In this document: positions 1 through 64,000 of the stretch, piece after piece
Numbering within the stretch: the first letter of the stretch is position 1
How the letters are laid out: the number at the start of each line of letters is the position of its first letter
Source of the DNA: Dechloromonas sp.
GTDB lineage: Bacteria; Pseudomonadota; Gammaproteobacteria; Burkholderiales; Rhodocyclaceae
Reading direction: 5' to 3'
DNA: 64,000 nucleotides
Assembly: GCA_008933675.1 (NCBI GenBank)
Contig: WBUO01000001.1
Span: forward strand, 19,239 to 83,238
The notes under the pieces: model-generated
The model's database searches: none
Told to the model about the DNA's origin: nothing
Seen by the model: only the letters and a program-made list of their open reading frames with translations
Translations under genes and position numbers: made by a program

Positions 1-1
1 C

Positions 2-40
2 AAGGATGGCGACGTGCTGAACTTCCTGTTCAACGTCTAA
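2..40 (+). CDS. ychF: 3' end of redox-regulated ATPase YchF (partial)
   Basis: Frame 2 reads KDGDVLNFLFNV*, matching the conserved YchF C-terminus (xDGDVxxFxFNV). Only 12 codons are visible. Confidence 0.7.
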   Translation, partial: KDGDVLNFLFNV

Positions 41-69
41 GGCACACACCGAGGAACGGACTCACGCCA

Positions 70-1824
70 ATGGCGCAGCCAGCCCCTCCGACCGGATCAC
101 CGGACAGCCACGGCGGACAGTTCCCCCTGTCCTCGGCCGTGCTGTGGCGCGCCTACGAACACAGCCACGAGGCGGTGCTGGTTTCCGACGGCAACAACCG
201 CATCATTGCCGTCAACGCCGCCTTCACGCGGCTCACCGGCTACACCGCCGCCGAGGTGCTCGGCCAGAATCCGCGCATCCTGTCCTCGGGCAACGCCGGC
301 CCCGAGTTCTATGCGGCAATGTGGCAGGCACTGGCGCAGTTCGATCTCTGGGAAGGCGAGATCTGGGACAAACGCAAGGACGGCAGCCTGTATCCGAAAT
401 GGCTGTGCATCTCGGTCGTGCGCAATGCCGCCGGCCAGGTCGAGAACTACGTCGCCAACTTCACCGACATCAGCGTCAGCAAACAGGCGGCCGACCGCCT
501 GGCGCAGCTGGCCTACCACGATGCGCTGACCCACCTGCCCAACCGCCTGGCTTTCGAATCGCAACTGGCTCACGCTCTGCGCGTCTGCGAGCGGGAGGGC
601 CGGCAGCTGGCGCTGATGCTGATTGATCTCGACAACTTCAAGAACATCAACGACACGCTCGGCCACCACATCGGCGACACGCTGCTGCAGCAGGTTGCCG
701 GCCGCCTGCGTGAGTCGGTACGCGCCAGCGACCTCGTCGCCCGCCTCGGCGGCGACGAATTCGTTGTCGTCCTGCCGGAGATCGACGGCCCGCTGACTGC
801 CGCCCGCGTCGCCGACAAGATCCAGCAATCGCTGTCCGAAAACTACCGGGTGGACGAACACCTGCTGTACACCACGCCGAGCATCGGCATCAGCCTCTTC
901 CCCGGCGATGGCACCGACGGCGGCGTACTGCTGCGCAATGCCGATTCGGCGATGTATCACGCCAAGAGCGTCGGTCGCAACAATCACCAGTTCTACGCCA
1001 GCCGGATGAATGCGGCGGCCAACGAGCGCCTGCAGATGGAAAACGCCCTGCGCCAGGCGATCGCCAGCATCGGCCTGCCGGAAAGCTGCCAGTTCGCGCT
1101 GCACTTCCAGCCGCAGATCGCCGCCCGCAGCGGCCGCGTCATCGGACTGGAAGCCCTGCTGCGCTGGAATTCGCCGCAGCTCGGTGCCATCTCGCCGCTG
1201 CGCTTCATCCCGATCGCCGAGGAAACCGGGCTGATCCAGCCCCTCGGCGACTGGGTCGTCTGGGAAAGCTGCCGGCTGATCCATCAATTGCAGCAACTCG
1301 GACTCGGCGACATCCGCGTCGCCATCAACATCTCGGCCCAGCAACTGCGCCACGAGAACCTGCTGTTGCTGGTCCGCGGCGCCCTGGCCTGCTACGAACT
1401 GGAGCCACGGGCGATCGAACTGGAGATCACCGAAACGACGGCGATGCAGAATCCGGAAACGACGCTGAACATCCTTGATCAGCTGGCGGCGATGGGCGTC
1501 AAGCTGGCCATCGACGACTTCGGCACCGGCCATTCCTCGCTGGCCTATCTGAAACACCTGCCGATCAAGCGCCTGAAGCTCGACCGTTCCTTCGTCAGCG
1601 ACATCGAGACCGATGCCAACGACGCCTCGATCTGCGCCGCCATCATCGCCCTCGGCCACAACCTCGGCCTCGAACTGGTTGCCGAAGGCGTCGAGACGGC
1701 AATGCAGAGCGAGTTTCTCAGCCGCCTCGGCTGCGACTACCTGCAAGGCTTCCTGTACAGCAAACCGCTACCCTTCGCCGAGATCGTCGCCTACCTGCAG
1801 GCGCCGCCAACGCTCAGCGCATGA
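70..1824 (+). CDS. PAS-GGDEF-EAL diguanylate cyclase/phosphodiesterase
   Basis: N-terminal PAS/PAC, LAYHDALTHLPNR, RASD I-site, GGDEF, EAL and DDFGTGHSSL motifs are all intact. Confidence 0.93.
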   Translation: MAQPAPPTGSPDSHGGQFPLSSAVLWRAYEHSHEAVLVSDGNNRIIAVNAAFTRLTGYTAAEVLGQNPRILSSGNAGPEFYAAMWQALAQFDLWEGEIWDKRKDGSLYPKWLCISVVRNAAGQVENYVANFTDISVSKQAADRLAQLAYHDALTHLPNRLAFESQLAHALRVCEREGRQLALMLIDLDNFKNINDTLGHHIGDTLLQQVAGRLRESVRASDLVARLGGDEFVVVLPEIDGPLTAARVADKIQQSLSENYRVDEHLLYTTPSIGISLFPGDGTDGGVLLRNADSAMYHAKSVGRNNHQFYASRMNAAANERLQMENALRQAIASIGLPESCQFALHFQPQIAARSGRVIGLEALLRWNSPQLGAISPLRFIPIAEETGLIQPLGDWVVWESCRLIHQLQQLGLGDIRVAINISAQQLRHENLLLLVRGALACYELEPRAIELEITETTAMQNPETTLNILDQLAAMGVKLAIDDFGTGHSSLAYLKHLPIKRLKLDRSFVSDIETDANDASICAAIIALGHNLGLELVAEGVETAMQSEFLSRLGCDYLQGFLYSKPLPFAEIVAYLQAPPTLSA

Positions 1825-3313
1825 CCGATCCCCACTCGGTCTCGAAATAGCGCACCAGCACCTGATTGTTCAAGCGGTTGACCTCAGCCGGCAGACGCGC
1901 CATGTCGGCCGGAAACTGGAACAGGGCGGCCGTCGTTTCCGGTGTCAGGAAACGGGTTTTCTGCGCATCGATGACCGGCGGCACATAGTTGTCGCGCCCG
2001 GCGATGATGAAGCCCCACTCCCCGAAGGAAGGCACCAGGGCATGATACGGCGCTGTCTTCAGGCCGACATCCTCGAGCGTCGCCACCACGCACCAGAAGG
2101 ACTGCCGGGCATAGAGCGGCGAGGTGGACTGGACGACGATGCGGCCGCGTGCCGCCAGGCGCTTCTCCAGCAAGCGGTAGAAGGCCGAGCTGTACAGCTT
2201 GCCGAGCGTGAAGTTGGCCGGATCGGGAAAGTCCACCACGACGAAATCGTAGAAATCCTCGCTGGATTCCAGCCAGCTCAGCGCGTCGGCATTGACCACC
2301 CGCACCTTCGGCGAAGTCAGCGCCCCGCCGTTCAGCGCCACCAGCGGCGGTGCCGTAGAGAACAGGCGGGTCATGGCCGGATCGAGATCGACCACGGTCA
2401 CCGACTCGACCTGCGGATACTTGAGGATTTCACGTACGGCCAGACCGTCGCCGCCGCCCAGCACCAGTACGCGCCGCGCGCCGGGCAGACTGGCCAGCCC
2501 CGGATGGACCAGCGCCTCGTGATAGCGGTACTCGTCCAGCGACGAGAACTGCAGGTTGTTGTTCAGATGCAGGCGCAGGTCGTCGCGCCAGCGGGTGACG
2601 ACGATGCGCTGGTAGGGAGAGCTCTCGGCGTAGACGATGTCGTCGGCGTACACCGACGCTTCGGCCAGCGTCGTCAGTTGCCCGGCCCCGGCAAAGCCGC
2701 CGACGAGGATGGCGAATACCGCCCAGCACTGGGCCGCCAGCCAGCGCCTTGACGGCAGGTGCGCGCGGAACAGGTGCAATGCCCACAGCGCGATGGCGAC
2801 ATTGAGCAGGCCGAACAGCAGCGCCGTGCGGACCATGCCCAGATGCGGCGCGAGCATCAGGGGAAAGAGGATGGAAACTGCCAGCGCGCCGAGGTAATCA
2901 AAAGTGAGCACCTGCGACACCAGCTCGCGGAAATCCAGTTCGCGCTTCAGGATGCGCATGACCAGCGGAATTTCCAGGCCGACCAGGACGCCGACGCCGA
3001 ACACCATCAGGTAGAGCACCAGGCGGAACGGCCCGGGCAGCCAGGTGAAGACGAGGAAGAGGCCGATCGCCGAAAAACCGCCGAGCAGACCGACCAGCAG
3101 TTCGATGCGGATGAAGCGGCCGATCAGGTCGCGGGTGATGTATTTGGACAACCAGGAGCCGACACCCATGGCGAACAGGTAGGTACCGATCACCGTCGAG
3201 AACTGCGTCACCGAATCGCCGAGCAGGTAGGAGGCAAGAGCCCCGGCAACCAGTTCGTAGGCCAGACCGCAGGAGGCGATGATGAAGACGGAGAACAGGA
3301 GGGCGTGGCGCAT
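1814..3313 (-). CDS. speE: Membrane-anchored polyamine aminopropyltransferase (spermidine synthase-like)
   Basis: Multi-TM N-terminal half followed by a spermine/spermidine synthase domain (LVLGGGDGLAVRE, VVDLD, VVDFPDP, STSP). Confidence 0.85.
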   Translation of the reverse strand: MRHALLFSVFIIASCGLAYELVAGALASYLLGDSVTQFSTVIGTYLFAMGVGSWLSKYITRDLIGRFIRIELLVGLLGGFSAIGLFLVFTWLPGPFRLVLYLMVFGVGVLVGLEIPLVMRILKRELDFRELVSQVLTFDYLGALAVSILFPLMLAPHLGMVRTALLFGLLNVAIALWALHLFRAHLPSRRWLAAQCWAVFAILVGGFAGAGQLTTLAEASVYADDIVYAESSPYQRIVVTRWRDDLRLHLNNNLQFSSLDEYRYHEALVHPGLASLPGARRVLVLGGGDGLAVREILKYPQVESVTVVDLDPAMTRLFSTAPPLVALNGGALTSPKVRVVNADALSWLESSEDFYDFVVVDFPDPANFTLGKLYSSAFYRLLEKRLAARGRIVVQSTSPLYARQSFWCVVATLEDVGLKTAPYHALVPSFGEWGFIIAGRDNYVPPVIDAQKTRFLTPETTAALFQFPADMARLPAEVNRLNNQVLVRYFETEWGSVMR

Positions 3314-3411
3314 GAGGGGCGATGCTACCGCGAAACGCCGGCGCCGTATGCCGCCGGGAACATCGGGACAGCGGCCCGGTCAGACGACAAACCCGAAGAC
3401 TGGACCCCCTC

Positions 3412-3978
3412 GTGCCGCCCCTCCGCCTGCCCTTGCTCCTGATGCTTGCCCTGCCCGTCCTGCCGGCGGGTGCCGCCGACTACGTCGTCGACCCCGAGCA
3501 CACCTACGCCCACTTCGAGATCGACCATCTCGGCTTCTCCACGCAACGCGGCCGCTTCAACCGAAGCTCCGGCAGCATCGCCTTCGATCCGGCAGCCCAA
3601 CAGGGCGCGCTGGAAATCCGCATTGACGCCGCATCGCTCGACACCGGGCTGACCGCCCGCGACGACATCCTGCGCGGTGAAAACTGGTTCAACGTACGCG
3701 ACTTTCCCGACATCCTGTTCCGCAGCCAGAACATGATCTTTGCCGGCGACCAGCCGCAGGCCGTGGACGGCACGCTGATCATGCTCGGCGAAGCGCGACC
3801 GTTGCGCCTCGCGATCAGCCGCTTCAAGTGCGGCTTCAACCTCGCCAGGCGCCAGCGCGGTTGCGGTGCCGATGCCGAAGGGGTGCTCAAGCGCAGCGAT
3901 TTCGGCCTGCATAACGGCATTCCCTTCGTCGGGGACGAAGTGCGCCTGCGCATCCAGGTCGAGGCCTATCTGCGATGA
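3412..3978 (+). CDS. YceI family periplasmic lipid/polyisoprenoid-binding protein
   Basis: Signal peptide then YVVDPEHT...HLGFSTQRGRF...LKRSDFGL...VGDEVRLRIQVEA. GTG start at 3412 is inferred. Confidence 0.85.
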   Translation: MPPLRLPLLLMLALPVLPAGAADYVVDPEHTYAHFEIDHLGFSTQRGRFNRSSGSIAFDPAAQQGALEIRIDAASLDTGLTARDDILRGENWFNVRDFPDILFRSQNMIFAGDQPQAVDGTLIMLGEARPLRLAISRFKCGFNLARRQRGCGADAEGVLKRSDFGLHNGIPFVGDEVRLRIQVEAYLR

Positions 3979-4058
3979 GCGACAGGCGCGCAAAAGCGCG
4001 CGCCGATGGCCGCTTTCTGCGAAAATAGCAGCCCTTTTTGCCGCTCCCGGAAGACCCC

Positions 4059-5180
4059 ATGCCCCCTCATCCCGCCATCGCCAGCACCGCCGAGATCGTC
4101 GCCGAACTCAAGGCCGGCCGCATGGTCATCCTGGTCGATGAAGAAGACCGCGAGAACGAGGGCGACCTCGTCATGGCCGCCGAACACATCACGCCGGAAG
4201 CCATCAATTTCATGGCCAAGTACGGCCGCGGCCTGGTCTGCCTGACACTGACCGAAGCCCGCTGCAAGAAACTCGGCCTGACCCAGATGGCGCGCAACAA
4301 CGGCACCGTCTACGGCACCGCCTTCACCGTCTCGATCGAAGCCGCCGAGGGCGTCACCACGGGCATCTCGGCCGCCGACCGGGCGCGCACGATCCAGGTC
4401 GCCGTGGCCAAGAACGCCAGCGCCGACGACATCGTGCAGCCCGGCCACGTCTTCCCGATCACCGCCCGCGAAGGAGGCGTGCTGGTCCGTGCCGGCCACA
4501 CCGAAGCCGGCTGCGACCTGGCCGGCATGGCCGGCCTGGAACCTGCCTCGGTGATCTGCGAGATCATGAACGACGACGGCACCATGGCCCGCCTGCCCGA
4601 GCTGATCGAGTTCGCCAAGGAACACGGCCTGAAGATCGGCACCATCGCCGATCTGATCCATTACCGCGCCGCCTCCGAGAAGCTCATCGAACGCGTCGTC
4701 AGCAAGCCGGTCGCCACGCCGCACGGCGAATTCATGCTGCACGCCTATGTCGACCGGGCCAGCGGCGCCACCCATCTGGCCCTGGTCAAGGGCCAGATTC
4801 CTGCCGGCGGCGAAACCCTGGTGCGCGTCCATGAACCGCTGTCGGTGCTCGACTTCCTCGATCCGTCGAGCAAGCAGCAATCCTTCTCGATCGACGAAGC
4901 CCAGGCAGCGCTCGCCAAGTACGGCCATGGCGTCATCGTGCTGATGCACCGCCCGGAAGACAGCGAGGCACTGCTCACCCGGCTGACCGGCCAGAACACC
5001 GCCAACGCACCGCGCGCCCAGCAGAAATGGGACCCGCGCACCTACGGCATCGGCGCCCAGATCCTGCGCGATGTCGGCGTCGGCAAGATGCGCCTGCTCT
5101 CCAGCCCGCGCAAGATGCCCTCCATGACCGGCTTCGATCTCGAAGTCACCGGTTTCGTCACTTCTCCCGCGGAGCTCTGA
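4059..5180 (+). CDS. ribB: 3,4-dihydroxy-2-butanone-4-phosphate synthase fused to a degenerate GTP cyclohydrolase II-like domain (RibBA/RibBX type)
   Basis: [19 protein letters not shown] and RAGHTEA motifs. The C-terminal domain has LVRVHEP but no zinc-binding Cys triad. Confidence 0.92.
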
Positions 5181-5183
5181 ACC

Positions 5184-5657
5184 ATGTCCCGTTTCGACAA
5201 CGTCTACGAATACGACAACAACCTGAACGGCGCCGGCCTGCGCATCGGCGTCGTCATGAGCCGCTTCAACCTGCCCGTCTGCGAGGGCCTGCTCTCCGCC
5301 TGCATTACCGAGCTAAAGCGCCTCGGCGTCGCCGATGCCGACATGAGCATCGCCACCGTTCCCGGCGCCCTGGAAATTCCGCTGACCCTGCAGACCATGG
5401 CGCAGAGCGGCAGCTTCGATGCACTGATCGCCCTCGGCGCCGTCATCCGCGGCGAGACCTACCATTTCGAGGTGGTCTCCAACGATTCCTGCCGCGCCAT
5501 CATGGAAGTCCAGCTCGATACCGGCGTGCCGATCGCCAACGGCATCCTCACCTGCGAAAACGACGAACAGGCGGAAGTCCGCATGCAGCCCAAGGGAGCC
5601 GACTGCGCCCAGGCTGCCGTCGAGATGGCCAACCTTCAGAAAGCCCTGCTCCAATGA
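5184..5657 (+). CDS. ribH: 6,7-dimethyl-8-ribityllumazine synthase
   Basis: [12 protein letters not shown] and [12 protein letters not shown] motifs; follows ribB. Confidence 0.95.
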
Positions 5658-6139
5658 CCACCTTCCTCAGCGACACCGAACACCCGGAAGAACCCAAGGC
5701 GCCGACCAAATCGGCCCGCCGCCGGGCTCGTGAATTCGTCCTCCAGGGGCTCTACCAGTGGCGCGTCGGCGGTGCCGACGAAGCCGCCATCGAGGCCTAC
5801 ACGCCGGAAATGGAAGACTTCGCCAAGGCCGACCGCGAGTTCTTCGTCGGCACGCTGCGCGGCGTCATCGGCCAGCAGGAAGCGCTGATCGCCCGCATCT
5901 CGACGCACATCGACCGCCCCTTCGGCGAACTCTCGCCGATCGAGGCCTGCGTGCTGATGCTCGGCAGCTTCGAACTGGCCAACCATCCGGAAACCCCCTA
6001 CCGCGTGGTCATCAACGAGGCCATCGAACTGGCCAAGGCCTTCGGCGGCACCGACGGCCACAAGTACGTCAATGGCGTGCTCGACAAGGTCGCCGGCGGC
6101 CTCCGTCCGGACGAAGTCGCCGCGCGCAAGAAGGAGTAA
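5654..6139 (+). CDS. nusB: Transcription antitermination factor NusB
   Basis: [18 protein letters not shown]...[31 protein letters not shown] overlap with ribH. Confidence 0.95.
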
Positions 6140-6143
6140 GGCG

Positions 6144-7112
6144 ATGGCCGGCGAGTTCGCGCTGATCGACCGCTACTTCGCCCGCCCGACCCCGTCGGCC
6201 GTGCTCGGTCCCGGCGACGACTGCGCACTGGTCCAGCCGACACCGGGCATGCAGCTGGCCGTGACCACCGACATGCTGGTCGAAGGCACGCATTTCCTGC
6301 CCGGCACCGATCCGAAGAACCTCGGCTGGAAGACGCTGGCCGTCAATCTCTCCGACCTCGCCGCGATGGGTGCCCGGCCGCGCTGGGTAACCCTGGCCGG
6401 CGCCATGCCGGCCGCCGAGGAAGCGTGGATCGCCGCCTTCGCCGACGGCTTCTTCGCCTGTGCTGCCGAATATGGCGTCGACGTGATCGGCGGCGACACC
6501 ACGCGCGGCCCGTTGAATCTGTGCGTCACGGCGCTCGGCGAGATCGAACCGGGCCGTGCGCTGCGCCGCGATGGCGCCCGGGCAGGTGACCAGATCTGGG
6601 TTTCCGGCCGTCCCGGCCTGGCCGCCCTCGGGCTGGCGCAACTGCAGGGGCGGATCGAATTGCCGCAACCCTGGCCAAAGCTGTGCATCGCCGCACTCGA
6701 AAAGCCGCGCCCGCGCGTCGCCCTCGGTCAGGCCCTGGCCGGCATCGCCAGCGCCGCCATCGACGTCTCCGACGGCCTGCTCGCCGATCTCGGCCACATT
6801 GCCGAACGTTCGGGCTGCGCTGCCGCCGTCCGCCTGGTCCAGCTGCCGCACCTGCCCAAGGGCGACACCTACGATGCCGTGCTGCGCAAGCTGGCGCTGG
6901 AATGCCAGCTGGCCGGCGGTGACGACTACGAACTGTGCTTCACGGCACCCGGCACGCACAGCCTGGCCATCGCCCGCATCGCCGCCGAGATGGAGCTGCC
7001 GCTGTGGTGCATCGGCGAAATGACTGCCGGCCCGGCCGGCGACGTCACCGTCTTCGATCCGGACGGCCTGCCGGTCGCGTTCGAACGCAGGGGTTTCGAC
7101 CATTTTGGCTGA
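6144..7112 (+). CDS. thiL: Thiamine-monophosphate kinase
   Basis: GEFALIDRYF, GPGDDCA, NLSDLAAMGA, DVSDGLLADL and GGDDYELCFT motifs. Confidence 0.95.
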   Translation: MAGEFALIDRYFARPTPSAVLGPGDDCALVQPTPGMQLAVTTDMLVEGTHFLPGTDPKNLGWKTLAVNLSDLAAMGARPRWVTLAGAMPAAEEAWIAAFADGFFACAAEYGVDVIGGDTTRGPLNLCVTALGEIEPGRALRRDGARAGDQIWVSGRPGLAALGLAQLQGRIELPQPWPKLCIAALEKPRPRVALGQALAGIASAAIDVSDGLLADLGHIAERSGCAAAVRLVQLPHLPKGDTYDAVLRKLALECQLAGGDDYELCFTAPGTHSLAIARIAAEMELPLWCIGEMTAGPAGDVTVFDPDGLPVAFERRGFDHFG

Positions 7113-7599
7113 GCAAATCCGCCGCCCGGACCTCCGCTTCCTGCTCGCCCATCCGGCGCATTTCCTGGCCCTCGGCTGCGGCAGCGGCCTCGCCCCGAAG
7201 GCGCCCGGGACCTTCGGCACGCTGTTCGCGTGGGGCAGCTTCCTGCTCTTCCGCCCCTACTTCGGCGATTTCCAGCTGCTCTTCCTGTTCGCTGCCGCCT
7301 ACCTTGGCGGCATCTGGTTCATCGAGGTCACCGGCCGGGCGCTCGGCGACCCCGACCACGGCAGCATCGTCTGGGATGAAATCGTCCCCTTCTGGCTGAT
7401 CCTGCTGCTGACGCCGGATACTTTCTACTGGCAGCTGGCGGCCTTCATGCTGTTCCGCTGGTTCGACATCACCAAGCCACAGCCGGCCCGCTACTTCGAC
7501 CAGCACGTCAAGAACGGCTTCGGCGTCATGGCCGACGACCTGGTCGCCGCCGGCTACACGCTGCTCTGTCTGGCCCTGCTCAAGATCGTTCTCGCCTGA
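7105..7599 (+). CDS. pgpA: Phosphatidylglycerophosphatase A
   Basis: GSGLAPKAPGTFGT, IVWDEI and GFGVMADDLVA motifs; canonical thiL-pgpA order. Confidence 0.93.
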   Translation: MAEQIRRPDLRFLLAHPAHFLALGCGSGLAPKAPGTFGTLFAWGSFLLFRPYFGDFQLLFLFAAAYLGGIWFIEVTGRALGDPDHGSIVWDEIVPFWLILLLTPDTFYWQLAAFMLFRWFDITKPQPARYFDQHVKNGFGVMADDLVAAGYTLLCLALLKIVLA

Positions 7600-7653
7600 C
7601 GCCGCCGCCGGAGCGGCATAGAATGGACGCATCACTTCCGCGGGAGCGTCGTC

Positions 7654-7932
7654 ATGAGCCACAAGCACGCCCATCTGATGCGCAGCATCTTCCAGGATCC
7701 GCCACCGGCCAACATTCACTGGCGCGAAGTCGAGTCCCTGCTCCACCACCTCGGCGCCGAGGTCGAACCGGCGCACGGTGCCCGCTTCAAGATCACGCTG
7801 AACCGCGTCGAGGGCTTCCTGCATCATCCGCATAACAGCAGCACCTGCTCGCGCACCGACATCAAGGCCCTGCGCGATGTGCTGACCCATGCCGGCATCA
7901 CGCTGGCGCGTTACGAAACCGGCGAGCCGTAA
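7654..7932 (+). CDS. HicA-family small protein (no adjacent hicB)
   Basis: 92 aa; IFQDPPPANIHWREVESLLHHLGAEV...GARFKI...LHHPH resembles the HicA dsRBD-like fold. Confidence 0.65.
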   Translation: MSHKHAHLMRSIFQDPPPANIHWREVESLLHHLGAEVEPAHGARFKITLNRVEGFLHHPHNSSTCSRTDIKALRDVLTHAGITLARYETGEP

Positions 7933-7939
7933 GCTTCCG

Positions 7940-8380
7940 TCAGGCAACGGGGGCCAGCAGATAGCACTCGAGTTGCTGGTCGTACTCGGTGAAATGGCTA
8001 CGCAGGTCAGCCAGTACCTCGTCGATGCCGATAATGGCGTGCACACAGTTACCGTCGGCGGAAAGCTCGACGCGGATTCCCTTCAGGCGCTCGGCAATCG
8101 CCATATGGGCACGGTTGTGGGCCCGCCGATGCTCGTCCGGCACGTAGTCCTCCATGTAAACGGACTCCATCAGGTTATGCTTGAGGGTGGCTTCGACGAA
8201 GGCACGAACCAGCTGTTCGACGTTGCTGCGACAGAACTCCCGCTGATCGCTGCGGCAGCCGCCGCAGTTGTCGACCGTGGAGCGCTGGTCGCACAAGGCC
8301 TGTATCCGGTGGATCAGCCCGATCATGTCGTCATGATCGCGATGCATTCTTTGCACGGCCTGTTCACGAATCTGCAGCAT
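7940..8380 (-). CDS. Single-domain hemerythrin-like protein with a Cys-rich insert
   Basis: Hemerythrin ligand pattern H...HxxxE...HxxxH...HxxxxD (HRDH, HNLME, HNRAH, HFTEYD). Start at MLQIRE is inferred. Confidence 0.75.
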   Translation of the reverse strand: MLQIREQAVQRMHRDHDDMIGLIHRIQALCDQRSTVDNCGGCRSDQREFCRSNVEQLVRAFVEATLKHNLMESVYMEDYVPDEHRRAHNRAHMAIAERLKGIRVELSADGNCVHAIIGIDEVLADLRSHFTEYDQQLECYLLAPVA

Positions 8381-8554
8381 GCACATCTCCCAATGACGAA
8401 CGAGGAACCAGCGACGGGAAAGGCCAGGGCTGTCGCCGGACAGGTTTACAGGGGCAGCAGGGCAAGCGACGTAACGATATGCAGCGTTTCCGGGGGTGTC
8501 GTAAAGACTGGCAAAACGGCACAAAGTTCCGCCATGCGGACGATGGCAAGCCCC

Positions 8555-9412
8555 TTAAGGCAACGGGCCGGCAAGCCGCTCGAAAGACTGCAGGCGCACA
8601 TCCACGGTCAGCGACAGGCTGCTCAGGGCGGCGGCCCGGGCCCGTCCCGCGGCACTGGCCCGATAGAGATGCGGCGTCATCGTCAGCAGATCGGCGATCT
8701 GCCCGGCGTCGTCGAGGTGCAGCCGATAACTGAGCGTCTCGCTGGCGACGCCGGCGAACCCCGGCGGCGCTGCCGCCTCGGCCGGCCGCTCGCGGCGCGG
8801 CTCGGCGTAGATGATCTCGCGCAATTCCCGTAGATGACCGGGCCCGGCATCGACGCGCAGCAATCTGCCACCCGGCCTGAGCACCCGGGCGAACTCGCCA
8901 TCGACAGGAAAGCCGAACAGGCACAGCAGGCGATCGACACTACCCGCCAGTACCGGCAGATTGGCATTGCTGCCGACCACCCAGGTTGCCCGCCGCTCGC
9001 GTTTGGCGGCTGCCTGCACCGCCCATTTCGAGATATCGAGACCAAGCGTCGCCATGCGCTGCCCGGCCCCGAGGGCTTCACCCAGGCGGGCAAGGTAGTA
9101 GCCCTCGCCGCAACCGGCATCCAGACAGCTGAAAGCAGCCTGCGCCGCCAGCCCGTCGAGCGTCATGCGGCTCACCGCCGCGGCGATCGGCGCGTAATGC
9201 CCGGCAGCCAGAAAGCGGCGGCGGGCGGCCACCATCTCCCGGCTGTCGCCGGGATCGCGCGACCGCTTGTACTGGACCGGCAGCAGATGGACGTAGCCCT
9301 GGCTGGCGATGTCGAAACTGTGCCCACTCCCGCAGCGCCACGCACCGGCTGCTGCTTGCAAAGGTTCGCCGTCCAGAGGACAGGCCAAGGCGGGAAAGGA
9401 AACGAGGTTCAT
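8555..9412 (-). CDS. rlmA: RlmA-like 23S rRNA m1G methyltransferase
   Basis: N-terminal Zn finger (CPLD...C..GHSFD), LDAGCGEGYY SAM motif and MTPH tail. Confidence 0.8.
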   Translation of the reverse strand: MNLVSFPALACPLDGEPLQAAAGAWRCGSGHSFDIASQGYVHLLPVQYKRSRDPGDSREMVAARRRFLAAGHYAPIAAAVSRMTLDGLAAQAAFSCLDAGCGEGYYLARLGEALGAGQRMATLGLDISKWAVQAAAKRERRATWVVGSNANLPVLAGSVDRLLCLFGFPVDGEFARVLRPGGRLLRVDAGPGHLRELREIIYAEPRRERPAEAAAPPGFAGVASETLSYRLHLDDAGQIADLLTMTPHLYRASAAGRARAAALSSLSLTVDVRLQSFERLAGPLP

Positions 9413-9751
9413 GAATGGATATCTGGATTTGCCGACAGCAACCGGCCAAAGGAGATCGATACAGTATCAAAGCTGCCATCCTGACCGGAACAGACAATTT
9501 TGTTCCGCCATCGGGATGTGCCCGCCCATCCCCTTCGGCAAGCAAATAAATCTCGAAAATTGCGCAAAAATCACAAATTCAAGATCACAATATCCGGTGA
9601 TTTTCTGGCCAGGACTCTCGCGCCGGTCATGATGAATGGTTACACTTCCCGCCCGGGATGCTGAGCGGAAGGCGCCGCCTGATGCCAACATGGCCGGTTG
9701 AGGCGAAGACGCTCCGGCAAGTTGCCGGAACGGGCAAAGAGGACAGGGCAA

Positions 9752-12004
9752 ATGGCACTCGAATACTGGACTGATGAACAAATCCTGGAGCAGCTTGATT
9801 CCGGTTACCACTGGTCCGGCCCCACGATCACCTACGCCTTCCCCGTTTCGGCAAACGACATCTACAGCTCCGACTGGGAAACCGAGGGCTTCCGTCCCCT
9901 GACCTCGACCCAGCAGCAATACGCCAAGCTGGCACTCGCCACCTGGGACGACGTGATGGCCGCCACGCTGGTGCAGACGACCAGCGGCGACTCCGATGTC
10001 GAGTTCGGTTTCACCTACATCGACATCGATTACGCCCATGCCTACTACCCGGATGCCGGCAGCGTCTGGTTCAGCAGCGATTACAGCGATCTGGCGTCAC
10101 CGCAGGTAGGCCGTCACAGTTTCATGACCTATGTCCACGAGATCGGCCATGCCCTGGGGCTCGATCACATGGGCGACTATGACGGTGACTATTACTGGAC
10201 GCCATCCAGCTATCAGGACAGCACCGTCTGGTCGATCATGTCCTATTTCGGCCCCAACTGGGGCTATGGCTACGAGAACGGTGAAGGACTGGTCGCCTGG
10301 GCTGACTGGGTGGGGGCCGACGGCAGGCTGTATACGCCGCAGACACCGATGGTCAACGACATCATGGCGATCCAGTCCATCTACGGCGCCGACACCACAA
10401 CCCGCACCGGCGACACGGTATACGGCTTCTCCAGCAACATCACCGGGCAACTGGCGAGCATCTACAACTTCACGCTGAACCGCAGCCCGATCCTCACCAT
10501 TTACGATTCCGGCGGCATCGACACCCTGAACCTCGGCGGCTGGAGCACGGCCAGCACCATCGATCTGGCGGCAGGCGCCTATTCGTCATGCAACAGCATG
10601 ACCTACAACATCGCCATCGCCTACGGCTGCGACATCGAGAATGCCGTCGGCGGCAGCGGCAACGACCATATCCTTGGCAACCAGCTGGCCAACCGTCTGG
10701 ACGGCGGGGCCGGCAACGACCAGTTGTACGGCCTCGACGGCAACGACATCCTCGACGGCAAGGCCGGCGCCGACACGTTGATCGGCGGTGACGGCGACGA
10801 CATCTATTACATCGACAACCTGCTCGACGTCCTGACCGAGACCAGCGGCACCGACGAAGTACGCAGTACGGTCAGCCATACGCTCGGCACCGACTTCGAG
10901 CATCTGACCCTGCTCGGCAGTGCTGCCCTCAACGCCACCGGCAATGCCGCTGCCAACATCCTGACCGGCAACGACGGCGCCAACGTCCTCGACGGCCTGG
11001 CCGGCGCCGACACCCTGAGCGGCGGCAAGGGCAACGACACCTACGTCATCGACGACGCCGGCGACGTCGTCGTCGAGAACCTGACCGCCCTCCAGGGCGG
11101 TGGCGTCGATCTGGTCCGCAGCGCGATCAGCTTCGACCTCGGCGACAGCAGCAACGGCAACGAGCGCAGCCAGATCGAGAACCTGACCCTCACCGGCAGC
11201 GCCGATCTCACGGCCACCGGCAATGCCCTGGCCAATCTGCTGACCGGCAATGCCGGCGCCAACATCCTCGACGGCGGCCTCGGCAGCGATACCCTCAAGG
11301 GGGCCGCCGGCAACGATACCTACCGCGTCGATCTCGTCCGCAACGGCACGACGGCCACCGTCAAGCTCGAGGATGTCGTCTCCGAAGCCGCCGGCGAAGG
11401 CAGCGACACCGTCGAACTGCGCCTGCGCGACGGTCTCGACTACAGCTTCGCCACCGCCGTCAGCACGCTGATCCTCGACGCCCATGTCGAAGCCCTCGAT
11501 GCCGACGCCACCGGCACGCTGAAACTCAACCTGACCGGCAACGCCCTGGGCAACACCCTGACCGGCAATGCTGCCGCCAATACGCTCACGGGCCTGGCCG
11601 GCGACGACCATTTGCTGGGTGGTGACGGCAACGATCTGCTCATTGGCGGACTCGGACTCGACCAACTCGATGGCGGCGACGGCAGCGACGTCTTCCGCTT
11701 CGACAGCATCCTCAATGCCGTGACCAATGTGGACGAGATCTTCGACTTCACGTCACTGACCGATATCCTGCAACTGGAAAACGGCATCTTCACCCGCCTG
11801 GCCGCCGGCAACCTGGACGCCGGGAATTTCTTCGCCGGCGGGGCCACCGTCAGCGCCCAGGATGCCAACGACTTCATTCTGTACGACAGCGACTCCGGTC
11901 GGCTCTACTACGATGCCGACGCGAACGGCAGCAGCGCTGCCATCCACTTCGCCACCCTGCTCGGACAGCCGCCGCTCACCCATACCGACTTCCAGGTGAC
12001 ATGA
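9752..12004 (+). CDS. Serralysin-like M10 zinc metalloprotease with extended RTX Ca-binding repeats
   Basis: HEIGHALGLDH zinc motif, SIMSYF Met-turn, M10_C region and many GGxGNDxLx repeats. No N-terminal signal peptide, consistent with type I secretion. Confidence 0.9.
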   Translation: MALEYWTDEQILEQLDSGYHWSGPTITYAFPVSANDIYSSDWETEGFRPLTSTQQQYAKLALATWDDVMAATLVQTTSGDSDVEFGFTYIDIDYAHAYYPDAGSVWFSSDYSDLASPQVGRHSFMTYVHEIGHALGLDHMGDYDGDYYWTPSSYQDSTVWSIMSYFGPNWGYGYENGEGLVAWADWVGADGRLYTPQTPMVNDIMAIQSIYGADTTTRTGDTVYGFSSNITGQLASIYNFTLNRSPILTIYDSGGIDTLNLGGWSTASTIDLAAGAYSSCNSMTYNIAIAYGCDIENAVGGSGNDHILGNQLANRLDGGAGNDQLYGLDGNDILDGKAGADTLIGGDGDDIYYIDNLLDVLTETSGTDEVRSTVSHTLGTDFEHLTLLGSAALNATGNAAANILTGNDGANVLDGLAGADTLSGGKGNDTYVIDDAGDVVVENLTALQGGGVDLVRSAISFDLGDSSNGNERSQIENLTLTGSADLTATGNALANLLTGNAGANILDGGLGSDTLKGAAGNDTYRVDLVRNGTTATVKLEDVVSEAAGEGSDTVELRLRDGLDYSFATAVSTLILDAHVEALDADATGTLKLNLTGNALGNTLTGNAAANTLTGLAGDDHLLGGDGNDLLIGGLGLDQLDGGDGSDVFRFDSILNAVTNVDEIFDFTSLTDILQLENGIFTRLAAGNLDAGNFFAGGATVSAQDANDFILYDSDSGRLYYDADANGSSAAIHFATLLGQPPLTHTDFQVT

Positions 12005-12212
12005 ATCGCACCGCGGGAAGGCGCCAACGCCGCCCCCCCGCTCGCGCAGCAGTGACTTCCCGATGGAAAACGCAGGGCCCTGCGTTTGAGGTGCAACTCT
12101 CGATGAGGATGGCCGGTGGCGCAGCCGGTTCGGGCAACGGAAATTCAGCCTTGGCCGGCAAAAGCTGCTACGAGATTAGCCTGTCCATGAGAGAGACATT
12201 CCGCGTGGCAAA

Positions 12213-12250
12213 AGCAAAAACGGCAACCTGTGAGGGTTGCCGTTTTTGCT
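12213..12250. terminator. Bidirectional intrinsic terminator between the protease gene and tRNA-Phe
   Basis: 16-bp stem agcaaaaacggcaacc / ggttgccgtttttgct with A and T tracts. Confidence 0.8.
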
Positions 12251-12260
12251 TGGAATGCTT

Positions 12261-12336
12261 TGGTGGCCAATCGCGGAATCGAACCACGGACACGCGGATT
12301 TTCAATCCGCTGCTCTACCAACTGAGCTAATTGGCC
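12261..12336 (-). tRNA. tRNA-Phe (GAA)
   Basis: Reverse complement GGCCAATTAGCTCAGTTGGTAGAGC...TTGAAAA...GGTTCGATTCC...CCA is a 76-nt cloverleaf. Confidence 0.97.
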
Positions 12337-12415
12337 AAAAGGAGGGCGCATTATAGCGAGGTCACCGCCCCCGCGCAACAGGATTGGGCGTCAACAGGGG
12401 ATTCGCGGCACTCGC

Positions 12416-13900
12416 TCAGGGGCCGAGTGGCGGAGACTGGCGATAGAGTTCGGAAAAATCGTCGGGCGGAGGTAACGGCGGTGCCGGCGGACGCCAGGGC
12501 GCGAAGAGCACGCGGGCGATGGCGCCGCGCCCCTTGGGGTTGGGCTTGAGGCTGGCACGGGCGTCGTGCTGGTCGGCAATTTCCTGGACGATGGCGAGAC
12601 CTAGGCCGCTGCCTTCGGTATTCGCATCGTCGACCCGGTAGAAGCGCTCGAAGACCATTTCCGACTGCTCCTCGCTGATGCCGATTCCGTCGTCCTCGAC
12701 TTCCAGGGCAACGCTGCGCGCTGTGACGACGATCCGGCAGGTGACATGCCCGCCGGCCGGCGTGTAGCGGAGGGCATTGTCCACCAGGTTCTTGGCCAGC
12801 TCGCGCAACAGGAAGGCATTGCCGACGATCATCGCCTGGCCTTCCGCCTCGTAGCCGAGATCGATGCCCTTCTCGATGGCGACCATGACCCAGTCCTCGA
12901 CAACCTCGCGGATGAGAACGGCGAGATCGAGCGGTTCGTGTCGCTGTTGCGCCGGCTCGCCGCCGCCCTCGGTACGGGCCAGCGTGAGCAGCTGGTTGAC
13001 CAGGCGGCCGGCACGATCGACGCCGGTGGCGATCTGTTGCAAGGCGTGACGCAGGGATTCCGGATCAGTCTCGCGCATGGCGAACTGGGCCTGGGTCTTC
13101 AGTCCGGTCAGCGGCGTGCGCATCTGGTGTGCGGCATCGGCGACGAAGCGCTGCTGGGCGCCGACATTGCGTTTCATGCGCTCGAGCATTTCGTTGAAGG
13201 CCTCGACCAGCGGCTCCAGCTCTTCCGGCACCCGACGCGTGGCGATCGGCGAAAGGTCGGCCGGATCGCGGGTTTCGATGGTCTGGCGCAGGCGGGTCAG
13301 TGGCCGCAAGCCGCGCGACAGGCCGAACCAGACGAGCATGACGGCGAGCGGGATGATGATGAACTGCGGCAGGATGACGCTGGCAACGATCTTGTTGGCC
13401 AGCTGGTTGCGTTTCTCGGTCGTTTCGGCGACTTCGACGAGAATCCAGTTCTTGCTCGATTCGGTCGTCTCGGCCAGGAAGGTATAAGCGAAGCGCAGAT
13501 CCTGGCCATTGAACTCGGCATCGCGCAGGTAGATTTCGCCGGGCAGCAGGTCGCTCTGGGCGGAGAAATCGGGAATCGGCAGATCGCGATCACCGGCCAG
13601 GAACTTGCCGTTGCGCGTGACCACATGGAAATAGACGGAGTCGGTTTCATCGGCCCGCAGGAAGGCACGAGCCGAGGCCGGCAGGTTGAGTATGGGTTTG
13701 CCGTCGACCAGCTTGACCTGGCGGGCAATGGCGGCAACGTGTTCGCGCAGGGCCTGGTCGTAGGGAAAGTTGGCGACGCTGTTGGCGAAGTAGTGGGTGA
13801 AGGCGATCGACAGCGGCCAGACGAACAGCAGCGGCGCCAGCATCCAGTCGAGAATCTCGCCAAATAGCGAGCGCTCGGTATCGGCAGGAGCAGCAGGCAA
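12416..13900 (-). CDS. Sensor histidine kinase, TctE/QseC-like
   Basis: TM-periplasmic-TM-HAMP, DAAHQMRTP H-box, and N, G1 and G2 boxes. TTG start just after the response regulator stop is inferred. Confidence 0.88.
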   Translation of the reverse strand: MPAAPADTERSLFGEILDWMLAPLLFVWPLSIAFTHYFANSVANFPYDQALREHVAAIARQVKLVDGKPILNLPASARAFLRADETDSVYFHVVTRNGKFLAGDRDLPIPDFSAQSDLLPGEIYLRDAEFNGQDLRFAYTFLAETTESSKNWILVEVAETTEKRNQLANKIVASVILPQFIIIPLAVMLVWFGLSRGLRPLTRLRQTIETRDPADLSPIATRRVPEELEPLVEAFNEMLERMKRNVGAQQRFVADAAHQMRTPLTGLKTQAQFAMRETDPESLRHALQQIATGVDRAGRLVNQLLTLARTEGGGEPAQQRHEPLDLAVLIREVVEDWVMVAIEKGIDLGYEAEGQAMIVGNAFLLRELAKNLVDNALRYTPAGGHVTCRIVVTARSVALEVEDDGIGISEEQSEMVFERFYRVDDANTEGSGLGLAIVQEIADQHDARASLKPNPKGRGAIARVLFAPWRPPAPPLPPPDDFSELYRQSPPLGP

Positions 13901-13901
13901 C

Positions 13902-14573
13902 TCAGTCGCCTTGCGGACGTTCGAGGCAGTAGCCGAGGCCCCGCACGGTGGCGATCTTGACGCCGCCAGCCTCCAGCTTCTTGCGCAGGCGATGCACGTA
14001 AACCTCGATGGCATTGTGGCTGACCTCTTCGCCCCAGCCGCACAGGTGATCGACCAGCTGGTCCTTGCTGACCAGGCGCCCCATGCGGGTCAGCAGGACT
14101 TCCAGCAGGCCGATCTCGCGGGCCGACAGGTCGAGCGTCTGCCCCTGGATCTGTGCGACGCGGCCGACCTGGTCATAGCTCAACTGGCCGCACTGGATGG
14201 TCGGCGTCGTCCCCGCCGAGCGCCGGGTCAGGGCGCGGACGCGGGCTTCCAGCTCGGCCAGCTCGAAAGGCTTGACCATGTAGTCATCGGCCCCGAGATC
14301 GAGCCCCTTGACCCGGTCACCGGTACCGTCGAGGGCAGTGAGGATGAGGACCGGCACCTTGGAACCGCGGGCGCGCAGGCGCTTGAGTACGTCGAGGCCG
14401 GGCAGCTTGGGCAGACCGAGATCGAGAATCAGCAGGTCATAGCTGACGGTGAGCAGGGCGGCATCCGCCTCCAGGCCATTGGGTGCCCAGTCGACGGCAT
14501 ACCCCCCCTGGCGTAACGAACGGGTCAGACCATCGGCGATGATGGCGTCGTCTTCAGCAATCAGAATGCGCAT
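13902..14573 (-). CDS. OmpR-family response regulator, TctD/QseB-like
   Basis: MRILIAEDD, LDLGLP, GADDYMVKPF and the winged-helix IATVRGLGY motif. Confidence 0.92.
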   Translation of the reverse strand: MRILIAEDDAIIADGLTRSLRQGGYAVDWAPNGLEADAALLTVSYDLLILDLGLPKLPGLDVLKRLRARGSKVPVLILTALDGTGDRVKGLDLGADDYMVKPFELAELEARVRALTRRSAGTTPTIQCGQLSYDQVGRVAQIQGQTLDLSAREIGLLEVLLTRMGRLVSKDQLVDHLCGWGEEVSHNAIEVYVHRLRKKLEAGGVKIATVRGLGYCLERPQGD

Positions 14574-14799
14574 ATGTCGATAACCCCGAGCGTCGTAAGA
14601 CTTTTGTAAGCCTGCAACATTAATCTGTGCGGGCTGTTCTCCTTTTATGGTCTTTGGAGTGCGTGGCGCAAGCCGCGACTCAGGGGGTGGTCCGATCCTG
14701 CACTGGGCGACCCCCTACCGTTTTTTTCCCCCGAAACCTGACAAGTCTAGCAAATAAAGTCCGCTGCAAATCTTGCAGCGCACAAGCGCGCCCGTGCGC

Positions 14800-16551
14800 T
14801 CAATGCGGACTGTTGCCCACCGAACCGATGCCCGTTTCCGAGCGGATTTCCTGATCGCGGAAGAGCAGTCGCTCGCGTTGCGCCTGCTCGCCCCGGTCGA
14901 GCAGCGAGAACAGCCAGACGCCGATGAAACCGATCGTCATCGAGAAGAGACAGGGCGAGGCATAGGGGAAGGGGGCAGAGCCCGGCGCATTGTCGAACAC
15001 GCCCTCCCAGATCAGCGGCGAGAACAGCGTCAGCGCAACCGACGAGAGCAAGCCGAGAAAGCCGCCGATCACGGCTCCGCGCGTCGTGCAGTTCTTCCAC
15101 AGCACCGACATGAACAGCACCGGAAAATTGGCCGAGGCTGCTACGGCAAACGCCAGTGAAACCATGTAGGCGATGTTCTGCTTCTCGAAGGCGATACCAA
15201 GCAGGATGGCGACCAGCCCGAGACAAAGCGTTGTCAGACGGGAAACGCGCAGCTCGCCCCGCGGGTCGCCGCACCCCTTGTTGAACACGGCGACATAGAG
15301 GTCGTGTGCGACGGCAGAGGCGCCGGACAAGGTCAGCCCGGCGACGACCGCCAGGATAGTGGCGAAGGCGACGGCAGCGATGAAGCCGAAGAACAGATTG
15401 CCGCCAAGGGCGCTGGCCAGATGCACGGCAGCCATGTTGCTGCCGCCGATGAGCTCCCCCCTGGCATCGAGGAACTGTGGATCGGTCAGCACGAAGGTGA
15501 TGGCACCGAAGCCGATGATGAAGGTCAGCAGGTAGAAGTAACCGATCCAGGTGGTCGCCCAGAGCACGGATTTACGCGCCTCCTTGGCGTTGGGTACGGT
15601 GAAGAAACGCATCAGCACGTGCGGCAGCCCTGCCGTGCCGAACATCAGCGCCAGGCCGAAGGAAATGACGGATACCGGATCGTCGAGGAAGCCCCCGGGC
15701 CCCATGATGGCCAGACCGCCGGCGGCAACCTCGCTGGCCATCAGGTTGGCCGCCTCGACCTGACCGAGACCGCCACTGACCGCCTGGGCAACCAGTTCGC
15801 GCTGGGCGAACTGGGTCTTGACCTCGATCGCCCGGGCGAACAGGGCCTCCGCGCTGAAGCCGTAATGCAGGAGGACGAGAAAGGCCATCAGCGTCGCCCC
15901 GAAGAGCAGCATCACCGCCTTGATGATCTGCACCCAGGTTGTCGACGTCATGCCGCCGACCAGCACATAGGCCGTCATCAGCGCCCCGACGATGAGCACC
16001 GACATCCAGTATTCAAGACCAAACAACAGCTTGACCAGATGACCGGCTCCGACCATCTGGGCGATCAGGTAGAAGGCGACGACGATCAGCGTCGAGATTG
16101 CCGCGAAGCCGCGGATGGGCGTTTGCCGGAAGCGGTAGCCGGCGACATCGGCGAAGGTGAACTTGCCCAGGTTGCGCAGGCGCTCGGCCATCAGGAAGGT
16201 GACGATGGGCCAGCCGACGAGGAAGCCGATCGAGTAGAGCAGGCCGTCGTAACCGTAAACCATGACGGCAGCCGAAATGCCGAGAAAGGAAGCGGCCGAC
16301 ATGTAATCGCCGGCGATAGCCAGGCCGTTCTGAAAACCGGAAATACCACCGCCGACGGCGTAGAAATCAGCCGCCGCCCGCGACTTGGCAGCCGCCCACT
16401 TGGTGGCGTAGAGCATGGCCACGACGAAGAAGCCGAAGCTCATGATCGCCGTCCAGTTGGTCAGCTGCCGGGGTGCCGCAGCCCCTGTCGCCGCCCCGGC
16501 GACGCCGGCCAGGAACAATGCGCCGAGCAGGACGGAGAAGCGGATGATCAC
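14800..16551 (-). CDS. actP: Cation/acetate symporter ActP (SSS family)
   Basis: [34 protein letters not shown] and [11 protein letters not shown] motifs. Confidence 0.9.
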
Positions 16552-16859
16552 TTGCGCAACTCCCGGATGATGTCGTCCTTCAGGGCGTCGAATTCGCGGT
16601 TGGCCCGCCGGACATAGACAGCGGTGACGGCAATGGTGAAGACGATGACACCGATGCCGAGGGGGATGCCGATGGTCGTCGCAGCCATTCCAGCGACAGG
16701 CGTTTCCAGCCAGTCGGCGGCGAAGGCGACCAGGGCCAGGTAGGCCAGATAGACGCCGAGCACCAGCAAGGTCAGGCCCCAGGCAAAACGGCGGCGCGTT
16801 CTCTTGAGAAGAAGGTATTTCGGATTTTCCCGGATCCGCTCATAGATGTTGCTTTGCAT
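16548..16859 (-). CDS. DUF485 (YjcH-like) small membrane protein
   Basis: Two TM helices, [10 protein letters not shown] motif, ATGA overlap with actP. Confidence 0.85.
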
Positions 16860-16940
16860 GAATTGCTTCCCGGACATCAGGCGAGGGGCGCATTCTAGCC
16901 GACGATGGAAGTTTCTTTCGCGGCGCGCAGCGCGGAAATG

Positions 16941-16967
16941 AAAAAACCCCGCGCGAGGCGGGGTTTT
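16941..16967 (-). terminator. groEL intrinsic terminator
   Basis: aaaaccccgc / gcggggtttt stem with a U-tract on the minus strand, 25 bp after the groEL stop. Confidence 0.85.
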
Positions 16968-16992
16968 CGTTAGCCGCAAGGCCGACCGGACA

Positions 16993-18645
<1,653 letters not shown>

Positions 18646-18692
18646 TTAAATAGCTCCTGAATTTGATCTGTTGAGTTGGTCGACTGCAGCGC

Positions 18693-18983
18693 TTACTTCT
18701 GCAGGACACCCATGATGTCTTCTTCACGCATGACCAGGACTTCCTGGCCATCGACCTTGACGGCCTGGCCGGCGTACTTGCCGAACAGGACGCGATCGCC
18801 GACCTTGACGTCGAGGGCGATCTGCTTGCCGTTGTCGTCGCGCTTGCCCGGGCCGACGGCCAGGACTTCGCCCTGATCCGGCTTCTCGCCGGCGGAATCG
18901 GGGATGACGATACCGGAAGCGGTGGTGCGCTCGGCTTCAACGCGCTTGACGATCACGCGGTCGTGCAAAGGACGGATATTCAT
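18693..18983 (-). CDS. groS: Co-chaperonin GroES
   Basis: [14 protein letters not shown]...[12 protein letters not shown]...[10 protein letters not shown]. Confidence 0.98.
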
Positions 18984-19077
18984 AAAGCTGACTCCTGAAC
19001 AATGAGTAGTGAGTTGCGACAGACTGAAATGGGCCGGGCCGGAGCGTTGCGGCACCGGGACCGAACGGGAGCGACTG

Positions 19078-19104
19078 TTAGCACTCGTCGTCGGTGAGTG
19101 CTAA
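19078..19104. promoter_or_regulatory. CIRCE operator (HrcA site)
   Basis: Perfect TTAGCACTC-N9-GAGTGCTAA upstream of groS. Confidence 0.95.
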
Positions 19105-19106
19105 TA

Positions 19107-19133
19107 ATAGGGGCCGACCTGATGGATTTCAAG
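19107..19133 (-). promoter_or_regulatory. sigma32 heat-shock promoter of groESL
   Basis: Minus strand CTTGAA-N14-CCCCTAT, immediately upstream of CIRCE. Confidence 0.8.
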
Positions 19134-19149
19134 GGCCGTCGGTCAACTT

Positions 19150-19237
19150 TGTTCCGTGGTAGGAGGGAAATTTGATTTCGGGATTCTGGCAACTAGAAAT
19201 CGGGATTCTGGCAACTAGAAATTGGGAACGGTGCAAT
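19150..19237 (+). repeat. Left-hand terminal repeat array of 22-bp units (putative transposase-binding sites)
   Basis: cgggattctggcaactagaaat is exactly duplicated (19179-19200, 19201-19222), with degenerate units in the same 22-bp phase starting at the terminal TG (19150). Confidence 0.8.
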
Positions 19238-19368
19238 TCTCCCGGCCGTAGCACGGCGAGTGATCGCCGGTGTAGGGCGCCGTAAGATTTCGACAATAAA
19301 AAAAATTATTTGTCGGCAGTCGTTCGGCGGATGTCTTCGCTTCGCCGTCGGCGCATCATTTTCATCGG

Positions 19369-21120
19369 TTACGGCATGATCATGGTGCGGCCGCTATCGA
19401 TGTCCATCCTCACGCGTGGATTGGTGTTCGATGCGATCACGGCGGCCGGTTCGCCCTTCACGACGACCTCGATCCGCCCATCGAGCTCGGCACGGCTCTT
19501 CTCACGGTAGGCGGCAAACTCGGCTTCCTTATTGAATCCAACGCCGTGAAGGATTTTGCGGAGCGTCTCAGAAACCCCGGATAGCGCATTGACGCGGTTG
19601 CCGTCATTCGATGTGTCGCCCGCCCATTGCGAAACGCCGTACATCAATGCCAACGGGGCTGCGGCCATCCCAATATTTCCGGCCATCCGGAATCCGCCTT
19701 TGGCGGTCGGAATCTTGGCGGCCGGTTTTCCTCCTGGCAAACCAGGAATATCCGTGCCTCCGATGGAGGCGGGCCAGTTGACCACGAAGACAGGGGTTAC
19801 TCCGGCGGCGGCTTCGAGAGCCTTTCCCTGGGCAACGCCAGCAGCGGTTCCGCCGAACTTGTTCATCAGCCCGGAAATGGCTTTCCCGCCGTAACGAGAA
19901 GCGCCGAAGATGCCCAAGGCCCCTAAAGCGCCGCCAGCCAACATGTCTTTCCCGTCCAGTTCCAGCCCGCCGTTTTCCTTCTTCTCGAGACCCCAGTTCA
20001 CAAGGTTGGTAAACGCGTCGTTGATCGGTTGGGCAAACTCGTCGGCGGCAAGGCCGAGAACGCCGCGCAGTCTTTCAGCTGCAACTGCGGCATTGTTGAT
20101 TGACTCCTGAATGTCCCGGCCAGTGCTACCTGCCGCAGTGCTGATAGCTTTCTCGACCGGGCCAAACTTGTCGAGGAGTCCCGTGAGCAAGGCGCGCTGT
20201 CCCTCGATGGTGTCTTTGTCGGCACCGCCGAACGCCATGTCGAGGGCTTTCATCTGCTGGGCGTCCGTCTTGAACCGCTTGAACTTTTCCTGCATCTCGC
20301 GCAGCACCTGAATCGGGTCGCGGTTCATGCCGTTCTCGTCAGTGAATTTAACGCCTGACGCCTTTTCTGCCTTGTCCCGATAATCCTTGATGGTGAACAC
20401 GCGCAGAGTGGATTCCGCCAACGTCGACAGCCGTTCAGGGTTGGGCTGAACAAGGGACAACGTCTCAATGAATGCCAGCGTCTGATCCAGATTCATCCCG
20501 GCGGCCTTGGCCGACCCGCCTACCGTAGCGAACAGGGCGGGCAGGTTGCTCAGTTCTGCAAAACCTTGCTCACCGGCAACCTTCATCTTGTCGAGAACAA
20601 GGCGAGCCTGTTCTATGTCTCGCAGGTCGATTTTGAAATGCTCTTTGACAACACCCAAGGCTTTCGCGAGATCGGCCGCATTGGTCTTTGCCGTTGCCAT
20701 CACTTCGGCAATTGGTCCGATGGTCGCCCTTGCTTCTGTAAGGCTGGCGCCGCCCGCGACCAGGGCGTCAACCCCTTGCCGAAGGGTATCGGTGGACTGA
20801 CCGGTTTGGCGCTGCAGGTCGTAGAGTTCCTTGCGCAAGCCGCCAATTGCCTCGGACGTGGCGCCGGTGGTGTTCTTGAGGTATTGCAGCTCCTTATCCA
20901 GCGCTGCTGACTTCACGATGGTAGCCACGGCGCCGACGGTCAGGCCAAGAGAGGCGAACTGCCCTTGCACGCTGCCTATCATGCCCTTCAAAGCGTCGAA
21001 CTCCTGGCGGGCGCCTCTACCGAAGCGCCGAACGCCGCCTTCGGCTTGGGTCAGGCCAGCCACGAAGCGCGATGCATCTGCATGCAGCCTTACCGCCAGT
21101 GACATGTCTCGGGTGCTCAT
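19369..21120 (-). CDS. Phage tail tape-measure protein
   Basis: 583 aa, Ala/Gly-rich and helical. Starts MSTRDMSLAVRLHADASRFVAGL; core KMKVAGEQGFAELSNL resembles the TP901-type tape-measure core. Confidence 0.8.
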   Translation of the reverse strand: MSTRDMSLAVRLHADASRFVAGLTQAEGGVRRFGRGARQEFDALKGMIGSVQGQFASLGLTVGAVATIVKSAALDKELQYLKNTTGATSEAIGGLRKELYDLQRQTGQSTDTLRQGVDALVAGGASLTEARATIGPIAEVMATAKTNAADLAKALGVVKEHFKIDLRDIEQARLVLDKMKVAGEQGFAELSNLPALFATVGGSAKAAGMNLDQTLAFIETLSLVQPNPERLSTLAESTLRVFTIKDYRDKAEKASGVKFTDENGMNRDPIQVLREMQEKFKRFKTDAQQMKALDMAFGGADKDTIEGQRALLTGLLDKFGPVEKAISTAAGSTGRDIQESINNAAVAAERLRGVLGLAADEFAQPINDAFTNLVNWGLEKKENGGLELDGKDMLAGGALGALGIFGASRYGGKAISGLMNKFGGTAAGVAQGKALEAAAGVTPVFVVNWPASIGGTDIPGLPGGKPAAKIPTAKGGFRMAGNIGMAAAPLALMYGVSQWAGDTSNDGNRVNALSGVSETLRKILHGVGFNKEAEFAAYREKSRAELDGRIEVVVKGEPAAVIASNTNPRVRMDIDSGRTMIMP

Positions 21121-21223
21121 TTTGGCCTCTCAGCGTGAATGGGTTACAGCCATGGGTCGAGGGCCATTGAGACGCTATGGCTGCTCTTGCGTCTCTGGCG
21201 TTACTCAGAGGAGGATTCCCAAG

Positions 21224-21778
21224 CTATTCGGTGATGCCGGCGCTCGTCAGCTGGCTGGCAAGTTCGTCGCGCTTGCTGATCAGCTCGTCCATTTGCTGAT
21301 CGATTTCGGCAATGCGCTTGCGGCGCTCATCAATCGGCATGCCGCCTTCCTGCCAGGCGTGTGCAGTGTCCATGGCATCCATGAAGCGTTCGGCAATCAA
21401 GTCACCGAAATACCAATAGAAGGCACCCGGTGAGATATTGAAGCCGTCGAAGCATTCATCGCCATTCATGTACGGAAATTGCTGAGACTGGCCGGCGTTG
21501 TGGACGCGCTCCAGGGCACCAAAGCTCAGATTGAGATTGGCTCCGCTGGTTTTTCCGCCCCGGGCGAAACGACGCAATTGATTCAGGAACGGGCCACAGC
21601 GCCGGGAGATATCAGCCTTCACATAGGCGGCGTAATCCGCCCGGCTGACGGGCGCATCGATCAACGCCTGGCGTTCATGATTCAGCTGGTTGATTTGCTC
21701 ATCCAGTGCCTGGATTTCGGTCTTGACCGATTCAGCAACCTTTTTTAGCTTGCCCAGAATGTTGGTCAGTTCAGACAT
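21224..21778 (-). CDS. Hypothetical 184-aa protein with N- and C-terminal coiled coils
   Basis: Heptad segments EIQALDEQINQLNHERQALI and RIAEIDQQMDELISKRDELASQL flank an aromatic central region; overlaps the upstream 60-aa ORF. Confidence 0.75.
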   Translation of the reverse strand: MSELTNILGKLKKVAESVKTEIQALDEQINQLNHERQALIDAPVSRADYAAYVKADISRRCGPFLNQLRRFARGGKTSGANLNLSFGALERVHNAGQSQQFPYMNGDECFDGFNISPGAFYWYFGDLIAERFMDAMDTAHAWQEGGMPIDERRKRIAEIDQQMDELISKRDELASQLTSAGITE

Positions 21779-21953
21779 GTTGCTGCTCCTGGTCGATTTG
21801 ACTGGCCGCCGCTTTGGAAAATGCTTTCGAAAACGGCTCGATTACGCGGACTTCCAAGAGCGGCGCGGCTTCCGCGCTGGAGAGTTCGATTACATCCCCG
21901 GTGTTGTAGGTCTGATGGTTGAAGTCAATACGGCTCAGTGCTCGATATTTCAT
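21771..21953 (-). CDS. Small 60-aa phage-type protein (possible head-associated domain)
   Basis: MKYRALSRIDFNHQTYNTGDVIELSSAEAAPLLEVRVIE resembles small domains found in phage head modules; good RBS (ggagcaacgttatg). Confidence 0.55.
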   Translation of the reverse strand: MKYRALSRIDFNHQTYNTGDVIELSSAEAAPLLEVRVIEPFSKAFSKAAASQIDQEQQHV

Positions 21954-21970
21954 AACGTTGCTCCTTCGGA

Positions 21971-22726
21971 TTATTTGCGGTGTTGCGTAACGTGATTGAC
22001 GGCTTGGAGGCTGGTGACAAAAGTACCGGCGGCAGCCATCGACTCCTGGTAGGCCAGTGCCGCAGTGGCAATGTCTTGGGCGGATGCCGGCTTGCTGCTC
22101 TGGGCCCGGGAAATGCTGCTCAACTGCTGTTGCTGGCTGACGTGGCTGACGGCCTGGACGCTGGTGACAAAAGTACCGGCGGCAGCCATCGACTCCTGAT
22201 AGGCCAGCGCCGCAGTGGCAATTTCTTGAGCCGTTGCCGGTTGGCCGTGCAGACGACGGGAGGCGGCGGCCAGGTCGGTCAAGCCGTCAAGGGCGGGGTT
22301 GTTCGTCAAGGCAATGTTGATGATGTCCAGAACCCGCCCGGCATCGTCATGGTGGAAGGTAGGGGAAATGAACCGATATTCCTTGGCGCGGATCATTGCC
22401 GATGCCCGTTCCGTCCATCGTGCGTCGGTCACATAGAGTCCGTCACCCTCCCGCCATTCCAAACGCTTGAACCACCCGGCCGCCGGATTCGGCTGGCCGT
22501 TGCTGGCCGTGTTGAGCGTCTGGTGCTCGTAGTCGATGACGTAGTCACCGAACCGGGCGGCGGCCAGCTTGACGATAGACAGCGCCTCAGGGCGGTTGAG
22601 TTGCCAGCCTTGAAGCCCGTGGGGGCGGCCATCGGATGCCGAGAAGCGGCCAGCCGGCATGATTCGGAAGGCGGCTAAGGGGGCGGTAAGCGGTTGGGTA
22701 GAGCAATTGGCGAGTAGTGTTCTCAT
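21971..22726 (-). CDS. Mu gpI-like prohead protease with a duplicated C-terminal motif
   Basis: IMPAGRF...DGRP, VIDYEHQT, PAAGW, WTERA...I..KEYRFISPTF and ALTNNPAL are Mu-like protease I motifs. Confidence 0.85.
   Translation of the reverse strand: MRTLLANCSTQPLTAPLAAFRIMPAGRFSASDGRPHGLQGWQLNRPEALSIVKLAAARFGDYVIDYEHQTLNTASNGQPNPAAGWFKRLEWREGDGLYVTDARWTERASAMIRAKEYRFISPTFHHDDAGRVLDIINIALTNNPALDGLTDLAAASRRLHGQPATAQEIATAALAYQESMAAAGTFVTSVQAVSHVSQQQQLSSISRAQSSKPASAQDIATAALAYQESMAAAGTFVTSLQAVNHVTQHRK
21990..22228 (-). repeat. Two ~89-bp direct repeats at 150-bp spacing inside the protease gene
   Basis: 21990-22078 and 22140-22228 encode Q(E/D)IATAALAYQESMAAAGTFVTS(V/L)QAV(S/N)HV twice. Confidence 0.9.
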
Positions 22727-22735
22727 GACGCCTCG

Positions 22736-23068
22736 TTACGGTGTTTTCTTCGGAGCTTCGGCGTGGCGCATGTCGCGCGCCCGCCAAAGAATTTGCCGAA
22801 TTCGCATGGTCGATAGGCCGTGTTTCTGTGCCAGCTCGGCATGGTTTCGCCCGTTGAACTCAGCGATGATTTGCTGATCCCGGTTGCGGGTCTTGCCATT
22901 GGCGCCGGAGGGGATGTAAAGCGCTTGCCCCTTCCAGTGCTGCCGCATCTTCTCGGCAATCGAGATGGCTTTCTGACTGGCGTCAGGTGCGCCAATGCCT
23001 TCCTTGACGAACTCTTGCTCCAATTGAATGGCAAGGTCTTCAAGCAGGCCGTCTGCGCTCAAGTCCAT
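22736..23068 (-). CDS. Mor/C-family transcription activator
   Basis: HWKGQALYIP...RNRDQQIIAEFNGRNHAELAQKHGLSTMRIRQIL is the Mor family signature. Confidence 0.9.
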   Translation of the reverse strand: MDLSADGLLEDLAIQLEQEFVKEGIGAPDASQKAISIAEKMRQHWKGQALYIPSGANGKTRNRDQQIIAEFNGRNHAELAQKHGLSTMRIRQILWRARDMRHAEAPKKTP

Positions 23069-23108
23069 TTTTCCCCTTCCGTTGTATTCGGTTGGGGCTA
23101 TCGTGCCG

Positions 23109-23142
23109 CTCGGTAAAGGGCTTTACCGAGTAAAGGGCTTTA
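23109..23142. promoter_or_regulatory. Palindromic/tandem operator candidate upstream of mor
   Basis: ctcggtaaag-gg-ctttaccgag dyad (23109-23130); the core taaagggcttta occurs at 23114 and again at 23131. Confidence 0.5.
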
Positions 23143-23483
23143 GTAAGTTGATGGGGGCTGCCGTGGCATCGTTTGCGGCGCAGGCGGCAAGCGATCTACC
23201 TTTTACCCATCTCGGGGATTGCCGAGCACCGCGAGTGCCAGCCGCCTGCCCCGAATTTCGATAAACTGCTCCTGCAGCTCGCCGGAGTGTCAGGAAAAGC
23301 GCCGTCTGACATCATGGGGCTTCGGGCCTGATGGTCATGCGGGAGTGCCTGGTTCGACCAGGATGGTGTCCCGCCCGGCGAGTCTGCATCTTTCCCCTCA
23401 TCTGGTAACGCCCGAGAACCGCGTTAATGGTGCGTTAATTTCGATTTTCGCGGGTCGGTTGGTATCTCGGGTCCAACTGGAAA

Positions 23484-23518
23484 GAAAAAACCGCCAGAGA
23501 GCGATTCTGGCGGTTTTT
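23484..23518. terminator. Intrinsic terminator ending the early operon of the element
   Basis: aaaaaaccgccagag...ttctggcggttttt hairpin with A/T tracts on both sides. Confidence 0.75.
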
Positions 23519-23547
23519 GTAGCACGCGATCGTCGAGAAAACTCTTC

Positions 23548-23724
23548 TCATGTAAATCGCGGATCGTTTTGGGGTTGCATGCTTGCCTGTTGCCGCTGCA
23601 ATCGGCTTGATAGCGGCTTTATAAGCGTACTGCCAATCCGAAATGAAAATGCACCGCTCAGGACTGTTGCCAGTTCGGCTATAGGCTGGTGAATTTGGTG
23701 GTCATTTGGTCTTGTTGTTTGCAT
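23548..23724 (-). CDS. Small 58-aa hypothetical ORF, last gene of the early operon (below the ORF-track cutoff)
   Basis: Manual translation MQTTRPNDHQIHQPIAELATVLSGAFSFRIGSTLIKPLSSRLQRQQASMQPQNDPRFT*. Lies 25 bp after gemA, has an AAGG RBS, and ends just before the terminator. Confidence 0.4.
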   Translation of the reverse strand: MQTTRPNDHQIHQPIAELATVLSGAFSFRIGSTLIKPLSSRLQRQQASMQPQNDPRFT

Positions 23725-23749
23725 GGTCGATTGCCTTTTGTGTGATTGA

Positions 23750-24172
23750 TCAGTTTTTCTTCTGTTTCGCGTGCAGCCATCCCTCTAATCCGTTGATCAG
23801 GCTGGCCATGCCGTGCCGGTCGAGAAAACGGGGGCTGTGTACTTTGCATACGCGCTTGCAGAAGGTGATCAAGGCTGGATCGTGGGCCGCGCCGGACATA
23901 CCCAGCTTCTTGGAGAGGTCGAGCGCGTAGCGCCATTGGTGCTGTGTTGGTTGCTCTGGATTGCCGGAGTCGGGCAGCGGTGCGGCAGGATTGGGGGCGA
24001 GAGCACCGAGGTCGCGTAACAGGTCAACGAGCATGGACAACTGCGCGTCACTGCAGGCCTTGCTGCTGCGCTGGCCGGTGTGTTTCTGCATCCAGGCGCG
24101 GCGAGTGTCCTCATCCCAGCCCAGGCGCTTAGTACCGGCGTGCAGCATCTTGTTGAGGGCGACGCGGTTCAT
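23750..24172 (-). CDS. GemA/gp16-like (DUF1018) Mu-type regulatory protein
   Basis: LHAGTKRLGWDEDTRRAWMQKHTGQRSSKACSDAQLSMLVDLL...LINGLEGW; ATGA overlap with the ATPase. Confidence 0.8.
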   Translation of the reverse strand: MNRVALNKMLHAGTKRLGWDEDTRRAWMQKHTGQRSSKACSDAQLSMLVDLLRDLGALAPNPAAPLPDSGNPEQPTQHQWRYALDLSKKLGMSGAAHDPALITFCKRVCKVHSPRFLDRHGMASLINGLEGWLHAKQKKN

Positions 24173-25185
24173 GGCTTGCCCCGCTTGTTGGCTTTGCCGG
24201 ACAAATCGGGCTTGAGCTGCTCGGCCAGCTTTTGGAGAAGCCCGGCATCCACCTGAACGCCATACATCTTTTCGGCAATGCGGAAGACGTCAGCCAGGGC
24301 GCGTAGGCCGCCGTTTTGTTCGGGGCGGCAAGCGATGCTGCAGGCGACTTCGGTCAGCTTCTTGCGCTCAGCCGGCGTCATGCCATTGCCGGCGCCGCGC
24401 CAGGCCAGCCAGGCGTCGACGTCTTCTTCGGTGGTGGCGGCGAAATCGTAGCGATTGGCGCGGCTGGCCAGGCGGGCAAATTTGGTGCTCTTGCCCCAGA
24501 CCATGCCGCTTAAATCGGGGTTGCCTTGCATCACGATGGAGATGTCCACGGCGTCGTGGATGCTGGCCACAACGTTCAACGCTTCGCCTAGGAGCTGGCA
24601 TTCATCCAGGATCAATTGGTCTCCGGGGCGCAGGGCCGATGTGACGCCGCCCATGAGATTGCCGTTTCGATAGGCGTGGCTCGGGGCGTTGAGGTGCAGG
24701 GCGATTTTTGCCAGGGCGGCGGCCGGCTTGGCGTCGCCTTCGTCGAACTGGATGCGCACGGCGCCCGGCTGGCTGTGAGTGCGGGGATGGCTGGCACAGT
24801 AAAAGCGTGCCGCCTCGCTTTTACCAATGCCCCAGGCGCCAGTAATGGCCAGGAAAAAGCCACCTTGCTGGGCTTGGGTGTAAAGGTTTTGCAGGTGGGT
24901 GAAGGTCGGCGTGATGGCGTAGCCGGCATCGTCGGCGCCGCCTTTTTGTTCGCTTTCGAGCCATGCGGCTAATGCCTGAATGGCTTCGGTGGTGTCTTCG
25001 TCCTGAAGGTTGCCGTATTGGCGAATCGGCTGCCCTGCAATGATGCGGTTTAACGCCGCTTCGTCAACGCCGGAGAGCCAGGCGATTTTGGTTCGGGTGA
25101 AGCCCGATGCCAGACGGGATTCAACTTGCTGCAAGATGGCTTTCTGTGGGTCGGTAAACACGTCTTCCCGATGTTTGTATAGCAT
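24169..25185 (-). CDS. MuB-like AAA+ transposition ATPase
   Basis: N-terminal HTH, Walker A GAWGIGKS, Walker B LILDECQ and an R-finger region (RLASRA); directly follows the transposase. Confidence 0.88.
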   Translation of the reverse strand: MLYKHREDVFTDPQKAILQQVESRLASGFTRTKIAWLSGVDEAALNRIIAGQPIRQYGNLQDEDTTEAIQALAAWLESEQKGGADDAGYAITPTFTHLQNLYTQAQQGGFFLAITGAWGIGKSEAARFYCASHPRTHSQPGAVRIQFDEGDAKPAAALAKIALHLNAPSHAYRNGNLMGGVTSALRPGDQLILDECQLLGEALNVVASIHDAVDISIVMQGNPDLSGMVWGKSTKFARLASRANRYDFAATTEEDVDAWLAWRGAGNGMTPAERKKLTEVACSIACRPEQNGGLRALADVFRIAEKMYGVQVDAGLLQKLAEQLKPDLSGKANKRGKP

Positions 25186-25196
25186 GGCGCTCTTCC

Positions 25197-27425
25197 TTAT
25201 GACTTGGCGGTTATGAGGGCTTTTAATGGGTCAAAGGCCGGGGATTCCCGGCTTAGCTTTTGTGCTTCCAGGGCTGGGGGCGCAAATCTCAGCGGGTCAA
25301 AGTCGATGGCGGTCGGCTTTGGCCCGCTTTCATTGATGGGCTGCATGTCGATGATGTGGCCCTCGGTGGGGTGCCGTAATTGCCCTGGTAGCAGCTTGGC
25401 CGGGGCTGGGAGTTGCATGGCGGCTAGCGCGTCGCCGATGGCTTCGCCTTCGGCGGTGGTGATGAGTGGACCATCCGGCAGCGTGGGCGCCGGAGGAAGT
25501 TCGGCATTAACGCGGACGGCTTCGGTCAGCAGATTGAGGGTTTTGGTTTGCCCCTTGAGTTGCTGTACATGGGCAAGTTTCAGGCCGTTAAGGCGCGATT
25601 GTTCCTTGGCGCCTTGGCCATCTTCCTGTGCGTAGGCGTCCGCTTGGGGAATTGCATGCAGTTGCCCGCTATCGTCCAAATAGAACAAGGCTTCACGCGC
25701 CCATTTGGCATAGCGGATTTCGACGGTTTGGCCGATCAACGGGACGATGATGTCGGCGCGGTACCAGGTCTTAATTCCGCGTTCCTCAACGACGAGGCCG
25801 CCCGTTTTGACCTTGATTTTGCGGATCTCGGAGAAGGCAAAAATCAGGTCGTGCCGGGAGACTCGGACAGCTCGCCAACCTTCTTCAATGGCCTTGCGTC
25901 GCTTGTCATTCGGGCTGCTGCCATCCTTTTGGGCGGTGTTGCGGTAGAGGTCGAGACATGTCCTGATATCGTGGGCAAAGTCGTCATCGGCGCCACGGTA
26001 GGCCTTTGGTTCCTGGCCAACCAGTTGTGTCCGCTTGTTCATGCGGTCACCGCCAACCCAACCAGGCATCAGTGAGAAAAACTGATATTCGACGATGGCA
26101 AAAACGTGCTCAATCTGTTTGGCTGGGGCGTTGTAAGGGCGAGCCCTCGATATCGCGGCGAACTGCTCACCATCGATCAATTCGGCTGCTTCACCTTTGC
26201 CCATGATGCTGACGTGAAAGGCCTGAAAGGCACTGACCAGGCCGGCCAGCGCCTGAAACCCTTTGATCATGGCATCCCATTTGTATTCCTTGCCGTTGTC
26301 CAGGCGTAGCTGTTTCGGAAGTCCCCAGGCTTGCACCATGTCAACGAAGGATGCGGCGATGTCGGCCTGTGTGATGCCTTTTCCGGGCGGGAGAATGACC
26401 ACGGTAACGAACAGGTCATAGGTGGCCACGTCCAGCCAGGAAATCAGGCGTGCATGGACCGTCCGGCCGTCGATCTCTCTGGCCACGTCCATCGGGTGGA
26501 CGTCGCCAATGACAATGTCGCTGGGCTTGTAACCATTACGATGCCGCTGAACGCGTGGCATCTGGGTGTCGAAAAAGCGCTTAGCGTTCTTTTCCTTGAG
26601 TGCGACCAAGGCGAATTCACGGAATTTTTCGACAAAGGGGCGGCCGGGTTCGCAACTCTTCAGCGTGGCGCCATCCCAGCCCGCAAGTCGGCATTGCTCC
26701 AGGAGTTCAACGCTGGCGAGCTGGTTGACGCGCTTCCAGCCGGGCGCACCTTCTTTCCACAGTGTTTTTACGTGGGTTTCCATGTGGGCGGCGATTTCAG
26801 CCTTTTTGTCGTTGGCCAACGGACATGCCTTGTCCCACGCCCGCGAAATCAGCACGCGGGGCGCACTTTCCTTACGGCGCTTTCGTTGCAAGGCCTGTTC
26901 GCCCTGTTCTTCGACGATTTTCAGCCAGGCTTCGAGGGTGCTAACGGCCGGCCTCCACGGCTTGCCGTTGGGCTTGGTGGTTTCCTTGGCAGCCGTGGCT
27001 TTCAAGGCCTCCCCTCGTTCCTTGCTGAACTTGGGGAATTGCAGCGCGTCGGCCAGCAACTCGAGCCGCCAGCGCCATAGCGCGTAGTCATCGGAAATTC
27101 TTGCGCTGTAGCGTCCTGGCGATGGGAGCGTTACTGATTCAGCTTCCTGAAGGGCGTGGCATGCCTGGTAACGCTTGTGCCAAATATCGCGCAAATCGGC
27201 GGGCAGACTAGGGCCGTAGGCTTGCAATGCGTTGCCTTCATAGCGTGCCATGAGGTCAACGCCTCGCCACTGCGCTCCCGATATGGCGGCAGTTAATGTC
27301 CGCCTCGCTTGACGTTCAGACAGGCCGGACAGCGCAGCGAATACCGATGTTGGTATCCATACGGATTCCCCGTTTGTGGCCGGTGGAATTTGGGGCAGGT
27401 TTCTTCTTGCTGCAGCGGATGACAC
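25197..27425 (-). CDS. MuA-like DDE transposase
   Basis: 742 aa; candidate triad GDVHPMD / RLDNGKEY / AKQIEHVF; GTG start abutting the ner-like gene. Confidence 0.88.
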   Translation of the reverse strand: MSSAAARRNLPQIPPATNGESVWIPTSVFAALSGLSERQARRTLTAAISGAQWRGVDLMARYEGNALQAYGPSLPADLRDIWHKRYQACHALQEAESVTLPSPGRYSARISDDYALWRWRLELLADALQFPKFSKERGEALKATAAKETTKPNGKPWRPAVSTLEAWLKIVEEQGEQALQRKRRKESAPRVLISRAWDKACPLANDKKAEIAAHMETHVKTLWKEGAPGWKRVNQLASVELLEQCRLAGWDGATLKSCEPGRPFVEKFREFALVALKEKNAKRFFDTQMPRVQRHRNGYKPSDIVIGDVHPMDVAREIDGRTVHARLISWLDVATYDLFVTVVILPPGKGITQADIAASFVDMVQAWGLPKQLRLDNGKEYKWDAMIKGFQALAGLVSAFQAFHVSIMGKGEAAELIDGEQFAAISRARPYNAPAKQIEHVFAIVEYQFFSLMPGWVGGDRMNKRTQLVGQEPKAYRGADDDFAHDIRTCLDLYRNTAQKDGSSPNDKRRKAIEEGWRAVRVSRHDLIFAFSEIRKIKVKTGGLVVEERGIKTWYRADIIVPLIGQTVEIRYAKWAREALFYLDDSGQLHAIPQADAYAQEDGQGAKEQSRLNGLKLAHVQQLKGQTKTLNLLTEAVRVNAELPPAPTLPDGPLITTAEGEAIGDALAAMQLPAPAKLLPGQLRHPTEGHIIDMQPINESGPKPTAIDFDPLRFAPPALEAQKLSRESPAFDPLKALITAKS

Positions 27426-27426
27426 A

Positions 27427-27621
27427 TCACACCTCGACGATATCGCCGTTCTTTAGTCCAAGGAGGACGGCAATTCTGTGAGCCTTCCCGCGATAGCACT
27501 TGGCCTCGCCGTTAAGGACGCGGTGCACGGCCAGTCTCGTGAAACCGTTTGAGCGAGCCCAGCCTGTTATGGTGATTCCCTTCTGACGGAATTCAGTCTT
27601 TACCTGTTCGGCGGTCTTCAT
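27427..27621 (-). CDS. Ner/Cro-like DNA-binding protein (BcepMu gp16-like)
   Basis: MKTAEQVKTEFRQKGITITGWARSNGF...VLNG..KCYRGKAHRIAVLLGLK; first early gene, divergent from the repressor. Confidence 0.85.
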   Translation of the reverse strand: MKTAEQVKTEFRQKGITITGWARSNGFTRLAVHRVLNGEAKCYRGKAHRIAVLLGLKNGDIVEV

Positions 27622-27666
27622 TTACGCTACCTCTCAACAATCAGATTTGTATCACAAGGGATTCAA

Positions 27667-28167
27667 TTGAATATCACTTTGCCGGGCTTTGCAAGCGGAG
27701 ATGACTCCTTTCCAGTCGCGCTTGGTCGCCGGATACGGGAGGTTAGAGAGGCAAAACGCTTGAGCCAGCGCGAATTTGGCGCATTGGGCGGTGTGCTGAA
27801 ACTTGCCCAGATGAACTATGAAAGAGGTGTTCGTGTGCCTTCAGCCGAATACCTATATTCGCTGAGTCTTCATGGCATCGATACCCACTACCTGCTGACA
27901 GGCAAAAGGAGTGGCGATGCAGTGGCGAATCTCCCCGGTATTGATGGGCAGATGCTGGCAGCGAGCGTGGACACCGTCTGGCGGTTTTCCAAGGATGCGA
28001 TCCCCGCATTAAGCAGCGAGGACTTTGCGCGTTGCGTTAGCTTGTTGTACTCGGCTCTTTCGCTCGTCGGACGTAAGGTGACCCGCAAGACAGCGGACGA
28101 ACTTGGTGTGTTGCTGGTTACTACCTTTATTGCAGGCTTGGATCGGAAGCCGGATGGCCGCAAGTGA
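27667..28167 (+). CDS. XRE-family repressor (Mu c-like position), no peptidase domain
   Basis: LGRRIREVREAKRLSQREFGALGGV...NYERGVRVPSAEYL...GIDTHYLLTG. The start codon is uncertain. Confidence 0.85.
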   Translation: MNITLPGFASGDDSFPVALGRRIREVREAKRLSQREFGALGGVLKLAQMNYERGVRVPSAEYLYSLSLHGIDTHYLLTGKRSGDAVANLPGIDGQMLAASVDTVWRFSKDAIPALSSEDFARCVSLLYSALSLVGRKVTRKTADELGVLLVTTFIAGLDRKPDGRK

Positions 28168-28431
28168 TGGCCGCTTATGTCCGCAAGCGCTTTCTAATAT
28201 GCCCCTGTTTTTTCCTCTAACCCGCGCCACAACGTGGTTTCGAGCGATGTCCGCAAACTTCGCAATCCCCCGTGGGCTCGTGGTGTGGCTTGCTGGTGCC
28301 CTTGTTCGTTTTGAATCGCGTTTGGGCTAGAAACTGTGCGGTATTCCGAGCTTTTTGCTTGAACGTGTACCAGAAATTTGCAAAGTGCCGAGGTGGGGCC
28401 ACCAAGCTCCAACCCGCTTAAATACTGGGCA

Positions 28432-28493
28432 CGGTTCCAGTTTAATTGTTGCCAGCGTTCCAGATTTCAAACACCACCCCTAGTGGCGGAGCA
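28432..28493 (-). repeat. Right-hand terminal inverted repeat of the element
   Basis: Reverse complement TGCTCCG...TTGAAATCTGGAACGCTGGCAAC...GGAACCGTGC mirrors the left end TGTTCCG...TTGATTTCGGGATTCTGGCAAC...GGAACGGTGC. Confidence 0.7.
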
Positions 28494-28816
28494 GATCGCC
28501 ACCTGGTGGCAGTTGTCCAGTTCGGCCACCCACAGCCAGCCACCAACCGGAAAGCCAGCGCAGGGAATTCCGGAAGAATTTTTTACCACACCGGGGCACA
28601 CCGGAAAAATCGTAACCAAAACAAAACATTAAAACCGGAAACGATCCGCAACATATACAAATGGCATCATTTCGCCAAATGGCGCCGAAACACCAGAAAA
28701 AGAATCATCCCGTTTCATGCATTCCGCCCATAGAATAGCCCCCGCCTGCTTATGGTCATAGGTTTCTCAGCACGCTGTCCGTCGTTAGTCCCCCAACTTC
28801 GTTTCGCCAGCCAAGA

Positions 28817-30901
28817 ATGAAAAACAACCAGCCAGTCACCCAACGAGAAGCGCCTTTCCCACCCAACACCTACCTGGTATCGCGGACCGACCTGAAGGGC
28901 ATCATCACCTCGGTCAACGACGCCTTTGTCGAGATCAGCGGCTTCTCCCGCGAGGAACTGATCGGCAAGAACCACAACGTGGTGCGCCACCCGGACATGC
29001 CGGAGGCCGCCTTCCACGACCTGTGGTCGACGGTCAAATCCGGCCTGCCCTGGCGCGGCCTGGTCAAGAATCGTTGCAAGAACGGCGATTTTTACTGGGT
29101 CGAGGCCTTTGTCGTTCCCTTGAAGAAAAATGGGCAGACAACCGGCTACATGTCGGTGCGGACGCCGGCACCGGCTGCCAGACGCAGCGCAGCCGAAGCG
29201 GCCTACGCGGCTGCCGGCCAGAAGGGCAGCCTGCCGGCCACCGGGCGCAGGAGCATTCCGCTGCGCGCCCGCCTGTGGGCGACGATCGCGATCCTGGTTG
29301 CCCTCATGGCCGTCGTCGGCTTCGTCGGACTGAGCGGTTTGCAAAGTACCGACAGGGAATTGCAGGCCATGTACCGGGACAATCTGCAGCCGTCGAACGT
29401 GGTCAACCGGATGATGTTCCTGCTCTCCGACAACCGCTCGCAGATCATGCTCGGCCTGCAGCACGACCCGGTCAATGCTTTCGCCAGGATGCACGATCAT
29501 CCGCTCGATGTGCACATCAACAATACGTTGAACAACCGGCAGGAGATCAATGAACTGCTGGAAAAGCTCAAGTCGGCCCCGTTGAGTGACCGGCAGAAGG
29601 GCTTGCTCGAAACCTTCAGCGCCACCCGCGAGCGCTTCTCGCGCGAAGGCGTCAATATCGCCCGCGATCAGTTGAAGGCCGGCCAGTACGGAGAAGCCAA
29701 CGTCACCCTGCTGCGCAGCATCAATCCGCTTTACGCCGAGATGCAGCGCGACGGCCTGGCGCTGATCCAGGACCTCGCCGACAGTGCCAATACGCGCCAC
29801 ATCGAAGCCGAGGCGCATTACGTGGTGATCCGCAATCTGAGCATCGGCCTGCTCGTCGTCGCCATCCTGCTCTCGCTGGTCGGCGGGCTGCTGCTGGTCC
29901 GTGCCATTGTCGGACCGATCCGCAAGGCTGTCGTGCATTTCGAAGGCATTGCCGAGGGCCGGCTGACCGACGACATCGATATCGGCGGCCGCGACGAGAC
30001 CGGTCTCCTGCTCTGTCAGCTGGCCAGCATGCAGGGCACGCTGAAAGCCATGCTCGACGACATCAGCAGCGCCTCGAAAGCCATCGACTCCCGCAGCAAG
30101 CTGCTCGAAGCGCAGATGGCCCAGGTTGCCACGCAATCCGAACAGCAGCAGGCGAGCGTCGAGGGCGTTGCCGCGGCAACCGAGGAGTTCAGCCAGTCGG
30201 TCCAGGAAGTCGCCGCCAATGCCGAGGACACGGCAACGGCTGCCCGCGAGTCGCAGGCCAAGGTCAACGAGAGCAATGCCAACATCAGCCAGAGCATGGC
30301 GGCAACGACCCGCGTCGTCGAAGCGGTGACCTCCTCCAACGCGACCATCGACCAGCTGAATCAATCGATCGCCAAGATCGGCGACATCACGCGCGTCATC
30401 GCCGACATTGCCAGCCAGACCAACCTGCTGGCCCTGAATGCCGCCATCGAAGCAGCACGTGCCGGCGAACAGGGGCGTGGCTTCGCGGTGGTCGCCGACG
30501 AAGTGCGCAAGCTGGCCGAACGGACCACGACATCGACGGCCGACATCAACGCCACGGTCAGCGAAATCCAGCTGGTCACCGCACAGGCCGTGACCAGCAT
30601 GGATCTCGCCGCCCACGAGGTGGAGAACGGCATCGGCAAGTTGCGCGAGAGCGTTGCCGGACTGGAGGGCATCACCCAGTCGTCCGCCCAGGTCACTCAG
30701 ATGGCCGGGCAGATCTCGGATGCCGCGCGCCAGCAGGGGGTGGCCAGCGAAGAAGTGGCGGTCAGCATGCAGCAGATCACCGATCTCATCGAGCAGAACA
30801 CGCATTCGGCCCGCTCGGCCCGCCAGGCGGCCGACGAATTGCTGCAGACCTCGCGCCAGCTCGACCAGCTGATCTCGGGCTTCGAGCTTTATCGGCGCTG
30901 A
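28817..30901 (+). CDS. Methyl-accepting chemotaxis protein: Aer-type PAS + periplasmic 4-helix bundle + HAMP + signalling domain
   Basis: [17 protein letters not shown], two TM helices about 150 aa apart, and [40 protein letters not shown]. Confidence 0.92.
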
Positions 30902-31078
30902 ACGGCGCACCGGCAGGCACTACAATGGGGGGCTTCCAGCCCCCCATTCGGTTTTCACCCGCCATTCCCACGTCATGCCCCAGCAACAACTCCCGCCGCC
31001 TTGCCAGCCGGCCAGGCCAGCCACCTTTTCCCGGGATGGCGGCGCCGGCCACCCCGCCAGCGCCAGGTTCTTCCGAGC

Positions 31079-32488
31079 ATGAGGCGCCTGATCGCCCTGC
31101 TGGCGCTCTGCCTGAGCGCCCTGCCCGGCCGCGCCGAACTGCCGGCGGCGGTACATCAGGCCCTGGCGGCAGCGCAGATTCCGGCGGGCAGCGTCGCCGT
31201 CGTCATCCAGCCGGTCGACGCAGCGGCGCCGCTGCTCGTCCACAACGCCGGACAGCCGATGAACCCGGCCTCGGTGATGAAGTTGCTGACCACCTATGCC
31301 GCCCTCGATCTCCTCGGCCCGGCCCACACCTGGCAGACCACCGCCTGGTCCGACGCCGTGCCGGCCGGCGGGACGCTCGCCGGCAACCTCTACCTGAAGG
31401 GCAGCGGCGACCCGCGTTTCGCCATCGAGCACCTGTGGGCCCTGCTCCGCCAGCTCCGCGTCCGCGGCATCGAGCGCATTGCCGGCGACATCGTTCTCGA
31501 CGGCAGCGCCTTCGCCCCTGTCGACTTCGATCCGGCAGCCTTCGACAACAAGCCGATGCGCCCCTACAACGTCGGCCCGAGCGCCCTGCTGATCAATTTC
31601 CAGGCCCTGCGCTTCACGCTGCAGCCGGCTGACGGCCAGGCCCGGGTGATGCTCGAGACGCCGAGCGACGGCCTGCGCCTGGACAATCGCCTGCGACTGG
31701 TCGGCGGCCCCTGCGGCAGCGACTGGAAGGACCGCATCAACCTGCGCCTGCAGCCGGAAGCCGATGGCCAGCGCCTGGAGATCAGCGGCACCTACGCTGC
31801 CCTGTGCGGCGAACGGCCGCTCAACCTCGCCCCCCTGTCGCCGGCCACCCAGGCAGCCGGGTTGATCCGTGCCCTCTGGCGCGAACTGGGCGGCGGACTG
31901 CAAGGCCAGGTGCGCGAAGGTCGCCTGCCGGCCATCGCCACCCCGCTGGCCCGCCACGAATCAGCGCCGCTGGCCGAGATCGTCCGCGACATCAACAAGT
32001 TCAGCAACAACGTCATGGCCCGCCAGCTCTTCCTGACGCTGGGCAGCGACGGCACGCCCGAGCAGCCGGCAACGGCCGAGGCTGCCGCCCGGCGCCTGAC
32101 CGACTGGCTGGCCCGTCGCCGCCTGCACTTTCCCGAACTGGTCGTCGACAACGGCTCGGGACTGTCCCGCCGCGAACGCATCAGCGCCGCCAGCATGAAC
32201 CGGCTGCTGGTCGACGCCTGGCACAATCCACTGATGCCCGAATTCGTCTCCAGCCTGCCGCTGACGGGCATCGACGGCACCATGAAGAAGCGCCTGAACG
32301 GCTCGCCGGTTGCCGGCCGCGCCCATATCAAGACCGGCACTCTCGACGGGGTCAGGACCGCCGCCGGCTACGCCCTCGACGGCAGTGGCCGGCGTTACGC
32401 GCTGACGGTCTTCATCAACGATCCCCGGGCCAACGCCGGCAACGCCGCGATCGACGCGCTGCTCAGCTGGGTCGCCGAAAAACCATGA
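31079..32488 (+). CDS. dacB: D-alanyl-D-alanine carboxypeptidase/endopeptidase PBP4
   Basis: Signal peptide, PASVMK (SxxK), SNN, KTGT and GSGDP motifs. Confidence 0.92.
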   Translation: MRRLIALLALCLSALPGRAELPAAVHQALAAAQIPAGSVAVVIQPVDAAAPLLVHNAGQPMNPASVMKLLTTYAALDLLGPAHTWQTTAWSDAVPAGGTLAGNLYLKGSGDPRFAIEHLWALLRQLRVRGIERIAGDIVLDGSAFAPVDFDPAAFDNKPMRPYNVGPSALLINFQALRFTLQPADGQARVMLETPSDGLRLDNRLRLVGGPCGSDWKDRINLRLQPEADGQRLEISGTYAALCGERPLNLAPLSPATQAAGLIRALWRELGGGLQGQVREGRLPAIATPLARHESAPLAEIVRDINKFSNNVMARQLFLTLGSDGTPEQPATAEAAARRLTDWLARRRLHFPELVVDNGSGLSRRERISAASMNRLLVDAWHNPLMPEFVSSLPLTGIDGTMKKRLNGSPVAGRAHIKTGTLDGVRTAAGYALDGSGRRYALTVFINDPRANAGNAAIDALLSWVAEKP

Positions 32489-33225
32489 GCGACGGCGCAT
32501 TTCCCGCTGCCCATTTCGCTGCCCGCGGCCTCAACCGCCAGCACGTCTTCAACATCAACGAACTGCCGGCTGCCATCCTGGCCGGCCTGGAACGCCGGCC
32601 GGCCGAACGCCAGCTGATCCTGCTCGGCCATGCCGGCCGGCAGCTGTGGGATTGCGTGCAGGCCGCCGGCATCCGCGGCGAACACCCGATCGACGATCAT
32701 TGCCGGCAGGCCGTCACCGATTTCTTCGCCGAGCATTTTCCCGACCGCCCCTACCGTCTGCCCTATCCAGGCGATGCTCCGCTCGGCCTGCAGGCGCTGG
32801 GCACGCTGGCCGGCTGGCACCACACCTCGCCCTTCATGATCGGTGTCGATCGCCACTGGGGCAGCTGGTTCGCCTATCGCGCGGTGATTCTCTGCGCCAC
32901 CGATTTCGACCCGACACCGATCGTCGACTACGGCAACCCCTGCCTCGACTGCCGCGCCCAACCCTGCATCGCCGCCTGCCCGGCCGGCGCCGCCGGCACA
33001 CCGTTCAAGCTGAACGCCTGCGCCGACGAGCGGCTACGCCCCGGCTCGCCCTGCGCCTACGGCTGCCAGGCGCGCAACGCCTGCCCGGTCGGCGCCGCGC
33101 ATCGCTATGACGAATCCCAGATCCGGCACAGCTTCGCGCAGTCGCTGGCCATGCTGCGCCAGTGGCGTCAGGTGCCGACCGGCCGCACGCCGGACAGCGC
33201 GAGCCAGCCGCGCACGACGCGGTAG
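32485..33225 (+). CDS. QueG-like Fe-S cluster protein of unknown function
   Basis: ATGA overlap with dacB; WGSWFAYRAV followed by CxxC...PCxxxCP...C...CxxxCxARxxCP. Confidence 0.65.
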   Translation: MSDGAFPAAHFAARGLNRQHVFNINELPAAILAGLERRPAERQLILLGHAGRQLWDCVQAAGIRGEHPIDDHCRQAVTDFFAEHFPDRPYRLPYPGDAPLGLQALGTLAGWHHTSPFMIGVDRHWGSWFAYRAVILCATDFDPTPIVDYGNPCLDCRAQPCIAACPAGAAGTPFKLNACADERLRPGSPCAYGCQARNACPVGAAHRYDESQIRHSFAQSLAMLRQWRQVPTGRTPDSASQPRTTR

Positions 33226-33575
33226 CCGACCCACAGCCCGAGCAGGGCGATCAGGACCCAGGCCAGCGGAATGCCGATGATGGTGACGATCAGCAGGCCA
33301 TAGACCAGCAGCCAGAGCAGCGTGAACCAGAAGGTGCGGATCTGCCAGCGGAAGTGGCTCTCCAGCCAGGTGCCGGCGACGTCGCCGCGCTTCAGGTAAT
33401 TGAGGAAGACGGCAAGCAGCGACGGCAGACCGAAGACGAAGCCGCCGGCCACCGTCGCCGAGGAGGTGACGCCGATGACGACGGCCACCGCATGCAGGCC
33501 GTAGATGATGTGGGTCAGCTGGACCAGCGAGGGACGGACGCCCTGAAGATCGGCTACGGGAATCGGGTTGTTCAT
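33168..33575 (-). CDS. DUF4870-like membrane protein
   Basis: IYGLHA...YLKRGDVAGTWLESHFRWQIRTFW with three TM segments. Confidence 0.75.
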   Translation of the reverse strand: MNNPIPVADLQGVRPSLVQLTHIIYGLHAVAVVIGVTSSATVAGGFVFGLPSLLAVFLNYLKRGDVAGTWLESHFRWQIRTFWFTLLWLLVYGLLIVTIIGIPLAWVLIALLGLWVGYRVVRGWLALSGVRPVGT

Positions 33576-34066
33576 GACGCATCCTCCATCAGGATTTTCT
33601 GCAGGAAAAGGGCATGGCCGGCCTGCGGATCCAGCACATAGGGGGCAAAGCCGGCGCGGGCATAGGCGGCCAGCGCCTTTTCGTTGTTGGCCAGCACTTC
33701 CAGGGTCAGCTTGCAGCAACCCAGTTCACCGGCGCGCCGCGCCGCCCAGTCGAGCAGCACCTGGGCGATCGCGCGGCCGCGCCAGGCGCTGTGCACGACG
33801 ATGTCGTGAATGTTCAGCAGGGGTCGGGCGGCGAAGGTCGAGAAGCCGGCGAAGCAGTTGATCAGGCCCACCGCCTCGTCGCCGGCCATGGCCAGGGCCG
33901 CGTGAAAGCCGGGCAGCTGCCGCAGGCGGCCGACGAGGTGGCGCCGCGCGTAGTCGGACAGCCCGCTGCCGCCCCCCATCGGATCACGCGCATAGTGGTC
34001 GAGCAAGGCGAGCCAGGCCGAGGCCTGCTGCGGGTCGTCGAGATCGAGCGGAATGGCGGCAAACAT
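33572..34066 (-). CDS. GNAT-family N-acetyltransferase
   Basis: LNIHDIVVHSAWRGRAIA, KLTLEVLANN and YARAGF motifs. Confidence 0.88.
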   Translation of the reverse strand: MFAAIPLDLDDPQQASAWLALLDHYARDPMGGGSGLSDYARRHLVGRLRQLPGFHAALAMAGDEAVGLINCFAGFSTFAARPLLNIHDIVVHSAWRGRAIAQVLLDWAARRAGELGCCKLTLEVLANNEKALAAYARAGFAPYVLDPQAGHALFLQKILMEDAS

Positions 34067-34188
34067 GCGAATCCTCCTCTGGGCGGGCCGCCCGCCTCGC
34101 CAATGCCCATGCAGTTGCGCTACAGTACGTCGGTCGGCCCCAGAGCCGACGATGATACGACAAGCCGCAACGGCACAAGGGAGTCTCC

Positions 34189-35130
34189 ATGCAACGCAGA
34201 CAGTTTGGCCTCTACGCCCTCTTCGGGCTGTCCGGGCTGGCGGCGCTTCCCGTCATCGCCGCCCAGCCCGGCAAACGCAAACAGCTCGTGGCCTTCGCCC
34301 AGGACACCATGGCCAACGACTGGCGGGCTGCCCAGGTGCGCGATCTGCAGGAAGCACTGGCGGCGCATTCCGGTATCGAATTCGTCTTCAGCGACGCCAA
34401 GGGCGACACCGCCCGCCAGGTCCAGGACATCGAGAACTTCGCCGCCCAGGGCGTCGACGTGCTGATCACCAGCCCGCGCGACGCCGAGTTGATGCGCGAG
34501 CCGATCGCCCGCCTCCACCGCCGGGGGATTCCGGTGATCCTGCTGTCCCGTCGGGTCAACGGCGAGGAATTCACCCATTTCGTCACCGCCGACAATCGCG
34601 CCATCGCCCGCCAGGCGGCGCAATACCTGGCCAGACGCCTGAACGGCAAGGGGCGCATCCTGATGCTGCAGCATATCCCGACGACCACCCCGGGACAGTT
34701 GCGGACCGAGGGTTTCCTCGAGGAACTGAAAAAGCATCCGGGGCTCAGCGTGGTCGCCATCAAGCAGGCCGATTCCCAGCGGGCGCTGGCCATCCAGAAA
34801 GTGGAGGAAGCACTGGCCGAGAAACTCGGATTCGATGCCATCTATGCCCAGTCGGACAGCATGGCGATGGGTGCCATCCTCGCCCTGAAGATGGCCGGAC
34901 GCGACCCGAAGCAGATACCGATCACCGGCATCGACTACATCAGCGAGGCCCGCAACGCCATTCGCAGCGGTGAGCTGGCCGCCAGTTTCACCTACCCGAC
35001 CTTCGGCCGTGAAGGCGCCGAAGCGGCGATCGCCCTGCTCCGCGGCGGCAAGCCGGCAGCGCGTGAGGTCATCGTCAAATCGATTGCCGTCACCCGCGAC
35101 AACGTCGAACGGATCGCCCCCATCTTCTGA
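34189..35130 (+). CDS. RbsB/LacI-type periplasmic sugar-binding protein with a twin-arginine signal
   Basis: MQRRQFGL leader, [19 protein letters not shown] and ITGIDY (class I periplasmic binding fold). Confidence 0.85.
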
Positions 35131-35131
35131 C

Positions 35132-38100
35132 ATGCCGCGCCTGTCGCTGGCCCAGCGCCTGCTCATCTTCTGGTTTGCCGCGACGATCGCCGTCCTCGTC
35201 GTCGCCGGCGGCATCCACAGCGCCCTCCGCCAACACTCGCTGGCCAAGGAAAGCGAGCGTCTGCTGCACCAGGCCATGGTGCGTCTGGACAACGAGCTCA
35301 ATCATGCTGGCAACGAACTGCTCGGCATCGGCAATTCGCTGAGCGCCTCTCCCAAGCTGCTGGCAACGCTGAATCTGTTCCACGGCTATTTTGCCGCCGC
35401 CACCGGCAGTCCGGACATCTTCGATGCACCGGCCGAAGAACTGGCCAGCATGCTGGGCGAGAGCGCCCGCACGGCCGATCTCGACTGGGTGATCGTCTAC
35501 GGCGCCCACGGACCGATTGCCGGCTTTGCCGGCGAGCGCAACCTGTACTGGTCGCAACGCGAAGGACAGGATCTCCAGCTGTTTGCCAGCAAGAACCGTC
35601 TATCCCCCTTCGAGGCGCAACAGACACCCCGCGAATGGCTGGCGGCCGCCAGCCACGACGGCGCAGCTCACCTGGCCCGCTGCCGGACCGGCGCCGGGCT
35701 GGCCATCGTCCGTGAACTGACGATCGGCGCTGACAAGCCGATCGGCCGTATCTCCCTCGGCCGCTGCCTGGACCAGAACCTGATCGACACGATGGCTGCC
35801 GAAGCCGGCATTCCCCTGGCCATCGAAGCCAATGGTCGCCTGCAATCGGCCGGCATGGCCAATGTCGACACCGGGCTGGCGCACGATAGCGGCGAAGCCC
35901 CCCGACTGCACTGGTTGAGCACGCCACGTATCGGCCGCAGCGACAACTCGACTTTCGCCGTCGCCACCGCCCCCCTGGCCGACGGTGAGCAGGCGCGTGC
36001 CGTCTTCGCCCGCGATCTGGCGCAGGGCGACAATGACACGGCCAACCTGATCGGCGCCGGCCTGCTCGCCCTGCTCGGCGTTTCGCTGCTGGTCATGATC
36101 GGCGGCCTGGTTTTCATGCGGCGCCAGGTGACGGCGCCGCTCGCGCACCTGATGGCCGCAGTCGACTCGGCACGTGCCGGCCACTTCGCGCCGCTGAGCG
36201 CCCCCATGCCGGACAACGAACTGGGCCGCCTGGCAGCCGTGCTCAACGAGACGATGGCCGAGCTGCTGCGCCAGCAGACCCATCTGCACACCCTGGTAGC
36301 GACCATCCCGGATCTCATCTGGCTGAAGGACAAGGATGGCGTTTACCTGGCCTGCAACCCGCGCTTCGAGGAGTTCTTCGGCGCCAGCGAGCGGGAAATC
36401 GTCGGCCGGACCGACTTCGACTTCGTCGACGCCGAACTGGCCGGGTTCTTCCGCCGCAACGATCAGGCCGCCATGGCGGCCGGCGGCCCGAGCAGCAACG
36501 AGGAATGGCTGACTTTCGCACGCGGCGGCTATCGCGGCCTCTTTTCGACGACCAAGACGCCGATGTCGCTGCCCGATGGCACGCTGATCGGCGTTCTCGG
36601 CGTCGCCCACGACATCACCCCGCTGCGCCGGGCTCTCGACGAACTGGCCGGGCATCGTGACCGCCTGGAGGAGAAGGTCAGCGAACGTACCGCCGCCCTG
36701 GAAAGGACTCACCGCCAGTTGCTCGAAACACAATTCGCCATGGACAGCGTCGGCATCGGCATTCACTGGGTCGACCCCGGCGACGGGCGGATCACCTATG
36801 TGAACCGCCACGCCGCCGACATGCTCGGTTACACCGTCCAGGAGATGCTGGCCATGCGCGTCCCCGACATCGACGACAAGGTCACTCCGGAGTTCTTCGC
36901 CGCCACCATCGATCAGGTACGGCGCGAAGGATCGCTGCAGATCGAAAGCGTGCAGAAAGCCCGCGACGGCCGCCGCATCCCGGTGGAAATCAGCCTCTAT
37001 CACCGCCCGGGCTGCGACGAACAGCCGGAACGCCTGATCTCCTTCATCAGCGACATCAGCCGGCGCAAGGAGGCCGAACTGGCGCTACAGCACGCCAAGG
37101 ATGCCGCCGATGCGGCGAATCAGTCGAAGAGCCGCTTCCTCGCCAACATGTCGCACGAGATACGTACCCCGCTCGGCGCCATCACCGGCATGGCCAATCT
37201 GATCCGGCGCGCCGGCCTGCCCCCTGAACAGAGCGAACGCCTGAACAAGATCGAGATGGCCGGCCATCACCTGCTCGAAGTGATCAACGCGATCCTCGAC
37301 CTCTCGAAGATCGAGGCCGGCAAGTTCGAGCTGGAGGAAAGCGACGTCAACACGGGCGCCGTCGTCGCCAATGTCGCCTCGATCATGCAGGACAAGGCAC
37401 AGGAAAAAGGCCTGCAACTGATCGTCGACAGCGAGCCGCAGCCGGTTCCGCTGCTCGGCGACCCGACCCGCCTGCAGCAGGCCCTGCTCAACTTCGCCGG
37501 CAATGCCATCAAGTTCACCGAACAAGGCAGCGTCACGCTGCGCGTCCGTCACGAAGAAGCAACGGCGGAGACGCAGGTGGTGCGCTTCGAGGTCGAGGAC
37601 ACCGGCGTCGGCATCGACGAGGAGACGCAGGGCCGGCTGTTCAGCGCTTTCGAGCAGGCCGACAACACGATCAGCCGGCGCTTCGGCGGCAGCGGCCTGG
37701 GGCTCGTCATCAGCCGCCGACTGGCCCAGGCCATGGGCGGCAATGCCGGCGTACACAGCGTGCCCGGTGAGGGCAGCACCTTCTGGTTCACCGTCCGTCT
37801 GAAGAAGGGCACAACAGAGCGGCTGGCATCCGAGACTTCGCAGCACGGCGAAGCGGCGGAAGATATCCTCGCCCGCGACTTCCGCCATTGCCGCTTGTTG
37901 CTGGCCGAGGATGAGCCGGTCAACCGCGAAGTGGCGCTGAGCCTGTTCGAGGACGTCGGCATCACCGTCGACAGTGCCGAGGACGGCCGGCAAGCCCTGG
38001 CGCTCAGCAGCGAGCGCGACTACGACCTGATCCTGATGGACATGCAGATGCCGAACATGGACGGTCTCGAAGCCACCCGGCAGATTCGCAACCGCCCGGG

Positions 38101-38260
38101 GCAGCGGCACATTCCCATCCTGGCGATGACGGCCAACGCCTTCGCCGAGGACAAGGCGCGCTGCCTGGAAGCCGGCATGGACGACTTCATCACCAAGCCG
38201 GTCGACCCGGATCTCCTGTTCGCCGCGGTGCTGAAGTGGCTGCGCCGCCCCCCCGCCTGA
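35132..38260 (+). CDS. Hybrid sensor kinase (periplasmic domain-HAMP-2xPAS-HisKA-HATPase-REC)
   Basis: [39 protein letters not shown] and KPVD; starts 1 bp after the binding-protein stop. Confidence 0.9.
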
Positions 38261-38272
38261 AACGGCAACCGG

Positions 38273-39748
38273 CTACAGACCGAGCTCGCCCCACAGGTCG
38301 TCGACGCGCTGCCTGACGGCGGTGTCCATGACGATCGGCCGGCCCCATTCGCGGCTGGTCTCGCCCGGCCACTTGTTGGTCGCGTCGATACCCATCTTCG
38401 AACCGAGGCCGGCGACCGGCGAGGCGAAGTCGAGATAGTCGATCGGCGTGTTGTCGACCAGCGTCGTGTCGCGCACCGCGTCGAAGCGCGTGGTCATCGC
38501 CCAGATCACTTCCTTCCAGTCGCGGATGTCGATGTCGTCGTCCACGACGACGATGGTCTTGGTGTACATGAACTGGCGCAGGAAAGACCAGATGCCGAAC
38601 ATCACCCGCTTGGCGTGGCCGGGATAGGCCTTCTTGATCGAGACGATGGCCATGCGGTAGGAACAGCCTTCCGGCGGCAGGTAGAAATCGACGATCTCGG
38701 TGAACTGCTTCTGCAGCAGCGGCACGAACACCTCGTTCAGGGCCACGCCCAGTACCGCCGGCTCGTCGGGCGGCTTGCCGGTGTAGGTGCTGTGGTAGAT
38801 CGGGTTCTTGCGCATGGTGATGCGCTCGATGGTGAACACCGGGAATTCGGCCTGCTCGTTGTAGTAGCCGGTGTGGTCACCGTAGGGGCCTTCCAGCGCC
38901 ATTTCGCCGGGATGGATGACGCCTTCCAGCACGATCTCGGCGGAAGCGGGCACTTGCAAACCGGAGCCGAGGCACTGCGTCAGCTCGGTCTTGCCGCCGC
39001 GCAGCAGGCCGGCAAACTGGTATTCGGACAGCGAATCGGGCACCGGCGTTACCGCGCCGAGGATGGTCGCCGGGTCGCAGCCCAGAACCACCGCCACCGG
39101 GAAGGGCTGGCCGGGATTGGCCAGCTGGAATTCGCGAAAATCGAGCGCCCCGCCACGATGCGCCAGCCAGCGCATGATCACCTTGTTCGGCCCGAGCACC
39201 TGCTGGCGGTAGATGCCGAGGTTCTGGCGGTTCTTGTGCGGCCCCCTGGTGACCACCAGGCCCCAGGTGATCAGCGGTGCGACGTCGCCGGGCCAGCAAT
39301 GCTGGATCGGCAGCCGCGAGAGGTCGACGTCCTTGCCTTCCCGGACAACCTCCTGGCAGGGCGCGTTCGACACCTTCTTGGGCGCCATGTTGAGCACTTG
39401 TTTCAGCACCGGCAGCTTGTCCCAGGCATCCTTCAGCCCTTTCGGCGGCTCCGGCTCCTTGAGGTAGGCGAGCAGCTTGCCGACCTCGCGCAGCGCCTGC
39501 ACCGAATCCTCGCCCATGCCCAGCGCGACGCGCTTCGGCGTGCCGAACAGGTTGGTGAGTACCGGCATCTCGTGACGCCGGCCCTGCGTGTGGGCCTTTT
39601 CGAAGAGCAGCGCCGGGCCGCCGGCACGCAGCACGCGGTCGCCGATCTCGGTCATTTCCAGATGGGTATCGACGTCGACCGCGACACGCTTGAGTTCGCC
39701 GGTCTTCTCCAGTTGCGACAGGAAGTCGCGCAGGTCGTGGTATTTCAT
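38273..39748 (-). CDS. ubiD: 4-hydroxy-3-polyprenylbenzoate decarboxylase
   Basis: [32 protein letters not shown] and [19 protein letters not shown] motifs. Confidence 0.96.
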
Positions 39749-40170
39749 CGAATCCGCCAGGAGTAGTGACACGCCACGCAGGTGCCGGTCAGATTGGGAA
39801 GCAGCGCCAGGGCCTTGTCGCGGTCGCCGCTGGCCGCCGCTTTGGCGAAGGCGCTGGCGGCCTGGTGCCCGTCCATGCCGATACCGTGCATGGCAGGCGG
39901 CATGTGCGGACCGGGACGGGCGTCAAAGGGCTTGCTCCGGTGCTTGCCCATGGCCGAGACGCCCAGTTCGGCCTCGGCCAGGGCTCCGGCCTCGACCACC
40001 TTGCCGGCCGCCATCAGCGTCAGCACTTCATTGAGGGCCACCAGGTTGCCGAGCATTTCCTGACGCAGGCTTTCCTGCGCCGCCGGCGGCAAGGACGCCA
40101 TTTGGCGCGCATCCTCGGCACAGGCCAGGATCGGCAACAGACACCCGGCAACGACAGACAGATGCTTCAT
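39745..40170 (-). CDS. Class II (c'/c556-like) periplasmic cytochrome c
   Basis: Signal peptide, helical body and C-terminal CVACH heme motif; 4-bp overlaps with both ubiA and ubiD. Confidence 0.75.
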
Positions 40171-41057
40171 CCCGTGCTCCTTCCGGACAGCAGAAAATCG
40201 ATGACGATACCGCCGAAGATGACGGCACCGACCCAGTTGTTATGCAGGAAAGCCTTGAAGCAGGCCATGCGCTCGCGACCGCGGATCCAGGTGAAATGCA
40301 CCCCCATGATCACCGCCGCGACGAACAGGCTGGCGAAGTAGGGCCAGCCCAGCTGCCAGTGCCAGCCCAGGCCGCCAAGGATGGCGAGCGTCGAGAGGTA
40401 GCACAGCATCACTGCCGCGACGTCGAAACGGCCGAAAGTGATCGCCGATGTCTTGATGCCGATCTTCAGGTCATCGTTGCGGTCGACCATCGCATACTCG
40501 GTGTCGTAGGCGATCGCCCAGAAGATGTTGGCAAGCAGCAGCCACCATGCCTCGCCCGGCACCGCGTCGAGATGTGCCGCGTAGGCCATCGGGATGCCGA
40601 AGCCGAAGGCGATGCCGAGGTAGGCCTGGGGAATGGCGAAGAAGCGCTTGGTGAAGGGATAACTCGCCGCCAGGAAGACCGCCGGAACCGACAGCCAGAT
40701 CACCAGCGGCTTGCCGAGCAACAGCACCAGCCCGAAGGCGAGCAGGCAAAGGAAGGCGAACAGCATCAGCGCCTCCCTGGTACTGACCCGGCCGGCCGTC
40801 AGCGGTCGTTCCTTCGTCCGTTCGACATGTTTGTCGAAGTCACGGTCGGCGTAGTCGTTGATGACGCAACCGGCCGAACGCATGAGCACGGTGCCGAGCA
40901 CGAAGACCAGCACCACCGCCCAGTCCGGGCGGCCGGCCGCCGACAGCCACAAGGCCCAGAGTGTCGGCCAGAGCAGCAGCAGGATGCCGATCGGCTTGTC
41001 CAGCCGCATCAGGCGCTCGTAGAGATCGAGCCGTTCGCGGATGGCCTGCCACTGCAT
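40167..41057 (-). CDS. ubiA: 4-hydroxybenzoate polyprenyltransferase
   Basis: [18 protein letters not shown]...RT..RPL and YAMVDRNDD motifs. Confidence 0.96.
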
Positions 41058-41830
41058 CAGGAAGCCTCTCCGGCATCGCCGGGACGGGCTCGCTGCGCCT
41101 GCTGCCAGCCGAGCACGGCCTGCGTGGAGTAGGCCATGATGGCCTGATAGCGCTCACCGGGTAACGCGTGCTGCAGCGCGGCGAAAAGCTGCTGCGTGCC
41201 TTCCGCCGCCATCGGCGGCACGCCGCCGGTGAGCAGGGAAATCTGCATGCTGGCCAGGGCGTCGGCCAGCAGGCGCCAACCCAGGGTCGGCATTTTCCCG
41301 TTGAGACCAAGCATCATGCTGCCCAGGGCCTGCACGATGCCGCCGACCTGTTCGCTCGTTTCGCAAGCCGCCATGGCATGCCACAGCGCCAGATGTATCG
41401 CGCGCCGCAACGCGATCTTGAAGTCGATGACGGCTGCCTCGTCTTCGTTGATGGCGGCGAAATATTGCTGGAACCGGGCATCGGCGCCGGCATCGAGTCG
41501 GGTGCGCAGGCCGCCGATGAGAACCGTCAGGTCGGGAATCGCCTGCAAGCGGAAAGCCTGGGTATAGGCCAGCCCCCACTGATCCATGCCGCTGACCAGC
41601 AGGGCCAGGCGCAGGGCTCTGGCCTCGTCGCTGCCTGCCGCCTGGCACCAGTTGAAGCAGCGCGCCGCCGCCTCGCCGAGCGCCCCCTGGTCTGCTGCCT
41701 CATCCGCCGCAACGGCCAGGCGGAAGGCACCGGCAAAGGCATCCTGCGCCATCCGGGCAGCCAGGCGCTGGGTTTCCGTATCGGCCAGCGCGGCAAATTG
41801 ATCGGTCGGAATGTCGGCTGAAGTACTCAT
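41057..41830 (-). CDS. Hypothetical all-helical protein, coupled to ubiA
   Basis: 257-aa ORF with host-like codon usage and a 1-bp overlap with the ubiA start; no recognised motif. Confidence 0.7.
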
Positions 41831-41896
41831 CTCGGATCGGTGGCCAAAGGTGGCAATTTTAGCGGGCCGACCGCCCGAACGGGCGAGTCGGACAGG

Positions 41897-43777
41897 CTAT
41901 TTGACCGAGCCCCGCAGCTCGCCGACCCTGGCCTGCAGCGATTCGGGCGTCACCGTCGCCGGGGCCAGCGCTTTGCCGACCCGCAAGGCGATCGGCGAGA
42001 ACAGGCCGCGCCGGAAGGGGGTCTTCATCGCCTCGCCGTCGATGCGCGAGAAATAGCTGCCCCACAGCCCGGACAGCGCCATCGGCACGACCGGCACCGG
42101 ATTGGCGGCAAGGATGCGCGCAATGCCCGGACGGAAAGGCTGCAACTCGCCGTCGCGGGTGATGTTGCCCTCAGGGAAGATGCCGACCAGTTCGCCGTTG
42201 GCCAGCGCCTGCGAAACGTCGGCGAAGGCCTTGTCCATCAGCGCCGGATCATCCCTGGCCGAGGCGATGGGAATCGCGCCGCCGTGGCGGAAGACAAACC
42301 CGAGCAAGGGCGTGCGGAAGATGCGGTGATCCATGACGAAACGGATCGGCCGCGGCGAGGCCCCCATCAGGATCACCGCATCGGCGAAACTGACGTGGTT
42401 GGCGACCAGCACCGCCGGCCCGTCGAGCGGGATGTGTTCGACGCCCTCGCTGCGCAACCGGTACACGGCCTTGACCAGCAGCCAGGCAATGAAGCGCAGC
42501 AGGAATTCCGGCACCAACCCGTAGATGTACACCGCTACCGCCGCGTTGAGCAATGCTGCGATGCCGAACAGCGCGGGAATCGACAACCCCGCCCCCAGTG
42601 CCGCGGCGGCGCCGAGCGCGCCGACGACCATGAACAGGGCATTGACGATATTGTTGGCAGCGATGATCCGCGCCCGGTGGCTGGCCTCGCTGCGTGTCTG
42701 CACCAAGGCGTACAGCGGCACGATGAAGAAGCCGCCGAAGACACCGAGCATCAGCAGGTCGAACAACACACGCCAGATCGCCGGGATACTGAGCAGAACC
42801 GTCAGTTCATGCGCGGTCGCACCGGCCAGGCCAGCCGGCGAAGCAAAGTACAGGTCCAGGCCGAACAGCGTCAGGCCGATCGAACCGAAGGGCACCAGGC
42901 CGATCTCGACGTGCTTGCCCGACATCCGCTCGCAGAGCAGCGAACCGAGGCCGATGCCGACCGTGAAAATGGCCAGCAGCAGGGTCACCATCGACTCGCC
43001 GCCGCCCAGCACGTTCTTCGTGTAGGCGGGAAACTGGGCGAGGAACAGGGCACCGTATAGCCAGAACCAGGAGATGCCGAGAATCGACAGGAATACCGTA
43101 CGGTTGCCGCTGGCGAAACGGATGCTGCGCCAGGTTTCGGTCAGCGGATTGAGATTGACCTGCAGCTCCGGCGCCGGCGGCGGGGCCTCCGGAATGCCGC
43201 GGCTGTACAGATAGCCGAGTACGGCGACGGCCAGCCCGCCGACGGCGATCCACATCGGCTGCGCCACCGCTCCCGCCAGCAAGCCGCCGGCCAACGTGCC
43301 GACCAGGATGGCGACGAAGGTGCCGGCCTCGATCAGTGCGTTGCCGCCGACCAGTTCGTCCTCGTGCAGATGCTGCGGCAGGATCGCGTACTTGACCGGA
43401 CCGAACAGCGTCGATTGCAGGCCGAGCAGGAACAGCGCGGCAAGCAGCCAGCCCAGGCTGTGCAGCCAGAAGCCGGCTGCGGCGATGCCCATGATGATGA
43501 CCTCCAGCACCTTCGACAGACGCGCCAGCCAGGCCTTGTCGTACTTGTCGGCAAGTTGGCCGGCTGTGGCCGAGAAGAGGAAGAAGGGCAGGATGAACAA
43601 CCCGGCCGCCAGATTGGCCAGCACTTCGGGCGCCAGCGTCGTCCATTGCGCCGCCTGGAAAGTCAGCAGCACGACCAGGGCGTTCTTGTACAGGTTGTCG
43701 TTGAAGGCGCCCAGGAACTGCGTCCCGAACAGCGGTGCGAAGCGCTTTTCCCTGAGAAGTGCGAATTGTCCGCTCAT
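41897..43777 (-). CDS. LplT-like MFS transporter fused to a PlsC-type acyltransferase
   Basis: TQFLGAFNDNLYK N-terminus, about 12 TMs, then NHVSFAD and FPEG acyltransferase motifs. Confidence 0.88.
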   Translation of the reverse strand: MSGQFALLREKRFAPLFGTQFLGAFNDNLYKNALVVLLTFQAAQWTTLAPEVLANLAAGLFILPFFLFSATAGQLADKYDKAWLARLSKVLEVIIMGIAAAGFWLHSLGWLLAALFLLGLQSTLFGPVKYAILPQHLHEDELVGGNALIEAGTFVAILVGTLAGGLLAGAVAQPMWIAVGGLAVAVLGYLYSRGIPEAPPPAPELQVNLNPLTETWRSIRFASGNRTVFLSILGISWFWLYGALFLAQFPAYTKNVLGGGESMVTLLLAIFTVGIGLGSLLCERMSGKHVEIGLVPFGSIGLTLFGLDLYFASPAGLAGATAHELTVLLSIPAIWRVLFDLLMLGVFGGFFIVPLYALVQTRSEASHRARIIAANNIVNALFMVVGALGAAAALGAGLSIPALFGIAALLNAAVAVYIYGLVPEFLLRFIAWLLVKAVYRLRSEGVEHIPLDGPAVLVANHVSFADAVILMGASPRPIRFVMDHRIFRTPLLGFVFRHGGAIPIASARDDPALMDKAFADVSQALANGELVGIFPEGNITRDGELQPFRPGIARILAANPVPVVPMALSGLWGSYFSRIDGEAMKTPFRRGLFSPIALRVGKALAPATVTPESLQARVGELRGSVK

Positions 43778-45009
43778 GAGCGTTTGCCCGAGAAAATGCG
43801 GCGGGTATTGAAGACCGCCGGCGAGAAGGAATGTCCCTGCCAGTTGAGCAGGCGCTTGAGGACGAAATCGAAGAGCAGCGGGTTATGCTCGCGTAGCGTA
43901 TCGAGGTCGGCAACCGCCGCCTTCGGCAACAGCCCGGCACGGGCCAGCGTCGCCGACGAAATCAGCGGCAGGATGCCCGGCAGCGGATAGTCGGAACCGT
44001 GCAGCAGGCGTTCGTGCAGGTCTCGGCGTTCGAGCAGGGTACGGATCACTGCCGGCTGACGGTTGCGCAGCGTGATCGCCGAGACATCGCCGTACAGCAA
44101 ATCCCTGGCGCGCGGTTCGGCCATCGCCTTGAGGAAAAGTTCGAAGCTCGGGCGTAGCGCACCATCGTCGTCGATATCCGTGCCCATCGTCGCGCAGTGG
44201 GCGACGACGATCCTGACGCCGAGATCAAGCGCCCGGCGCAGGCGCAAGGGGTTGCCGAAGGCCTGCGTGTCGCTGCCCTTGACCGCCTTTTCCTCGCCGC
44301 AATGGACGATCAGCGGCACGCCGCTGGCGGCCAGCTCACGGTAGAAGGCATCGCATTTCGCATCCGCCGGGTCCATGCCCTGTGCTGCCGGCAGCCACTT
44401 GACCGCCCGCGCACCGCCGGCGATCGCCAGTTTCAGGTCGTCGACCGCCGTCGCATGGTAGGGATGCAAGGAGGCGACCCACTCGAAACGCGCCGGAAAA
44501 TCGCGCGCCAGCTTGGCCGCCCAGGCATTTGGCACATAGAAGGCCGAATGCTCCGGATGCGCCTGGCCGGCCGTATCGTGGAAACGCTCGAAGGCAAAGA
44601 GCATGACCTTGAAGCCGGCCGGCATGGCATCGCACAGGTTGAGCAAACGGGCGACGTAGGCAGCATCGACGGCGCCTGCCGCGTCATGGGCACAACCGGC
44701 GTTCATGTAGAACAGGCGCTGCGCGTACTGCACCGGCTGCAGCGGCGACGACAGCTGCGGCCCGATCTCGATGCCGCTGCCGCCATCGCCCAGCCCGGCC
44801 AGATGCACGTGGCAGTCCCACAGACCGGCCGGATCGATACCGGCCCAGGCCTGCTTCAGCCACGGGCTGTCGAGCAGGCGGACCGGGATGGCGGCACGAC
44901 AGGGATTGACGACGACCGGCCGGGCCAGGCTGACGCCGGCTGCGGCGACGGCGGCCGTACCGGCGAGCAGGCCGAGCATTCGGCGGCGTTGCGGATTGAA
45001 CGTGGTCAT
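43774..45009 (-). CDS. Amidohydrolase-family metalloenzyme with a Tat-like signal
   Basis: PQRRRMLGLL leader, DCHVH, VHCGEE, AHCA and HGSDYP motifs. Confidence 0.82.
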   Translation of the reverse strand: MTTFNPQRRRMLGLLAGTAAVAAAGVSLARPVVVNPCRAAIPVRLLDSPWLKQAWAGIDPAGLWDCHVHLAGLGDGGSGIEIGPQLSSPLQPVQYAQRLFYMNAGCAHDAAGAVDAAYVARLLNLCDAMPAGFKVMLFAFERFHDTAGQAHPEHSAFYVPNAWAAKLARDFPARFEWVASLHPYHATAVDDLKLAIAGGARAVKWLPAAQGMDPADAKCDAFYRELAASGVPLIVHCGEEKAVKGSDTQAFGNPLRLRRALDLGVRIVVAHCATMGTDIDDDGALRPSFELFLKAMAEPRARDLLYGDVSAITLRNRQPAVIRTLLERRDLHERLLHGSDYPLPGILPLISSATLARAGLLPKAAVADLDTLREHNPLLFDFVLKRLLNWQGHSFSPAVFNTRRIFSGKRS

Positions 45010-47147
45010 GCGGCCTCCGCCATCTGCTTCAGCGTCACATAGTCGATCTTGCCGGTGCCGAGCAACGGCAGTGCCTCGACCACCTTGATCTTGCGCGGCA
45101 CCGCCAGCTCCGGCAGGCCGAGCTCGCGCGCTTTCGCCGCCAGCGCCTCGCGGCTCAGGGCCGGATCGGTGGTGAACAGTACCAGAGCCTCGCCCTTGCT
45201 TTCGTCGGGCTGACTGGATGCCGCGTGCGGCTTGTCCGGCGCGGTGGCGACGGCGAGTTTCTCGACGACTTCGAGGCTGACCATCTCGCCGGCGATCTTG
45301 GCGAAGCGCTTGACCCGGCCGACGATTCTGACGAAGCCTTCATCGTCGATGCTGACGACGTCGCCCGTTTCATACCAGCCATCACCGGCAGCGGAAACCG
45401 GCGGCTGCAGCACGCCCGGCTGTTCGGCCTTGAGGTAGCCGGCCATGACGTTGGGACCGCGCACATGCAGGATGCCGCCATTGTCGATGCCTGGCACCGG
45501 CACCAGCCTGTGCTCGATACCCGGCAGCAGGTTGCCGACGGTGCCGGTTTTGTAGGCCATCGGCGTATTCACCGCCAGCACCGGCGCCGTCTCGGTGGCG
45601 CCGTAACCTTCGAAGATGCGCACACCGAACTTCTCGAACCACTGGCTGCGCACCGCCTCGGAGAGCTTCTCCGCCCCGGCGACGACGTAGCGTAACCGGT
45701 AGAAGTCGTAGGGATGGGCAAACTTGGCGTAATTGCCAAGGAAGGTCGAGGTGCCGAACAGCACGGTGCAGTTGCGGTCGTAGGCGACTTCCGGAATCAC
45801 CCGGTAATGCAGCGGCGACGGGTAGAGGAAGAGGTTGGCGCCGGTCAGCACCGGCAGCAGCGCGCCGGCAGTGAGACCGAAACTGTGGAAGATGGGCAGC
45901 GCGTTCAACACCTTGTCGTCGACCGAGAAGTCGATGACCGCGCGGATCTGGGCGATGTTGGCGAGGATCGCCCGGTGTGGCAGCACGACGCCTTTCGGCT
46001 TGCCCTCGGAACCCGAGGTAAACAGTACAACCGCCGCTGCTTCGGGCGAGGCATGCAGCTCGAAGGCATGCGGGAAGCGCAAGCCCCACAGCACCAGCCA
46101 CAGCTTGTCGCCCAGGCCGATGCGCTCGCGGATATCCTCCAGGTAGAGCAGTTCGACGCCGCGCAGCCCGGCCAGCTTGTCGCCGAGCTTGGCCTGCTCG
46201 ACGAAGGCGCGCGAGGTGACCACCGTCTTCACCTCGGCAGCATCGCAAGCGGCCTGCATGGCATCGGTGCCGGCAGTGTAGTTGAGCATCGCCGGCACGC
46301 GCTTGCGGGCGGTGAGCCCGAAGATCAGGCCGATGGTCGGCACCAGGTTGGGCAACAACAGGCCGACCTTCTCGCCCGGTGCCGACACGCGCTCGATCTG
46401 CCGACCGAGGATCAGGGCCATCTTCAGCAGGTCGTTATACGAATACTCGATCTGCTTGACGTCCTCGAGCAGACGCCGGCTGCGCCCGTACACCGTGGCC
46501 GCATCGCACAGTGCGCCGAACAGGGTCTGTGTCGGGCGCGAGGCGAAAATCATCTCCTGCATCAGCTTGCGCATCTGCTCGCCGGCCCGCCGCCGACGCA
46601 ATTTGGCAGTGGCCGCTTCCGGCATCGGAAAATGCGCCTCCGGCAGCACGGTCAGGCGGATCTTCGGGAAAACCTCTTTCGGATACTTGCCGGACAGCCG
46701 CGAGAAGTAGGAGCGCGACGCGCCGTCCAGACGCACCGGGATCACCGTTGCGCCCGTCTTCGCGGCAACAAAGGCGGGACCGTCGTAAACCTTCATCAGC
46801 GAACCGGTCTGGGTGATCCGTCCTTCCGGGAAAATGACCACCGGCCGACCGGATTCGATCAGGCGGATCACATGCTTCATCGCCATCGGACTGGTCGGAT
46901 CGACTGCTAGGTAATCAACCTGCGACAGCAGCAGGCGGAAATACCAGCGCCGGACAACGCCAGTGTGTACGACGAAAACCGGATCGATCGGCAGGAACAG
47001 CCCAAGCAGCAAACCATCGAGAAAGGACTCGTGGTTGGCGACGACAAGCAGGCGTTGATGCGAGAAGTCCGACTGATGGAAACGGACATCAACACGAAAG
47101 AACAGCATGGCCAGTGCCCGCAGCAACGGCCGCAGCAAGTTACGCAT
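45006..47147 (-). CDS. aas: Bifunctional 2-acyl-GPE acyltransferase / acyl-ACP synthetase
   Basis: NHESFLDG and FPEGRIT acyltransferase motifs, plus FTSGSEGKPKG, EGYGATE and TGD adenylation motifs. Confidence 0.92.
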   Translation of the reverse strand: MRNLLRPLLRALAMLFFRVDVRFHQSDFSHQRLLVVANHESFLDGLLLGLFLPIDPVFVVHTGVVRRWYFRLLLSQVDYLAVDPTSPMAMKHVIRLIESGRPVVIFPEGRITQTGSLMKVYDGPAFVAAKTGATVIPVRLDGASRSYFSRLSGKYPKEVFPKIRLTVLPEAHFPMPEAATAKLRRRRAGEQMRKLMQEMIFASRPTQTLFGALCDAATVYGRSRRLLEDVKQIEYSYNDLLKMALILGRQIERVSAPGEKVGLLLPNLVPTIGLIFGLTARKRVPAMLNYTAGTDAMQAACDAAEVKTVVTSRAFVEQAKLGDKLAGLRGVELLYLEDIRERIGLGDKLWLVLWGLRFPHAFELHASPEAAAVVLFTSGSEGKPKGVVLPHRAILANIAQIRAVIDFSVDDKVLNALPIFHSFGLTAGALLPVLTGANLFLYPSPLHYRVIPEVAYDRNCTVLFGTSTFLGNYAKFAHPYDFYRLRYVVAGAEKLSEAVRSQWFEKFGVRIFEGYGATETAPVLAVNTPMAYKTGTVGNLLPGIEHRLVPVPGIDNGGILHVRGPNVMAGYLKAEQPGVLQPPVSAAGDGWYETGDVVSIDDEGFVRIVGRVKRFAKIAGEMVSLEVVEKLAVATAPDKPHAASSQPDESKGEALVLFTTDPALSREALAAKARELGLPELAVPRKIKVVEALPLLGTGKIDYVTLKQMAEAA

Positions 47148-47458
47148 CAGGTGTTTTCCTTGAGGTAGTCGAGGACGTTGGTGAACGTGGATTCCAGTGC
47201 CGAACGATCGATCCAGAACCAGACCTCCTTGCCGATCTTCTCGGAAGCCAGGACGCCGGATTCATGCAGCACCTTCAGATGATGGGAGACAGTCGACCGC
47301 GCCAGCGTCGACACGTCGGCGATCTGCCCGACGTTGAGCCGCTCCCCCGGCTCGAACAGCAACAGGATGCGCTGGCGATGCTCATCGCCCAACGCCAGGA
47401 AGATCCGCGACATGGCGGCCCACTCGGGAGGAATGGCTCGGGTGTAGTTCGTTTTCAT
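47147..47458 (-). CDS. ArsR/SmtB-family repressor
   Basis: ALGDEHRQRIL...STVSHHLKVL..SG winged helix; no Cys residues. Confidence 0.88.
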   Translation of the reverse strand: MKTNYTRAIPPEWAAMSRIFLALGDEHRQRILLLFEPGERLNVGQIADVSTLARSTVSHHLKVLHESGVLASEKIGKEVWFWIDRSALESTFTNVLDYLKENT

Positions 47459-47495
47459 ATCGACGATCTTAGTTATATCGATATGTTTTCGTCAA
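47456..47495 (-). promoter_or_regulatory. sigma70 promoter with overlapping inverted-repeat operator (probably leaderless)
   Basis: TTGACG (47495-47490)-N18-TAAGAT (47471-47466); dyad catatcga-N14-tcgatatg (47456-47485) covers the ATG. Confidence 0.6.
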
Positions 47496-47612
47496 GCCGG
47501 CTGCCAACATTTTTTCTGGCCGCTCGTTGCTCAGGGCCTTCTACTGGAATCGGCATCGCCGGGGAGAGTGCTGCGCACAGGAGCGCAACAGAGAATCTGA
47601 ACCCTGAAAAGC

Positions 47613-47636
47613 AAAAAGCCAACCTGGAGGTTAGCT
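47613..47636 (-). terminator. Terminator downstream of tRNA-Arg
   Basis: agctaacct / aggttggct stem followed by a T-tract on the minus strand. Confidence 0.65.
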
Positions 47637-47651
47637 GAATGCAAGGTTCTT

Positions 47652-47728
47652 TGGCGCGCCCGGAGCGATTCGAACGCCCGACCCTCTGGTTCGTAGCCAG
47701 ATACTCTATCCAACTGAGCTACGGGCGC
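47652..47728 (-). tRNA. tRNA-Arg (ACG)
   Basis: Reverse complement GCGCCCGTAGCTCAGTTGGATAGAG...CTACGAA...GTTCGAATC...CCA, 77 nt. Confidence 0.97.
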
Positions 47729-48124
47729 GCTGAAAGAGACGCGCATTATACGGATAGCCGGCAAAAAGGCCAGCCAATTCTTGCGACCGACGCTGATGAG
47801 CGACGCGCCCCAAAATGCCCGTGGCGCTGCCAGCGACTTGCGGGCGACTGGCGTGACTGCGCAGGCCTCGGCTGGTTGAGCCATCGCCGCCCCAGAGTTG
47901 CCGCCGCGTCAAAACCTTTCGCCGGCAGCCCCGTGTCATCATGACCATCCTCGTTGAAAGACGTTACCACCGTGCGCCTGCCGACAGCGCCTCCGGGAGG
48001 ATCAAGGGTAAGGTTCAACTCGCGCAATCTGCAGCGGTTTGTCGGCCCCCGATCTGCACCCGGAGCGGCAGGCTGGCTGCCGTTGGCGCCGGGCCGACGG
48101 TCTTGCCCGCAGGGCCCGTGGTGC

Positions 48125-48592
48125 TCAGGCGATCTCCCAGAAGTGGACGACCCGAGGATGCAAGGTCTCGGCAGCAACACAAAGGGCGGCAGCGTTCCTG
48201 CCGTCGACCACGGCAATACTGCCCCCCGCCGGGCCGGTACCCTGGACGAAGGCAACGATGCCGCGGCGGCCGAACAGCCGGTAGGCCACGTCGGCCAGCC
48301 CCTTGCCGACAGCCAGGACTTCCGGCGCGCGATGTCGCGTGGCGAGCCATTCGGCAAGGCGGTTCGGGGCGTTCTCCAGCTTGCGTCCGGCCAGCGCTCC
48401 ATTCTCTATTTTCAGCGGCCCGCTGAGCTGGACACCGGCGCCGACCAGGGCCAGGCTGGTCAGGATGGCACCGTTGCCTGCCCGCGCCATGGCGGATTCC
48501 GGGCAGCCAAGGGTTTCGCGGAGGGCGGCCGCGGTCATGCCGGCGTAGTGACGATGAGCGGCGGCCAGGGTGGCGTAATTGAGGTTGAGCAT
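48125..48592 (-). CDS. Tae4-like T6SS amidase-effector homolog, apparently lacking catalytic Cys/His
   Basis: N.AI..SLAL.GAG, GRRGIV.F, GGxI.VVDG and the terminal FW resemble the Tae4 layout; located 29 bp after tssH. Confidence 0.55.
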   Translation of the reverse strand: MLNLNYATLAAAHRHYAGMTAAALRETLGCPESAMARAGNGAILTSLALVGAGVQLSGPLKIENGALAGRKLENAPNRLAEWLATRHRAPEVLAVGKGLADVAYRLFGRRGIVAFVQGTGPAGGSIAVVDGRNAAALCVAAETLHPRVVHFWEIA

Positions 48593-48621
48593 GCTGTTTA
48601 CTCCAGGACGGGGATGGATGC

Positions 48622-51324
<2,703 letters not shown>

Positions 51325-51334
51325 CGTTGTTTCT

Positions 51335-52399
51335 TCAATGGATGGAATGGGTGAGGTAACGGGTATCGCTGCGATCCCGCGTTTCCGGCCGGGTCAGCAG
51401 AAAGCTGTCGTAGCCGAGGCGGCCGCCTGGCCCGCCACCGAGCGCCAGTGGCTGGACATCGGCGGCCCGCAGGATGGGACGGATTTCATATTCGAACTGG
51501 CCACCGGTCGCCAGCGTCAGCAGCTTTTCCAGGGCAGCCGCCACGTCGCCGCGCGGCAGGAAGGCCATATAGCGTTCGTAGCTGAGCGGGCCAATATGGA
51601 TACGGATGCGCAGATTGCGCTGCCAGACACGCTCGCCGGCCAGCACGTTCTGGCCAAGCACGGCATTGCGCCCGCCGAGAGTCGAGCGCTGCTCGCCCGG
51701 CACGACATACCAGCGGCCGACGAATTGCTCGATGAGCACCTTCTCGCGGAAATAGCCGCCGAGGGCGCGCGACAGGGTTTCGGCGGATACCGGACGCTGC
51801 CTCAGCAGGCCGGCAATATAGGCAACCGATTCATCGTCGACGGCGCCCGGGCCCCGGTTCATGCGTTCGCGCAACGCGTCGAAGCCGAGACCGGTCAACG
51901 AAAGGAGCAGGGGCAGGAAGCGATTGCGCCTTTCCGTCTCATACTGGATGGCCAGCCGGTACTTCTTCCAGGCCCGGTAGAAATGACTGACCGCGCGATT
52001 GCTGAAGAGATCGAGAAAGGCGCGCCCCGAGGTGTCGCGCTTGAAACGTTCGCGATGGATGACCTGTTCGGTGTAATGAATGGGCAACGTTCCATTGACC
52101 CCGAGCATGCCCATGAAACGTGGTGTGATCTCAACCTGCTCCAGTTCGCCGGTTTCCCGCCCCTCGGCATCGCGCCGATAGCGCGGCAGCATCGCTTCGA
52201 CCTGGCTGGGAGCGAAACCGAGGCCCAGCGAATTGCGGAAACGGATGCGCTCACCGACGCTGTCGGCCATCGCCGTGCGTCCCTGGCGGCGAAAGACGAT
52301 CTCGTACAGGCGCACCAGTTGAAAGAACTCGTAGCGCTCCGGCTCCTGCAGACTGTGTTCGACTAGCCCAGGATCGACTCGCCGTTGCGGGGTGCGCAT
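51335..52399 (-). CDS. tssG: T6SS baseplate subunit TssG
   Basis: YEFFQLVRL, RFRNSLGLGFAPSQV and FLDLFSNR motifs; start inferred. Confidence 0.9.
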   Translation of the reverse strand: MRTPQRRVDPGLVEHSLQEPERYEFFQLVRLYEIVFRRQGRTAMADSVGERIRFRNSLGLGFAPSQVEAMLPRYRRDAEGRETGELEQVEITPRFMGMLGVNGTLPIHYTEQVIHRERFKRDTSGRAFLDLFSNRAVSHFYRAWKKYRLAIQYETERRNRFLPLLLSLTGLGFDALRERMNRGPGAVDDESVAYIAGLLRQRPVSAETLSRALGGYFREKVLIEQFVGRWYVVPGEQRSTLGGRNAVLGQNVLAGERVWQRNLRIRIHIGPLSYERYMAFLPRGDVAAALEKLLTLATGGQFEYEIRPILRAADVQPLALGGGPGGRLGYDSFLLTRPETRDRSDTRYLTHSIH

Positions 52400-54192
52400 C
52401 GGATCAGTTCCTCTCCGGTTCGGTTCGAGACGATGACCAGCTGGCTGAAGCTGTTCAGGCTGACATACAGGCCGAGAAACCGGTCGATACAGCGCGCGAA
52501 GATATCGAGACCACTTCCGACGAAACTGGATTCGTCGATGCGCAGCCTGACCTCCTGGCCACGGACAAAGCAGGCGAAGGGCTTGCCGGCCAGCCAGACG
52601 GTGCTGTCCCGCACCTCGATGCCGAGCAATCCTTCTATCTGCCGGCGGGTGGCGGCAGTCCGCGGCAGATCGTAGAGAGCCAGCATCTCCTGAAAGGCGG
52701 CAAGGCCGCTGCCACTCAGCGACAGGTGATTGAGTGACAGGTGCGAAATGATCCGCCATTGGCCATCCCGCCGATGGTCAAAGCGACAGGGCGGCGTCGG
52801 TTTGCGCAGCAGCTTGATGGCGCGCACGCTGGAGCCGCCTTCGAGAAACAGGTCACCCGATGGCAGGCCGACCGACATCAGGGTCGGCAGATCGCGATTG
52901 GTGCAGCTCAACTGCAGGCTGAGAACATCGGTTTTCGGCTGTACCGGATCGAAGTCGGCATCGACGATGGATAGCGAGGTCTCGTAGCCCGGACTGCTTT
53001 CGGCAATCAGATGGTCGCGCTGGACACACCAGTAGTGACCGTTGCGTTCCGGCGTCTCGCCATGACGCAGGGAAAAGAACGGGCGAAACTCGACACTCTC
53101 CTCACCCTGCGGCGTCTGGCGAACGCGGCGCACGGCATCGATCGAATAGACATCGTAGGCATAGGCCCGCCGCCCGTCGGCAACGACCGGGTAACTGGAC
53201 TGCCGGTTACTGATACGGATCGGATCGCCACGCTGGGCAAACAAGTTAACCACCGGTACGCAGCCCAGGCGCAGGTTCTGTGTGCCCAGCGTCTGCAACA
53301 GGCGCGAGGCGTCGCTGTCGGCGCGCAGATCGCCGAGCGCCAGATGCAGCGTGATCCGGCCTTCGGCAAGCAGGCTAGCCGGCAGCGCGGCAAAATCGAT
53401 GTCGAAGAAATTGAACTTCTCCGGAAAGCAGAAATACTCGGTCAGGTAGCGATAGGCGCCGTGCGAGTTTTCCGGCATGTCGATCAGTGCCTCGTCCGTA
53501 GCGAATCCCACCTCGCCGATAACACCCGCCCTGGCAACCCGCCAGCGCTGGTCTGCACCGACCGCGTACACCTTCAGGCAACGCAGGAACAAGGCATCGC
53601 GCAGGGCAGAAGCCACAGAGGGCTCGGCATCAATATAGACGCGCAGCTTCTGCAGCTTGGTGAAGCCAGCCTCTCCCTGCCCCCGCTGTACCAGAGAGAA
53701 GGACAGGGTGGCATTGCAGCCGACCGGCAGACGGACCTCCGTCGGCGCGCTGGCGATCGGATCGAAGCGCAACTCGCCAAGCGTCACGGGTGCCAACTGA
53801 AGGTTCCAGGCCGTACGGAACTTGCAGACTGCCCCCCGGATCGGCCGCGTCTGCAATTCGGTGGCCCGCGGGATGCTGACGATTGACGACATGTCCCCTC
53901 CGCCCGCCTCGAAATGCGCGATCGAACAACTGGGGAACGGACGCAGGTAATGCGGATAGAGGACGTTGAGCAGTGCCTCGGTGAACTGCGGGTAACTGTC
54001 TTCCAGCTTTTTCGCAACGCGTCCCGTCAGCAACGCGAAAGACTGGATCATCCGCTCGACATGCGGATCATCACAGCCCTCACCGGAGAGCAACAATTGC
54101 GCAGCGAGCTTCGGATAGCGCTCGGCGAATTCGCGGGAATGCTGACGCAGAAAACTCAGCTCCCGCTCGTAGTAGGGCAGCAGGTCTTCCAT
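52363..54192 (-). CDS. tssF: T6SS baseplate subunit TssF
   Basis: MEDLLPYYERELSFLR...DPHVERMIQSFA...YVSLNSFSQL. Confidence 0.95.
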   Translation of the reverse strand: MEDLLPYYERELSFLRQHSREFAERYPKLAAQLLLSGEGCDDPHVERMIQSFALLTGRVAKKLEDSYPQFTEALLNVLYPHYLRPFPSCSIAHFEAGGGDMSSIVSIPRATELQTRPIRGAVCKFRTAWNLQLAPVTLGELRFDPIASAPTEVRLPVGCNATLSFSLVQRGQGEAGFTKLQKLRVYIDAEPSVASALRDALFLRCLKVYAVGADQRWRVARAGVIGEVGFATDEALIDMPENSHGAYRYLTEYFCFPEKFNFFDIDFAALPASLLAEGRITLHLALGDLRADSDASRLLQTLGTQNLRLGCVPVVNLFAQRGDPIRISNRQSSYPVVADGRRAYAYDVYSIDAVRRVRQTPQGEESVEFRPFFSLRHGETPERNGHYWCVQRDHLIAESSPGYETSLSIVDADFDPVQPKTDVLSLQLSCTNRDLPTLMSVGLPSGDLFLEGGSSVRAIKLLRKPTPPCRFDHRRDGQWRIISHLSLNHLSLSGSGLAAFQEMLALYDLPRTAATRRQIEGLLGIEVRDSTVWLAGKPFACFVRGQEVRLRIDESSFVGSGLDIFARCIDRFLGLYVSLNSFSQLVIVSNRTGEELIRCAPRNGESILG

Positions 54193-54671
54193 CACCCCCC
54201 CTGGCGCGCGCGATGGCGACTGACCGAATATTGCAGGCTGGTCGGCTGCAACAGCGCATCAAAGGCCACGGGCTCCTGCGCGGGGCGCACGAACAATACG
54301 GCATTGATGGAGAAGTAGAGCGCGTTCACGGTCTTGCGATGCAGTTCCAGTTCGACCCGCACATCGCGCAAGCGCGGCTCGTGAGCGGCAATAGCCGAGG
54401 CAATCGCTGAGCAGATATGGCGGCGGTCATGAACGCTGGCCAGACTCAGTCCGGCAAAGTCGGCCAGGCCGAAGGCAGCGACCGAGCGCCCAGCCAGCGG
54501 AAAGTTCTGCAGCAATGCGTCCCCCAGTATCACCCTTGTATTGAGCAAGGCCTCAAGATCGCGGGCGACGGAATCCTTGAGCTGTTCGAGCGACAGACGC
54601 CAGCGCGCGGCACCGACAGGCAGGTCGTCAAACAACTTGTCGAAGAGGGAAGGCTCGAAACCCTTGATCAT
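54192..54671 (-). CDS. tssE: T6SS baseplate subunit TssE (gp25-like)
   Basis: FEPSLFDKL, SVARDLEALLNTR and HEPRL motifs. Confidence 0.92.
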   Translation of the reverse strand: MIKGFEPSLFDKLFDDLPVGAARWRLSLEQLKDSVARDLEALLNTRVILGDALLQNFPLAGRSVAAFGLADFAGLSLASVHDRRHICSAIASAIAAHEPRLRDVRVELELHRKTVNALYFSINAVLFVRPAQEPVAFDALLQPTSLQYSVSRHRARQGG

Positions 54672-54700
54672 AAAAAACGGCGGAAACGAGTTTCCGCCGT
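54672..54700 (-). terminator. Intrinsic terminator between hcp and tssE
   Basis: acggcggaaa / tttccgccgt stem plus a 6-T tract that ends directly at the tssE ATG. Confidence 0.75.
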
Positions 54701-54720
54701 GTTCTTCACCACATCGTCGG

Positions 54721-55257
54721 TCAGGTCAGGTTCGGCGTGTTCTTGGCGAGGTTCCAGGCACCCTGGATATTGACCTTGCCGGACTTGTTGCCGTCGATAT
54801 TCAGTTCGTCGTAGGTCCACTTGACTGCCGAATACTTCAACGAGAAGGTCTCCTTCGGAATCCCTTCGTCATCCACCGAAGGCGAAACCGAAGCAACGAT
54901 GACGTTCTTCAATTCGATCTTCATGTACTGATGGCGATTCTGGGTGGCCGACGGATTGCCGGTCGTATTCTTGCCGCCGAATGCGCGATAGAAATAGATC
55001 ACCACATCGTTGACCACCAGGCCGGAGGAACATGCCTGGTAGAGCTTCGGGCTGGCGCCGTCGATGTCCTTGGTGAAGATCATCTCACCGTGCTCGACAC
55101 GCTCGGCGGTGTGACCGCCGGAACCCGAGGCCGTCGCCGACTTCGGCTGGCGCATCGTGTGGCTCCAGGTCGAAACTTCCACCGTATCCTTGTGCTTGGC
55201 ATCACGGGAGTCACCCTTGATGTCGCTGCCCATGAACTCAACGTAAATATCTTTCAT
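54721..55257 (-). CDS. hcp: T6SS tube protein Hcp
   Basis: IKGDSRDAKH...SWSH..RQPKSATAS..GGHTAER, TKDIDGASPKL and ETFSLKYSAVKW motifs. Confidence 0.95.
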   Translation of the reverse strand: MKDIYVEFMGSDIKGDSRDAKHKDTVEVSTWSHTMRQPKSATASGSGGHTAERVEHGEMIFTKDIDGASPKLYQACSSGLVVNDVVIYFYRAFGGKNTTGNPSATQNRHQYMKIELKNVIVASVSPSVDDEGIPKETFSLKYSAVKWTYDELNIDGNKSGKVNIQGAWNLAKNTPNLT

Positions 55258-55294
55258 TTGGTACTTTCTCCTTCAGCGTTGCAGGTTGAAAACT

Positions 55295-56779
55295 TCAGTT
55301 CTTGCCGTTTTGCGGCAACTCGGCGACCAGACGCAAAGACACCGAGAGTTCGTCGAGCTGGAAGTGAGGACGAATGAACGACACCGCCCGATAGACACCA
55401 GGCCGTCCCGGCACTTCGCTGACTTCGATGGAGGCCTCCCGCAATGGGAACTGGGCCTTGGTTTGCTGAGACGCCGAATCGTCGGCGGTCACGTACTGAT
55501 CGATCCAGCGCTGCAGATAAGACTGCACATTGGCCGCCGAAGCGAAGCTGCCGATCTTGTCCCGCATCATTGCCTTCATGTAGTGCGCAATGCGGGAGAC
55601 GGCGAAGATGTACTGCAACTGTGCCGACAGCGAAGCGTTGGCATTGGCCGAATCGAGGTCATATTTCTTCGGTTTCTGCGTGGACTGGGCGCCGAAGAAG
55701 GCGGCGTAATCGGTGTTCTTGCAATGCACCAGCGGAATGAAGCCGAGATCGCTGAGCTCCTTTTCGCGTCGGTCGGTAATCGAGATTTCGGTCGGACACT
55801 TCAGTGCCACCTCACCGTCATCTGTGCGGAAGGTATGCGTTGGCAGATCCTCGACCAGACCGCCACCTTCCACACCGCGAATCGCGGCGCACCATCCGTA
55901 GTTTTCGAAAGCCTCGGTCAGGCGTGCGGCAAAGGCGAATGCCGCGTTACACCACAGGTATTTGTCGTGATTCGTGCCATCCACTTCCTCGACAAAATTG
56001 AAGCCTTCCGTCACCTCGCCATCGATCGGGTTGTAGGGGAGGCGCCCCAGGAAACGGGGCAGCGCCAGCCCAACATAGCGCGAATCCTCCGACTCACGGA
56101 ACGACTTCCACTTCGCGTACTCCACGGTATCGAAGACCTTGCCCATGTCGCGGGGCTTGCCGAGATCGGTGTAGGACTCCAGGCCAAACAACTGCGGCGA
56201 GGCTGCCGTGACAAAAGGTGCATGTGAGGCAGCCGCGATGTGCGACATCTGCTCGATGAAGTACATATCTTCCGGCTGGCGCGTCAGCTCGAACTGGCCA
56301 ATCAGGGCGCCGAAAGGTGCGCCGCCGAAGGTACCGAACTCCTCCTCGTAAACCTTCTTGAACAACGCGCTCTGGTCGAAATCAATCGCCGATTTGAAAT
56401 CCCGGACGAGGTCGCGCTTGGCTGCGTTGAACAACTTGATCTTCAACAACTGCCCTGTGGACGTCTGCTTGCACAGATAGTGCAGGCCGGTCCAGGCACT
56501 TTCCAGCGCCTGGAACTCAGGCGCATGCATGACTTCGCTCAGTTGTTCCGAGATCAGGCGGTCAAGCTCGGCAACTCGCGCATCCAGCGATGCCGCGAGA
56601 TTCTCGGAAACGATGACTTCGCCCTCGAGAACCTGACTGACCAGTTCGCTGATGATGTCCCGCGCCCGATGCTTCTCCTGATCCGATTGAGCGACCCGAC
56701 TCTCTTCAATGATCTGGTCGAGCAACCCGGCCTCGTGATGCGGTACCGCACCGGCGGTCGTTGCCTGCTGCAGGTTCAT
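55295..56779 (-). CDS. tssC: T6SS sheath large subunit TssC
   Basis: FQALESAWTGL, YEEEFGTFGG, CPTEISITDRREKEL and PHFQLDEL motifs. Confidence 0.96.
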   Translation of the reverse strand: MNLQQATTAGAVPHHEAGLLDQIIEESRVAQSDQEKHRARDIISELVSQVLEGEVIVSENLAASLDARVAELDRLISEQLSEVMHAPEFQALESAWTGLHYLCKQTSTGQLLKIKLFNAAKRDLVRDFKSAIDFDQSALFKKVYEEEFGTFGGAPFGALIGQFELTRQPEDMYFIEQMSHIAAASHAPFVTAASPQLFGLESYTDLGKPRDMGKVFDTVEYAKWKSFRESEDSRYVGLALPRFLGRLPYNPIDGEVTEGFNFVEEVDGTNHDKYLWCNAAFAFAARLTEAFENYGWCAAIRGVEGGGLVEDLPTHTFRTDDGEVALKCPTEISITDRREKELSDLGFIPLVHCKNTDYAAFFGAQSTQKPKKYDLDSANANASLSAQLQYIFAVSRIAHYMKAMMRDKIGSFASAANVQSYLQRWIDQYVTADDSASQQTKAQFPLREASIEVSEVPGRPGVYRAVSFIRPHFQLDELSVSLRLVAELPQNGKN

Positions 56780-57288
56780 TGCCGCTCCCCTTCCGGCTTT
56801 TTGCCGCCGATGTGATTCAGTTGTTCGGTGTTGGCGAGGACATCGTTGAGCAGATCCTCCAGCTTTTCATTGCCAGCCAGTTTGTTGCGCAGATCGGCGA
56901 GTTTCGAACGCGCCTCAAGCAACTTGCGCAACGGCTCAACCTGTTGCACCACCGACTCCGGCCGGAAGTCCTCGAAGCGACGGAACTCGAGGTCGACAGC
57001 CATCTCCCCCCCGTCCCGACTCAGACGGTTCTTGACCCGGTAGACCGTTCGTGGCGCCATGCCATCCATGACATCATCAAAGTTATCCATATCGATATTG
57101 ACGAACTTGCGGTCGCGGACCTTGCCCTGCGCCTCCCTGGACTGGGCGACAAAGTCTCCGAGCACGCCGACCACGAACGGCAACTCCTTTGCCTCGATTG
57201 CATCGCCGATCTCAACGTCATAGGTCAACTGGACCCGCGGTGGGCGAACCTTCTGCAACCGCTTCTGCACACTCTCTTTTTTTGCCAC
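56776..57288 (-). CDS. tssB: T6SS sheath small subunit TssB
   Basis: GTG start after GGAGA: MAKKESVQKRLQKVRPPRVQLTYDVE...ELPFVVGVLGDF. Confidence 0.95.
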   Translation of the reverse strand: MAKKESVQKRLQKVRPPRVQLTYDVEIGDAIEAKELPFVVGVLGDFVAQSREAQGKVRDRKFVNIDMDNFDDVMDGMAPRTVYRVKNRLSRDGGEMAVDLEFRRFEDFRPESVVQQVEPLRKLLEARSKLADLRNKLAGNEKLEDLLNDVLANTEQLNHIGGKKPEGERQ

Positions 57289-57366
57289 AACCTTCTCCCA
57301 AGTAATCATCGAAACCGTCAAACCAGGAACCACCGGCCAGGGATGTCTGTCACCCCCGAACCGTGC

Positions 57367-57987
57367 TCACTTCAATTGACTGAACGGATCGCCGCCCGCC
57401 GCGGACTTCTGGGCTCCGTTCTCTGCGGCAGCCTTTGGCGACTTGGCACGCGCCTTCCCCCGAGCCGCAGCAGCCGCCTCACGCTTCTTGCGCGCCTCGA
57501 GTTCTGCCGGTGGAACCAGAACATCTTCTCCCAGGGTCTCGCGCATGACACTGGCCAGGCTGGCAGCATCCGAACGGGCATTCCCCTTCAACTCGACATC
57601 GTTGCGCAGGTCGGCCAGTGATTGAGCGGCGACCCGCAAGCCGGCCACAGCCCGGATACTTTTGGCGGTTCGGTCCGTATCATCCCGCTGCAGGACCTCC
57701 TCGGCGGAAACGATGGCCTGCGCATAATCTCCTGCGTCAAACTGGATTTTTGCCATCCGCCCCCAGGGCTCCTTGCGGCTGGGATTCTTCTTTGCCAGAT
57801 CAACCATGACGAGAACCGCATCGTCGTGATTTCCCTTTTCCAGCAGGGCATCAACCTTCTGTCCGGACACCCTCATGGCCTGGGAAAATTCTTCCTGATT
57901 CATGGCCACCTTGTTCGACGCGCAGGCACCGAGCATGACGACAGTTCCCAGCAGAACAACGGAAGACAGTCTTCTAGCAATACACAT
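57367..57987 (-). CDS. T6SS-associated TPR lipoprotein
   Basis: Lipobox LGAC and TPR-like helices (AQAIVSAEEVLQRD); sits upstream of tssB as in Burkholderia-type clusters. Confidence 0.75.
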   Translation of the reverse strand: MCIARRLSSVVLLGTVVMLGACASNKVAMNQEEFSQAMRVSGQKVDALLEKGNHDDAVLVMVDLAKKNPSRKEPWGRMAKIQFDAGDYAQAIVSAEEVLQRDDTDRTAKSIRAVAGLRVAAQSLADLRNDVELKGNARSDAASLASVMRETLGEDVLVPPAELEARKKREAAAAARGKARAKSPKAAAENGAQKSAAGGDPFSQLK

Positions 57988-58154
57988 GAGCACTCCAGGG
58001 AAACACTTCAAGCACGGACAATTAATGACATTGGTTTGCCACAACGAGTGCGGCATAGTACATTACGCGTCTGGCATATTGCAATACAAAAGCATATTCC
58101 CGGCACACCATTCAGCAATGCCTTTGAATAATCGTGCATGGCACGGCACCACAC

Positions 58155-58790
58155 ATGAACCATCGGCAACACCAGCAACCCGGACCATCGAGGCTTTTGG
58201 CCGGAATCGCGCTATGCTTCCTCATCCTTTCCGGTTGCAGTTCAATGTCCAACGTCCAACTGGCCGGTGCGGCAATTGGCCTGGTTCTGGAAGCAACCGG
58301 CGTCATCAAGAAGGACACCAGTGATCCGGCCAAGAGGACGACGGATCTGTCGATCCGGATTTTTGCCGGTGAGCAGCTGAACACGACCAACAATGGCCAG
58401 GCACTGTCGCTGGTCGTCAAGATCTACCTGCTTCGCTCACCGGAGCGGCTTCGCACACTTACTTATCCGCAGATCACCACTACTGACAGCGAAAAGGAAG
58501 GGCTGGGCGAAGACCTGCTGGCCGTACGGGAAGTCACGGTCATTCCAGGGAAATCCTATGACCTGCAGGTCAAGGTCCCCGGCGAAGCCAGCACCATCGG
58601 GATCGTCGGGATGTTCCGCGCCCCTTACGCCGCGCGCTGGAAGCTGGCTTTCGACGCCAAACAATCGTTCAAGACGGGCATTACTGTCGGCGCCCACGCC
58701 TGTGCGCTAACGGCCAGCCAGGGCGGCCTGCTGAGCGAGATCAGCCCGGCATCCGTGCAATCTCTTGTCGGCGTGCAATGCAATTCCTGA
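58155..58790 (+). CDS. tssJ: T6SS outer-membrane lipoprotein TssJ
   Basis: Lipobox LSGC, LNT...QALSLVVKIYLLR and IGIVGMFR motifs. Confidence 0.88.
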   Translation: MNHRQHQQPGPSRLLAGIALCFLILSGCSSMSNVQLAGAAIGLVLEATGVIKKDTSDPAKRTTDLSIRIFAGEQLNTTNNGQALSLVVKIYLLRSPERLRTLTYPQITTTDSEKEGLGEDLLAVREVTVIPGKSYDLQVKVPGEASTIGIVGMFRAPYAARWKLAFDAKQSFKTGITVGAHACALTASQGGLLSEISPASVQSLVGVQCNS

Positions 58791-58803
58791 TGATGGCAAA
58801 CAA

Positions 58804-60147
58804 ATGAGCACCGCAAAAATACTATGGGGCGAAGGACTGTTTCTTCGACCACAACACTTTCAGTTACAGGACAACCATACGGAAGCCCTGATCCGGCGTG
58901 CCATGCTGGCAGCGAACCCCTTCGCCTGGGGAGTCCGCGATCTCGAACTCGACCAAGAGTCGCTGAAGAACGGCATTCTCCGATTTAGCCGCATTGATGT
59001 CGTTTTCGCCAACGGCGATTCGTTCATCGCACCGGATGTCGATCAACTGCCTCCGCCCTTGTCCCTGGAAGGCGCTGTTGCGGAAGAAACCACCCGCGAG
59101 TTCCTGCTCGCACTCCACCACCTTAACCCGCATGGTGGAAACAGTACCGAAAGCGCCGCCGGCGGGGCGCAAACGCGTTACCTCGCCGTTGCCCGGGAAA
59201 TGGCGGACTTGTACACCGATTCTGCGGAGGCGGAGATTTCCACACTCAGCAAGCTCTCCTGCCTGAAAGGGGCAGACGAGCCTCGCGACCAGTACCTGTC
59301 GATTCCTCTGGTGCGGATTCGTCGTACAGCAAGCAACGGTTTCGAACTTGATCAGACCTTCATGCCGCCGTCGCTGCGCCTACGCAGCACGCCCGGCATC
59401 TATCTGTTGCTGCAACGCCAGATTGATGCCCTGCTTGCCAAGGTCGAGGCGCTTTACGGCTTCCACCGCGAGCCGTCGAAGAACATCATCGAGTTCCGCT
59501 CCGGCGACATCGCTTCTTTCTGGCTGCTGCACACAGCCAGTAGCGCCTGCGCCACCCTGACCCATCTGCTGCGCAATCCGGAAAGCTCACCGGAACGCCT
59601 GTTCCAGGAACTTCTGCGCCTTGCTGGCGGACTACTGACCTTTTCCAAGGGACATACCCTGAATGACCTGCCGGCTTATGACCATGCACAGCCGGGCCCT
59701 TGCTTCAGCCGCATAGATCAGATTCTTCGCGAACTGCTGGAGACGGTGATCTCGACGCGCTACTTCGCAATTGCCCTGAGCCAACCCAAACCCGCCTTCC
59801 ATTCGGGCCGCCTGGATTCGGAGAAGATCGACAACAACACGGCCTTCTATCTGGCCATCACGGCCAGCCACGCGCAATCCGAAATCATCGAGACAGTCCC
59901 GCTACGCCTCAAGGTCGGCGCTCCCGATGATGTGGAAAAACTGGTGCTGTCGGCCATGTCCGGGGTTCGCCTCAGTCATGCTGCACAAGTACCAGCACCG
60001 ATCCCGGTTCGCCCCGGCGCCAGCTATTTTGCGCTGGACAACCATGGTCCCCTTTACGAACGGATGCTTAAGGCACAGTCGATCATGATCTATGCGCCGG
60101 AAAGCTATCGCGACCTCAAAATCGAAATGATTGCCGTCATTCCATGA
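58804..60147 (+). CDS. tssK: T6SS baseplate subunit TssK
   Basis: KILWGEGLFLRPQHFQ N-terminus and LKVGAPDDVE motif. Confidence 0.95.
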   Translation: MSTAKILWGEGLFLRPQHFQLQDNHTEALIRRAMLAANPFAWGVRDLELDQESLKNGILRFSRIDVVFANGDSFIAPDVDQLPPPLSLEGAVAEETTREFLLALHHLNPHGGNSTESAAGGAQTRYLAVAREMADLYTDSAEAEISTLSKLSCLKGADEPRDQYLSIPLVRIRRTASNGFELDQTFMPPSLRLRSTPGIYLLLQRQIDALLAKVEALYGFHREPSKNIIEFRSGDIASFWLLHTASSACATLTHLLRNPESSPERLFQELLRLAGGLLTFSKGHTLNDLPAYDHAQPGPCFSRIDQILRELLETVISTRYFAIALSQPKPAFHSGRLDSEKIDNNTAFYLAITASHAQSEIIETVPLRLKVGAPDDVEKLVLSAMSGVRLSHAAQVPAPIPVRPGASYFALDNHGPLYERMLKAQSIMIYAPESYRDLKIEMIAVIP

Positions 60148-60917
60148 CCCACGCACCCAGCCTCGTTTCAATTGCCCCCTCCCTCTCGGGCGAAGACAGC
60201 ACCGTCGAGCGCCCGGCGCGAAGCCTTGTCGACCTCCTCTACGACGGCTTCTACATGCTTATCCTCATGCATCATCGTTGTGCGCCCAAGAGCGCTGAGG
60301 AGTTCTCCGCCGACATCCAGCGTTTTCTCGAACAGTTCGAAAGGACGGCCAGGAAGGCGCATTACAGCAGCGAAGACATCTTCGATGCCAAATATGCCTT
60401 CTGTGCCGCCGTCGACGAAGCCGTCCTGACATCGCAGATGAACATCCGCGAAACCTGGGAACGGAAACCGCTGCAACTGGTTCTGTTCGGCGATCAACTG
60501 GCGGGAGAGCATTTCTTCGACAAACTGGAAACGGCTCGCAACGGGGGGGCCAACCGCATCAATGCCCTGGAAGTTTTTCACATGTGCCTGCTGACCGGTT
60601 TCAAAGGGCGCTACTTGCTGGAAGGGCCGGAAAAGCTGAAGTACCTCAGCGCCCAACTGGGTGAGCAAATTGCCCACATCAAGGGGAAAAGCACGCCTTT
60701 CGCCCCGCACTGGGCTGCCCCAGACAGCATCTCCAATGCACTGAAACGCGACATTCCATTTTGGGTCATCGCTGCGCTGCTCGCGCTGCTAGCCTTGGTG
60801 GCGTTCATCGGGCTCGACTGGCACGCAAGTCGCAGCGTCCAGGAAACACTGGCGCAGTACCGGGACATCGTCCAGCTTGCCCCGCGAGCGCCGAGCCTGA
60901 CGATCACGCTGCCCTGA
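60144..60917 (+). CDS. tssL: T6SS membrane subunit TssL (DotU)
   Basis: YAFCAAVDE, PLQLVLFGDQLAGEHFF, GFKGRY and a C-terminal TM; no OmpA fusion. Confidence 0.93.
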   Translation: MTHAPSLVSIAPSLSGEDSTVERPARSLVDLLYDGFYMLILMHHRCAPKSAEEFSADIQRFLEQFERTARKAHYSSEDIFDAKYAFCAAVDEAVLTSQMNIRETWERKPLQLVLFGDQLAGEHFFDKLETARNGGANRINALEVFHMCLLTGFKGRYLLEGPEKLKYLSAQLGEQIAHIKGKSTPFAPHWAAPDSISNALKRDIPFWVIAALLALLALVAFIGLDWHASRSVQETLAQYRDIVQLAPRAPSLTITLP

Positions 60918-60983
60918 GGCCTCGTGTCGCGGGCGTTTACTGACTCGATCCATGTATGACAGCAGCTTCGGCATGAGGCCCAT

Positions 60984-62063
60984 ATGAAGGAACTGGAATT
61001 GTTGGTGCAACCGCTGACTGGCGATGGCGGACACTGTGGGACGGATCTCATTTTCTCAAGCGAGTTCGACGCAATTCGCGAGGCACGCCGCTACGACGAC
61101 CCATCGCTGTCGCAAGGCGAATGGGTCACGCAGATCAAGGAAGCGGAATGGGACAAGGCCATCCGCCTTTGCGAAGACATCCTGGCCGGCCAGTCAAAGG
61201 ATCTGCGAGTTGCCGCCTGGCTGACAGAAGCATATGGCCAGACGGCTGGCTTGCGCGGACTGGGCAACGGATACCGACTGCTCGCCCGACTGTGCGAGAT
61301 ATTCTGGGATGACATCCATCCACTGACCGACGATGGAGAACTGGAACAGCGCACAGGCCCCCTTGACTGGCTACTCGGTCAGACGACGCAACTGATTCGT
61401 CAAACACCGCTGACGCGCTCGGCCAAAGGCAGCTTTTCGCTCATCGACCAGGAATCGGCACGCTCCATGGCGCGGAATATCGAAAGAAACCCCGAACTGG
61501 CGGGAGATTATGCGCGCACCGGTTCCGTCACCCTGGACATCTTCGAAGCCGCACTCAAGGACACGCCTGCCAGCAGTTTCCGCGATGAAATGAAGGCGGC
61601 CGACGAGTTGAAAGCCGCGATGGGCGCACTGCAAGCGGTACTGGAAAGTCGCCTCGGCGAACACGCACCGACCTTTGCCCCGGCCTACGAAGCACTCGAC
61701 GATGTCGTCCGCTTTTGCCGCCGCCATGGAGGCGGCGAAACGGAAACAGCGGCAAGCCAGGCAGTAATGCCGGAGTCCGAAAACATGCCAAACGCGGTAT
61801 CCGGCATCACGCCCAATTTGTCGCCAGGGGGCATGCCACAATCACGCGCCCAGGCAATTCGGCAGCTGCAGGAGATTGCCGATTTCTTCCGGCGCACCGA
61901 GCCGCACAGTCCGGTTGCCTACCTCGCCGACAAGGCCGCCCGCTGGGGCAGCATGCCCTTGCACGAATGGCTGCGAACAGTCGTCAAGGACGATGCCGCC
62001 CTGTCACGCATGGAGGAGTTACTCGGCGTCGAACGGCCTGCCCAGGATAACAGCGGTTACTGA
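60984..62063 (+). CDS. tssA: T6SS TssA (ImpA_N domain)
   Basis: SKDLRVAAWL ImpA_N motif and C-terminal FFRRTEPHSPVAYL. Confidence 0.9.
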   Translation: MKELELLVQPLTGDGGHCGTDLIFSSEFDAIREARRYDDPSLSQGEWVTQIKEAEWDKAIRLCEDILAGQSKDLRVAAWLTEAYGQTAGLRGLGNGYRLLARLCEIFWDDIHPLTDDGELEQRTGPLDWLLGQTTQLIRQTPLTRSAKGSFSLIDQESARSMARNIERNPELAGDYARTGSVTLDIFEAALKDTPASSFRDEMKAADELKAAMGALQAVLESRLGEHAPTFAPAYEALDDVVRFCRRHGGGETETAASQAVMPESENMPNAVSGITPNLSPGGMPQSRAQAIRQLQEIADFFRRTEPHSPVAYLADKAARWGSMPLHEWLRTVVKDDAALSRMEELLGVERPAQDNSGY

Positions 62064-62081
62064 ACGCAGCCTCCGGCTGGT

Positions 62082-64000: not shown

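Follow-up and report, generated by a model that had tools for sequence, protein, structure and literature searches.

Whether a 9.3-kb unit with the gene order of phage Mu is a prophage in decay or an element kept small by selection is the question raised by this locus of Dechloromonas sp., which the first-pass annotation had read as a candidate transposable phage satellite. The window, that is, the whole stretch of DNA analyzed, comprises 64,000 nt (contig WBUO01000001.1, positions 19,239-83,238), and all coordinates given below are window positions.

An intact miniature Mu-like transposable element

The element spans 9,323 bp on the minus strand (19160-28482), and has a G+C content of 0.58 vs 0.63-0.66 in its flanks. 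Its early side encodes a repressor divergent from ner, a transposase, a MuB-like ATPase and GemA, followed by a terminator and then mor, which is the gene content and order that the first-pass annotation had described and which is borne out by Pfam, PHROG and NCBIfam matches (Table 1). Only four genes are located 3' of mor, also as described: a protease (ProN), a 60-aa protein (p60), a 184-aa protein (p184) and a tape measure (TMP). Pfam and PHROG profile searches detected no lysis, terminase, portal, capsid, sheath, tube or baseplate homologs within the element, and profile searches detected no tyrosine or serine integrase, primase-replicase or AlpA-type regulator. The junctions are indeed tight or overlapping (9 nt between mor and the protease gene, 17 nt between the protease gene and p60, and an 8-nt overlap of p60 and p184), and no leftover fragments of neighboring phage genes were found at them.

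Mu has TG..CA termini and generates a 5-bp target duplication. TG..CA termini had been assigned to this element as well, with ends at 19150 and 28493, and both assignments had to be revised. In a four-way alignment of right ends (window, L053, L054 and L017), the sequences diverge exactly after ...AAATTTCCCTCC(T/C)A, which sets the right terminus at 19160; symmetry sets the left terminus at 28482, so that the true termini lie 10-11 bp further inside. Unlike those of Mu, they are of the 5'-TAGG type (5'-TAGGAGGG and 5'-TAGGGGTGG) and are abutted by a 4-bp direct repeat, GTGG; the same pattern of a 4-bp repeat next to both termini is present in the relatives L033 (GCGG) and L034 (GCAC). The left and right ends form an imperfect inverted repeat, and the right end harbors three 22-bp phased repeats (at 19166, 19188 and 19210). 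What these features describe is a Mu-like transposable element in miniature, intact and with transposition genes of its own, but with no more than four virus-particle genes.

Table 1. Features of the element and of the adjacent host genes (window positions).
Feature	Position	Strand	Basis or remark
Host groEL	16993-18645		same direction as groES promoter
Host groES	18693-18983		same direction as its promoter
Host groES promoter TTGAAA-17-TATTAT, then CIRCE inverted repeat	19104..19132	-	27 nt past element terminus
Target-site duplication copy GTGG, right end	19156..19159	.	identical 4-mer next to each terminus
Right (late-side) transposon end, terminus 5'-TAGGAGGG	19160..19240	-	four-way alignment, inverted repeat
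TMP, full-length tail tape measure, 583 aa, last gene before end	19369..21120	-	Pfam PhageMin_Tail E=4e-22; PHROG tape-measure families
p184, 184 aa, conserved all-helical coiled coil	21224..21778	-	homologs and AlphaFold model
p60, 60 aa, always upstream of p184	21771..21953	-	weak DUF7210 match
ProN, Mu gpI-type head-maturation protease domain lacking the scaffold (Z) domain	21971..22726	-	Pfam Mu-like_Pro; PHROG 328 E=2e-60
Mor-family late activator, late operon gene 1	22736..23068	-	Pfam Mor E=7e-23; PHROG 532
Dyad and direct repeat (TAAAGCCCTTTAC x2) upstream of mor	23100..23150	-	read from sequence
Intrinsic terminator closing early operon	~23485..23517	-	stem AAAACCGCCAGA/TCTGGCGGTTTT, then T-run
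GemA	23750..24172	-	Pfam GemA E=5e-17
MuB-like AAA+ transposition ATPase	24169..25185	-	Pfam AAA_22; PHROG 296 'DNA transposition protein' E=5e-26
Transposase, divergent Mu-like type	25197..27425	-	PHROG 310 E=9e-27, residues 21-663
Ner-like regulator, BcepMu gp16 family	27427..27621	-	TIGR04111 E=1.5e-25; PHROG 925 E=3e-28
Divergently transcribed HTH repressor	27667..28167	+	PHROG 8, PHROG 4 (transcriptional repressor); weak HTH_3/HTH_31
Left (repressor-side) transposon end, terminus ...CCACCCCTA	28400..28482	+	inverted repeat with right end
Target-site duplication copy GTGG, left end	28483..28486	.	identical 4-mer next to each terminus

A Mu-like early region (DDE transposase, MuB-type ATPase and repressor/ner between transposon ends) is thus present, in which the transposase is identified by PHROG 310 and synteny only, with no match in Pfam, PDB or NCBIfam searches. 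This protein had no match at E<=1e-10 among 50,697 phage genomes; its homologs are found in other mini-elements at 33-41% identity, and the L053 copy is 93% identical. The region 22757-23520, which covers mor and ~450 nt upstream, is likewise 93% identical in L053, and the dyad and direct repeat within it are a candidate activator site or promoter for mor.

A late cassette with a scaffold-less protease

ProN matches the Pfam profile Mu-like_Pro (PF10123, Mu gpI) with E=3e-57 over profile positions 2-209 of 330 only, with positions 210-330 unmatched; in comparison with Mu gpI, it has the N-terminal protease domain and lacks the C-terminal scaffold (Z) domain. Residues 1-155 share ~50% identity with the proteases of Ralstonia RS138 and Pseudomonas B3-like phages, and D65, E67, H68, Q69, S121 and others are invariant with phage proteases. 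These conserved residues match the phage family and have a putative catalytic role in a protein with no solved relative; fold searches with ProN gave no informative match. In place of the C-terminal ~130 aa of the phage proteins, ProN carries a ~40-aa helical repeat in duplicate, encoded by a DNA repeat (21981-22095 and 22131-22245).

The next two genes form a constant pair, with p60 adjoining p184 in L003, L007, L014, L017, L021, L023, L027, L032, L033 and L059. Seventeen close homologs of p184 have a length of ~184 aa, and a profile search expanded this set to 573 clusters of ~165-240 aa. In its AlphaFold model (pLDDT 83.5), p184 folds into an antiparallel hairpin of helices plus a small helical core, and fold searches returned no informative match for it. 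Homologs confined to full-length prophages had been named as an outcome contrary to the satellite reading, and the reverse was found: p184 is absent among the 50,697 phage genomes and from IMG/VR, and none of its homologs lies in a full-size prophage in ~20 genomic contexts. Taking into account its position and composition, and that its gene precedes the major head gene in L015, we propose that p184 may be a partner or scaffold of the protease.

TMP is of the kind that complete tail modules of Mu-like myophages contain. In L055, a homolog with 52% identity lies between Gp41 and the baseplate genes gp43-48, within a module that has the complete Mu-type set of sheath, tube and baseplate genes. 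That the tape measure might be a gene fragment was considered and rejected, as it is a complete gene that aligns at 100% coverage with more than 200 homologs of 585-620 aa. It should be noted that it is not obvious why a satellite would require a normal-length tape measure, which counts against the satellite reading.

A recurring family conserved by selection

The protease-p60-p184 cassette is present in ~20 independent mini-elements of 8-11 kb, carried mostly by Rhodocyclaceae-like betaproteobacteria and Thiobacillus; independent insertions with a shared gene set, which the first-pass annotation had put forward as support for a family, are thereby documented. Host genes flank the mini-element on both sides in L003, L007, L014, L017, L021, L023, L027, L032, L033, L034, L035 and L059, and portal, terminase, sheath and baseplate genes are absent from all of the ~20. 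Two sister elements (L053 and L054) occupy different chromosomal sites and have the same TMP gene in last position. The modules are mosaic (L053 vs window: MuA 93%, MuB 40%, protease 50% and TMP 93% identity), and the scaffold-less protease was drawn from two protease families, PHROG 328 and PHROG 976, suggesting that the architecture itself is under selection. Related mini-elements have other small sets of virion genes, namely a major head gene (L015), a full protease/scaffold with head gene and gp38 (L061), a tube-like gene (L023) or a gpG-like gene (L021, L022 and L059). The family is rare, with 7 carriers among 301 genomes of the bacterial family and 1 more in 400 of the order.

Pairs with unsaturated dS gave dN/dS values of 0.09-0.11 for TMP (vs L053 and L054), 0.24-0.29 for p184 and 0.32 for ProN, a range of 0.09-0.32 for these three genes, and 0.39-0.86 for p60. 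These ratios indicate that the late genes are under purifying selection and not evolving neutrally.

These data bear directly on the possibility that the element is a decaying remnant of a full-size Mu-like prophage, whose late genes were deleted and whose surviving ORFs are open by chance or recency. Its transposition and regulation genes, protease and tape measure are clearly derived from Mu-like phages, no helper is present (see below), and some family copies do decay, as the L017/L018 copy has frameshifts in mor and the protease gene. In KS10, a phage without TG..CA termini, mor is directly followed by a protease gene with nested scaffold and then by the head gene (PMC2628397), so fewer deletions would be needed to derive the element from a phage of this type. 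Nevertheless, a remnant would not be expected to show the same minimal architecture in ~20 independent insertions across genera, intact ends and target duplications, dN/dS well below 1 when copies from different loci are compared, exchange of modules between mini-elements, junctions free of gene fragments, and element-specific p60 and p184 that are not found in phages. This explanation is therefore strongly disfavored. The preference of the first-pass annotation for selective retention over random decay is supported by the recurrence, the purifying selection, the lack of deletion breakpoints inside genes at the junctions and the absence of p184 from phages. The element belongs to a recurring family conserved by selection, which is apparently undescribed, as no published description of such elements was found in the literature searched.

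Insertion upstream of groES and nrdA

An unexpected feature of the family is that eight independent elements are inserted just upstream of groES (4) or nrdA (4), all of them co-directional with that gene. Together with the lack of a detectable intrinsic terminator between the TMP gene and the element end in the window, this could suggest that the host has co-opted the element as a regulatory insertion at stress/replication promoters, where late-operon read-through or the ends would modulate groESL (or nrdA). We consider this highly improbable, since the host promoters are intact downstream of the insertion, a clear terminator follows p184 in several members (e.g., L014 and L007), close relatives of the element occupy unrelated sites, same-genus genomes do without the element, and the conservation of virion-type genes would be left unexplained.

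The helper question and comparison with known satellites

A co-resident complete Mu-like prophage, which the first-pass annotation had proposed to look for, was not found: the genome of the window has no second Mu-like protease, no second Mu-like transposase and no Mu-like capsid gene; both complete carrier genomes lack a Mu-like prophage and a capsid gene; and a Mu-like capsid gene is absent from five of six other carrier genomes and present in one. Since nearly all carriers lack such a gene, any helper would probably have to come from outside. Mu-type myophages with the 52%-identical tape measure occur in metagenomes, and the same bacterial family includes one full-size Mu-like prophage, L065, whose transposase is related. 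The satellite interpretation as a whole is partly supported, being favored by recurrence, selection and the lack of breakpoints, and weakened by the lack of a co-resident Mu-like prophage.

Complete Mu-like phages have genomes of ~35-40 kb, compared with 9.3 kb for the element, whose recognized virion homologs are the protease domain and the tape measure only. The element resembles KS10/BcepMu-type Burkholderia myophages in its ner gene (BcepMu gp16 family) and its Mu-myophage type of tape measure, but these phages (33-40 kb) have full head, tail and lysis modules and a scaffold nested in the protease gene, whereas the element has no scaffold part, carries p60 and p184 in its place, and encodes a transposase that lacks close relatives among sequenced phages. 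Laboratory mini-Mu derivatives were engineered, replicated by transposition and were packaged by helper Mu by headful from the left end. They share with the element Mu-type ends around a shortened genome, but lack a morphogenesis cassette, whereas the family described here is natural and diversified and encodes Mor, a transposase and an ATPase of its own, and conserved genes related to the virion.

General traits of satellites are seen in the element: it keeps its own maintenance and replication functions, lacks the genes for its own particle, and belongs to a recurring conserved family and not to a one-off deletion. The integrase, primase-replicase and AlpA-type regulator of P4-like, PICI and PLE satellites are all absent. 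P4, whose helper is P2, has ~10 kb without virion genes, provides for its own replication and maintenance, and encodes a late-gene activator as well as a capsid-remodeling protein (Sid). The element is similarly small, misses most virion genes, and keeps its own replication/maintenance functions and a late-gene activator; by analogy with Sid, we propose that the coiled-coil helical protein p184 may redirect head assembly. Unlike P4, it has no integrase, primase-replicase, cos site or AlpA, its mobility and replication would proceed by DDE transposition with MuB, and it carries four components that P4 lacks, namely a protease domain, p60, p184 and a tape measure. PICIs rely on tyrosine integrases for site-specific integration and on redirection through terS or cos; SaPIs keep a scaffold-like CpmB, and cf-PICIs keep full capsid sets. 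The selective retention of few head-morphogenesis genes is common to these satellites and the element, with p184-type mini-elements paralleling the CpmB case and the capsid-encoding L015 and L061 paralleling cf-PICIs; the family differs in that it transposes with a 4-bp duplication, encodes no terminase subunit and, in some members, has a tail gene (tape measure).

A proposed transposition-based phage satellite

Taken together, we favor, at a probability of roughly 55%, the reading that the element is a new, transposition-based kind of phage satellite and a functional-looking member of an undescribed 8-11-kb 'mini-Mu' family, most likely parasitic on full-size Mu-like phages. Such an element would be silent under its own repressor and would be copied and inserted by its own transposase and MuB-like ATPase with a 4-bp target duplication, having given up all virion, packaging and lysis genes other than those of a small cassette driven by Mor. 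On growth of a full-size Mu-like myophage in the same cell, it would be derepressed, replicate by transposition and express the scaffold-less prohead protease, p60, p184 and its own tape measure. These proteins would join or redirect helper head and tail assembly, and the protease, p184 and the tape measure may in this sense 'reprogram' assembly, with p184 as a possible substitute scaffold that perhaps leads to capsids sized for ~9 kb. Headful packaging by the helper terminase would then start at the left end of the element, and helper tails and lysis genes would spread it.

The conservation of the cassette, the purifying selection and the absence of a resident helper would also fit an autonomous mini-transposon with anti-phage interference cargo, which would spread unpackaged, by its own transposition and passive transfer, while its Mor-driven ProN, p60, p184 and TMP poison the assembly of heads and tails in invading Mu-like phages and so protect the host population. 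An untethered protease and a stray tape measure could plausibly act as dominant-negative parts, and Mor may be triggered by, or cross-talk with, the late regulators of the invader. However, no PADLOC defense model matched, a transfer vehicle is needed for the wide horizontal spread and for the exchange of mosaic modules between genera, and L061 and L015, with a complete capsid gene set, look made for building particles and not for blocking them. Known satellites moreover both interfere and are packaged, so this alternative, which we regard as unlikely, overlaps with the satellite reading.

Under the satellite reading, it is possible, and we advance this only tentatively, that these elements are the first recognized self-transposing satellites. 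They would be hyperparasites of Mu-like phages that rely on their own transposase and MuB-like ATPase and not on an integrase or replicon, that may hijack helper virions by means of a modular head cassette of scaffold-less protease, p60 and p184 with optional capsid, tube, gpG and tape-measure genes, and that would insert preferentially just upstream of groESL and nrdA promoters.

Gene content of the Mu-like mini-element

ORF listing and family scans delimited a single compact unit on the minus strand of the window, whose features are collected in the table. The gene order proposed in the first-pass annotation, with a repressor next to a ner-transposase-ATPase-gemA operon, a terminator, and then mor with four late genes, was confirmed by this analysis. 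The scans likewise found none of the genes that had been described as missing (lysis, terminase, portal, major head, sheath, tube, and baseplate). The transposase gave no match in Pfam, NCBIfam, or the PDB (searched by sequence), and this transposase type has no relatives at E ≤ 1e-10 among sequenced phages. The G+C content of the element is 0.58, compared with 0.63-0.66 outside.

Features of the mini-element, with positions in the window
Feature	Position	Strand	Remarks
Repressor	27667-28167	+	HTH; divergent
Ner	27427-27621	-	BcepMu gp16 family, E=1.5e-25; first in early operon
Transposase	25197-27425	-	742 aa; PHROG 310, E=9e-27
MuB-like AAA+ ATPase	24169-25185	-	
GemA	23750-24172	-	
58-aa ORF and strong intrinsic terminator	~23485-23517 (terminator)		End of early operon
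Dyad and direct repeat			Ahead of late operon, which begins ~400 nt past the terminator
Mor	22736-23068	-	Late operon
ProN	21971-22726	-	Protease, 251 aa; late operon
p60	21771-21953	-	60 aa; late operon
p184	21224-21778	-	184 aa; late operon
TMP	19369-21120	-	Tape measure, 583 aa; late operon

Termini and target site duplication

The right end was set by aligning the DNA past the last gene of the element with that of two sister elements carrying the same tape measure (L053 and L054) and one further relative (L017). Agreement among the four sequences ends at ...AAATTTCCCTCC(T/C)A; beyond this they diverge completely, which places the right terminus at 19160. The left terminus is the mirror image (...CCACCCCTA) and lies at 28482, giving an element of 9,323 bp. 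The two ends noted earlier are thus both present, with their true termini located 10-11 bp further in than the coordinates first assigned (19150 and 28493); TG..CA termini were not borne out, as the ends read 5'-TAGG. Both ends carry phased sub-terminal repeats, which start at 19166, 19188, and 19210 on the right (22-bp spacing) and occur as inverted copies on the left.

The tetranucleotide GTGG adjoins both termini (19156-19159 and 28483-28486). When the same 5'-TA(G/A)G rule was applied to two distant members of the family, GCGG/GCGG was found to flank L033 and GCAC/GCAC to flank L034; the termini and duplications of L015, L032, L059, and L061 were ambiguous and were left out of the count. 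Identical flanks in all three elements are far beyond chance and therefore indicate insertion by transposition with a 4-bp duplication, in contrast to the 5-bp duplication of Mu.

A recurrent family of small elements

The contexts of p184 homologs in metagenome contigs and genomes repeat one small architecture, consisting of an early module, Mor, a scaffold-less protease, p60, p184, the transposon end, and host genes. Independent insertions with the same gene set, the check proposed in the first-pass annotation, were found as recurrent small elements at differing host flanks, including patatin (L003), the interval between isocitrate lyase and ahpC in a complete genome (L032), and the groES and nrdA sites described below. 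One member lies in a 1-Mb contig (L021), where host and IS21 genes bound it within ~11 kb. Species representatives seldom carry the family, which occurs in 7 of 301 genomes of the bacterial family and in one more of 400 in the order; none of six genomes of the same genus has the element.

Several members vary this layout. In L023, L033, and L034, which are distant members, another family supplies the protease domain (PHROG 976, first ~175 of 415 positions only), and this domain still precedes p60-p184. Since two protease families occur in the same layout, the conserved unit appears to be the arrangement of a protease without scaffold followed by p60 and p184. A distant p184-like protein of 208-214 aa precedes a short protease instead in L053 and L058. 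Extra genes are tube-like in L023 and gpG-like in L021 and L022. The Thiobacillus element (L059, CP059257.1) encodes ProN, p60-like, p184-like, Mor, gpG-like, a 367-aa TMP-like protein, and a 202-aa gene product, followed by groES. Two relatives carry a major head gene and are devoid of portal, terminase, and tail genes: L015, a complete 8.7-kb element on a contig of 8850 nt, with Mor and p184; and L061 (G034:C8:40501-60500, ~11500-19700), whose transposase is of the same type at 41% identity and whose virion genes are a full protease/scaffold, the major head, and a gp38-like gene, with host genes directly after. In L058 (Craterilacuibacter sinensis WSSB01000005.1, 9365-10905), the distant p184-like gene and short protease are followed by an AlpA-type gene and adjoin baseplate genes of Mu type, so that a non-transposon backbone may carry the cassette as well.

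Proteins of the late operon

ProN, a putative protease, matches the Pfam Mu-like_Pro profile (E=3e-57) over positions 2-209 of 330 only. At ~50% identity, residues 1 to ~155 resemble head-maturation proteases from Ralstonia phage RS138 and from Pseudomonas B3/D3112-like phages, and all residues invariant across the mini-element and phage proteases are kept, including D65-x-E67-H68-Q69 and S121. ProN lacks the ~130 C-terminal residues that make up the scaffold (Z) part in the phage proteins and has in their place a ~40-residue helical repeat, present twice. A PDB fold search with ProN returned nothing below E=0.1, and the protease profile had no matches among PDB sequences. Short gpI homologs consisting of the N domain alone abound in betaproteobacteria. 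Most of the closest public ProN homologs are N-domain-only proteins of 170-290 aa, from Burkholderia, Laribacter, Thiobacillus, Accumulibacter, and others, which indicates that scaffold-less gpI proteases are widespread; they probably mark many more such elements.

p184 has 17 close homologs, each of ~184 aa, and a profile search recovered 573 cluster representatives of ~165-240 aa. Structure prediction (pLDDT 83.5) yields an antiparallel coiled-coil hairpin about a small helical core, for which fold searches against the PDB and viral libraries gave nothing below E=0.1. No match to p184 was found among 50,697 phage genomes or in IMG/VR, and none of the p184 contexts belongs to a full-size prophage. 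A relationship to the scaffold part of phage gpI was discarded, as profile comparison showed no similarity. A role of p184 as protease partner or scaffold is putative. tRNA genes considered downstream of p184 in L007 and L022 were also rejected, since ARAGORN calls none; tRNA-3'-half-like stretches (GGTTCGAATCC-type) lie on the opposite strand ~200-480 nt past p184 in L007, L008, and L009, and also occur in L022.

The tape measure is complete rather than a fragment, with full-length alignments to more than 200 homologs, themselves 585-620 aa long. A 52%-identical homolog is located within a complete Mu-type tail module (L055), in the order gp36, gpG, gp37, sheath, tube, Gp41, TMP, and gp43-48. 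Around the TMP gene of the window, a search for what might be left of neighboring phage genes (gp41, gp43, and others) found nothing. The purpose ascribed to this protein is likewise putative.

Insertion upstream of groES and nrdA

Among ~13 elements with a known right flank, four are inserted just upstream of groES (the window element, at 19104-19160; L017, at 1675-1713, together with L019; L027; and L059, at 14720-14990) and four just upstream of nrdA (L014, L033 in a complete genome, L034, and L035), with the late operon co-directional with groES or nrdA in all eight. The groES promoter has its -35 box 27 nt past the terminus in the window and 37 nt past it in L017. Vertical inheritance would account for shared sites, but same-site elements are not each other's closest relatives: their p184 proteins are only 19-58% identical, against 88% for GroEL and 77-80% for RNR, and the three elements most closely related to one another (L003, L017, and L032, 76-81% identical) are each inserted at a different site. 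We therefore reject vertical inheritance in favor of independent insertions. This strong target bias is unexpected for a Mu-type transposon; it points to an unrecognized targeting rule or to a functional connection with chaperonin and the supply of dNTPs. As no terminator was detected after the TMP gene in the window, late read-through into groESL is possible there, a proposal weakened by the presence of a terminator after p184 in several relatives.

In six element-free genomes of the same genus (L048-L052 compared), the interval from the groES promoter to the chemoreceptor gene measures 4.4-14.5 kb and holds other genes, including a response-regulator gene. This intergenic region is thus itself a variable spot. 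A clean empty site was not obtained from these genomes, in which homology ends ~20 bp short of the terminus (window 19139-19159). The 330 bp on the chemoreceptor side in the window (28487-28816) share nothing with their same-genus counterparts.

Mobility, mosaicism, and selection

The sister elements L053 and L054 have the same TMP gene and right end at other chromosomal locations, L054 next to SlipAM and L053 with a different flank. Between the window element and L053, identity is high for MuA (93%), GemA (81%), Mor (83%), and TMP (93%), and only 40% for MuB and 50% for the protease; moreover, the protease-to-TMP interval holds p60-p184 in the window and nothing in L053. These comparisons indicate that modules are exchanged among mini-elements.

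The dN/dS ratios of copies at different loci are 0.09-0.11 for TMP (dS 0.38-0.70) and 0.22 for MuA, and pairs with unsaturated dS gave 0.24-0.29 for p184, 0.32 for ProN, and 0.39-0.86 for p60. All of these values are below 1, a condition that the first reading had suggested checking. Decay happens too, as the L017/L018 copy at the groES site has frameshifts in mor and the protease with p60 and p184 open (L017 2-722, L018 1549-2749); this is either a decaying copy or an assembly error recurring in several samples. As an origin of the family, random decay is very unlikely, because the elements recur, have intact ends with duplications, evolve under purifying selection, exchange modules, show clean junctions, and carry genes absent from phages. 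Selective retention, as originally proposed, is supported by the same evidence.

A proposed phage satellite with a Mu-type backbone

The best reading of these analyses is that the family would be a phage satellite which retains transposition machinery of its own along with a small cassette directed at the head of a helper, and in the sub-lineage of the window at the helper tail too. Analogous cassettes are P4 Sid, SaPI CpmB, and those of capsid-forming PICIs, from which the present family differs by its Mu-type backbone. In laboratory mini-Mu transduction, packaging is headful and starts at the left end, and natural packaging of these elements would proceed in the same way. A less probable reading, and the chief alternative, is a mobile element that acts by interference only, which overlaps with satellite biology; PADLOC defense-system models matched nothing relevant.

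A co-resident Mu-like prophage, which the first-pass annotation had suggested as a helper, was not found: the genome of the window (531 contigs, estimated complete) lacks a second Mu-like protease, a second Mu-like transposase, and any Mu-like major head gene. Five of the six other carriers, both complete genomes among them, are likewise devoid of this head gene, so that a helper, if any, must come by infection. Candidate helper types are metagenomic Mu-type myophages, represented by 38-42-kb contigs and encoding a TMP 50-58% identical. The same bacterial family also contains one Mu-like prophage of full size whose transposase is related (L065). KS10-type phages, in which mor lies directly ahead of the protease/scaffold and head genes and TG..CA ends are lacking (PMC2628397), are the likely ancestral stock of the family.

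No account of Mu-like or transposable satellites turned up in full-text literature searches. To our knowledge, the described satellite families all integrate by site-specific recombinases. If the family replicates by Mu-type transposition, this would be a new mobility strategy for phage hyperparasitism, and it would imply helper-dependent generalized transduction of flanking host DNA, because packaging would be headful. The scaffold-stripped protease and the novel coiled-coil protein, which are conserved as a pair, form a candidate new capsid-hijack mechanism that is directly testable. Since p184 is absent from IMG/VR, these elements are invisible to virus-detection pipelines, so that they may be more abundant than is recognized in bacteria of wastewater and activated sludge, for example Accumulibacter and Dechloromonas.

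Follow-up and report, generated by a model that had tools for sequence, protein, structure and literature searches.

To our knowledge, tape measure proteins (TMPs) encoded by satellites were unknown before the work on PLE. Each PLE satellite of Vibrio cholerae carries genes for a TMP, a chaperone and a hub (bioRxiv 10.1101/2025.01.29.635557; PMC12987554). In virions the PLE TMP replaces the TMP of the phage ICP1, the tails are 10 nm shorter, and deletion of tmp lowered transduction by 96-99.9% (bioRxiv 10.1101/2025.01.29.635557). A TMP without tail proteins is also reported for the EPIP satellites of Mycolicibacterium aichiense, and tail hijacking mediated by the TMP was suggested by the authors of that study (PMC12822802).

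In this study, the window, that is the whole stretch of 64,000 nucleotides of Dechloromonas sp. DNA that was analysed, was found to contain a Mu-type element of 9,323 bp (19160-28482; termini from the alignment of independent copies). The GC content falls from ~65% to 56-60% over 18-29 kb of the window. Comparison of the element with PLE (PLE11/PLE1/PLE4, helper ICP1) revealed a shared pattern, since PLE is a satellite with its own TMP and without tube, sheath or fibres. PLE has its own tail assembly chaperone and baseplate hub, whereas the element has neither and so departs from the PLE type. The PLE TMP is 95 aa shorter than that of its helper and ~20% identical to it, whereas the TMP of the element is of family-normal length, with 44-58% identity. 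PLE integrates by a recombinase, whereas the element carries Mu-type A/B genes; it is no relative of PLE, although it may act in a similar way. The EPIP satellites are siphovirus-type and integrase-based, with much longer particle tails, and have no sequence relationship to the element. A third system for comparison is the laboratory mini-Mu, an internally deleted Mu that is complemented by a helper Mu and packaged with flanking host DNA. The element resembles it in being short and able to transpose and in having both Mu-type ends and A/B, and differs from it in belonging to a natural, diversified family with selected virion cargo (TMP, protease, capsid) and in its TA termini and 4-bp repeat. 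A literature search found no publication describing Mu-type transposable satellites or natural mini-Mu satellites.

Analysis of the gene content revealed the repressor/Ner, A, B, GemA and Mor genes between inverted ends and in the Mu order, as in Mu-like transposable phages. After Mor only four genes follow, for the N-domain protease (hereafter protease-N), the DUF7210 protein, the 184-aa protein and the TMP, which is not the content of a complete phage. No portal, MuF, major capsid, sheath, tube, baseplate or fibre gene was found in the element, nor, among the profile matches, a terminase or lysis gene, and no gene matched the known defence families. The transposase is divergent (PHROG 310, no Pfam match; PF09299 occurs in distant relatives), and the C-terminal tail of protease-N is duplicated (150-bp tandem repeat, 21981-22245). 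The family of the 184-aa protein comprises 18 proteins in 5.8 billion; in all contexts examined (L031-L037) its gene comes after those for protease-N and DUF7210, and the carriers are mini-Mu elements or short contigs. The features of the element are listed in the table.

Features of the Mu-type element and its borders in the window
Feature	Coordinates	Strand	Remarks
4-bp direct repeat GTGG	19156..19159		adjoins right end; second copy at 28483-28486
Right end, attR-like	19160..19231	(-)	terminal ...CCCTCCTA-3' and three phased 22-bp repeats, putative transposase sites
Remnant of structured-RNA-like motif	19228..19270	(-)	43 nt, 100% identical to L003/L025-27
Tape measure protein (TMP)	19369..21120	(-)	583 aa, intact, final gene of element
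Leader, ~70 bp	21121..21194	(-)	upstream of TMP; common to all TMP-bearing mini-elements, whatever the cassette
184-aa coiled-coil protein	21224..21778	(-)	small family
60-aa ORF	21771..21953	(-)	weak DUF7210 match
Mu gpI-type prohead protease, N-domain only	21971..22726	(-)	251 aa
Mor/C-type late transcription activator	22736..23068	(-)	profile matches
GemA-like protein	23750..24172	(-)	profile match
MuB-like AAA+ transposition ATPase	24169..25185	(-)	profile matches
Mu-type transposase	25197..27425	(-)	likely start 27251 (684 aa)
Ner-like HTH protein	27427..27621	(-)	64 aa; L026 orthologue matches phrog_925
Repressor (HTH)	27667..28167	(+)	divergent from early operon
Left end, attL-like	28429..28482	(+)	reverse complement begins TAGGGGTGGTGTTTGAAATCTGGAACGCTGGCAAC, mirror of right end

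Both ends of the element consist of related inverted sequences with 22-bp phased repeats. In the alignment, the window and the related loci L003, L005 and L025-27 match up to ...AAATTTCCCTCCTA (ending CCTCCTA) and then continue into unlike flanks; the left end begins TAGGGGTG... in the window and in L025-27. The termini defined by this cross-element alignment are TAGG...CCTA, and in the two complete, unrearranged copies a 4-bp repeat abuts both termini. The repeat is GTGG (+ strand) in the window and CCGG in L025/L026. Canonical Mu termini are TG..CA, with a 5-bp target duplication. Neither TG...CA ends nor a 5-bp duplication is present in the element, and the TA termini with a 4-bp flanking repeat indicate that its transposition chemistry is not that of textbook Mu. 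Candidate TG..CA ends at 19150/28493 were rejected because the conservation among independent copies stops at 19160/28482. Scans of the genome contig and viral contig collections with the right-end pattern returned chance matches only. The element is absent from three same-genus genomes, yet these gave no clean empty site, because the region upstream of groES varies among them: the distance from groES to the chemoreceptor gene is 4.4-15 kb, and homology stops ~20 bp before 19160.

The first-pass annotation had read the last gene of the element as an intact 583-aa tape measure frame, with its stop about 220 bp from the terminus and no tube, sheath, chaperone or baseplate gene beside it. The frame was confirmed: it starts with ATG, contains no internal stop and matches Pfam PF10145 (PhageMin_Tail) at 79.5 bits (profile search; cut-off 33.2), and eight PHROG families of the 'tail length tape measure' type also match in the profile search. 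The terminal position of the gene likewise stands; with the right terminus at 19160, the distance from its stop to the end of the element is corrected to 208 bp by the cross-copy alignment. The absence of adjoining tail genes held as well. No tail assembly chaperone is found upstream of the TMP, where the neighbours are the 184-aa protein, the 60-aa ORF and protease-N; a chaperone hidden among them was ruled out as none resembles Gp41, and the 103-bp gap upstream of the TMP contains no ORF of at least 50 aa on the coding strand. A repeated CCAT-N-ATGG dyad, considered as a common late-promoter motif, is present upstream of the TMP only.

A search of 5.8 billion protein clusters revealed hundreds of homologues of 585-620 aa that cover 100% of the query at 44-58% identity. 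In the three loci for which the genomic context was fetched (L004, L006 and L007), the homologue lies in the order sheath - tube - Gp41 chaperone - TMP - DNA-circulation protein - baseplate. Alignment over the whole query and the canonical tape measure slot of the homologues identify the gene as a full-length tape measure gene and not a fragment. Judged from sequence comparison, the best explanation is that the gene encodes a working tape measure and travels as cargo on a natural mini-Mu element of 9.3 kb. The TMP of Mu-like myophages (gp42-type; L004, JGI contig Ga0216365_100171) is of the same family and length, with 51-52% full-length identity; in L004, a 40-kb phage, it lies between Gp41 and the DNA-circulation/baseplate genes, whereas the TMP gene of the element stands alone, directly next to the transposon end, and its product falls in another clade. 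The INPHARED phage collection contains no close TMP (top match 38% identical, unannotated gut contigs).

Comparison of residues along the protein revealed 80-90% agreement with the full-phage consensus at residues 1-60, 211-240 and 421-450. At residues 61-180 and 241-360 the mini-element and full-phage groups differ, each group being conserved internally. This pattern is compatible with a protein that may have retained its docking to helper parts while its core diverged. A Gly-rich hydrophobic segment (~residues 390-500) is also conserved with the full-phage TMPs. TMPs form the DNA conduit during injection, and both points would suit a protein that is expressed from the resident element and inserts into the envelope, where it would block DNA entry by related phages (superinfection exclusion) or else help the DNA of the element itself to enter or integrate. 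We consider such moonlighting scarcely probable, since the gene is located in the Mor-led late operon and not among the lysogeny genes.

The host assembly (531 contigs, rated 100% complete) was searched for the tail genes that the element does not carry. No PF04984 sheath was found in the whole assembly, tblastn with the L004 tail proteins revealed no homologue of sheath, tube, Gp41, DNA-circulation protein or baseplate, and there is no second homologue of transposase A or of the TMP. The only other phage region lies on the 11.6-kb contig C197, which carries a siphoviral head and tail module of the B3/D3112-like type with a TMP longer than 1115 aa; a resident helper was rejected for this assembly. 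Without a sheath or a myophage tail module in the host, the partners of the TMP must come from outside. A genome of the same bacterial family (G148) contains the canonical module sheath - tube - Gp41 - TMP - DNA-circulation - baseplate; its prophage was rejected as a model helper, because neither A, B nor gpT turned up close by and because its ends do not resemble those of the element. In the source bioanode metagenome, contigs span both junctions at the depth of the flanks, that is, one stable and quiet copy; virome and read data gave no sign of induction, packaging or transfer by a helper.

At least four other distinct elements end in the same TMP, at no fewer than three other sites, and the 90% cluster of the TMP as well as its closest neighbours come without exception from small elements with the identical ending. 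The gene order is A - B - GemA - 160 aa - Mor - 214 aa - protease-N - TMP - end in L003; protease-N - TMP - end in L005, where a SlipAM-like host gene comes next; and repressor - Ner - A - B - GemA - Mor - second Mor/C-like - complete gpT major capsid - TMP - end - groES in L025-27. A more distant lineage (P0003, 58% identity) has the order gpT - 72 aa - TMP in L038/L039. These two loci diverge ~115 bp past the TMP stop, after ...GCGCTACA, into unrelated sequence, which indicates another TMP-terminal element present at two sites. The architecture recurs at several sites, and the element is not a one-off prophage wreck. The clade is rare, with ~5 distinct elements; searching by the TMP, no related locus was found in the genome contig and viral contig collections, and the metagenome contigs gave L039 alone.

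Comparison of the window with L026 (blastn) revealed 92.5% identity from the left end through Mor, then a wholly different cassette before the TMP, and then common sequence again (84-90%) in the 70-bp leader, the TMP and the right end. The cassettes observed before the TMP are protease-N with DUF7210 and the 184-aa protein, the 214-aa protein with protease-N, a C-like activator with the gpT capsid, and gpT with the 72-aa protein. Leader, TMP and attR thus stay constant while the upstream cassette swaps among elements. Sister mini-elements without the TMP also occur, ending in gpT (L029) or in protease-N - DUF7210 - 184 aa (L031, L034-37). These sisters (L029, L031, L034) show that the TMP is not essential for this type of element, and together with the swapped cassettes they mark it as one late cartridge among several that are exchanged on a mini-Mu chassis of 7-9 kb.

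Nucleotide identities between the window and L003 are 66-77% for MuB, GemA and the protease and 90-95% for A, Mor and the TMP, a mosaic that points to common recombination. Such mosaicism would be expected if mini-elements exchanged their TMP segment with co-resident full-length phages, the selection on the gene then acting in the phage. This appears improbable to us. In a tree of 63 homologues, all TMPs of the mini-elements, with P0003 among them, group together in a single clade (SH-aLRT 100) whose stem is long (0.44), apart from the sampled full-phage TMPs; no full-phage TMP of more than 58% identity was found among ~15 billion proteins, and the mini-element TMPs have their leader and attR junctions in common.

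Analysis of four distinct 583-aa genes gave pairwise dN/dS values of 0.08-0.14 at dS 0.15-0.70, without any indel. In windows of 97 codons, omega was 0.00-0.27 and uniform along the gene. The values for the TMP are as low as those of transposase A (0.14) and B (0.13), omega for the element genes tested ranged from 0.06 to 0.40, and no TMP copy contains a frameshift or a stop. Purifying selection on the TMP is strong (omega ~0.1). These results bear on the view that the element is a decaying prophage remnant in which the TMP is a functionless leftover of internal deletions. The gene content does resemble a series of deletions within the late region of Mu (I ... T ... TMP), and the protease is cut short; moreover, a conserved RNA motif adjoining attR is broken in the window, and there is one stable copy at flank depth. 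This explanation is nevertheless strongly disfavoured and in our view very improbable: constraint on the TMP holds at dS up to 0.7, all listed genes of the element are open frames, identical junctions occur with unlike cassettes and insertion sites, and the clade is deep and monophyletic, with no full-length parent known.

The element lacks most virion genes and keeps its own regulation and integration/replication genes, and it belongs to a recurring family (L003, L005, L025-27, L029, L031, L034-37, L038/39), as is characteristic of phage satellites. Carrying so few virion genes, it cannot build particles by itself and is most likely a satellite of a full-size Mu-like myophage. It is probably a parasite of such a phage that brings its own tail ruler. 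By analogy with PLE, the reading that we tentatively favour, with belief and doubt close to balance, is that the TMP would replace that of the helper in chimeric tails. We infer that the element depends on a helper, that its TMP is expressed late and that the protein enters tails. During helper growth in the cell, the late operon (Mor - protease-N - DUF7210 - 184-aa - TMP) would be activated by Mor. As the TMP comes without chaperone or hub, it would need those of the helper, along with its tube and sheath; the conserved N-terminal and internal blocks of the protein are compatible with such use. Built into tails instead of the helper TMP, it would give chimeric tails that may benefit transfer of the element, possibly harm the helper, or both. 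A private TMP could let the element evade something that targets the TMP of its helper, mark satellite tails selectively, or interfere with the helper.

Replacement of the helper TMP in chimeric tails had been proposed in the first-pass annotation, possibly with altered tail length. The replacement has an experimental precedent in PLE; the change of length did not survive. In the TMP family, lengths range from 578 to 784 aa (median 609), full-phage relatives have 578-626 aa, and 583 aa lies within this normal range, so there is no reason to expect altered tails; any difference would be a few nm at most. Evasion of inhibitors and poisoning of helper tail assembly, which the annotation had also named, may each apply. 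The comparison of length and sequence with the TMPs of Mu-like myophages, which the annotation had suggested, gave a full-length protein at the identities reported above, and relaxed selection, which it had named as evidence against its proposal, is not seen at the dN/dS values obtained. Against the chimeric-tail reading counts that the element, unlike PLE, has no chaperone or hub gene, and that, with a TMP of family-normal length, it is hard to see on structural grounds why a private ruler would be kept. The lack of a helper in the host assembly, the single stable copy at flank depth, the rarity of the clade, the existence of TMP-free sisters and the non-canonical termini count against it as well.

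The missing chaperone and hub partners would also suit a non-productive competitor. The TMP would then serve interference only: like the stripped protease, it would be a dominant-negative spare part, expressed on infection, that poisons the tails of related Mu-like phages and protects the host or favours the element without ever entering an infectious particle. We regard this reading as unlikely. Purifying selection and the conserved docking segments agree with a protein that still binds helper tail parts, satellites commonly disturb helper assembly, and Rta of PLE targets the TMP. However, uniform selection over all 583 aa, including the central ruler, and the absence of indels are more than a poison requires. 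Furthermore, there is no match to a defence family, and PLE shows that a satellite TMP can be productive.

If the chimeric-tail reading is extended to the whole family, the elements may constitute an undescribed class of satellites that use Mu-type transposition for replication and integration and bear interchangeable hijacking cartridges, in which a TMP alone, with neither chaperone nor hub, would be enough to seize the tail line of a helper; we regard this as possible and lean somewhat against it. With the same reserve, the cartridges might consist of a scaffold-less protease and coiled-coil partners, or provide the element with a major capsid or a tape measure of its own. That satellite particles would carry a satellite-specific ruler or DNA-conduit protein is likewise conceivable, with doubt outweighing confidence. 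If true, a second, unrelated lineage that keeps the TMP only, under strong selection and on a transposing mini-Mu chassis, would make theft of the helper's ruler slot a recurrent strategy, and the elements would offer a minimal system for how one TMP is chosen over another in tail assembly. Natural mini-Mu satellites would, moreover, add transposition to the known routes of satellite integration and amplification.

Two further observations were made on the right border of the element. The RNA motif, which matches no Rfam family (nor does any other part of the element), is ~115 nt long and shows strong covariation, with compensatory changes in 12 of 28 pairs. In Mu-like phages of diverse kinds it is found downstream of MuF, and in L003 and L026 it occupies the interval between TMP and attR; it is complete in these two and truncated in the window. 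The insertion site lies ~25 bp upstream of the -35 box of a sigma-32-type groESL promoter, and a perfect CIRCE element comes next (19078-19104). The L026 element is inserted within 2 bp of the same position upstream of groES, with another flanking repeat, and the late operon of both elements points towards groES.

Analysis of the right end of the element, a 9,323-bp Mu-type mini-element whose last gene encodes the tape measure protein (TMP), revealed that this end lies upstream of the groESL -35 box at a distance of only ~25 bp, with the late operon directed into groES. The related TMP-terminal element at loci L025/L026 is inserted at most 2 bp from the equivalent position and has a different 4-bp flanking repeat. 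This near-identical insertion with another repeat suggests that the position upstream of groESL is an insertion hot spot or a selected site. Locus L027 carries an element and a groES right flank identical to those of L026; its left flank (L027:1-474) is unlike that of L026 and the matching 4-bp repeat is absent, reflecting either a left-end rearrangement or the merging of two element copies during assembly.

Coordinates of features in the window and in related mini-elements
Feature	Location	Strand	Detail
groESL promoter region	window 19078-19160		sigma-32-like; -35 CTTGAAA, -10 CCCCTATT
CIRCE element, perfect	window 19078-19104		TTAGCACTC-N9-GAGTGCTAA
RNA-like motif, 43-nt piece	window 19228-19270	-	reduced copy
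RNA-like motif, full	L003:7943-8070		between TMP and attR
RNA-like motif, full	L026:11763-11890		between TMP and attR
Tandem duplication	window 21981-22245		150 bp, 86% identity; 3' end of protease-N gene
Element transposase	window 25197-27425		

The element transposase found no match in Pfam, lenient thresholds included, and was recognised only through PHROG 310 and distant homologues with PF09299. Judged from sequence, the missing Pfam match, the TA termini and the 4-bp flanking repeat together point to a divergent Mu-type transposition system. Sister mini-Mu elements without TMP (L029, L031 and L034-L037) measure 7-8 kb. The gpT major capsid gene is last in L029, and the terminal cassette in L031 and L034 consists of protease-N (a Mu gpI-type protease, N-domain only), DUF7210 and a 184-aa protein. 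The L034 transposase is of the canonical Mu type and recognisable by Pfam, and thus one late cartridge is carried by different transposition modules. In the element's own protease-N, the tandem duplication yields two copies of a ~35-aa peptide (AQEIATAALAYQESMAAAGTFVTS...) in place of the scaffold half of full-length gpI.

A conserved motif of ~115 nt resembling structured RNA was also observed in mini-elements L003 and L026 and at loci L040-L052, and as a 43-nt piece in the window. Its core, CCGTGCTACGGCCGGGAGAAT, is matched exactly in 13 IMG/VR contigs, in most of them 70-100 nt 3' of MuF, and the MuF proteins of motif-bearing phages share only 33-68% identity. The fold comprises 28 pairs, 12 of them with compensatory changes (RNAalifold), and Rfam 15 contains no match; the motif looks like an RNA with structure. 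At L045 (IMG/VR contig, 4.3 kb) it lies between GemA and gpT on the opposite strand, within an unusual one-strand order of GemA, gpT, orf136 and protease-N, and this locus may be a further rearranged mini-element.

The host assembly has a second phage region on contig C197 (11.6 kb), truncated by the contig ends on both sides. This B3/D3112-like, siphoviral module encodes a MuF-like protein, protease (phrog_976), major head (phrog_1005), adaptor and neck. Its TMP, at >1115 aa, differs in type from that of the element.

Follow-up and report, generated by a model that had tools for sequence, protein, structure and literature searches.

Why would a mobile element that lacks a capsid gene carry a prohead protease, and why would this protease end in a tail that is present twice? 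The question is raised by a gene in a window of 64,000 nucleotides of a Dechloromonas sp. contig, which is the whole stretch of DNA that was analysed and to which all coordinates refer (Table 1). The gene lies within a capsid-less Mu-like element of 9.3 kb (19160-28482). Judged by its gene content, this element is probably a phage satellite that hijacks helper capsids, and the protease is a probable tool for doing so because, in a capsid-less element, its scaffold part has been replaced by two putative docking tails.

Genes, ends and insertion site of the element

The element comprises ten ORFs, encoding the repressor, Ner, A, B, GemA, Mor, the protease, a 60-aa protein, a coiled-coil protein and a tape-measure-like protein, all of which are intact, closely spaced and preceded by a ribosome-binding site. 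The lack of an own capsid gene, claimed in the original prediction, is borne out by the Pfam and phrog matches of the element, among which portal and gpF genes are also absent, and no homologue of Mu gpT was found in the whole assembly. An incomplete set of virion genes is thus combined with own mobility and regulation genes and intact ends, and the compact architecture is kept in many genomes and is distinct from that of decayed prophages, both of which fit a satellite.

Homologues of the tape-measure-like protein occur in the compact elements L032, L086 and L009. Behind the short protease, the 60-aa protein is conserved in L083, L084 and L180-184; a DUF7210 gene follows the capsid gene in L093, and putative homologues of the 60-aa protein follow the capsid gene in helper-type phages.

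The position of the right end was set by analogy with the right ends obtained from the insertion-site pairs L097/L098 and L181/L182. Ends placed earlier at 19150 and 28493, which left no target duplication, were replaced by 19160 and 28482, which are flanked by GTGG. Once joined, the two flanks can be aligned, through the junction, with the empty site of a same-genus genome (G130). The element ends 26 nt upstream of the groES -35 box, and insertions adjacent to groES, with the promoter left in place in the same way, were also seen in four related elements of other genera (L041, L083, L084 and L098). Vertical inheritance beside groES was considered and ruled out, because the element is absent from same-genus genomes, where the insertion site is empty, and because the other flank varies between genera.

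Table 1. Positions of the element's genes, ends and flanking features in the window
Feature	Position	Strand	Remarks
Host groES promoter, intact	19078..19133	(-)	-35 CTTGAAA 19127-19133 (+ strand); CIRCE operator 19078-19104
GTGG direct repeat	19156..19159 and 28483-28486	.	Flanks the element; probable target duplication
Right (groES-proximal) end	19160..19237	.	Terminal TAGGAGGG, then GGGATTCTGGCAACTAGAAAT twice; putative transposase sites
Tape-measure-like protein, 583 aa	19369..21120	(-)	PF10145 E 4e-22 and TMP phrogs; last gene of the element
Coiled-coil hairpin protein, 184 aa	21224..21778	(-)	Conserved partner of the short protease; family HMM
60-aa protein	21771..21953	(-)	Weakly DUF7210-like (PF23843 E 0.008)
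Short prohead protease gene	21971..22726	(-)	251 aa; Mu gpI-type protease domain, then two C-terminal anchor repeats
Anchor repeat 2, residues 217-249	21980..22078	(-)	Helix-loop-helix; 2 residues short of the C-terminus
Anchor repeat 1, residues 167-199	22130..22228	(-)	Helix-loop-helix; matched by the phage-type anchor profile
Protease domain, residues 1 to about 155	22262..22726	(-)	His68 and Ser121 invariant
Mor-family late activator	22736..23068	(-)	PF08765 E 7e-23; directly upstream of the protease, same direction
Early operon	23750..27621	(-)	phrog_925, phrog_310, phrog_296, PF06252
GemA	23750-24172	(-)	Early operon
MuB-like ATPase	24169-25185	(-)	Early operon
Transposase A	25197-27425	(-)	Early operon
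ner-like gene	27427-27621	(-)	Early operon
Repressor (HTH)	27667..28167	(+)	Divergent from ner; phrog_8 E 2.5e-11
Left end	28429..28482	.	Inverted copy of the terminal sequence; reverse complement TAGGGGTGGTGTTTGAAATCTGGAACGCTGGCAAC

The short protease and its duplicated tail

The protease gene has an ATG start codon and a GAGG ribosome-binding site and begins 10 nt past the mor stop codon. Its product is shorter than the phage members of its family, which have 330-390 aa. It matches PF10123 (Mu-like_Pro) with 194.9 bits (cut-off 25.2; E 3.4e-57) over profile positions 2-209 of 330 as well as phrog_328 (head maturation protease; E 2e-60), and these matches of the protease domain place it in the Mu-like prophage I protease family. 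The His and Ser listed in Table 1 are invariant in two alignments, full-length phage proteins included. In an AF2 model (mean pLDDT 79), residues 1-141 form a beta-rich fold for which the best Foldseek match in the PDB is 5jbl, the T4 gp21 prohead protease (prob 1.0, E 1.5e-3), and a profile search of solved structures gave no relevant match. Alignments and model together indicate that both the catalytic His/Ser and a prohead protease fold of the herpesvirus/T4 gp21 type are present.

The internal scaffold (Z) domain of ~150-190 aa is absent, the PF10123 match ending at position 209, and the gene has mor and the small and coiled-coil genes as neighbours instead of lying between portal/gpF and the major capsid gene. 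On balance, we predict that the gene product is active as a prohead (capsid-maturation) protease and that its owner is a phage satellite, not a phage.

The ORF, the PF10123 match and the repeat analysis agree with the proposal of a gpI-like protease domain of ~155 aa followed by two tandem tail copies of ~30 aa. The tail cannot be called a shortened scaffold, as had also been proposed, since the scaffold coiled coil is wholly gone and protease and anchors are what remains. In the DNA, the repeat measures 115 nt and occurs twice (21981-22095 and 22131-22245) at 86% identity and a spacing of 150 bp; Tandem Repeats Finder reports a period of 150, 1.8 copies and a score of 404. The 150-bp period given before was therefore right, and the 89 bp given for the repeat itself corresponds to its best-conserved core. 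Both protein copies follow the pattern Q(E/D)IATAALAYQESMAAAGTFVTS(V/L)QAV(S/N)HV, and within the 30-aa core they differ by 3 conservative replacements and 4 silent changes, mostly silent or conservative substitutions being what had been claimed. In the AF2 model, the helices span residues 166-182 and 189-205 in repeat 1 and 216-232 and 239-250 in repeat 2 (pLDDT 86-94).

Duplication of the tail is widespread among short proteins of this family. The C-terminal 32 aa are repeated in 38 of 91 short homologues compared with 2 of 19 long ones, the duplications in short homologues span several visibly different motif types, and copies within one protein can be as little as 43% identical with the core residues kept. 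Stand-alone double-anchor proteins that have no protease also exist (P0126 and P0127). A phmmer search of 1.8 billion representatives with the tail only returned 10 matches, one of them spurious (P0128).

Relation of the tail to phage scaffold C-termini and capsid type

Protein I of complete Mu-like phages consists of a protease, a coiled-coil scaffold of ~150-190 aa and a C-terminal helix-loop-helix of ~30 aa. In the full-length I proteins P0076, P0089, P0102, P0106, P0110 and P0111, the anchor motif stops about 4 residues short of the C-terminus; P0111 and P0102 belong to the complete Mu-like siphophages L092 and L093, which have lambda-E-like capsids. In the structural paper on JBD30, the scaffold C-terminus of the I protein is not resolved.

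A phage-type anchor profile was built from eight full-length phage I C-termini only and run against a six-frame translation of the element's own genome. Two matches were significant, with the short protease at 9e-19 in two domains and with the head protease of contig C197 at 3e-5, and the third-best match had an E value of 0.22. This comparison with Mu-like gpI C-termini supports homology between the tail repeat and the very end of full-length I proteins, and a motif homologous to a phage scaffold C-terminus is also what marks scaffold mimics of the CpmB type.

The anchor occurs in distinct types. An AYQ..AVxHV anchor is present in all four loci with E-like capsids, and an LSxxExAVCxxLG anchor in 58 of 60 long gpT-capsid loci (by regex or by reading of the tail), none of which has the AYQ type; the remaining two received the regex label xFG and were read as false positives. 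No E-like capsid was found in the L041 genome, and the L041 anchor is of the gpT type. Thus, the C-terminal anchor type tracks the capsid type across about 65 phage loci, and this co-variation, together with analogy, suggests that the anchor may dock onto the coat protein.

The coiled-coil partner

A gene matching the family HMM of the 184-aa protein directly adjoins the short protease in about 20 compact loci, and the family is absent from full-phage loci searched with the same HMM. The partner has 180-220 aa across loci and almost always lies next to the short protease; in a class-wide search, the family was found in 4 of 400 genomes. The AF2 model (pLDDT 83) consists of long antiparallel helices, for which Foldseek against the PDB and BFVD returned generic coiled coils and no significant fold match. 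An hhalign comparison of the family with the full-length I scaffold gave no relation (prob 0.9%), and no relation to established size-determining proteins was detected. The 184-aa protein is likely a better candidate for a size-determining scaffold than the short protease.

Distribution of short proteases

About 25 short-protease loci have no capsid, portal or terminase gene within 10 kb. Most of them are elements of 8-12 kb with the order rep-ner-A-B-GemA-Mor, and they span Rhodocyclales, Thiobacillus, Gallionella, Burkholderiales, Azomonas, Marinobacterium and metagenomes. The short proteases make up a large family, in which the tail is present once or, more commonly, twice. Cultured carriers of related elements include Craterilacuibacter sinensis B2N2-7, Azomonas agilis DSM 375 and Marinobacterium litorale DSM 23545, and a further related element is found in the Thiobacillus genome CP059257. 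Had the short duplicated tail been common in complete phages, it would have counted against the original prediction; it was present in none of about 130 full-length-I loci, and all contexts examined were capsid-less.

An identical element was found at two different sites (L097 and L098), in a minimal form that has no tape-measure gene, and contig L181 shows a head-to-tail junction. The module of protease and coiled-coil protein is also found on a P4-like backbone with integrase, AlpA and primase/DUF927 (L100), and a related variant (L027) has a capsid gene of its own, its head genes being those for I, gpT and a decoration protein. Family-wide conservation, recent mobility and the presence of the same module on a P4-like backbone thus all speak for the satellite setting that had been suggested. 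Our search of the literature found no description of natural Mu-type transposable satellites.

A candidate helper in the same assembly

Contig C197 (11.6 kb) holds a phage head cluster and belongs to the same assembly as the element. It encodes an E-like capsid protein of 309 aa that is 49% identical to the L092/L093 capsids, a cement-like protein and a phrog_976 protease-scaffold of 364 aa which ends in the anchor motif, being the protein matched genome-wide by the phage-type profile. A matching anchor together with an E-like capsid, as would be expected of a candidate for the cognate helper, is found in the complete phages L092 and L093 and in C197. The GC content of C197 is 68.6% compared with 63% for the genome, and C197 and the element may come from different cells, because the assembly consists of 531 contigs with an estimated contamination of 4.9%.

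The link between the short tail and C197 is significant with the phage-type profile only: a profile of short-type repeats places C197 at E 5.5, and pairwise BLASTP gives E about 0.1. A strict regex matched 2 of 21,445 ORFs, a count which is not used as statistics because the regex was designed after the fact. BLASTP gave no alignment between the 60-aa protein of the element and the 63-aa protein of C197; their homology is possible in view of weak shared phrog and Pfam matches.

Proposed mechanism and alternative explanations

The most likely explanation, which we hold with moderate confidence, is that the satellite protease reaches the inside of helper procapsids by means of two anchors that mimic, as a bivalent unit, the anchor of the helper's scaffold. 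The hairpin would be the element by which protease-scaffold proteins dock on the inner face of the coat-protein shell, and two hairpins per chain would restore the bivalent binding that is otherwise provided by oligomerization of the scaffold coiled coil. With two anchors, the satellite protein would therefore compete with the helper protease-scaffold for docking sites on a lambda-E-like coat protein. The short protease would thereby be carried into procapsids without the scaffold-protease fusion of the helper and would act together with the adjacent 184-aa protein, likely an alternative scaffold. The capsids that result would either be adapted to the 9.3-kb element or be made useless to the helper. 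Binding of the anchor to coat protein, competition with the helper scaffold and effects on capsid size or helper yield are what we infer from these comparisons.

It is possible, but rather unlikely, that interference is the sole function, the double-anchor protease being a dominant-negative poison of Mu-like head assembly that saturates docking sites or cleaves prematurely and so protects the host or the element, which itself would never be packaged. Anchor mimicry and the lack of structural genes would fit this equally well, as would double anchors that stand alone; these elements nevertheless retain full Mu ends, a transposase and the Mor activator, a tape-measure-like gene is frequent among them, and they have moved recently. 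The capsid gene in the related variant also argues against interference alone, as does the module on a P4-like backbone, since elements of this type are known to be packaged. In known satellites, interference goes together with transfer of the satellite itself, for which reason this reading is better seen as part of the main explanation than as a competitor of it. A similarly low probability is given to hairpins that dock elsewhere, e.g., on the portal, the coiled-coil protein or the tape-measure-like protein, with a protease that processes the element's own proteins. The almost constant pairing of the protease with a coiled-coil protein and the recurrence of tape-measure-like genes in these elements would agree with this, but in complete phages, which have no coiled-coil partner, the anchor type co-varies with the capsid type, and the minimal elements L097/L098 do without a tape-measure gene.

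Most phage genes are missing from the element, and the two repeat copies are 86% identical in DNA, so that local duplication or homogenization must have been fairly recent. Both facts could point to a decaying Mu-like prophage in which deletions shortened gene I and the 150-bp duplication arose by accident and has no function. This is very improbable and largely refuted by the recurrence of the same architecture in dozens of lineages with differing motif types, by copies kept at identities down to 43%, by intact, tightly spaced ORFs with ribosome-binding sites between two intact ends with a target repeat, by a partner gene unique to compact elements, by identical elements at two sites and by the absence of the element from same-genus genomes.

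A bivalent anchor mimic could be part of a wider picture, which is put forward tentatively and is as a whole rather doubtful. The tandem-anchor protease and its coiled-coil partner might be a portable capsid-hijack cassette of an undescribed kind, common to two unrelated backbones, i.e., Mu-type mini-elements, which would be an undescribed satellite class, and P4-type integrase/primase islands. Such a cassette might evict the protease-scaffold fusion of the helper from procapsids and replace both of its functions by two separate proteins, giving small heads that fit a genome of ~9 kb. One lineage might in addition insert by preference 26-34 bp upstream of the groESL promoter, in what would then be the first case of site-directed transposition by a Mu-like element.

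If the proposed mechanism is correct, the hairpin of ~30 aa offers a sequence handle on the docking of Mu-like protease-scaffolds to coat protein, with a type that predicts the capsid type. It would be the second, independently evolved case of a satellite that copies the scaffold anchor of its helper, with a protease included because the scaffold to be displaced is, in the helper, fused to the protease, and bivalency built into one chain by tandem duplication would be new. The signature of a short PF10123 protein, a repeated tail and a coiled-coil neighbour would then find a large, apparently undescribed population of transposable-phage satellites. Mu-type headful packaging carries adjacent host DNA, which is why such elements would matter for gene transfer.

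Comparison with known systems

Like laboratory mini-Mu, this is a small element with Mu ends that would obtain its particles from a helper; mini-Mu, however, is engineered and has no morphogenesis genes. cf-PICIs resemble it in being satellites with part of a head module, as seen in the variant L027, but use integrases and encode their own capsid, whereas the present element does neither. With Mu gpI/gpZ and other PF10123 proteins, the short protease shares a homologous protease domain (E 3e-57) and the same invariant His and Ser, and a subgroup of the full-length members has a homologue of its repeat at the C-terminal end. It differs from gpI/gpZ in lacking the scaffold of ~150-190 aa, in the doubling of the C-terminal motif and in the absence of flanking portal, gpF and capsid genes.

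P4 Sid/Psu and PLE TcaP are external size-determining scaffolds of satellites (PMC7552001, PMC10945586). As helical satellite proteins that redirect helper coat protein, they make the 184-aa coiled-coil hairpin a candidate for a comparable role, with no sequence or fold similarity detected between it and Sid, Psu or TcaP. Sid and TcaP differ in acting outside the shell, in not mimicking a scaffold C-terminus and in having no paired protease.

A close parallel is SaPI1 CpmB, a dimer that copies the C-terminal motif of the helper 80alpha scaffold, straddles two capsomers and gives small capsids (PMC5644958). CpmB is a non-catalytic dimer of 72 aa with one anchor per chain, a helix-and-hook with RIIK, on an integrase-based PICI, whereas here two tandem anchors per chain, each a helix-loop-helix of ~30 aa, are fused to a protease on a Mu-type transposon of Betaproteobacteria. 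In both cases, a satellite protein has the C-terminal motif of a helper scaffold, here of a putative helper, without its long body. CpmB competes for the scaffold's site on the coat and is bivalent through a dimer with two “legs” (PMC5644958), and the same competition and bivalency are proposed for the tandem-anchor protease.

Results

The short protease and its tandem tail. The start codon of the short protease lies 10 nt past the stop of a Mor-family gene, and ORFs of 60 and 184 aa are tightly spaced on its 3′ side. PF10123 (Mu-like prophage I protein) matches the N-terminal ~155 residues (E 3.4e-57), restricted to profile positions 2-209 of 330, and phrog_328 (head maturation protease) matches the protein as well (E 2e-60), which bears out the ~155-aa gpI-like protease domain of the original prediction. 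In an AlphaFold2 model based on 25 homologues (mean pLDDT 79), residues 1-141 form a beta-rich domain, and the closest solved structure is T4 prohead protease gp21 (5jbl; probability 1.0, E 1.5e-3). Alignments that also contain full-length phage proteins show no variation at His68 and Ser121, which we take to be consistent with the catalytic His and Ser of proteases of this class (HK97 gp4, T4 gp21). Given the gp21-like fold and this residue pair, the protein is probably an active protease. Full-length relatives (330-390 aa) contain a coiled-coil scaffold region of ~150-190 aa which, according to the alignment, is missing from it.

The tail consists of two copies of a helix-loop-helix motif, here called the anchor, with modeled helices at 166-182 and 189-205 and at 216-232 and 239-250; pLDDT in the second unit is 86-94. 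At the DNA level the copies form a direct repeat (Tandem Repeats Finder score 404), and three conservative replacements plus four silent changes separate the 30-aa cores, in line with the expectation of mostly silent or conservative substitutions. The predicted two-copy tail with its 150-bp period is thus present in both DNA and protein and, together with the PF10123 and phrog_328 matches, is no chance feature.

Positions of the features discussed, in the window unless another locus is named
Feature	Locus	Position	Strand	Size	Remarks
Element	window	19160-28482		9,323 bp	GTGG on both flanks
Tape-measure-like gene	window	19369-21120		583 aa	intact
Coiled-coil partner	window	21224-21778	minus	184 aa	
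Short protease ORF	window	21971-22726	minus	251 aa	ATG start, GAGG before it
Direct DNA repeat	window	21981-22095 / 22131-22245		115 nt	86% identity, spacing 150 bp
Anchor repeats in protein	window	residues 167-199 and 217-249			
Repressor	window	27667-28167	plus		
groES-side locus	L041	15500-15780			Rhodocyclales MAG
groES-side locus	L083	14780-14990			Thiobacillus
groES-side locus	L084	11790-11990			Accumulibacter
groES-side locus	L098	10070-10220			metagenome contig
Compact element with full-length I	L027	4088-12262			
Reduced Mu-like element	L095	2942-14463			within 5.9-Mb contig
P4-like island	L100	7172-14768			IMGVR_UViG_3300002520_000018

Short homologues and the anchor motif. A homologue search retrieved a large population of short proteins (170-290 aa). 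The C-terminal 32 residues were repeated upstream (z ≥ 5 against shuffles) in 38 of the 91 short proteins with a usable tail versus 2 of 19 long homologues. The duplicated motif varies by lineage and includes AYQ, LTxxELAVCxxLG, DHAKLQxxFGxDYA and ExxNxxLRxxFGPNA types, among others. Within the 19 AYQ-type two-copy proteins, identity between copies ranged from 43 to 100%, and positional orthology of the copies predominated (91 vs 42 pairs). Judged from these sequences, this points to an old duplication that was kept under selection and homogenized in some lines, including the window protein. Two small proteins (P0126 and P0127) consist of two anchors and nothing more; since doubling recurs across motif types and double anchors also stand alone, two anchors appear to be the functional unit.

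The anchor repeat resembles the extreme C-terminus of one subgroup of full-length I proteins (P0076, P0089, P0102, P0106, P0110, and P0111), which have a terminal ...IAxAAxKYQxEQxxAGxxVxxxxAVxHV followed by ~4 more residues. Two of these come from L092 and L093, complete genomes of Mu-like siphophages with the order terminase, Portal_Mu, Mu_F, I, a 124-aa protein, lambda-E-like capsid (PF03864), DUF7210 mini-gene, gp36, tube, and tape measure. Across ~65 loci with full-length I, the C-terminal motif type tracks the capsid type. The AYQ..AVxHV motif occurred with E-like capsids only (4/4) and with none of the 60 gpT loci, 58 of which carried the classical LSxxExAVCxxLGLxxExF motif as called by regex or manual reading of the tail; the other two bore the regex label xFG, read as false positives.

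Gene content, ends and mobility of the element. Genes are ordered repressor, ner, transposase A, MuB-like ATPase, GemA, Mor, and short protease, followed by those for the 60-aa protein, the coiled-coil protein, and a tape-measure-like protein. The last stands without tube, chaperone or baseplate genes, and similar lone genes were seen in related compact elements (L032, L086, L083, and L095). The element is bounded by inverted repeats that start with TAGG(A/G)G and are accompanied by repeated sites containing CTGGCAAC; the right end was set by comparison with relatives whose ends are given by insertion at two different places (L097/L098; L181/L182). When the two flanks are joined, they align through the junction with an unoccupied site in a genome of the same genus. 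The element is absent from two genomes of that genus, and its GC content is 58% vs 64% in the flanks. One identical element occupies two different chromosomal sites in two samples, and elements of this type are therefore mobile.

A relative of the element was assembled circularly permuted on a 9,532-bp contig (L181, JGI 3300045395), where positions 8560-8640 read right end ...GTCCCA, then GCGG, then left end TAGGGGG.... The two ends of this contig share ~24 nt of overlap. These features indicate a head-to-tail junction in the sample, either a circle or a tandem copy.

The host has a single groES-groEL operon, and the right end of the window's element is 26 nt upstream of its -35 box (window 19078-19160). 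Related but clearly different elements occupy the same place and orientation in L041, L083, L084, and L098, and the groES promoter and CIRCE operator are intact beside all of them. The distance to the -35 box, fixed in the window, L098 and L084 and not in L041 and L083, is 30 nt in L098 and ~34 nt in L084. The opposite flank differs in each of the five, and one of these elements is also found at an unrelated site (L097). Such recurrence is unexpected for a Mu-type transposon, and five different elements in different genera, all in one orientation beside groES, suggest that insertion is directed to the region of the groESL promoter, or that selection there is strong. In a same-genus genome (G130; L090 1400-5960), ~4.5 kb separate groES from a chemotaxis-receptor gene which directly adjoins the element in the window (28483-28816). 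Among the genes in between, which the window lacks, are a response regulator and ORFs of 329 and 719 aa, and a separate deletion or insertion beside the element thus distinguishes the two genomes.

Genomic context of the relatives. Most of ~25 short-protease loci share the same Mu-type backbone of 8-12 kb, and none has a capsid, portal or terminase gene within 10 kb. Whether the short duplicated tail is common in complete phages, which would speak against the original prediction, was checked in ~130 loci with full-length I, and the short form was found in none. For the 184-aa protein, the predicted structure (pLDDT 83) is a hairpin of antiparallel coiled coil that bears a small head. An HMM of its family (180-220 aa) identified a member immediately next to the short protease, on one side or the other, in ~20 compact loci and none in full-phage loci; no relation of the protein to the I scaffold, or to any solved structure or viral structure prediction, was detected.

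In L100, the coiled-coil partner and a short double-anchor protease are carried by a P4-like island (P4-type tyrosine integrase, the coiled-coil and protease pair, AlpA, primase with Zn-ribbon/Toprim, DUF927). This island lies directly behind the terL-portal-F-tailS-I genes of a Mu-like phage, in which gene I stops at residue 195, exactly the boundary between protease and scaffold. The arrangement may reflect integration of a satellite into the scaffold gene of its helper, or the assembly may be chimeric. That the cassette is common to two unrelated helper-dependent backbones argues strongly, on gene content, for a hijacking role.

A compact Mu-like element (L027) combines rep-ner-A-B-GemA-Mor with full-length I, gpT, and a decoration protein, lacks genes for portal, terminase and tail, and is followed directly by host genes; it is a capsid-forming variant of the same element type. 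The reduced element in L095 has Portal_Mu, A, MuB, GemA, Mor, TAC_7, a 663-aa PhageMin_Tail protein, a GPD-like protein, and a stand-alone 108-aa double-anchor protein without protease.

A candidate helper. Neither a second PF10123 gene nor gpT was found in the element's own genome. A profile of C-termini taken from eight full-length phage proteins of other genomes was searched against all six-frame ORFs of this genome and significantly matched the window protein (9e-19, two domains) and a 364-aa protein on contig C197 (3e-5); the third-ranked match had E 0.22. With a profile of short-type repeats alone, C197 was not significant. The 364-aa protein ends in ...VAVAAQKYQFAEAQKGHSVDIATAVRHVKGA. 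This 11.6-kb contig encodes, in order, a Mu-F-like protein, the 364-aa head protease-scaffold (phrog_976, E 2e-93), a cement-like protein, an E-like coat protein (49% identity to the L092/L093 coat proteins), a 63-aa protein, gp36, tail-completion and tube proteins, and a long tape measure (>1115 aa). The queries used found no portal or terminase for this cluster elsewhere in the assembly. The C197 phage is a candidate helper in the same assembly; as this assembly is fragmented (531 contigs, 4.9% contamination), phage and element may stem from different cells.

Discussion

A satellite that ousts the helper scaffold from procapsids would forfeit the maturation protease too, because the scaffold protein of Mu-like phages includes the protease. 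A protease with its own anchors would make good this loss, and the coiled-coil partner would act as an alternative scaffold. Volume scaling gives an estimated capacity of ~11-16 kb for a T=3 or T=4 shell built from T=7 coat protein, which would suit a 9.3-kb element with Mu-type headful packaging.

The co-variation of motif and capsid is the best evidence here that the hairpin may be a coat-specific docking element, the rival reading being that the hairpins dock to another partner; the literature searched contained no direct report of such a hairpin docking coat protein. Another rival to small-shell formation is interference with the helper without transfer of the element. Prophage decay is essentially excluded.

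Satellite mimicry of a scaffold anchor is already known from CpmB of SaPI1. What appear to be new are the fusion of a protease to two anchors in tandem within a single chain, the recurrence of this design with anchors of different types, and its pairing with a dedicated coiled-coil protein. Natural Mu-type transposable satellites as carriers also appear to be undescribed, as no paper on them was found in the literature searched.

SaPI1 CpmB offers the closest documented mechanism. It carries the C-terminal motif of the helper scaffold and uses the same coat-protein site, and its dimer straddles two capsomers, tightening curvature to T=4 (PMC5644958). Where CpmB gains two legs by dimerization, the window protein is proposed to be the covalent equivalent of those legs, fused to a protease.
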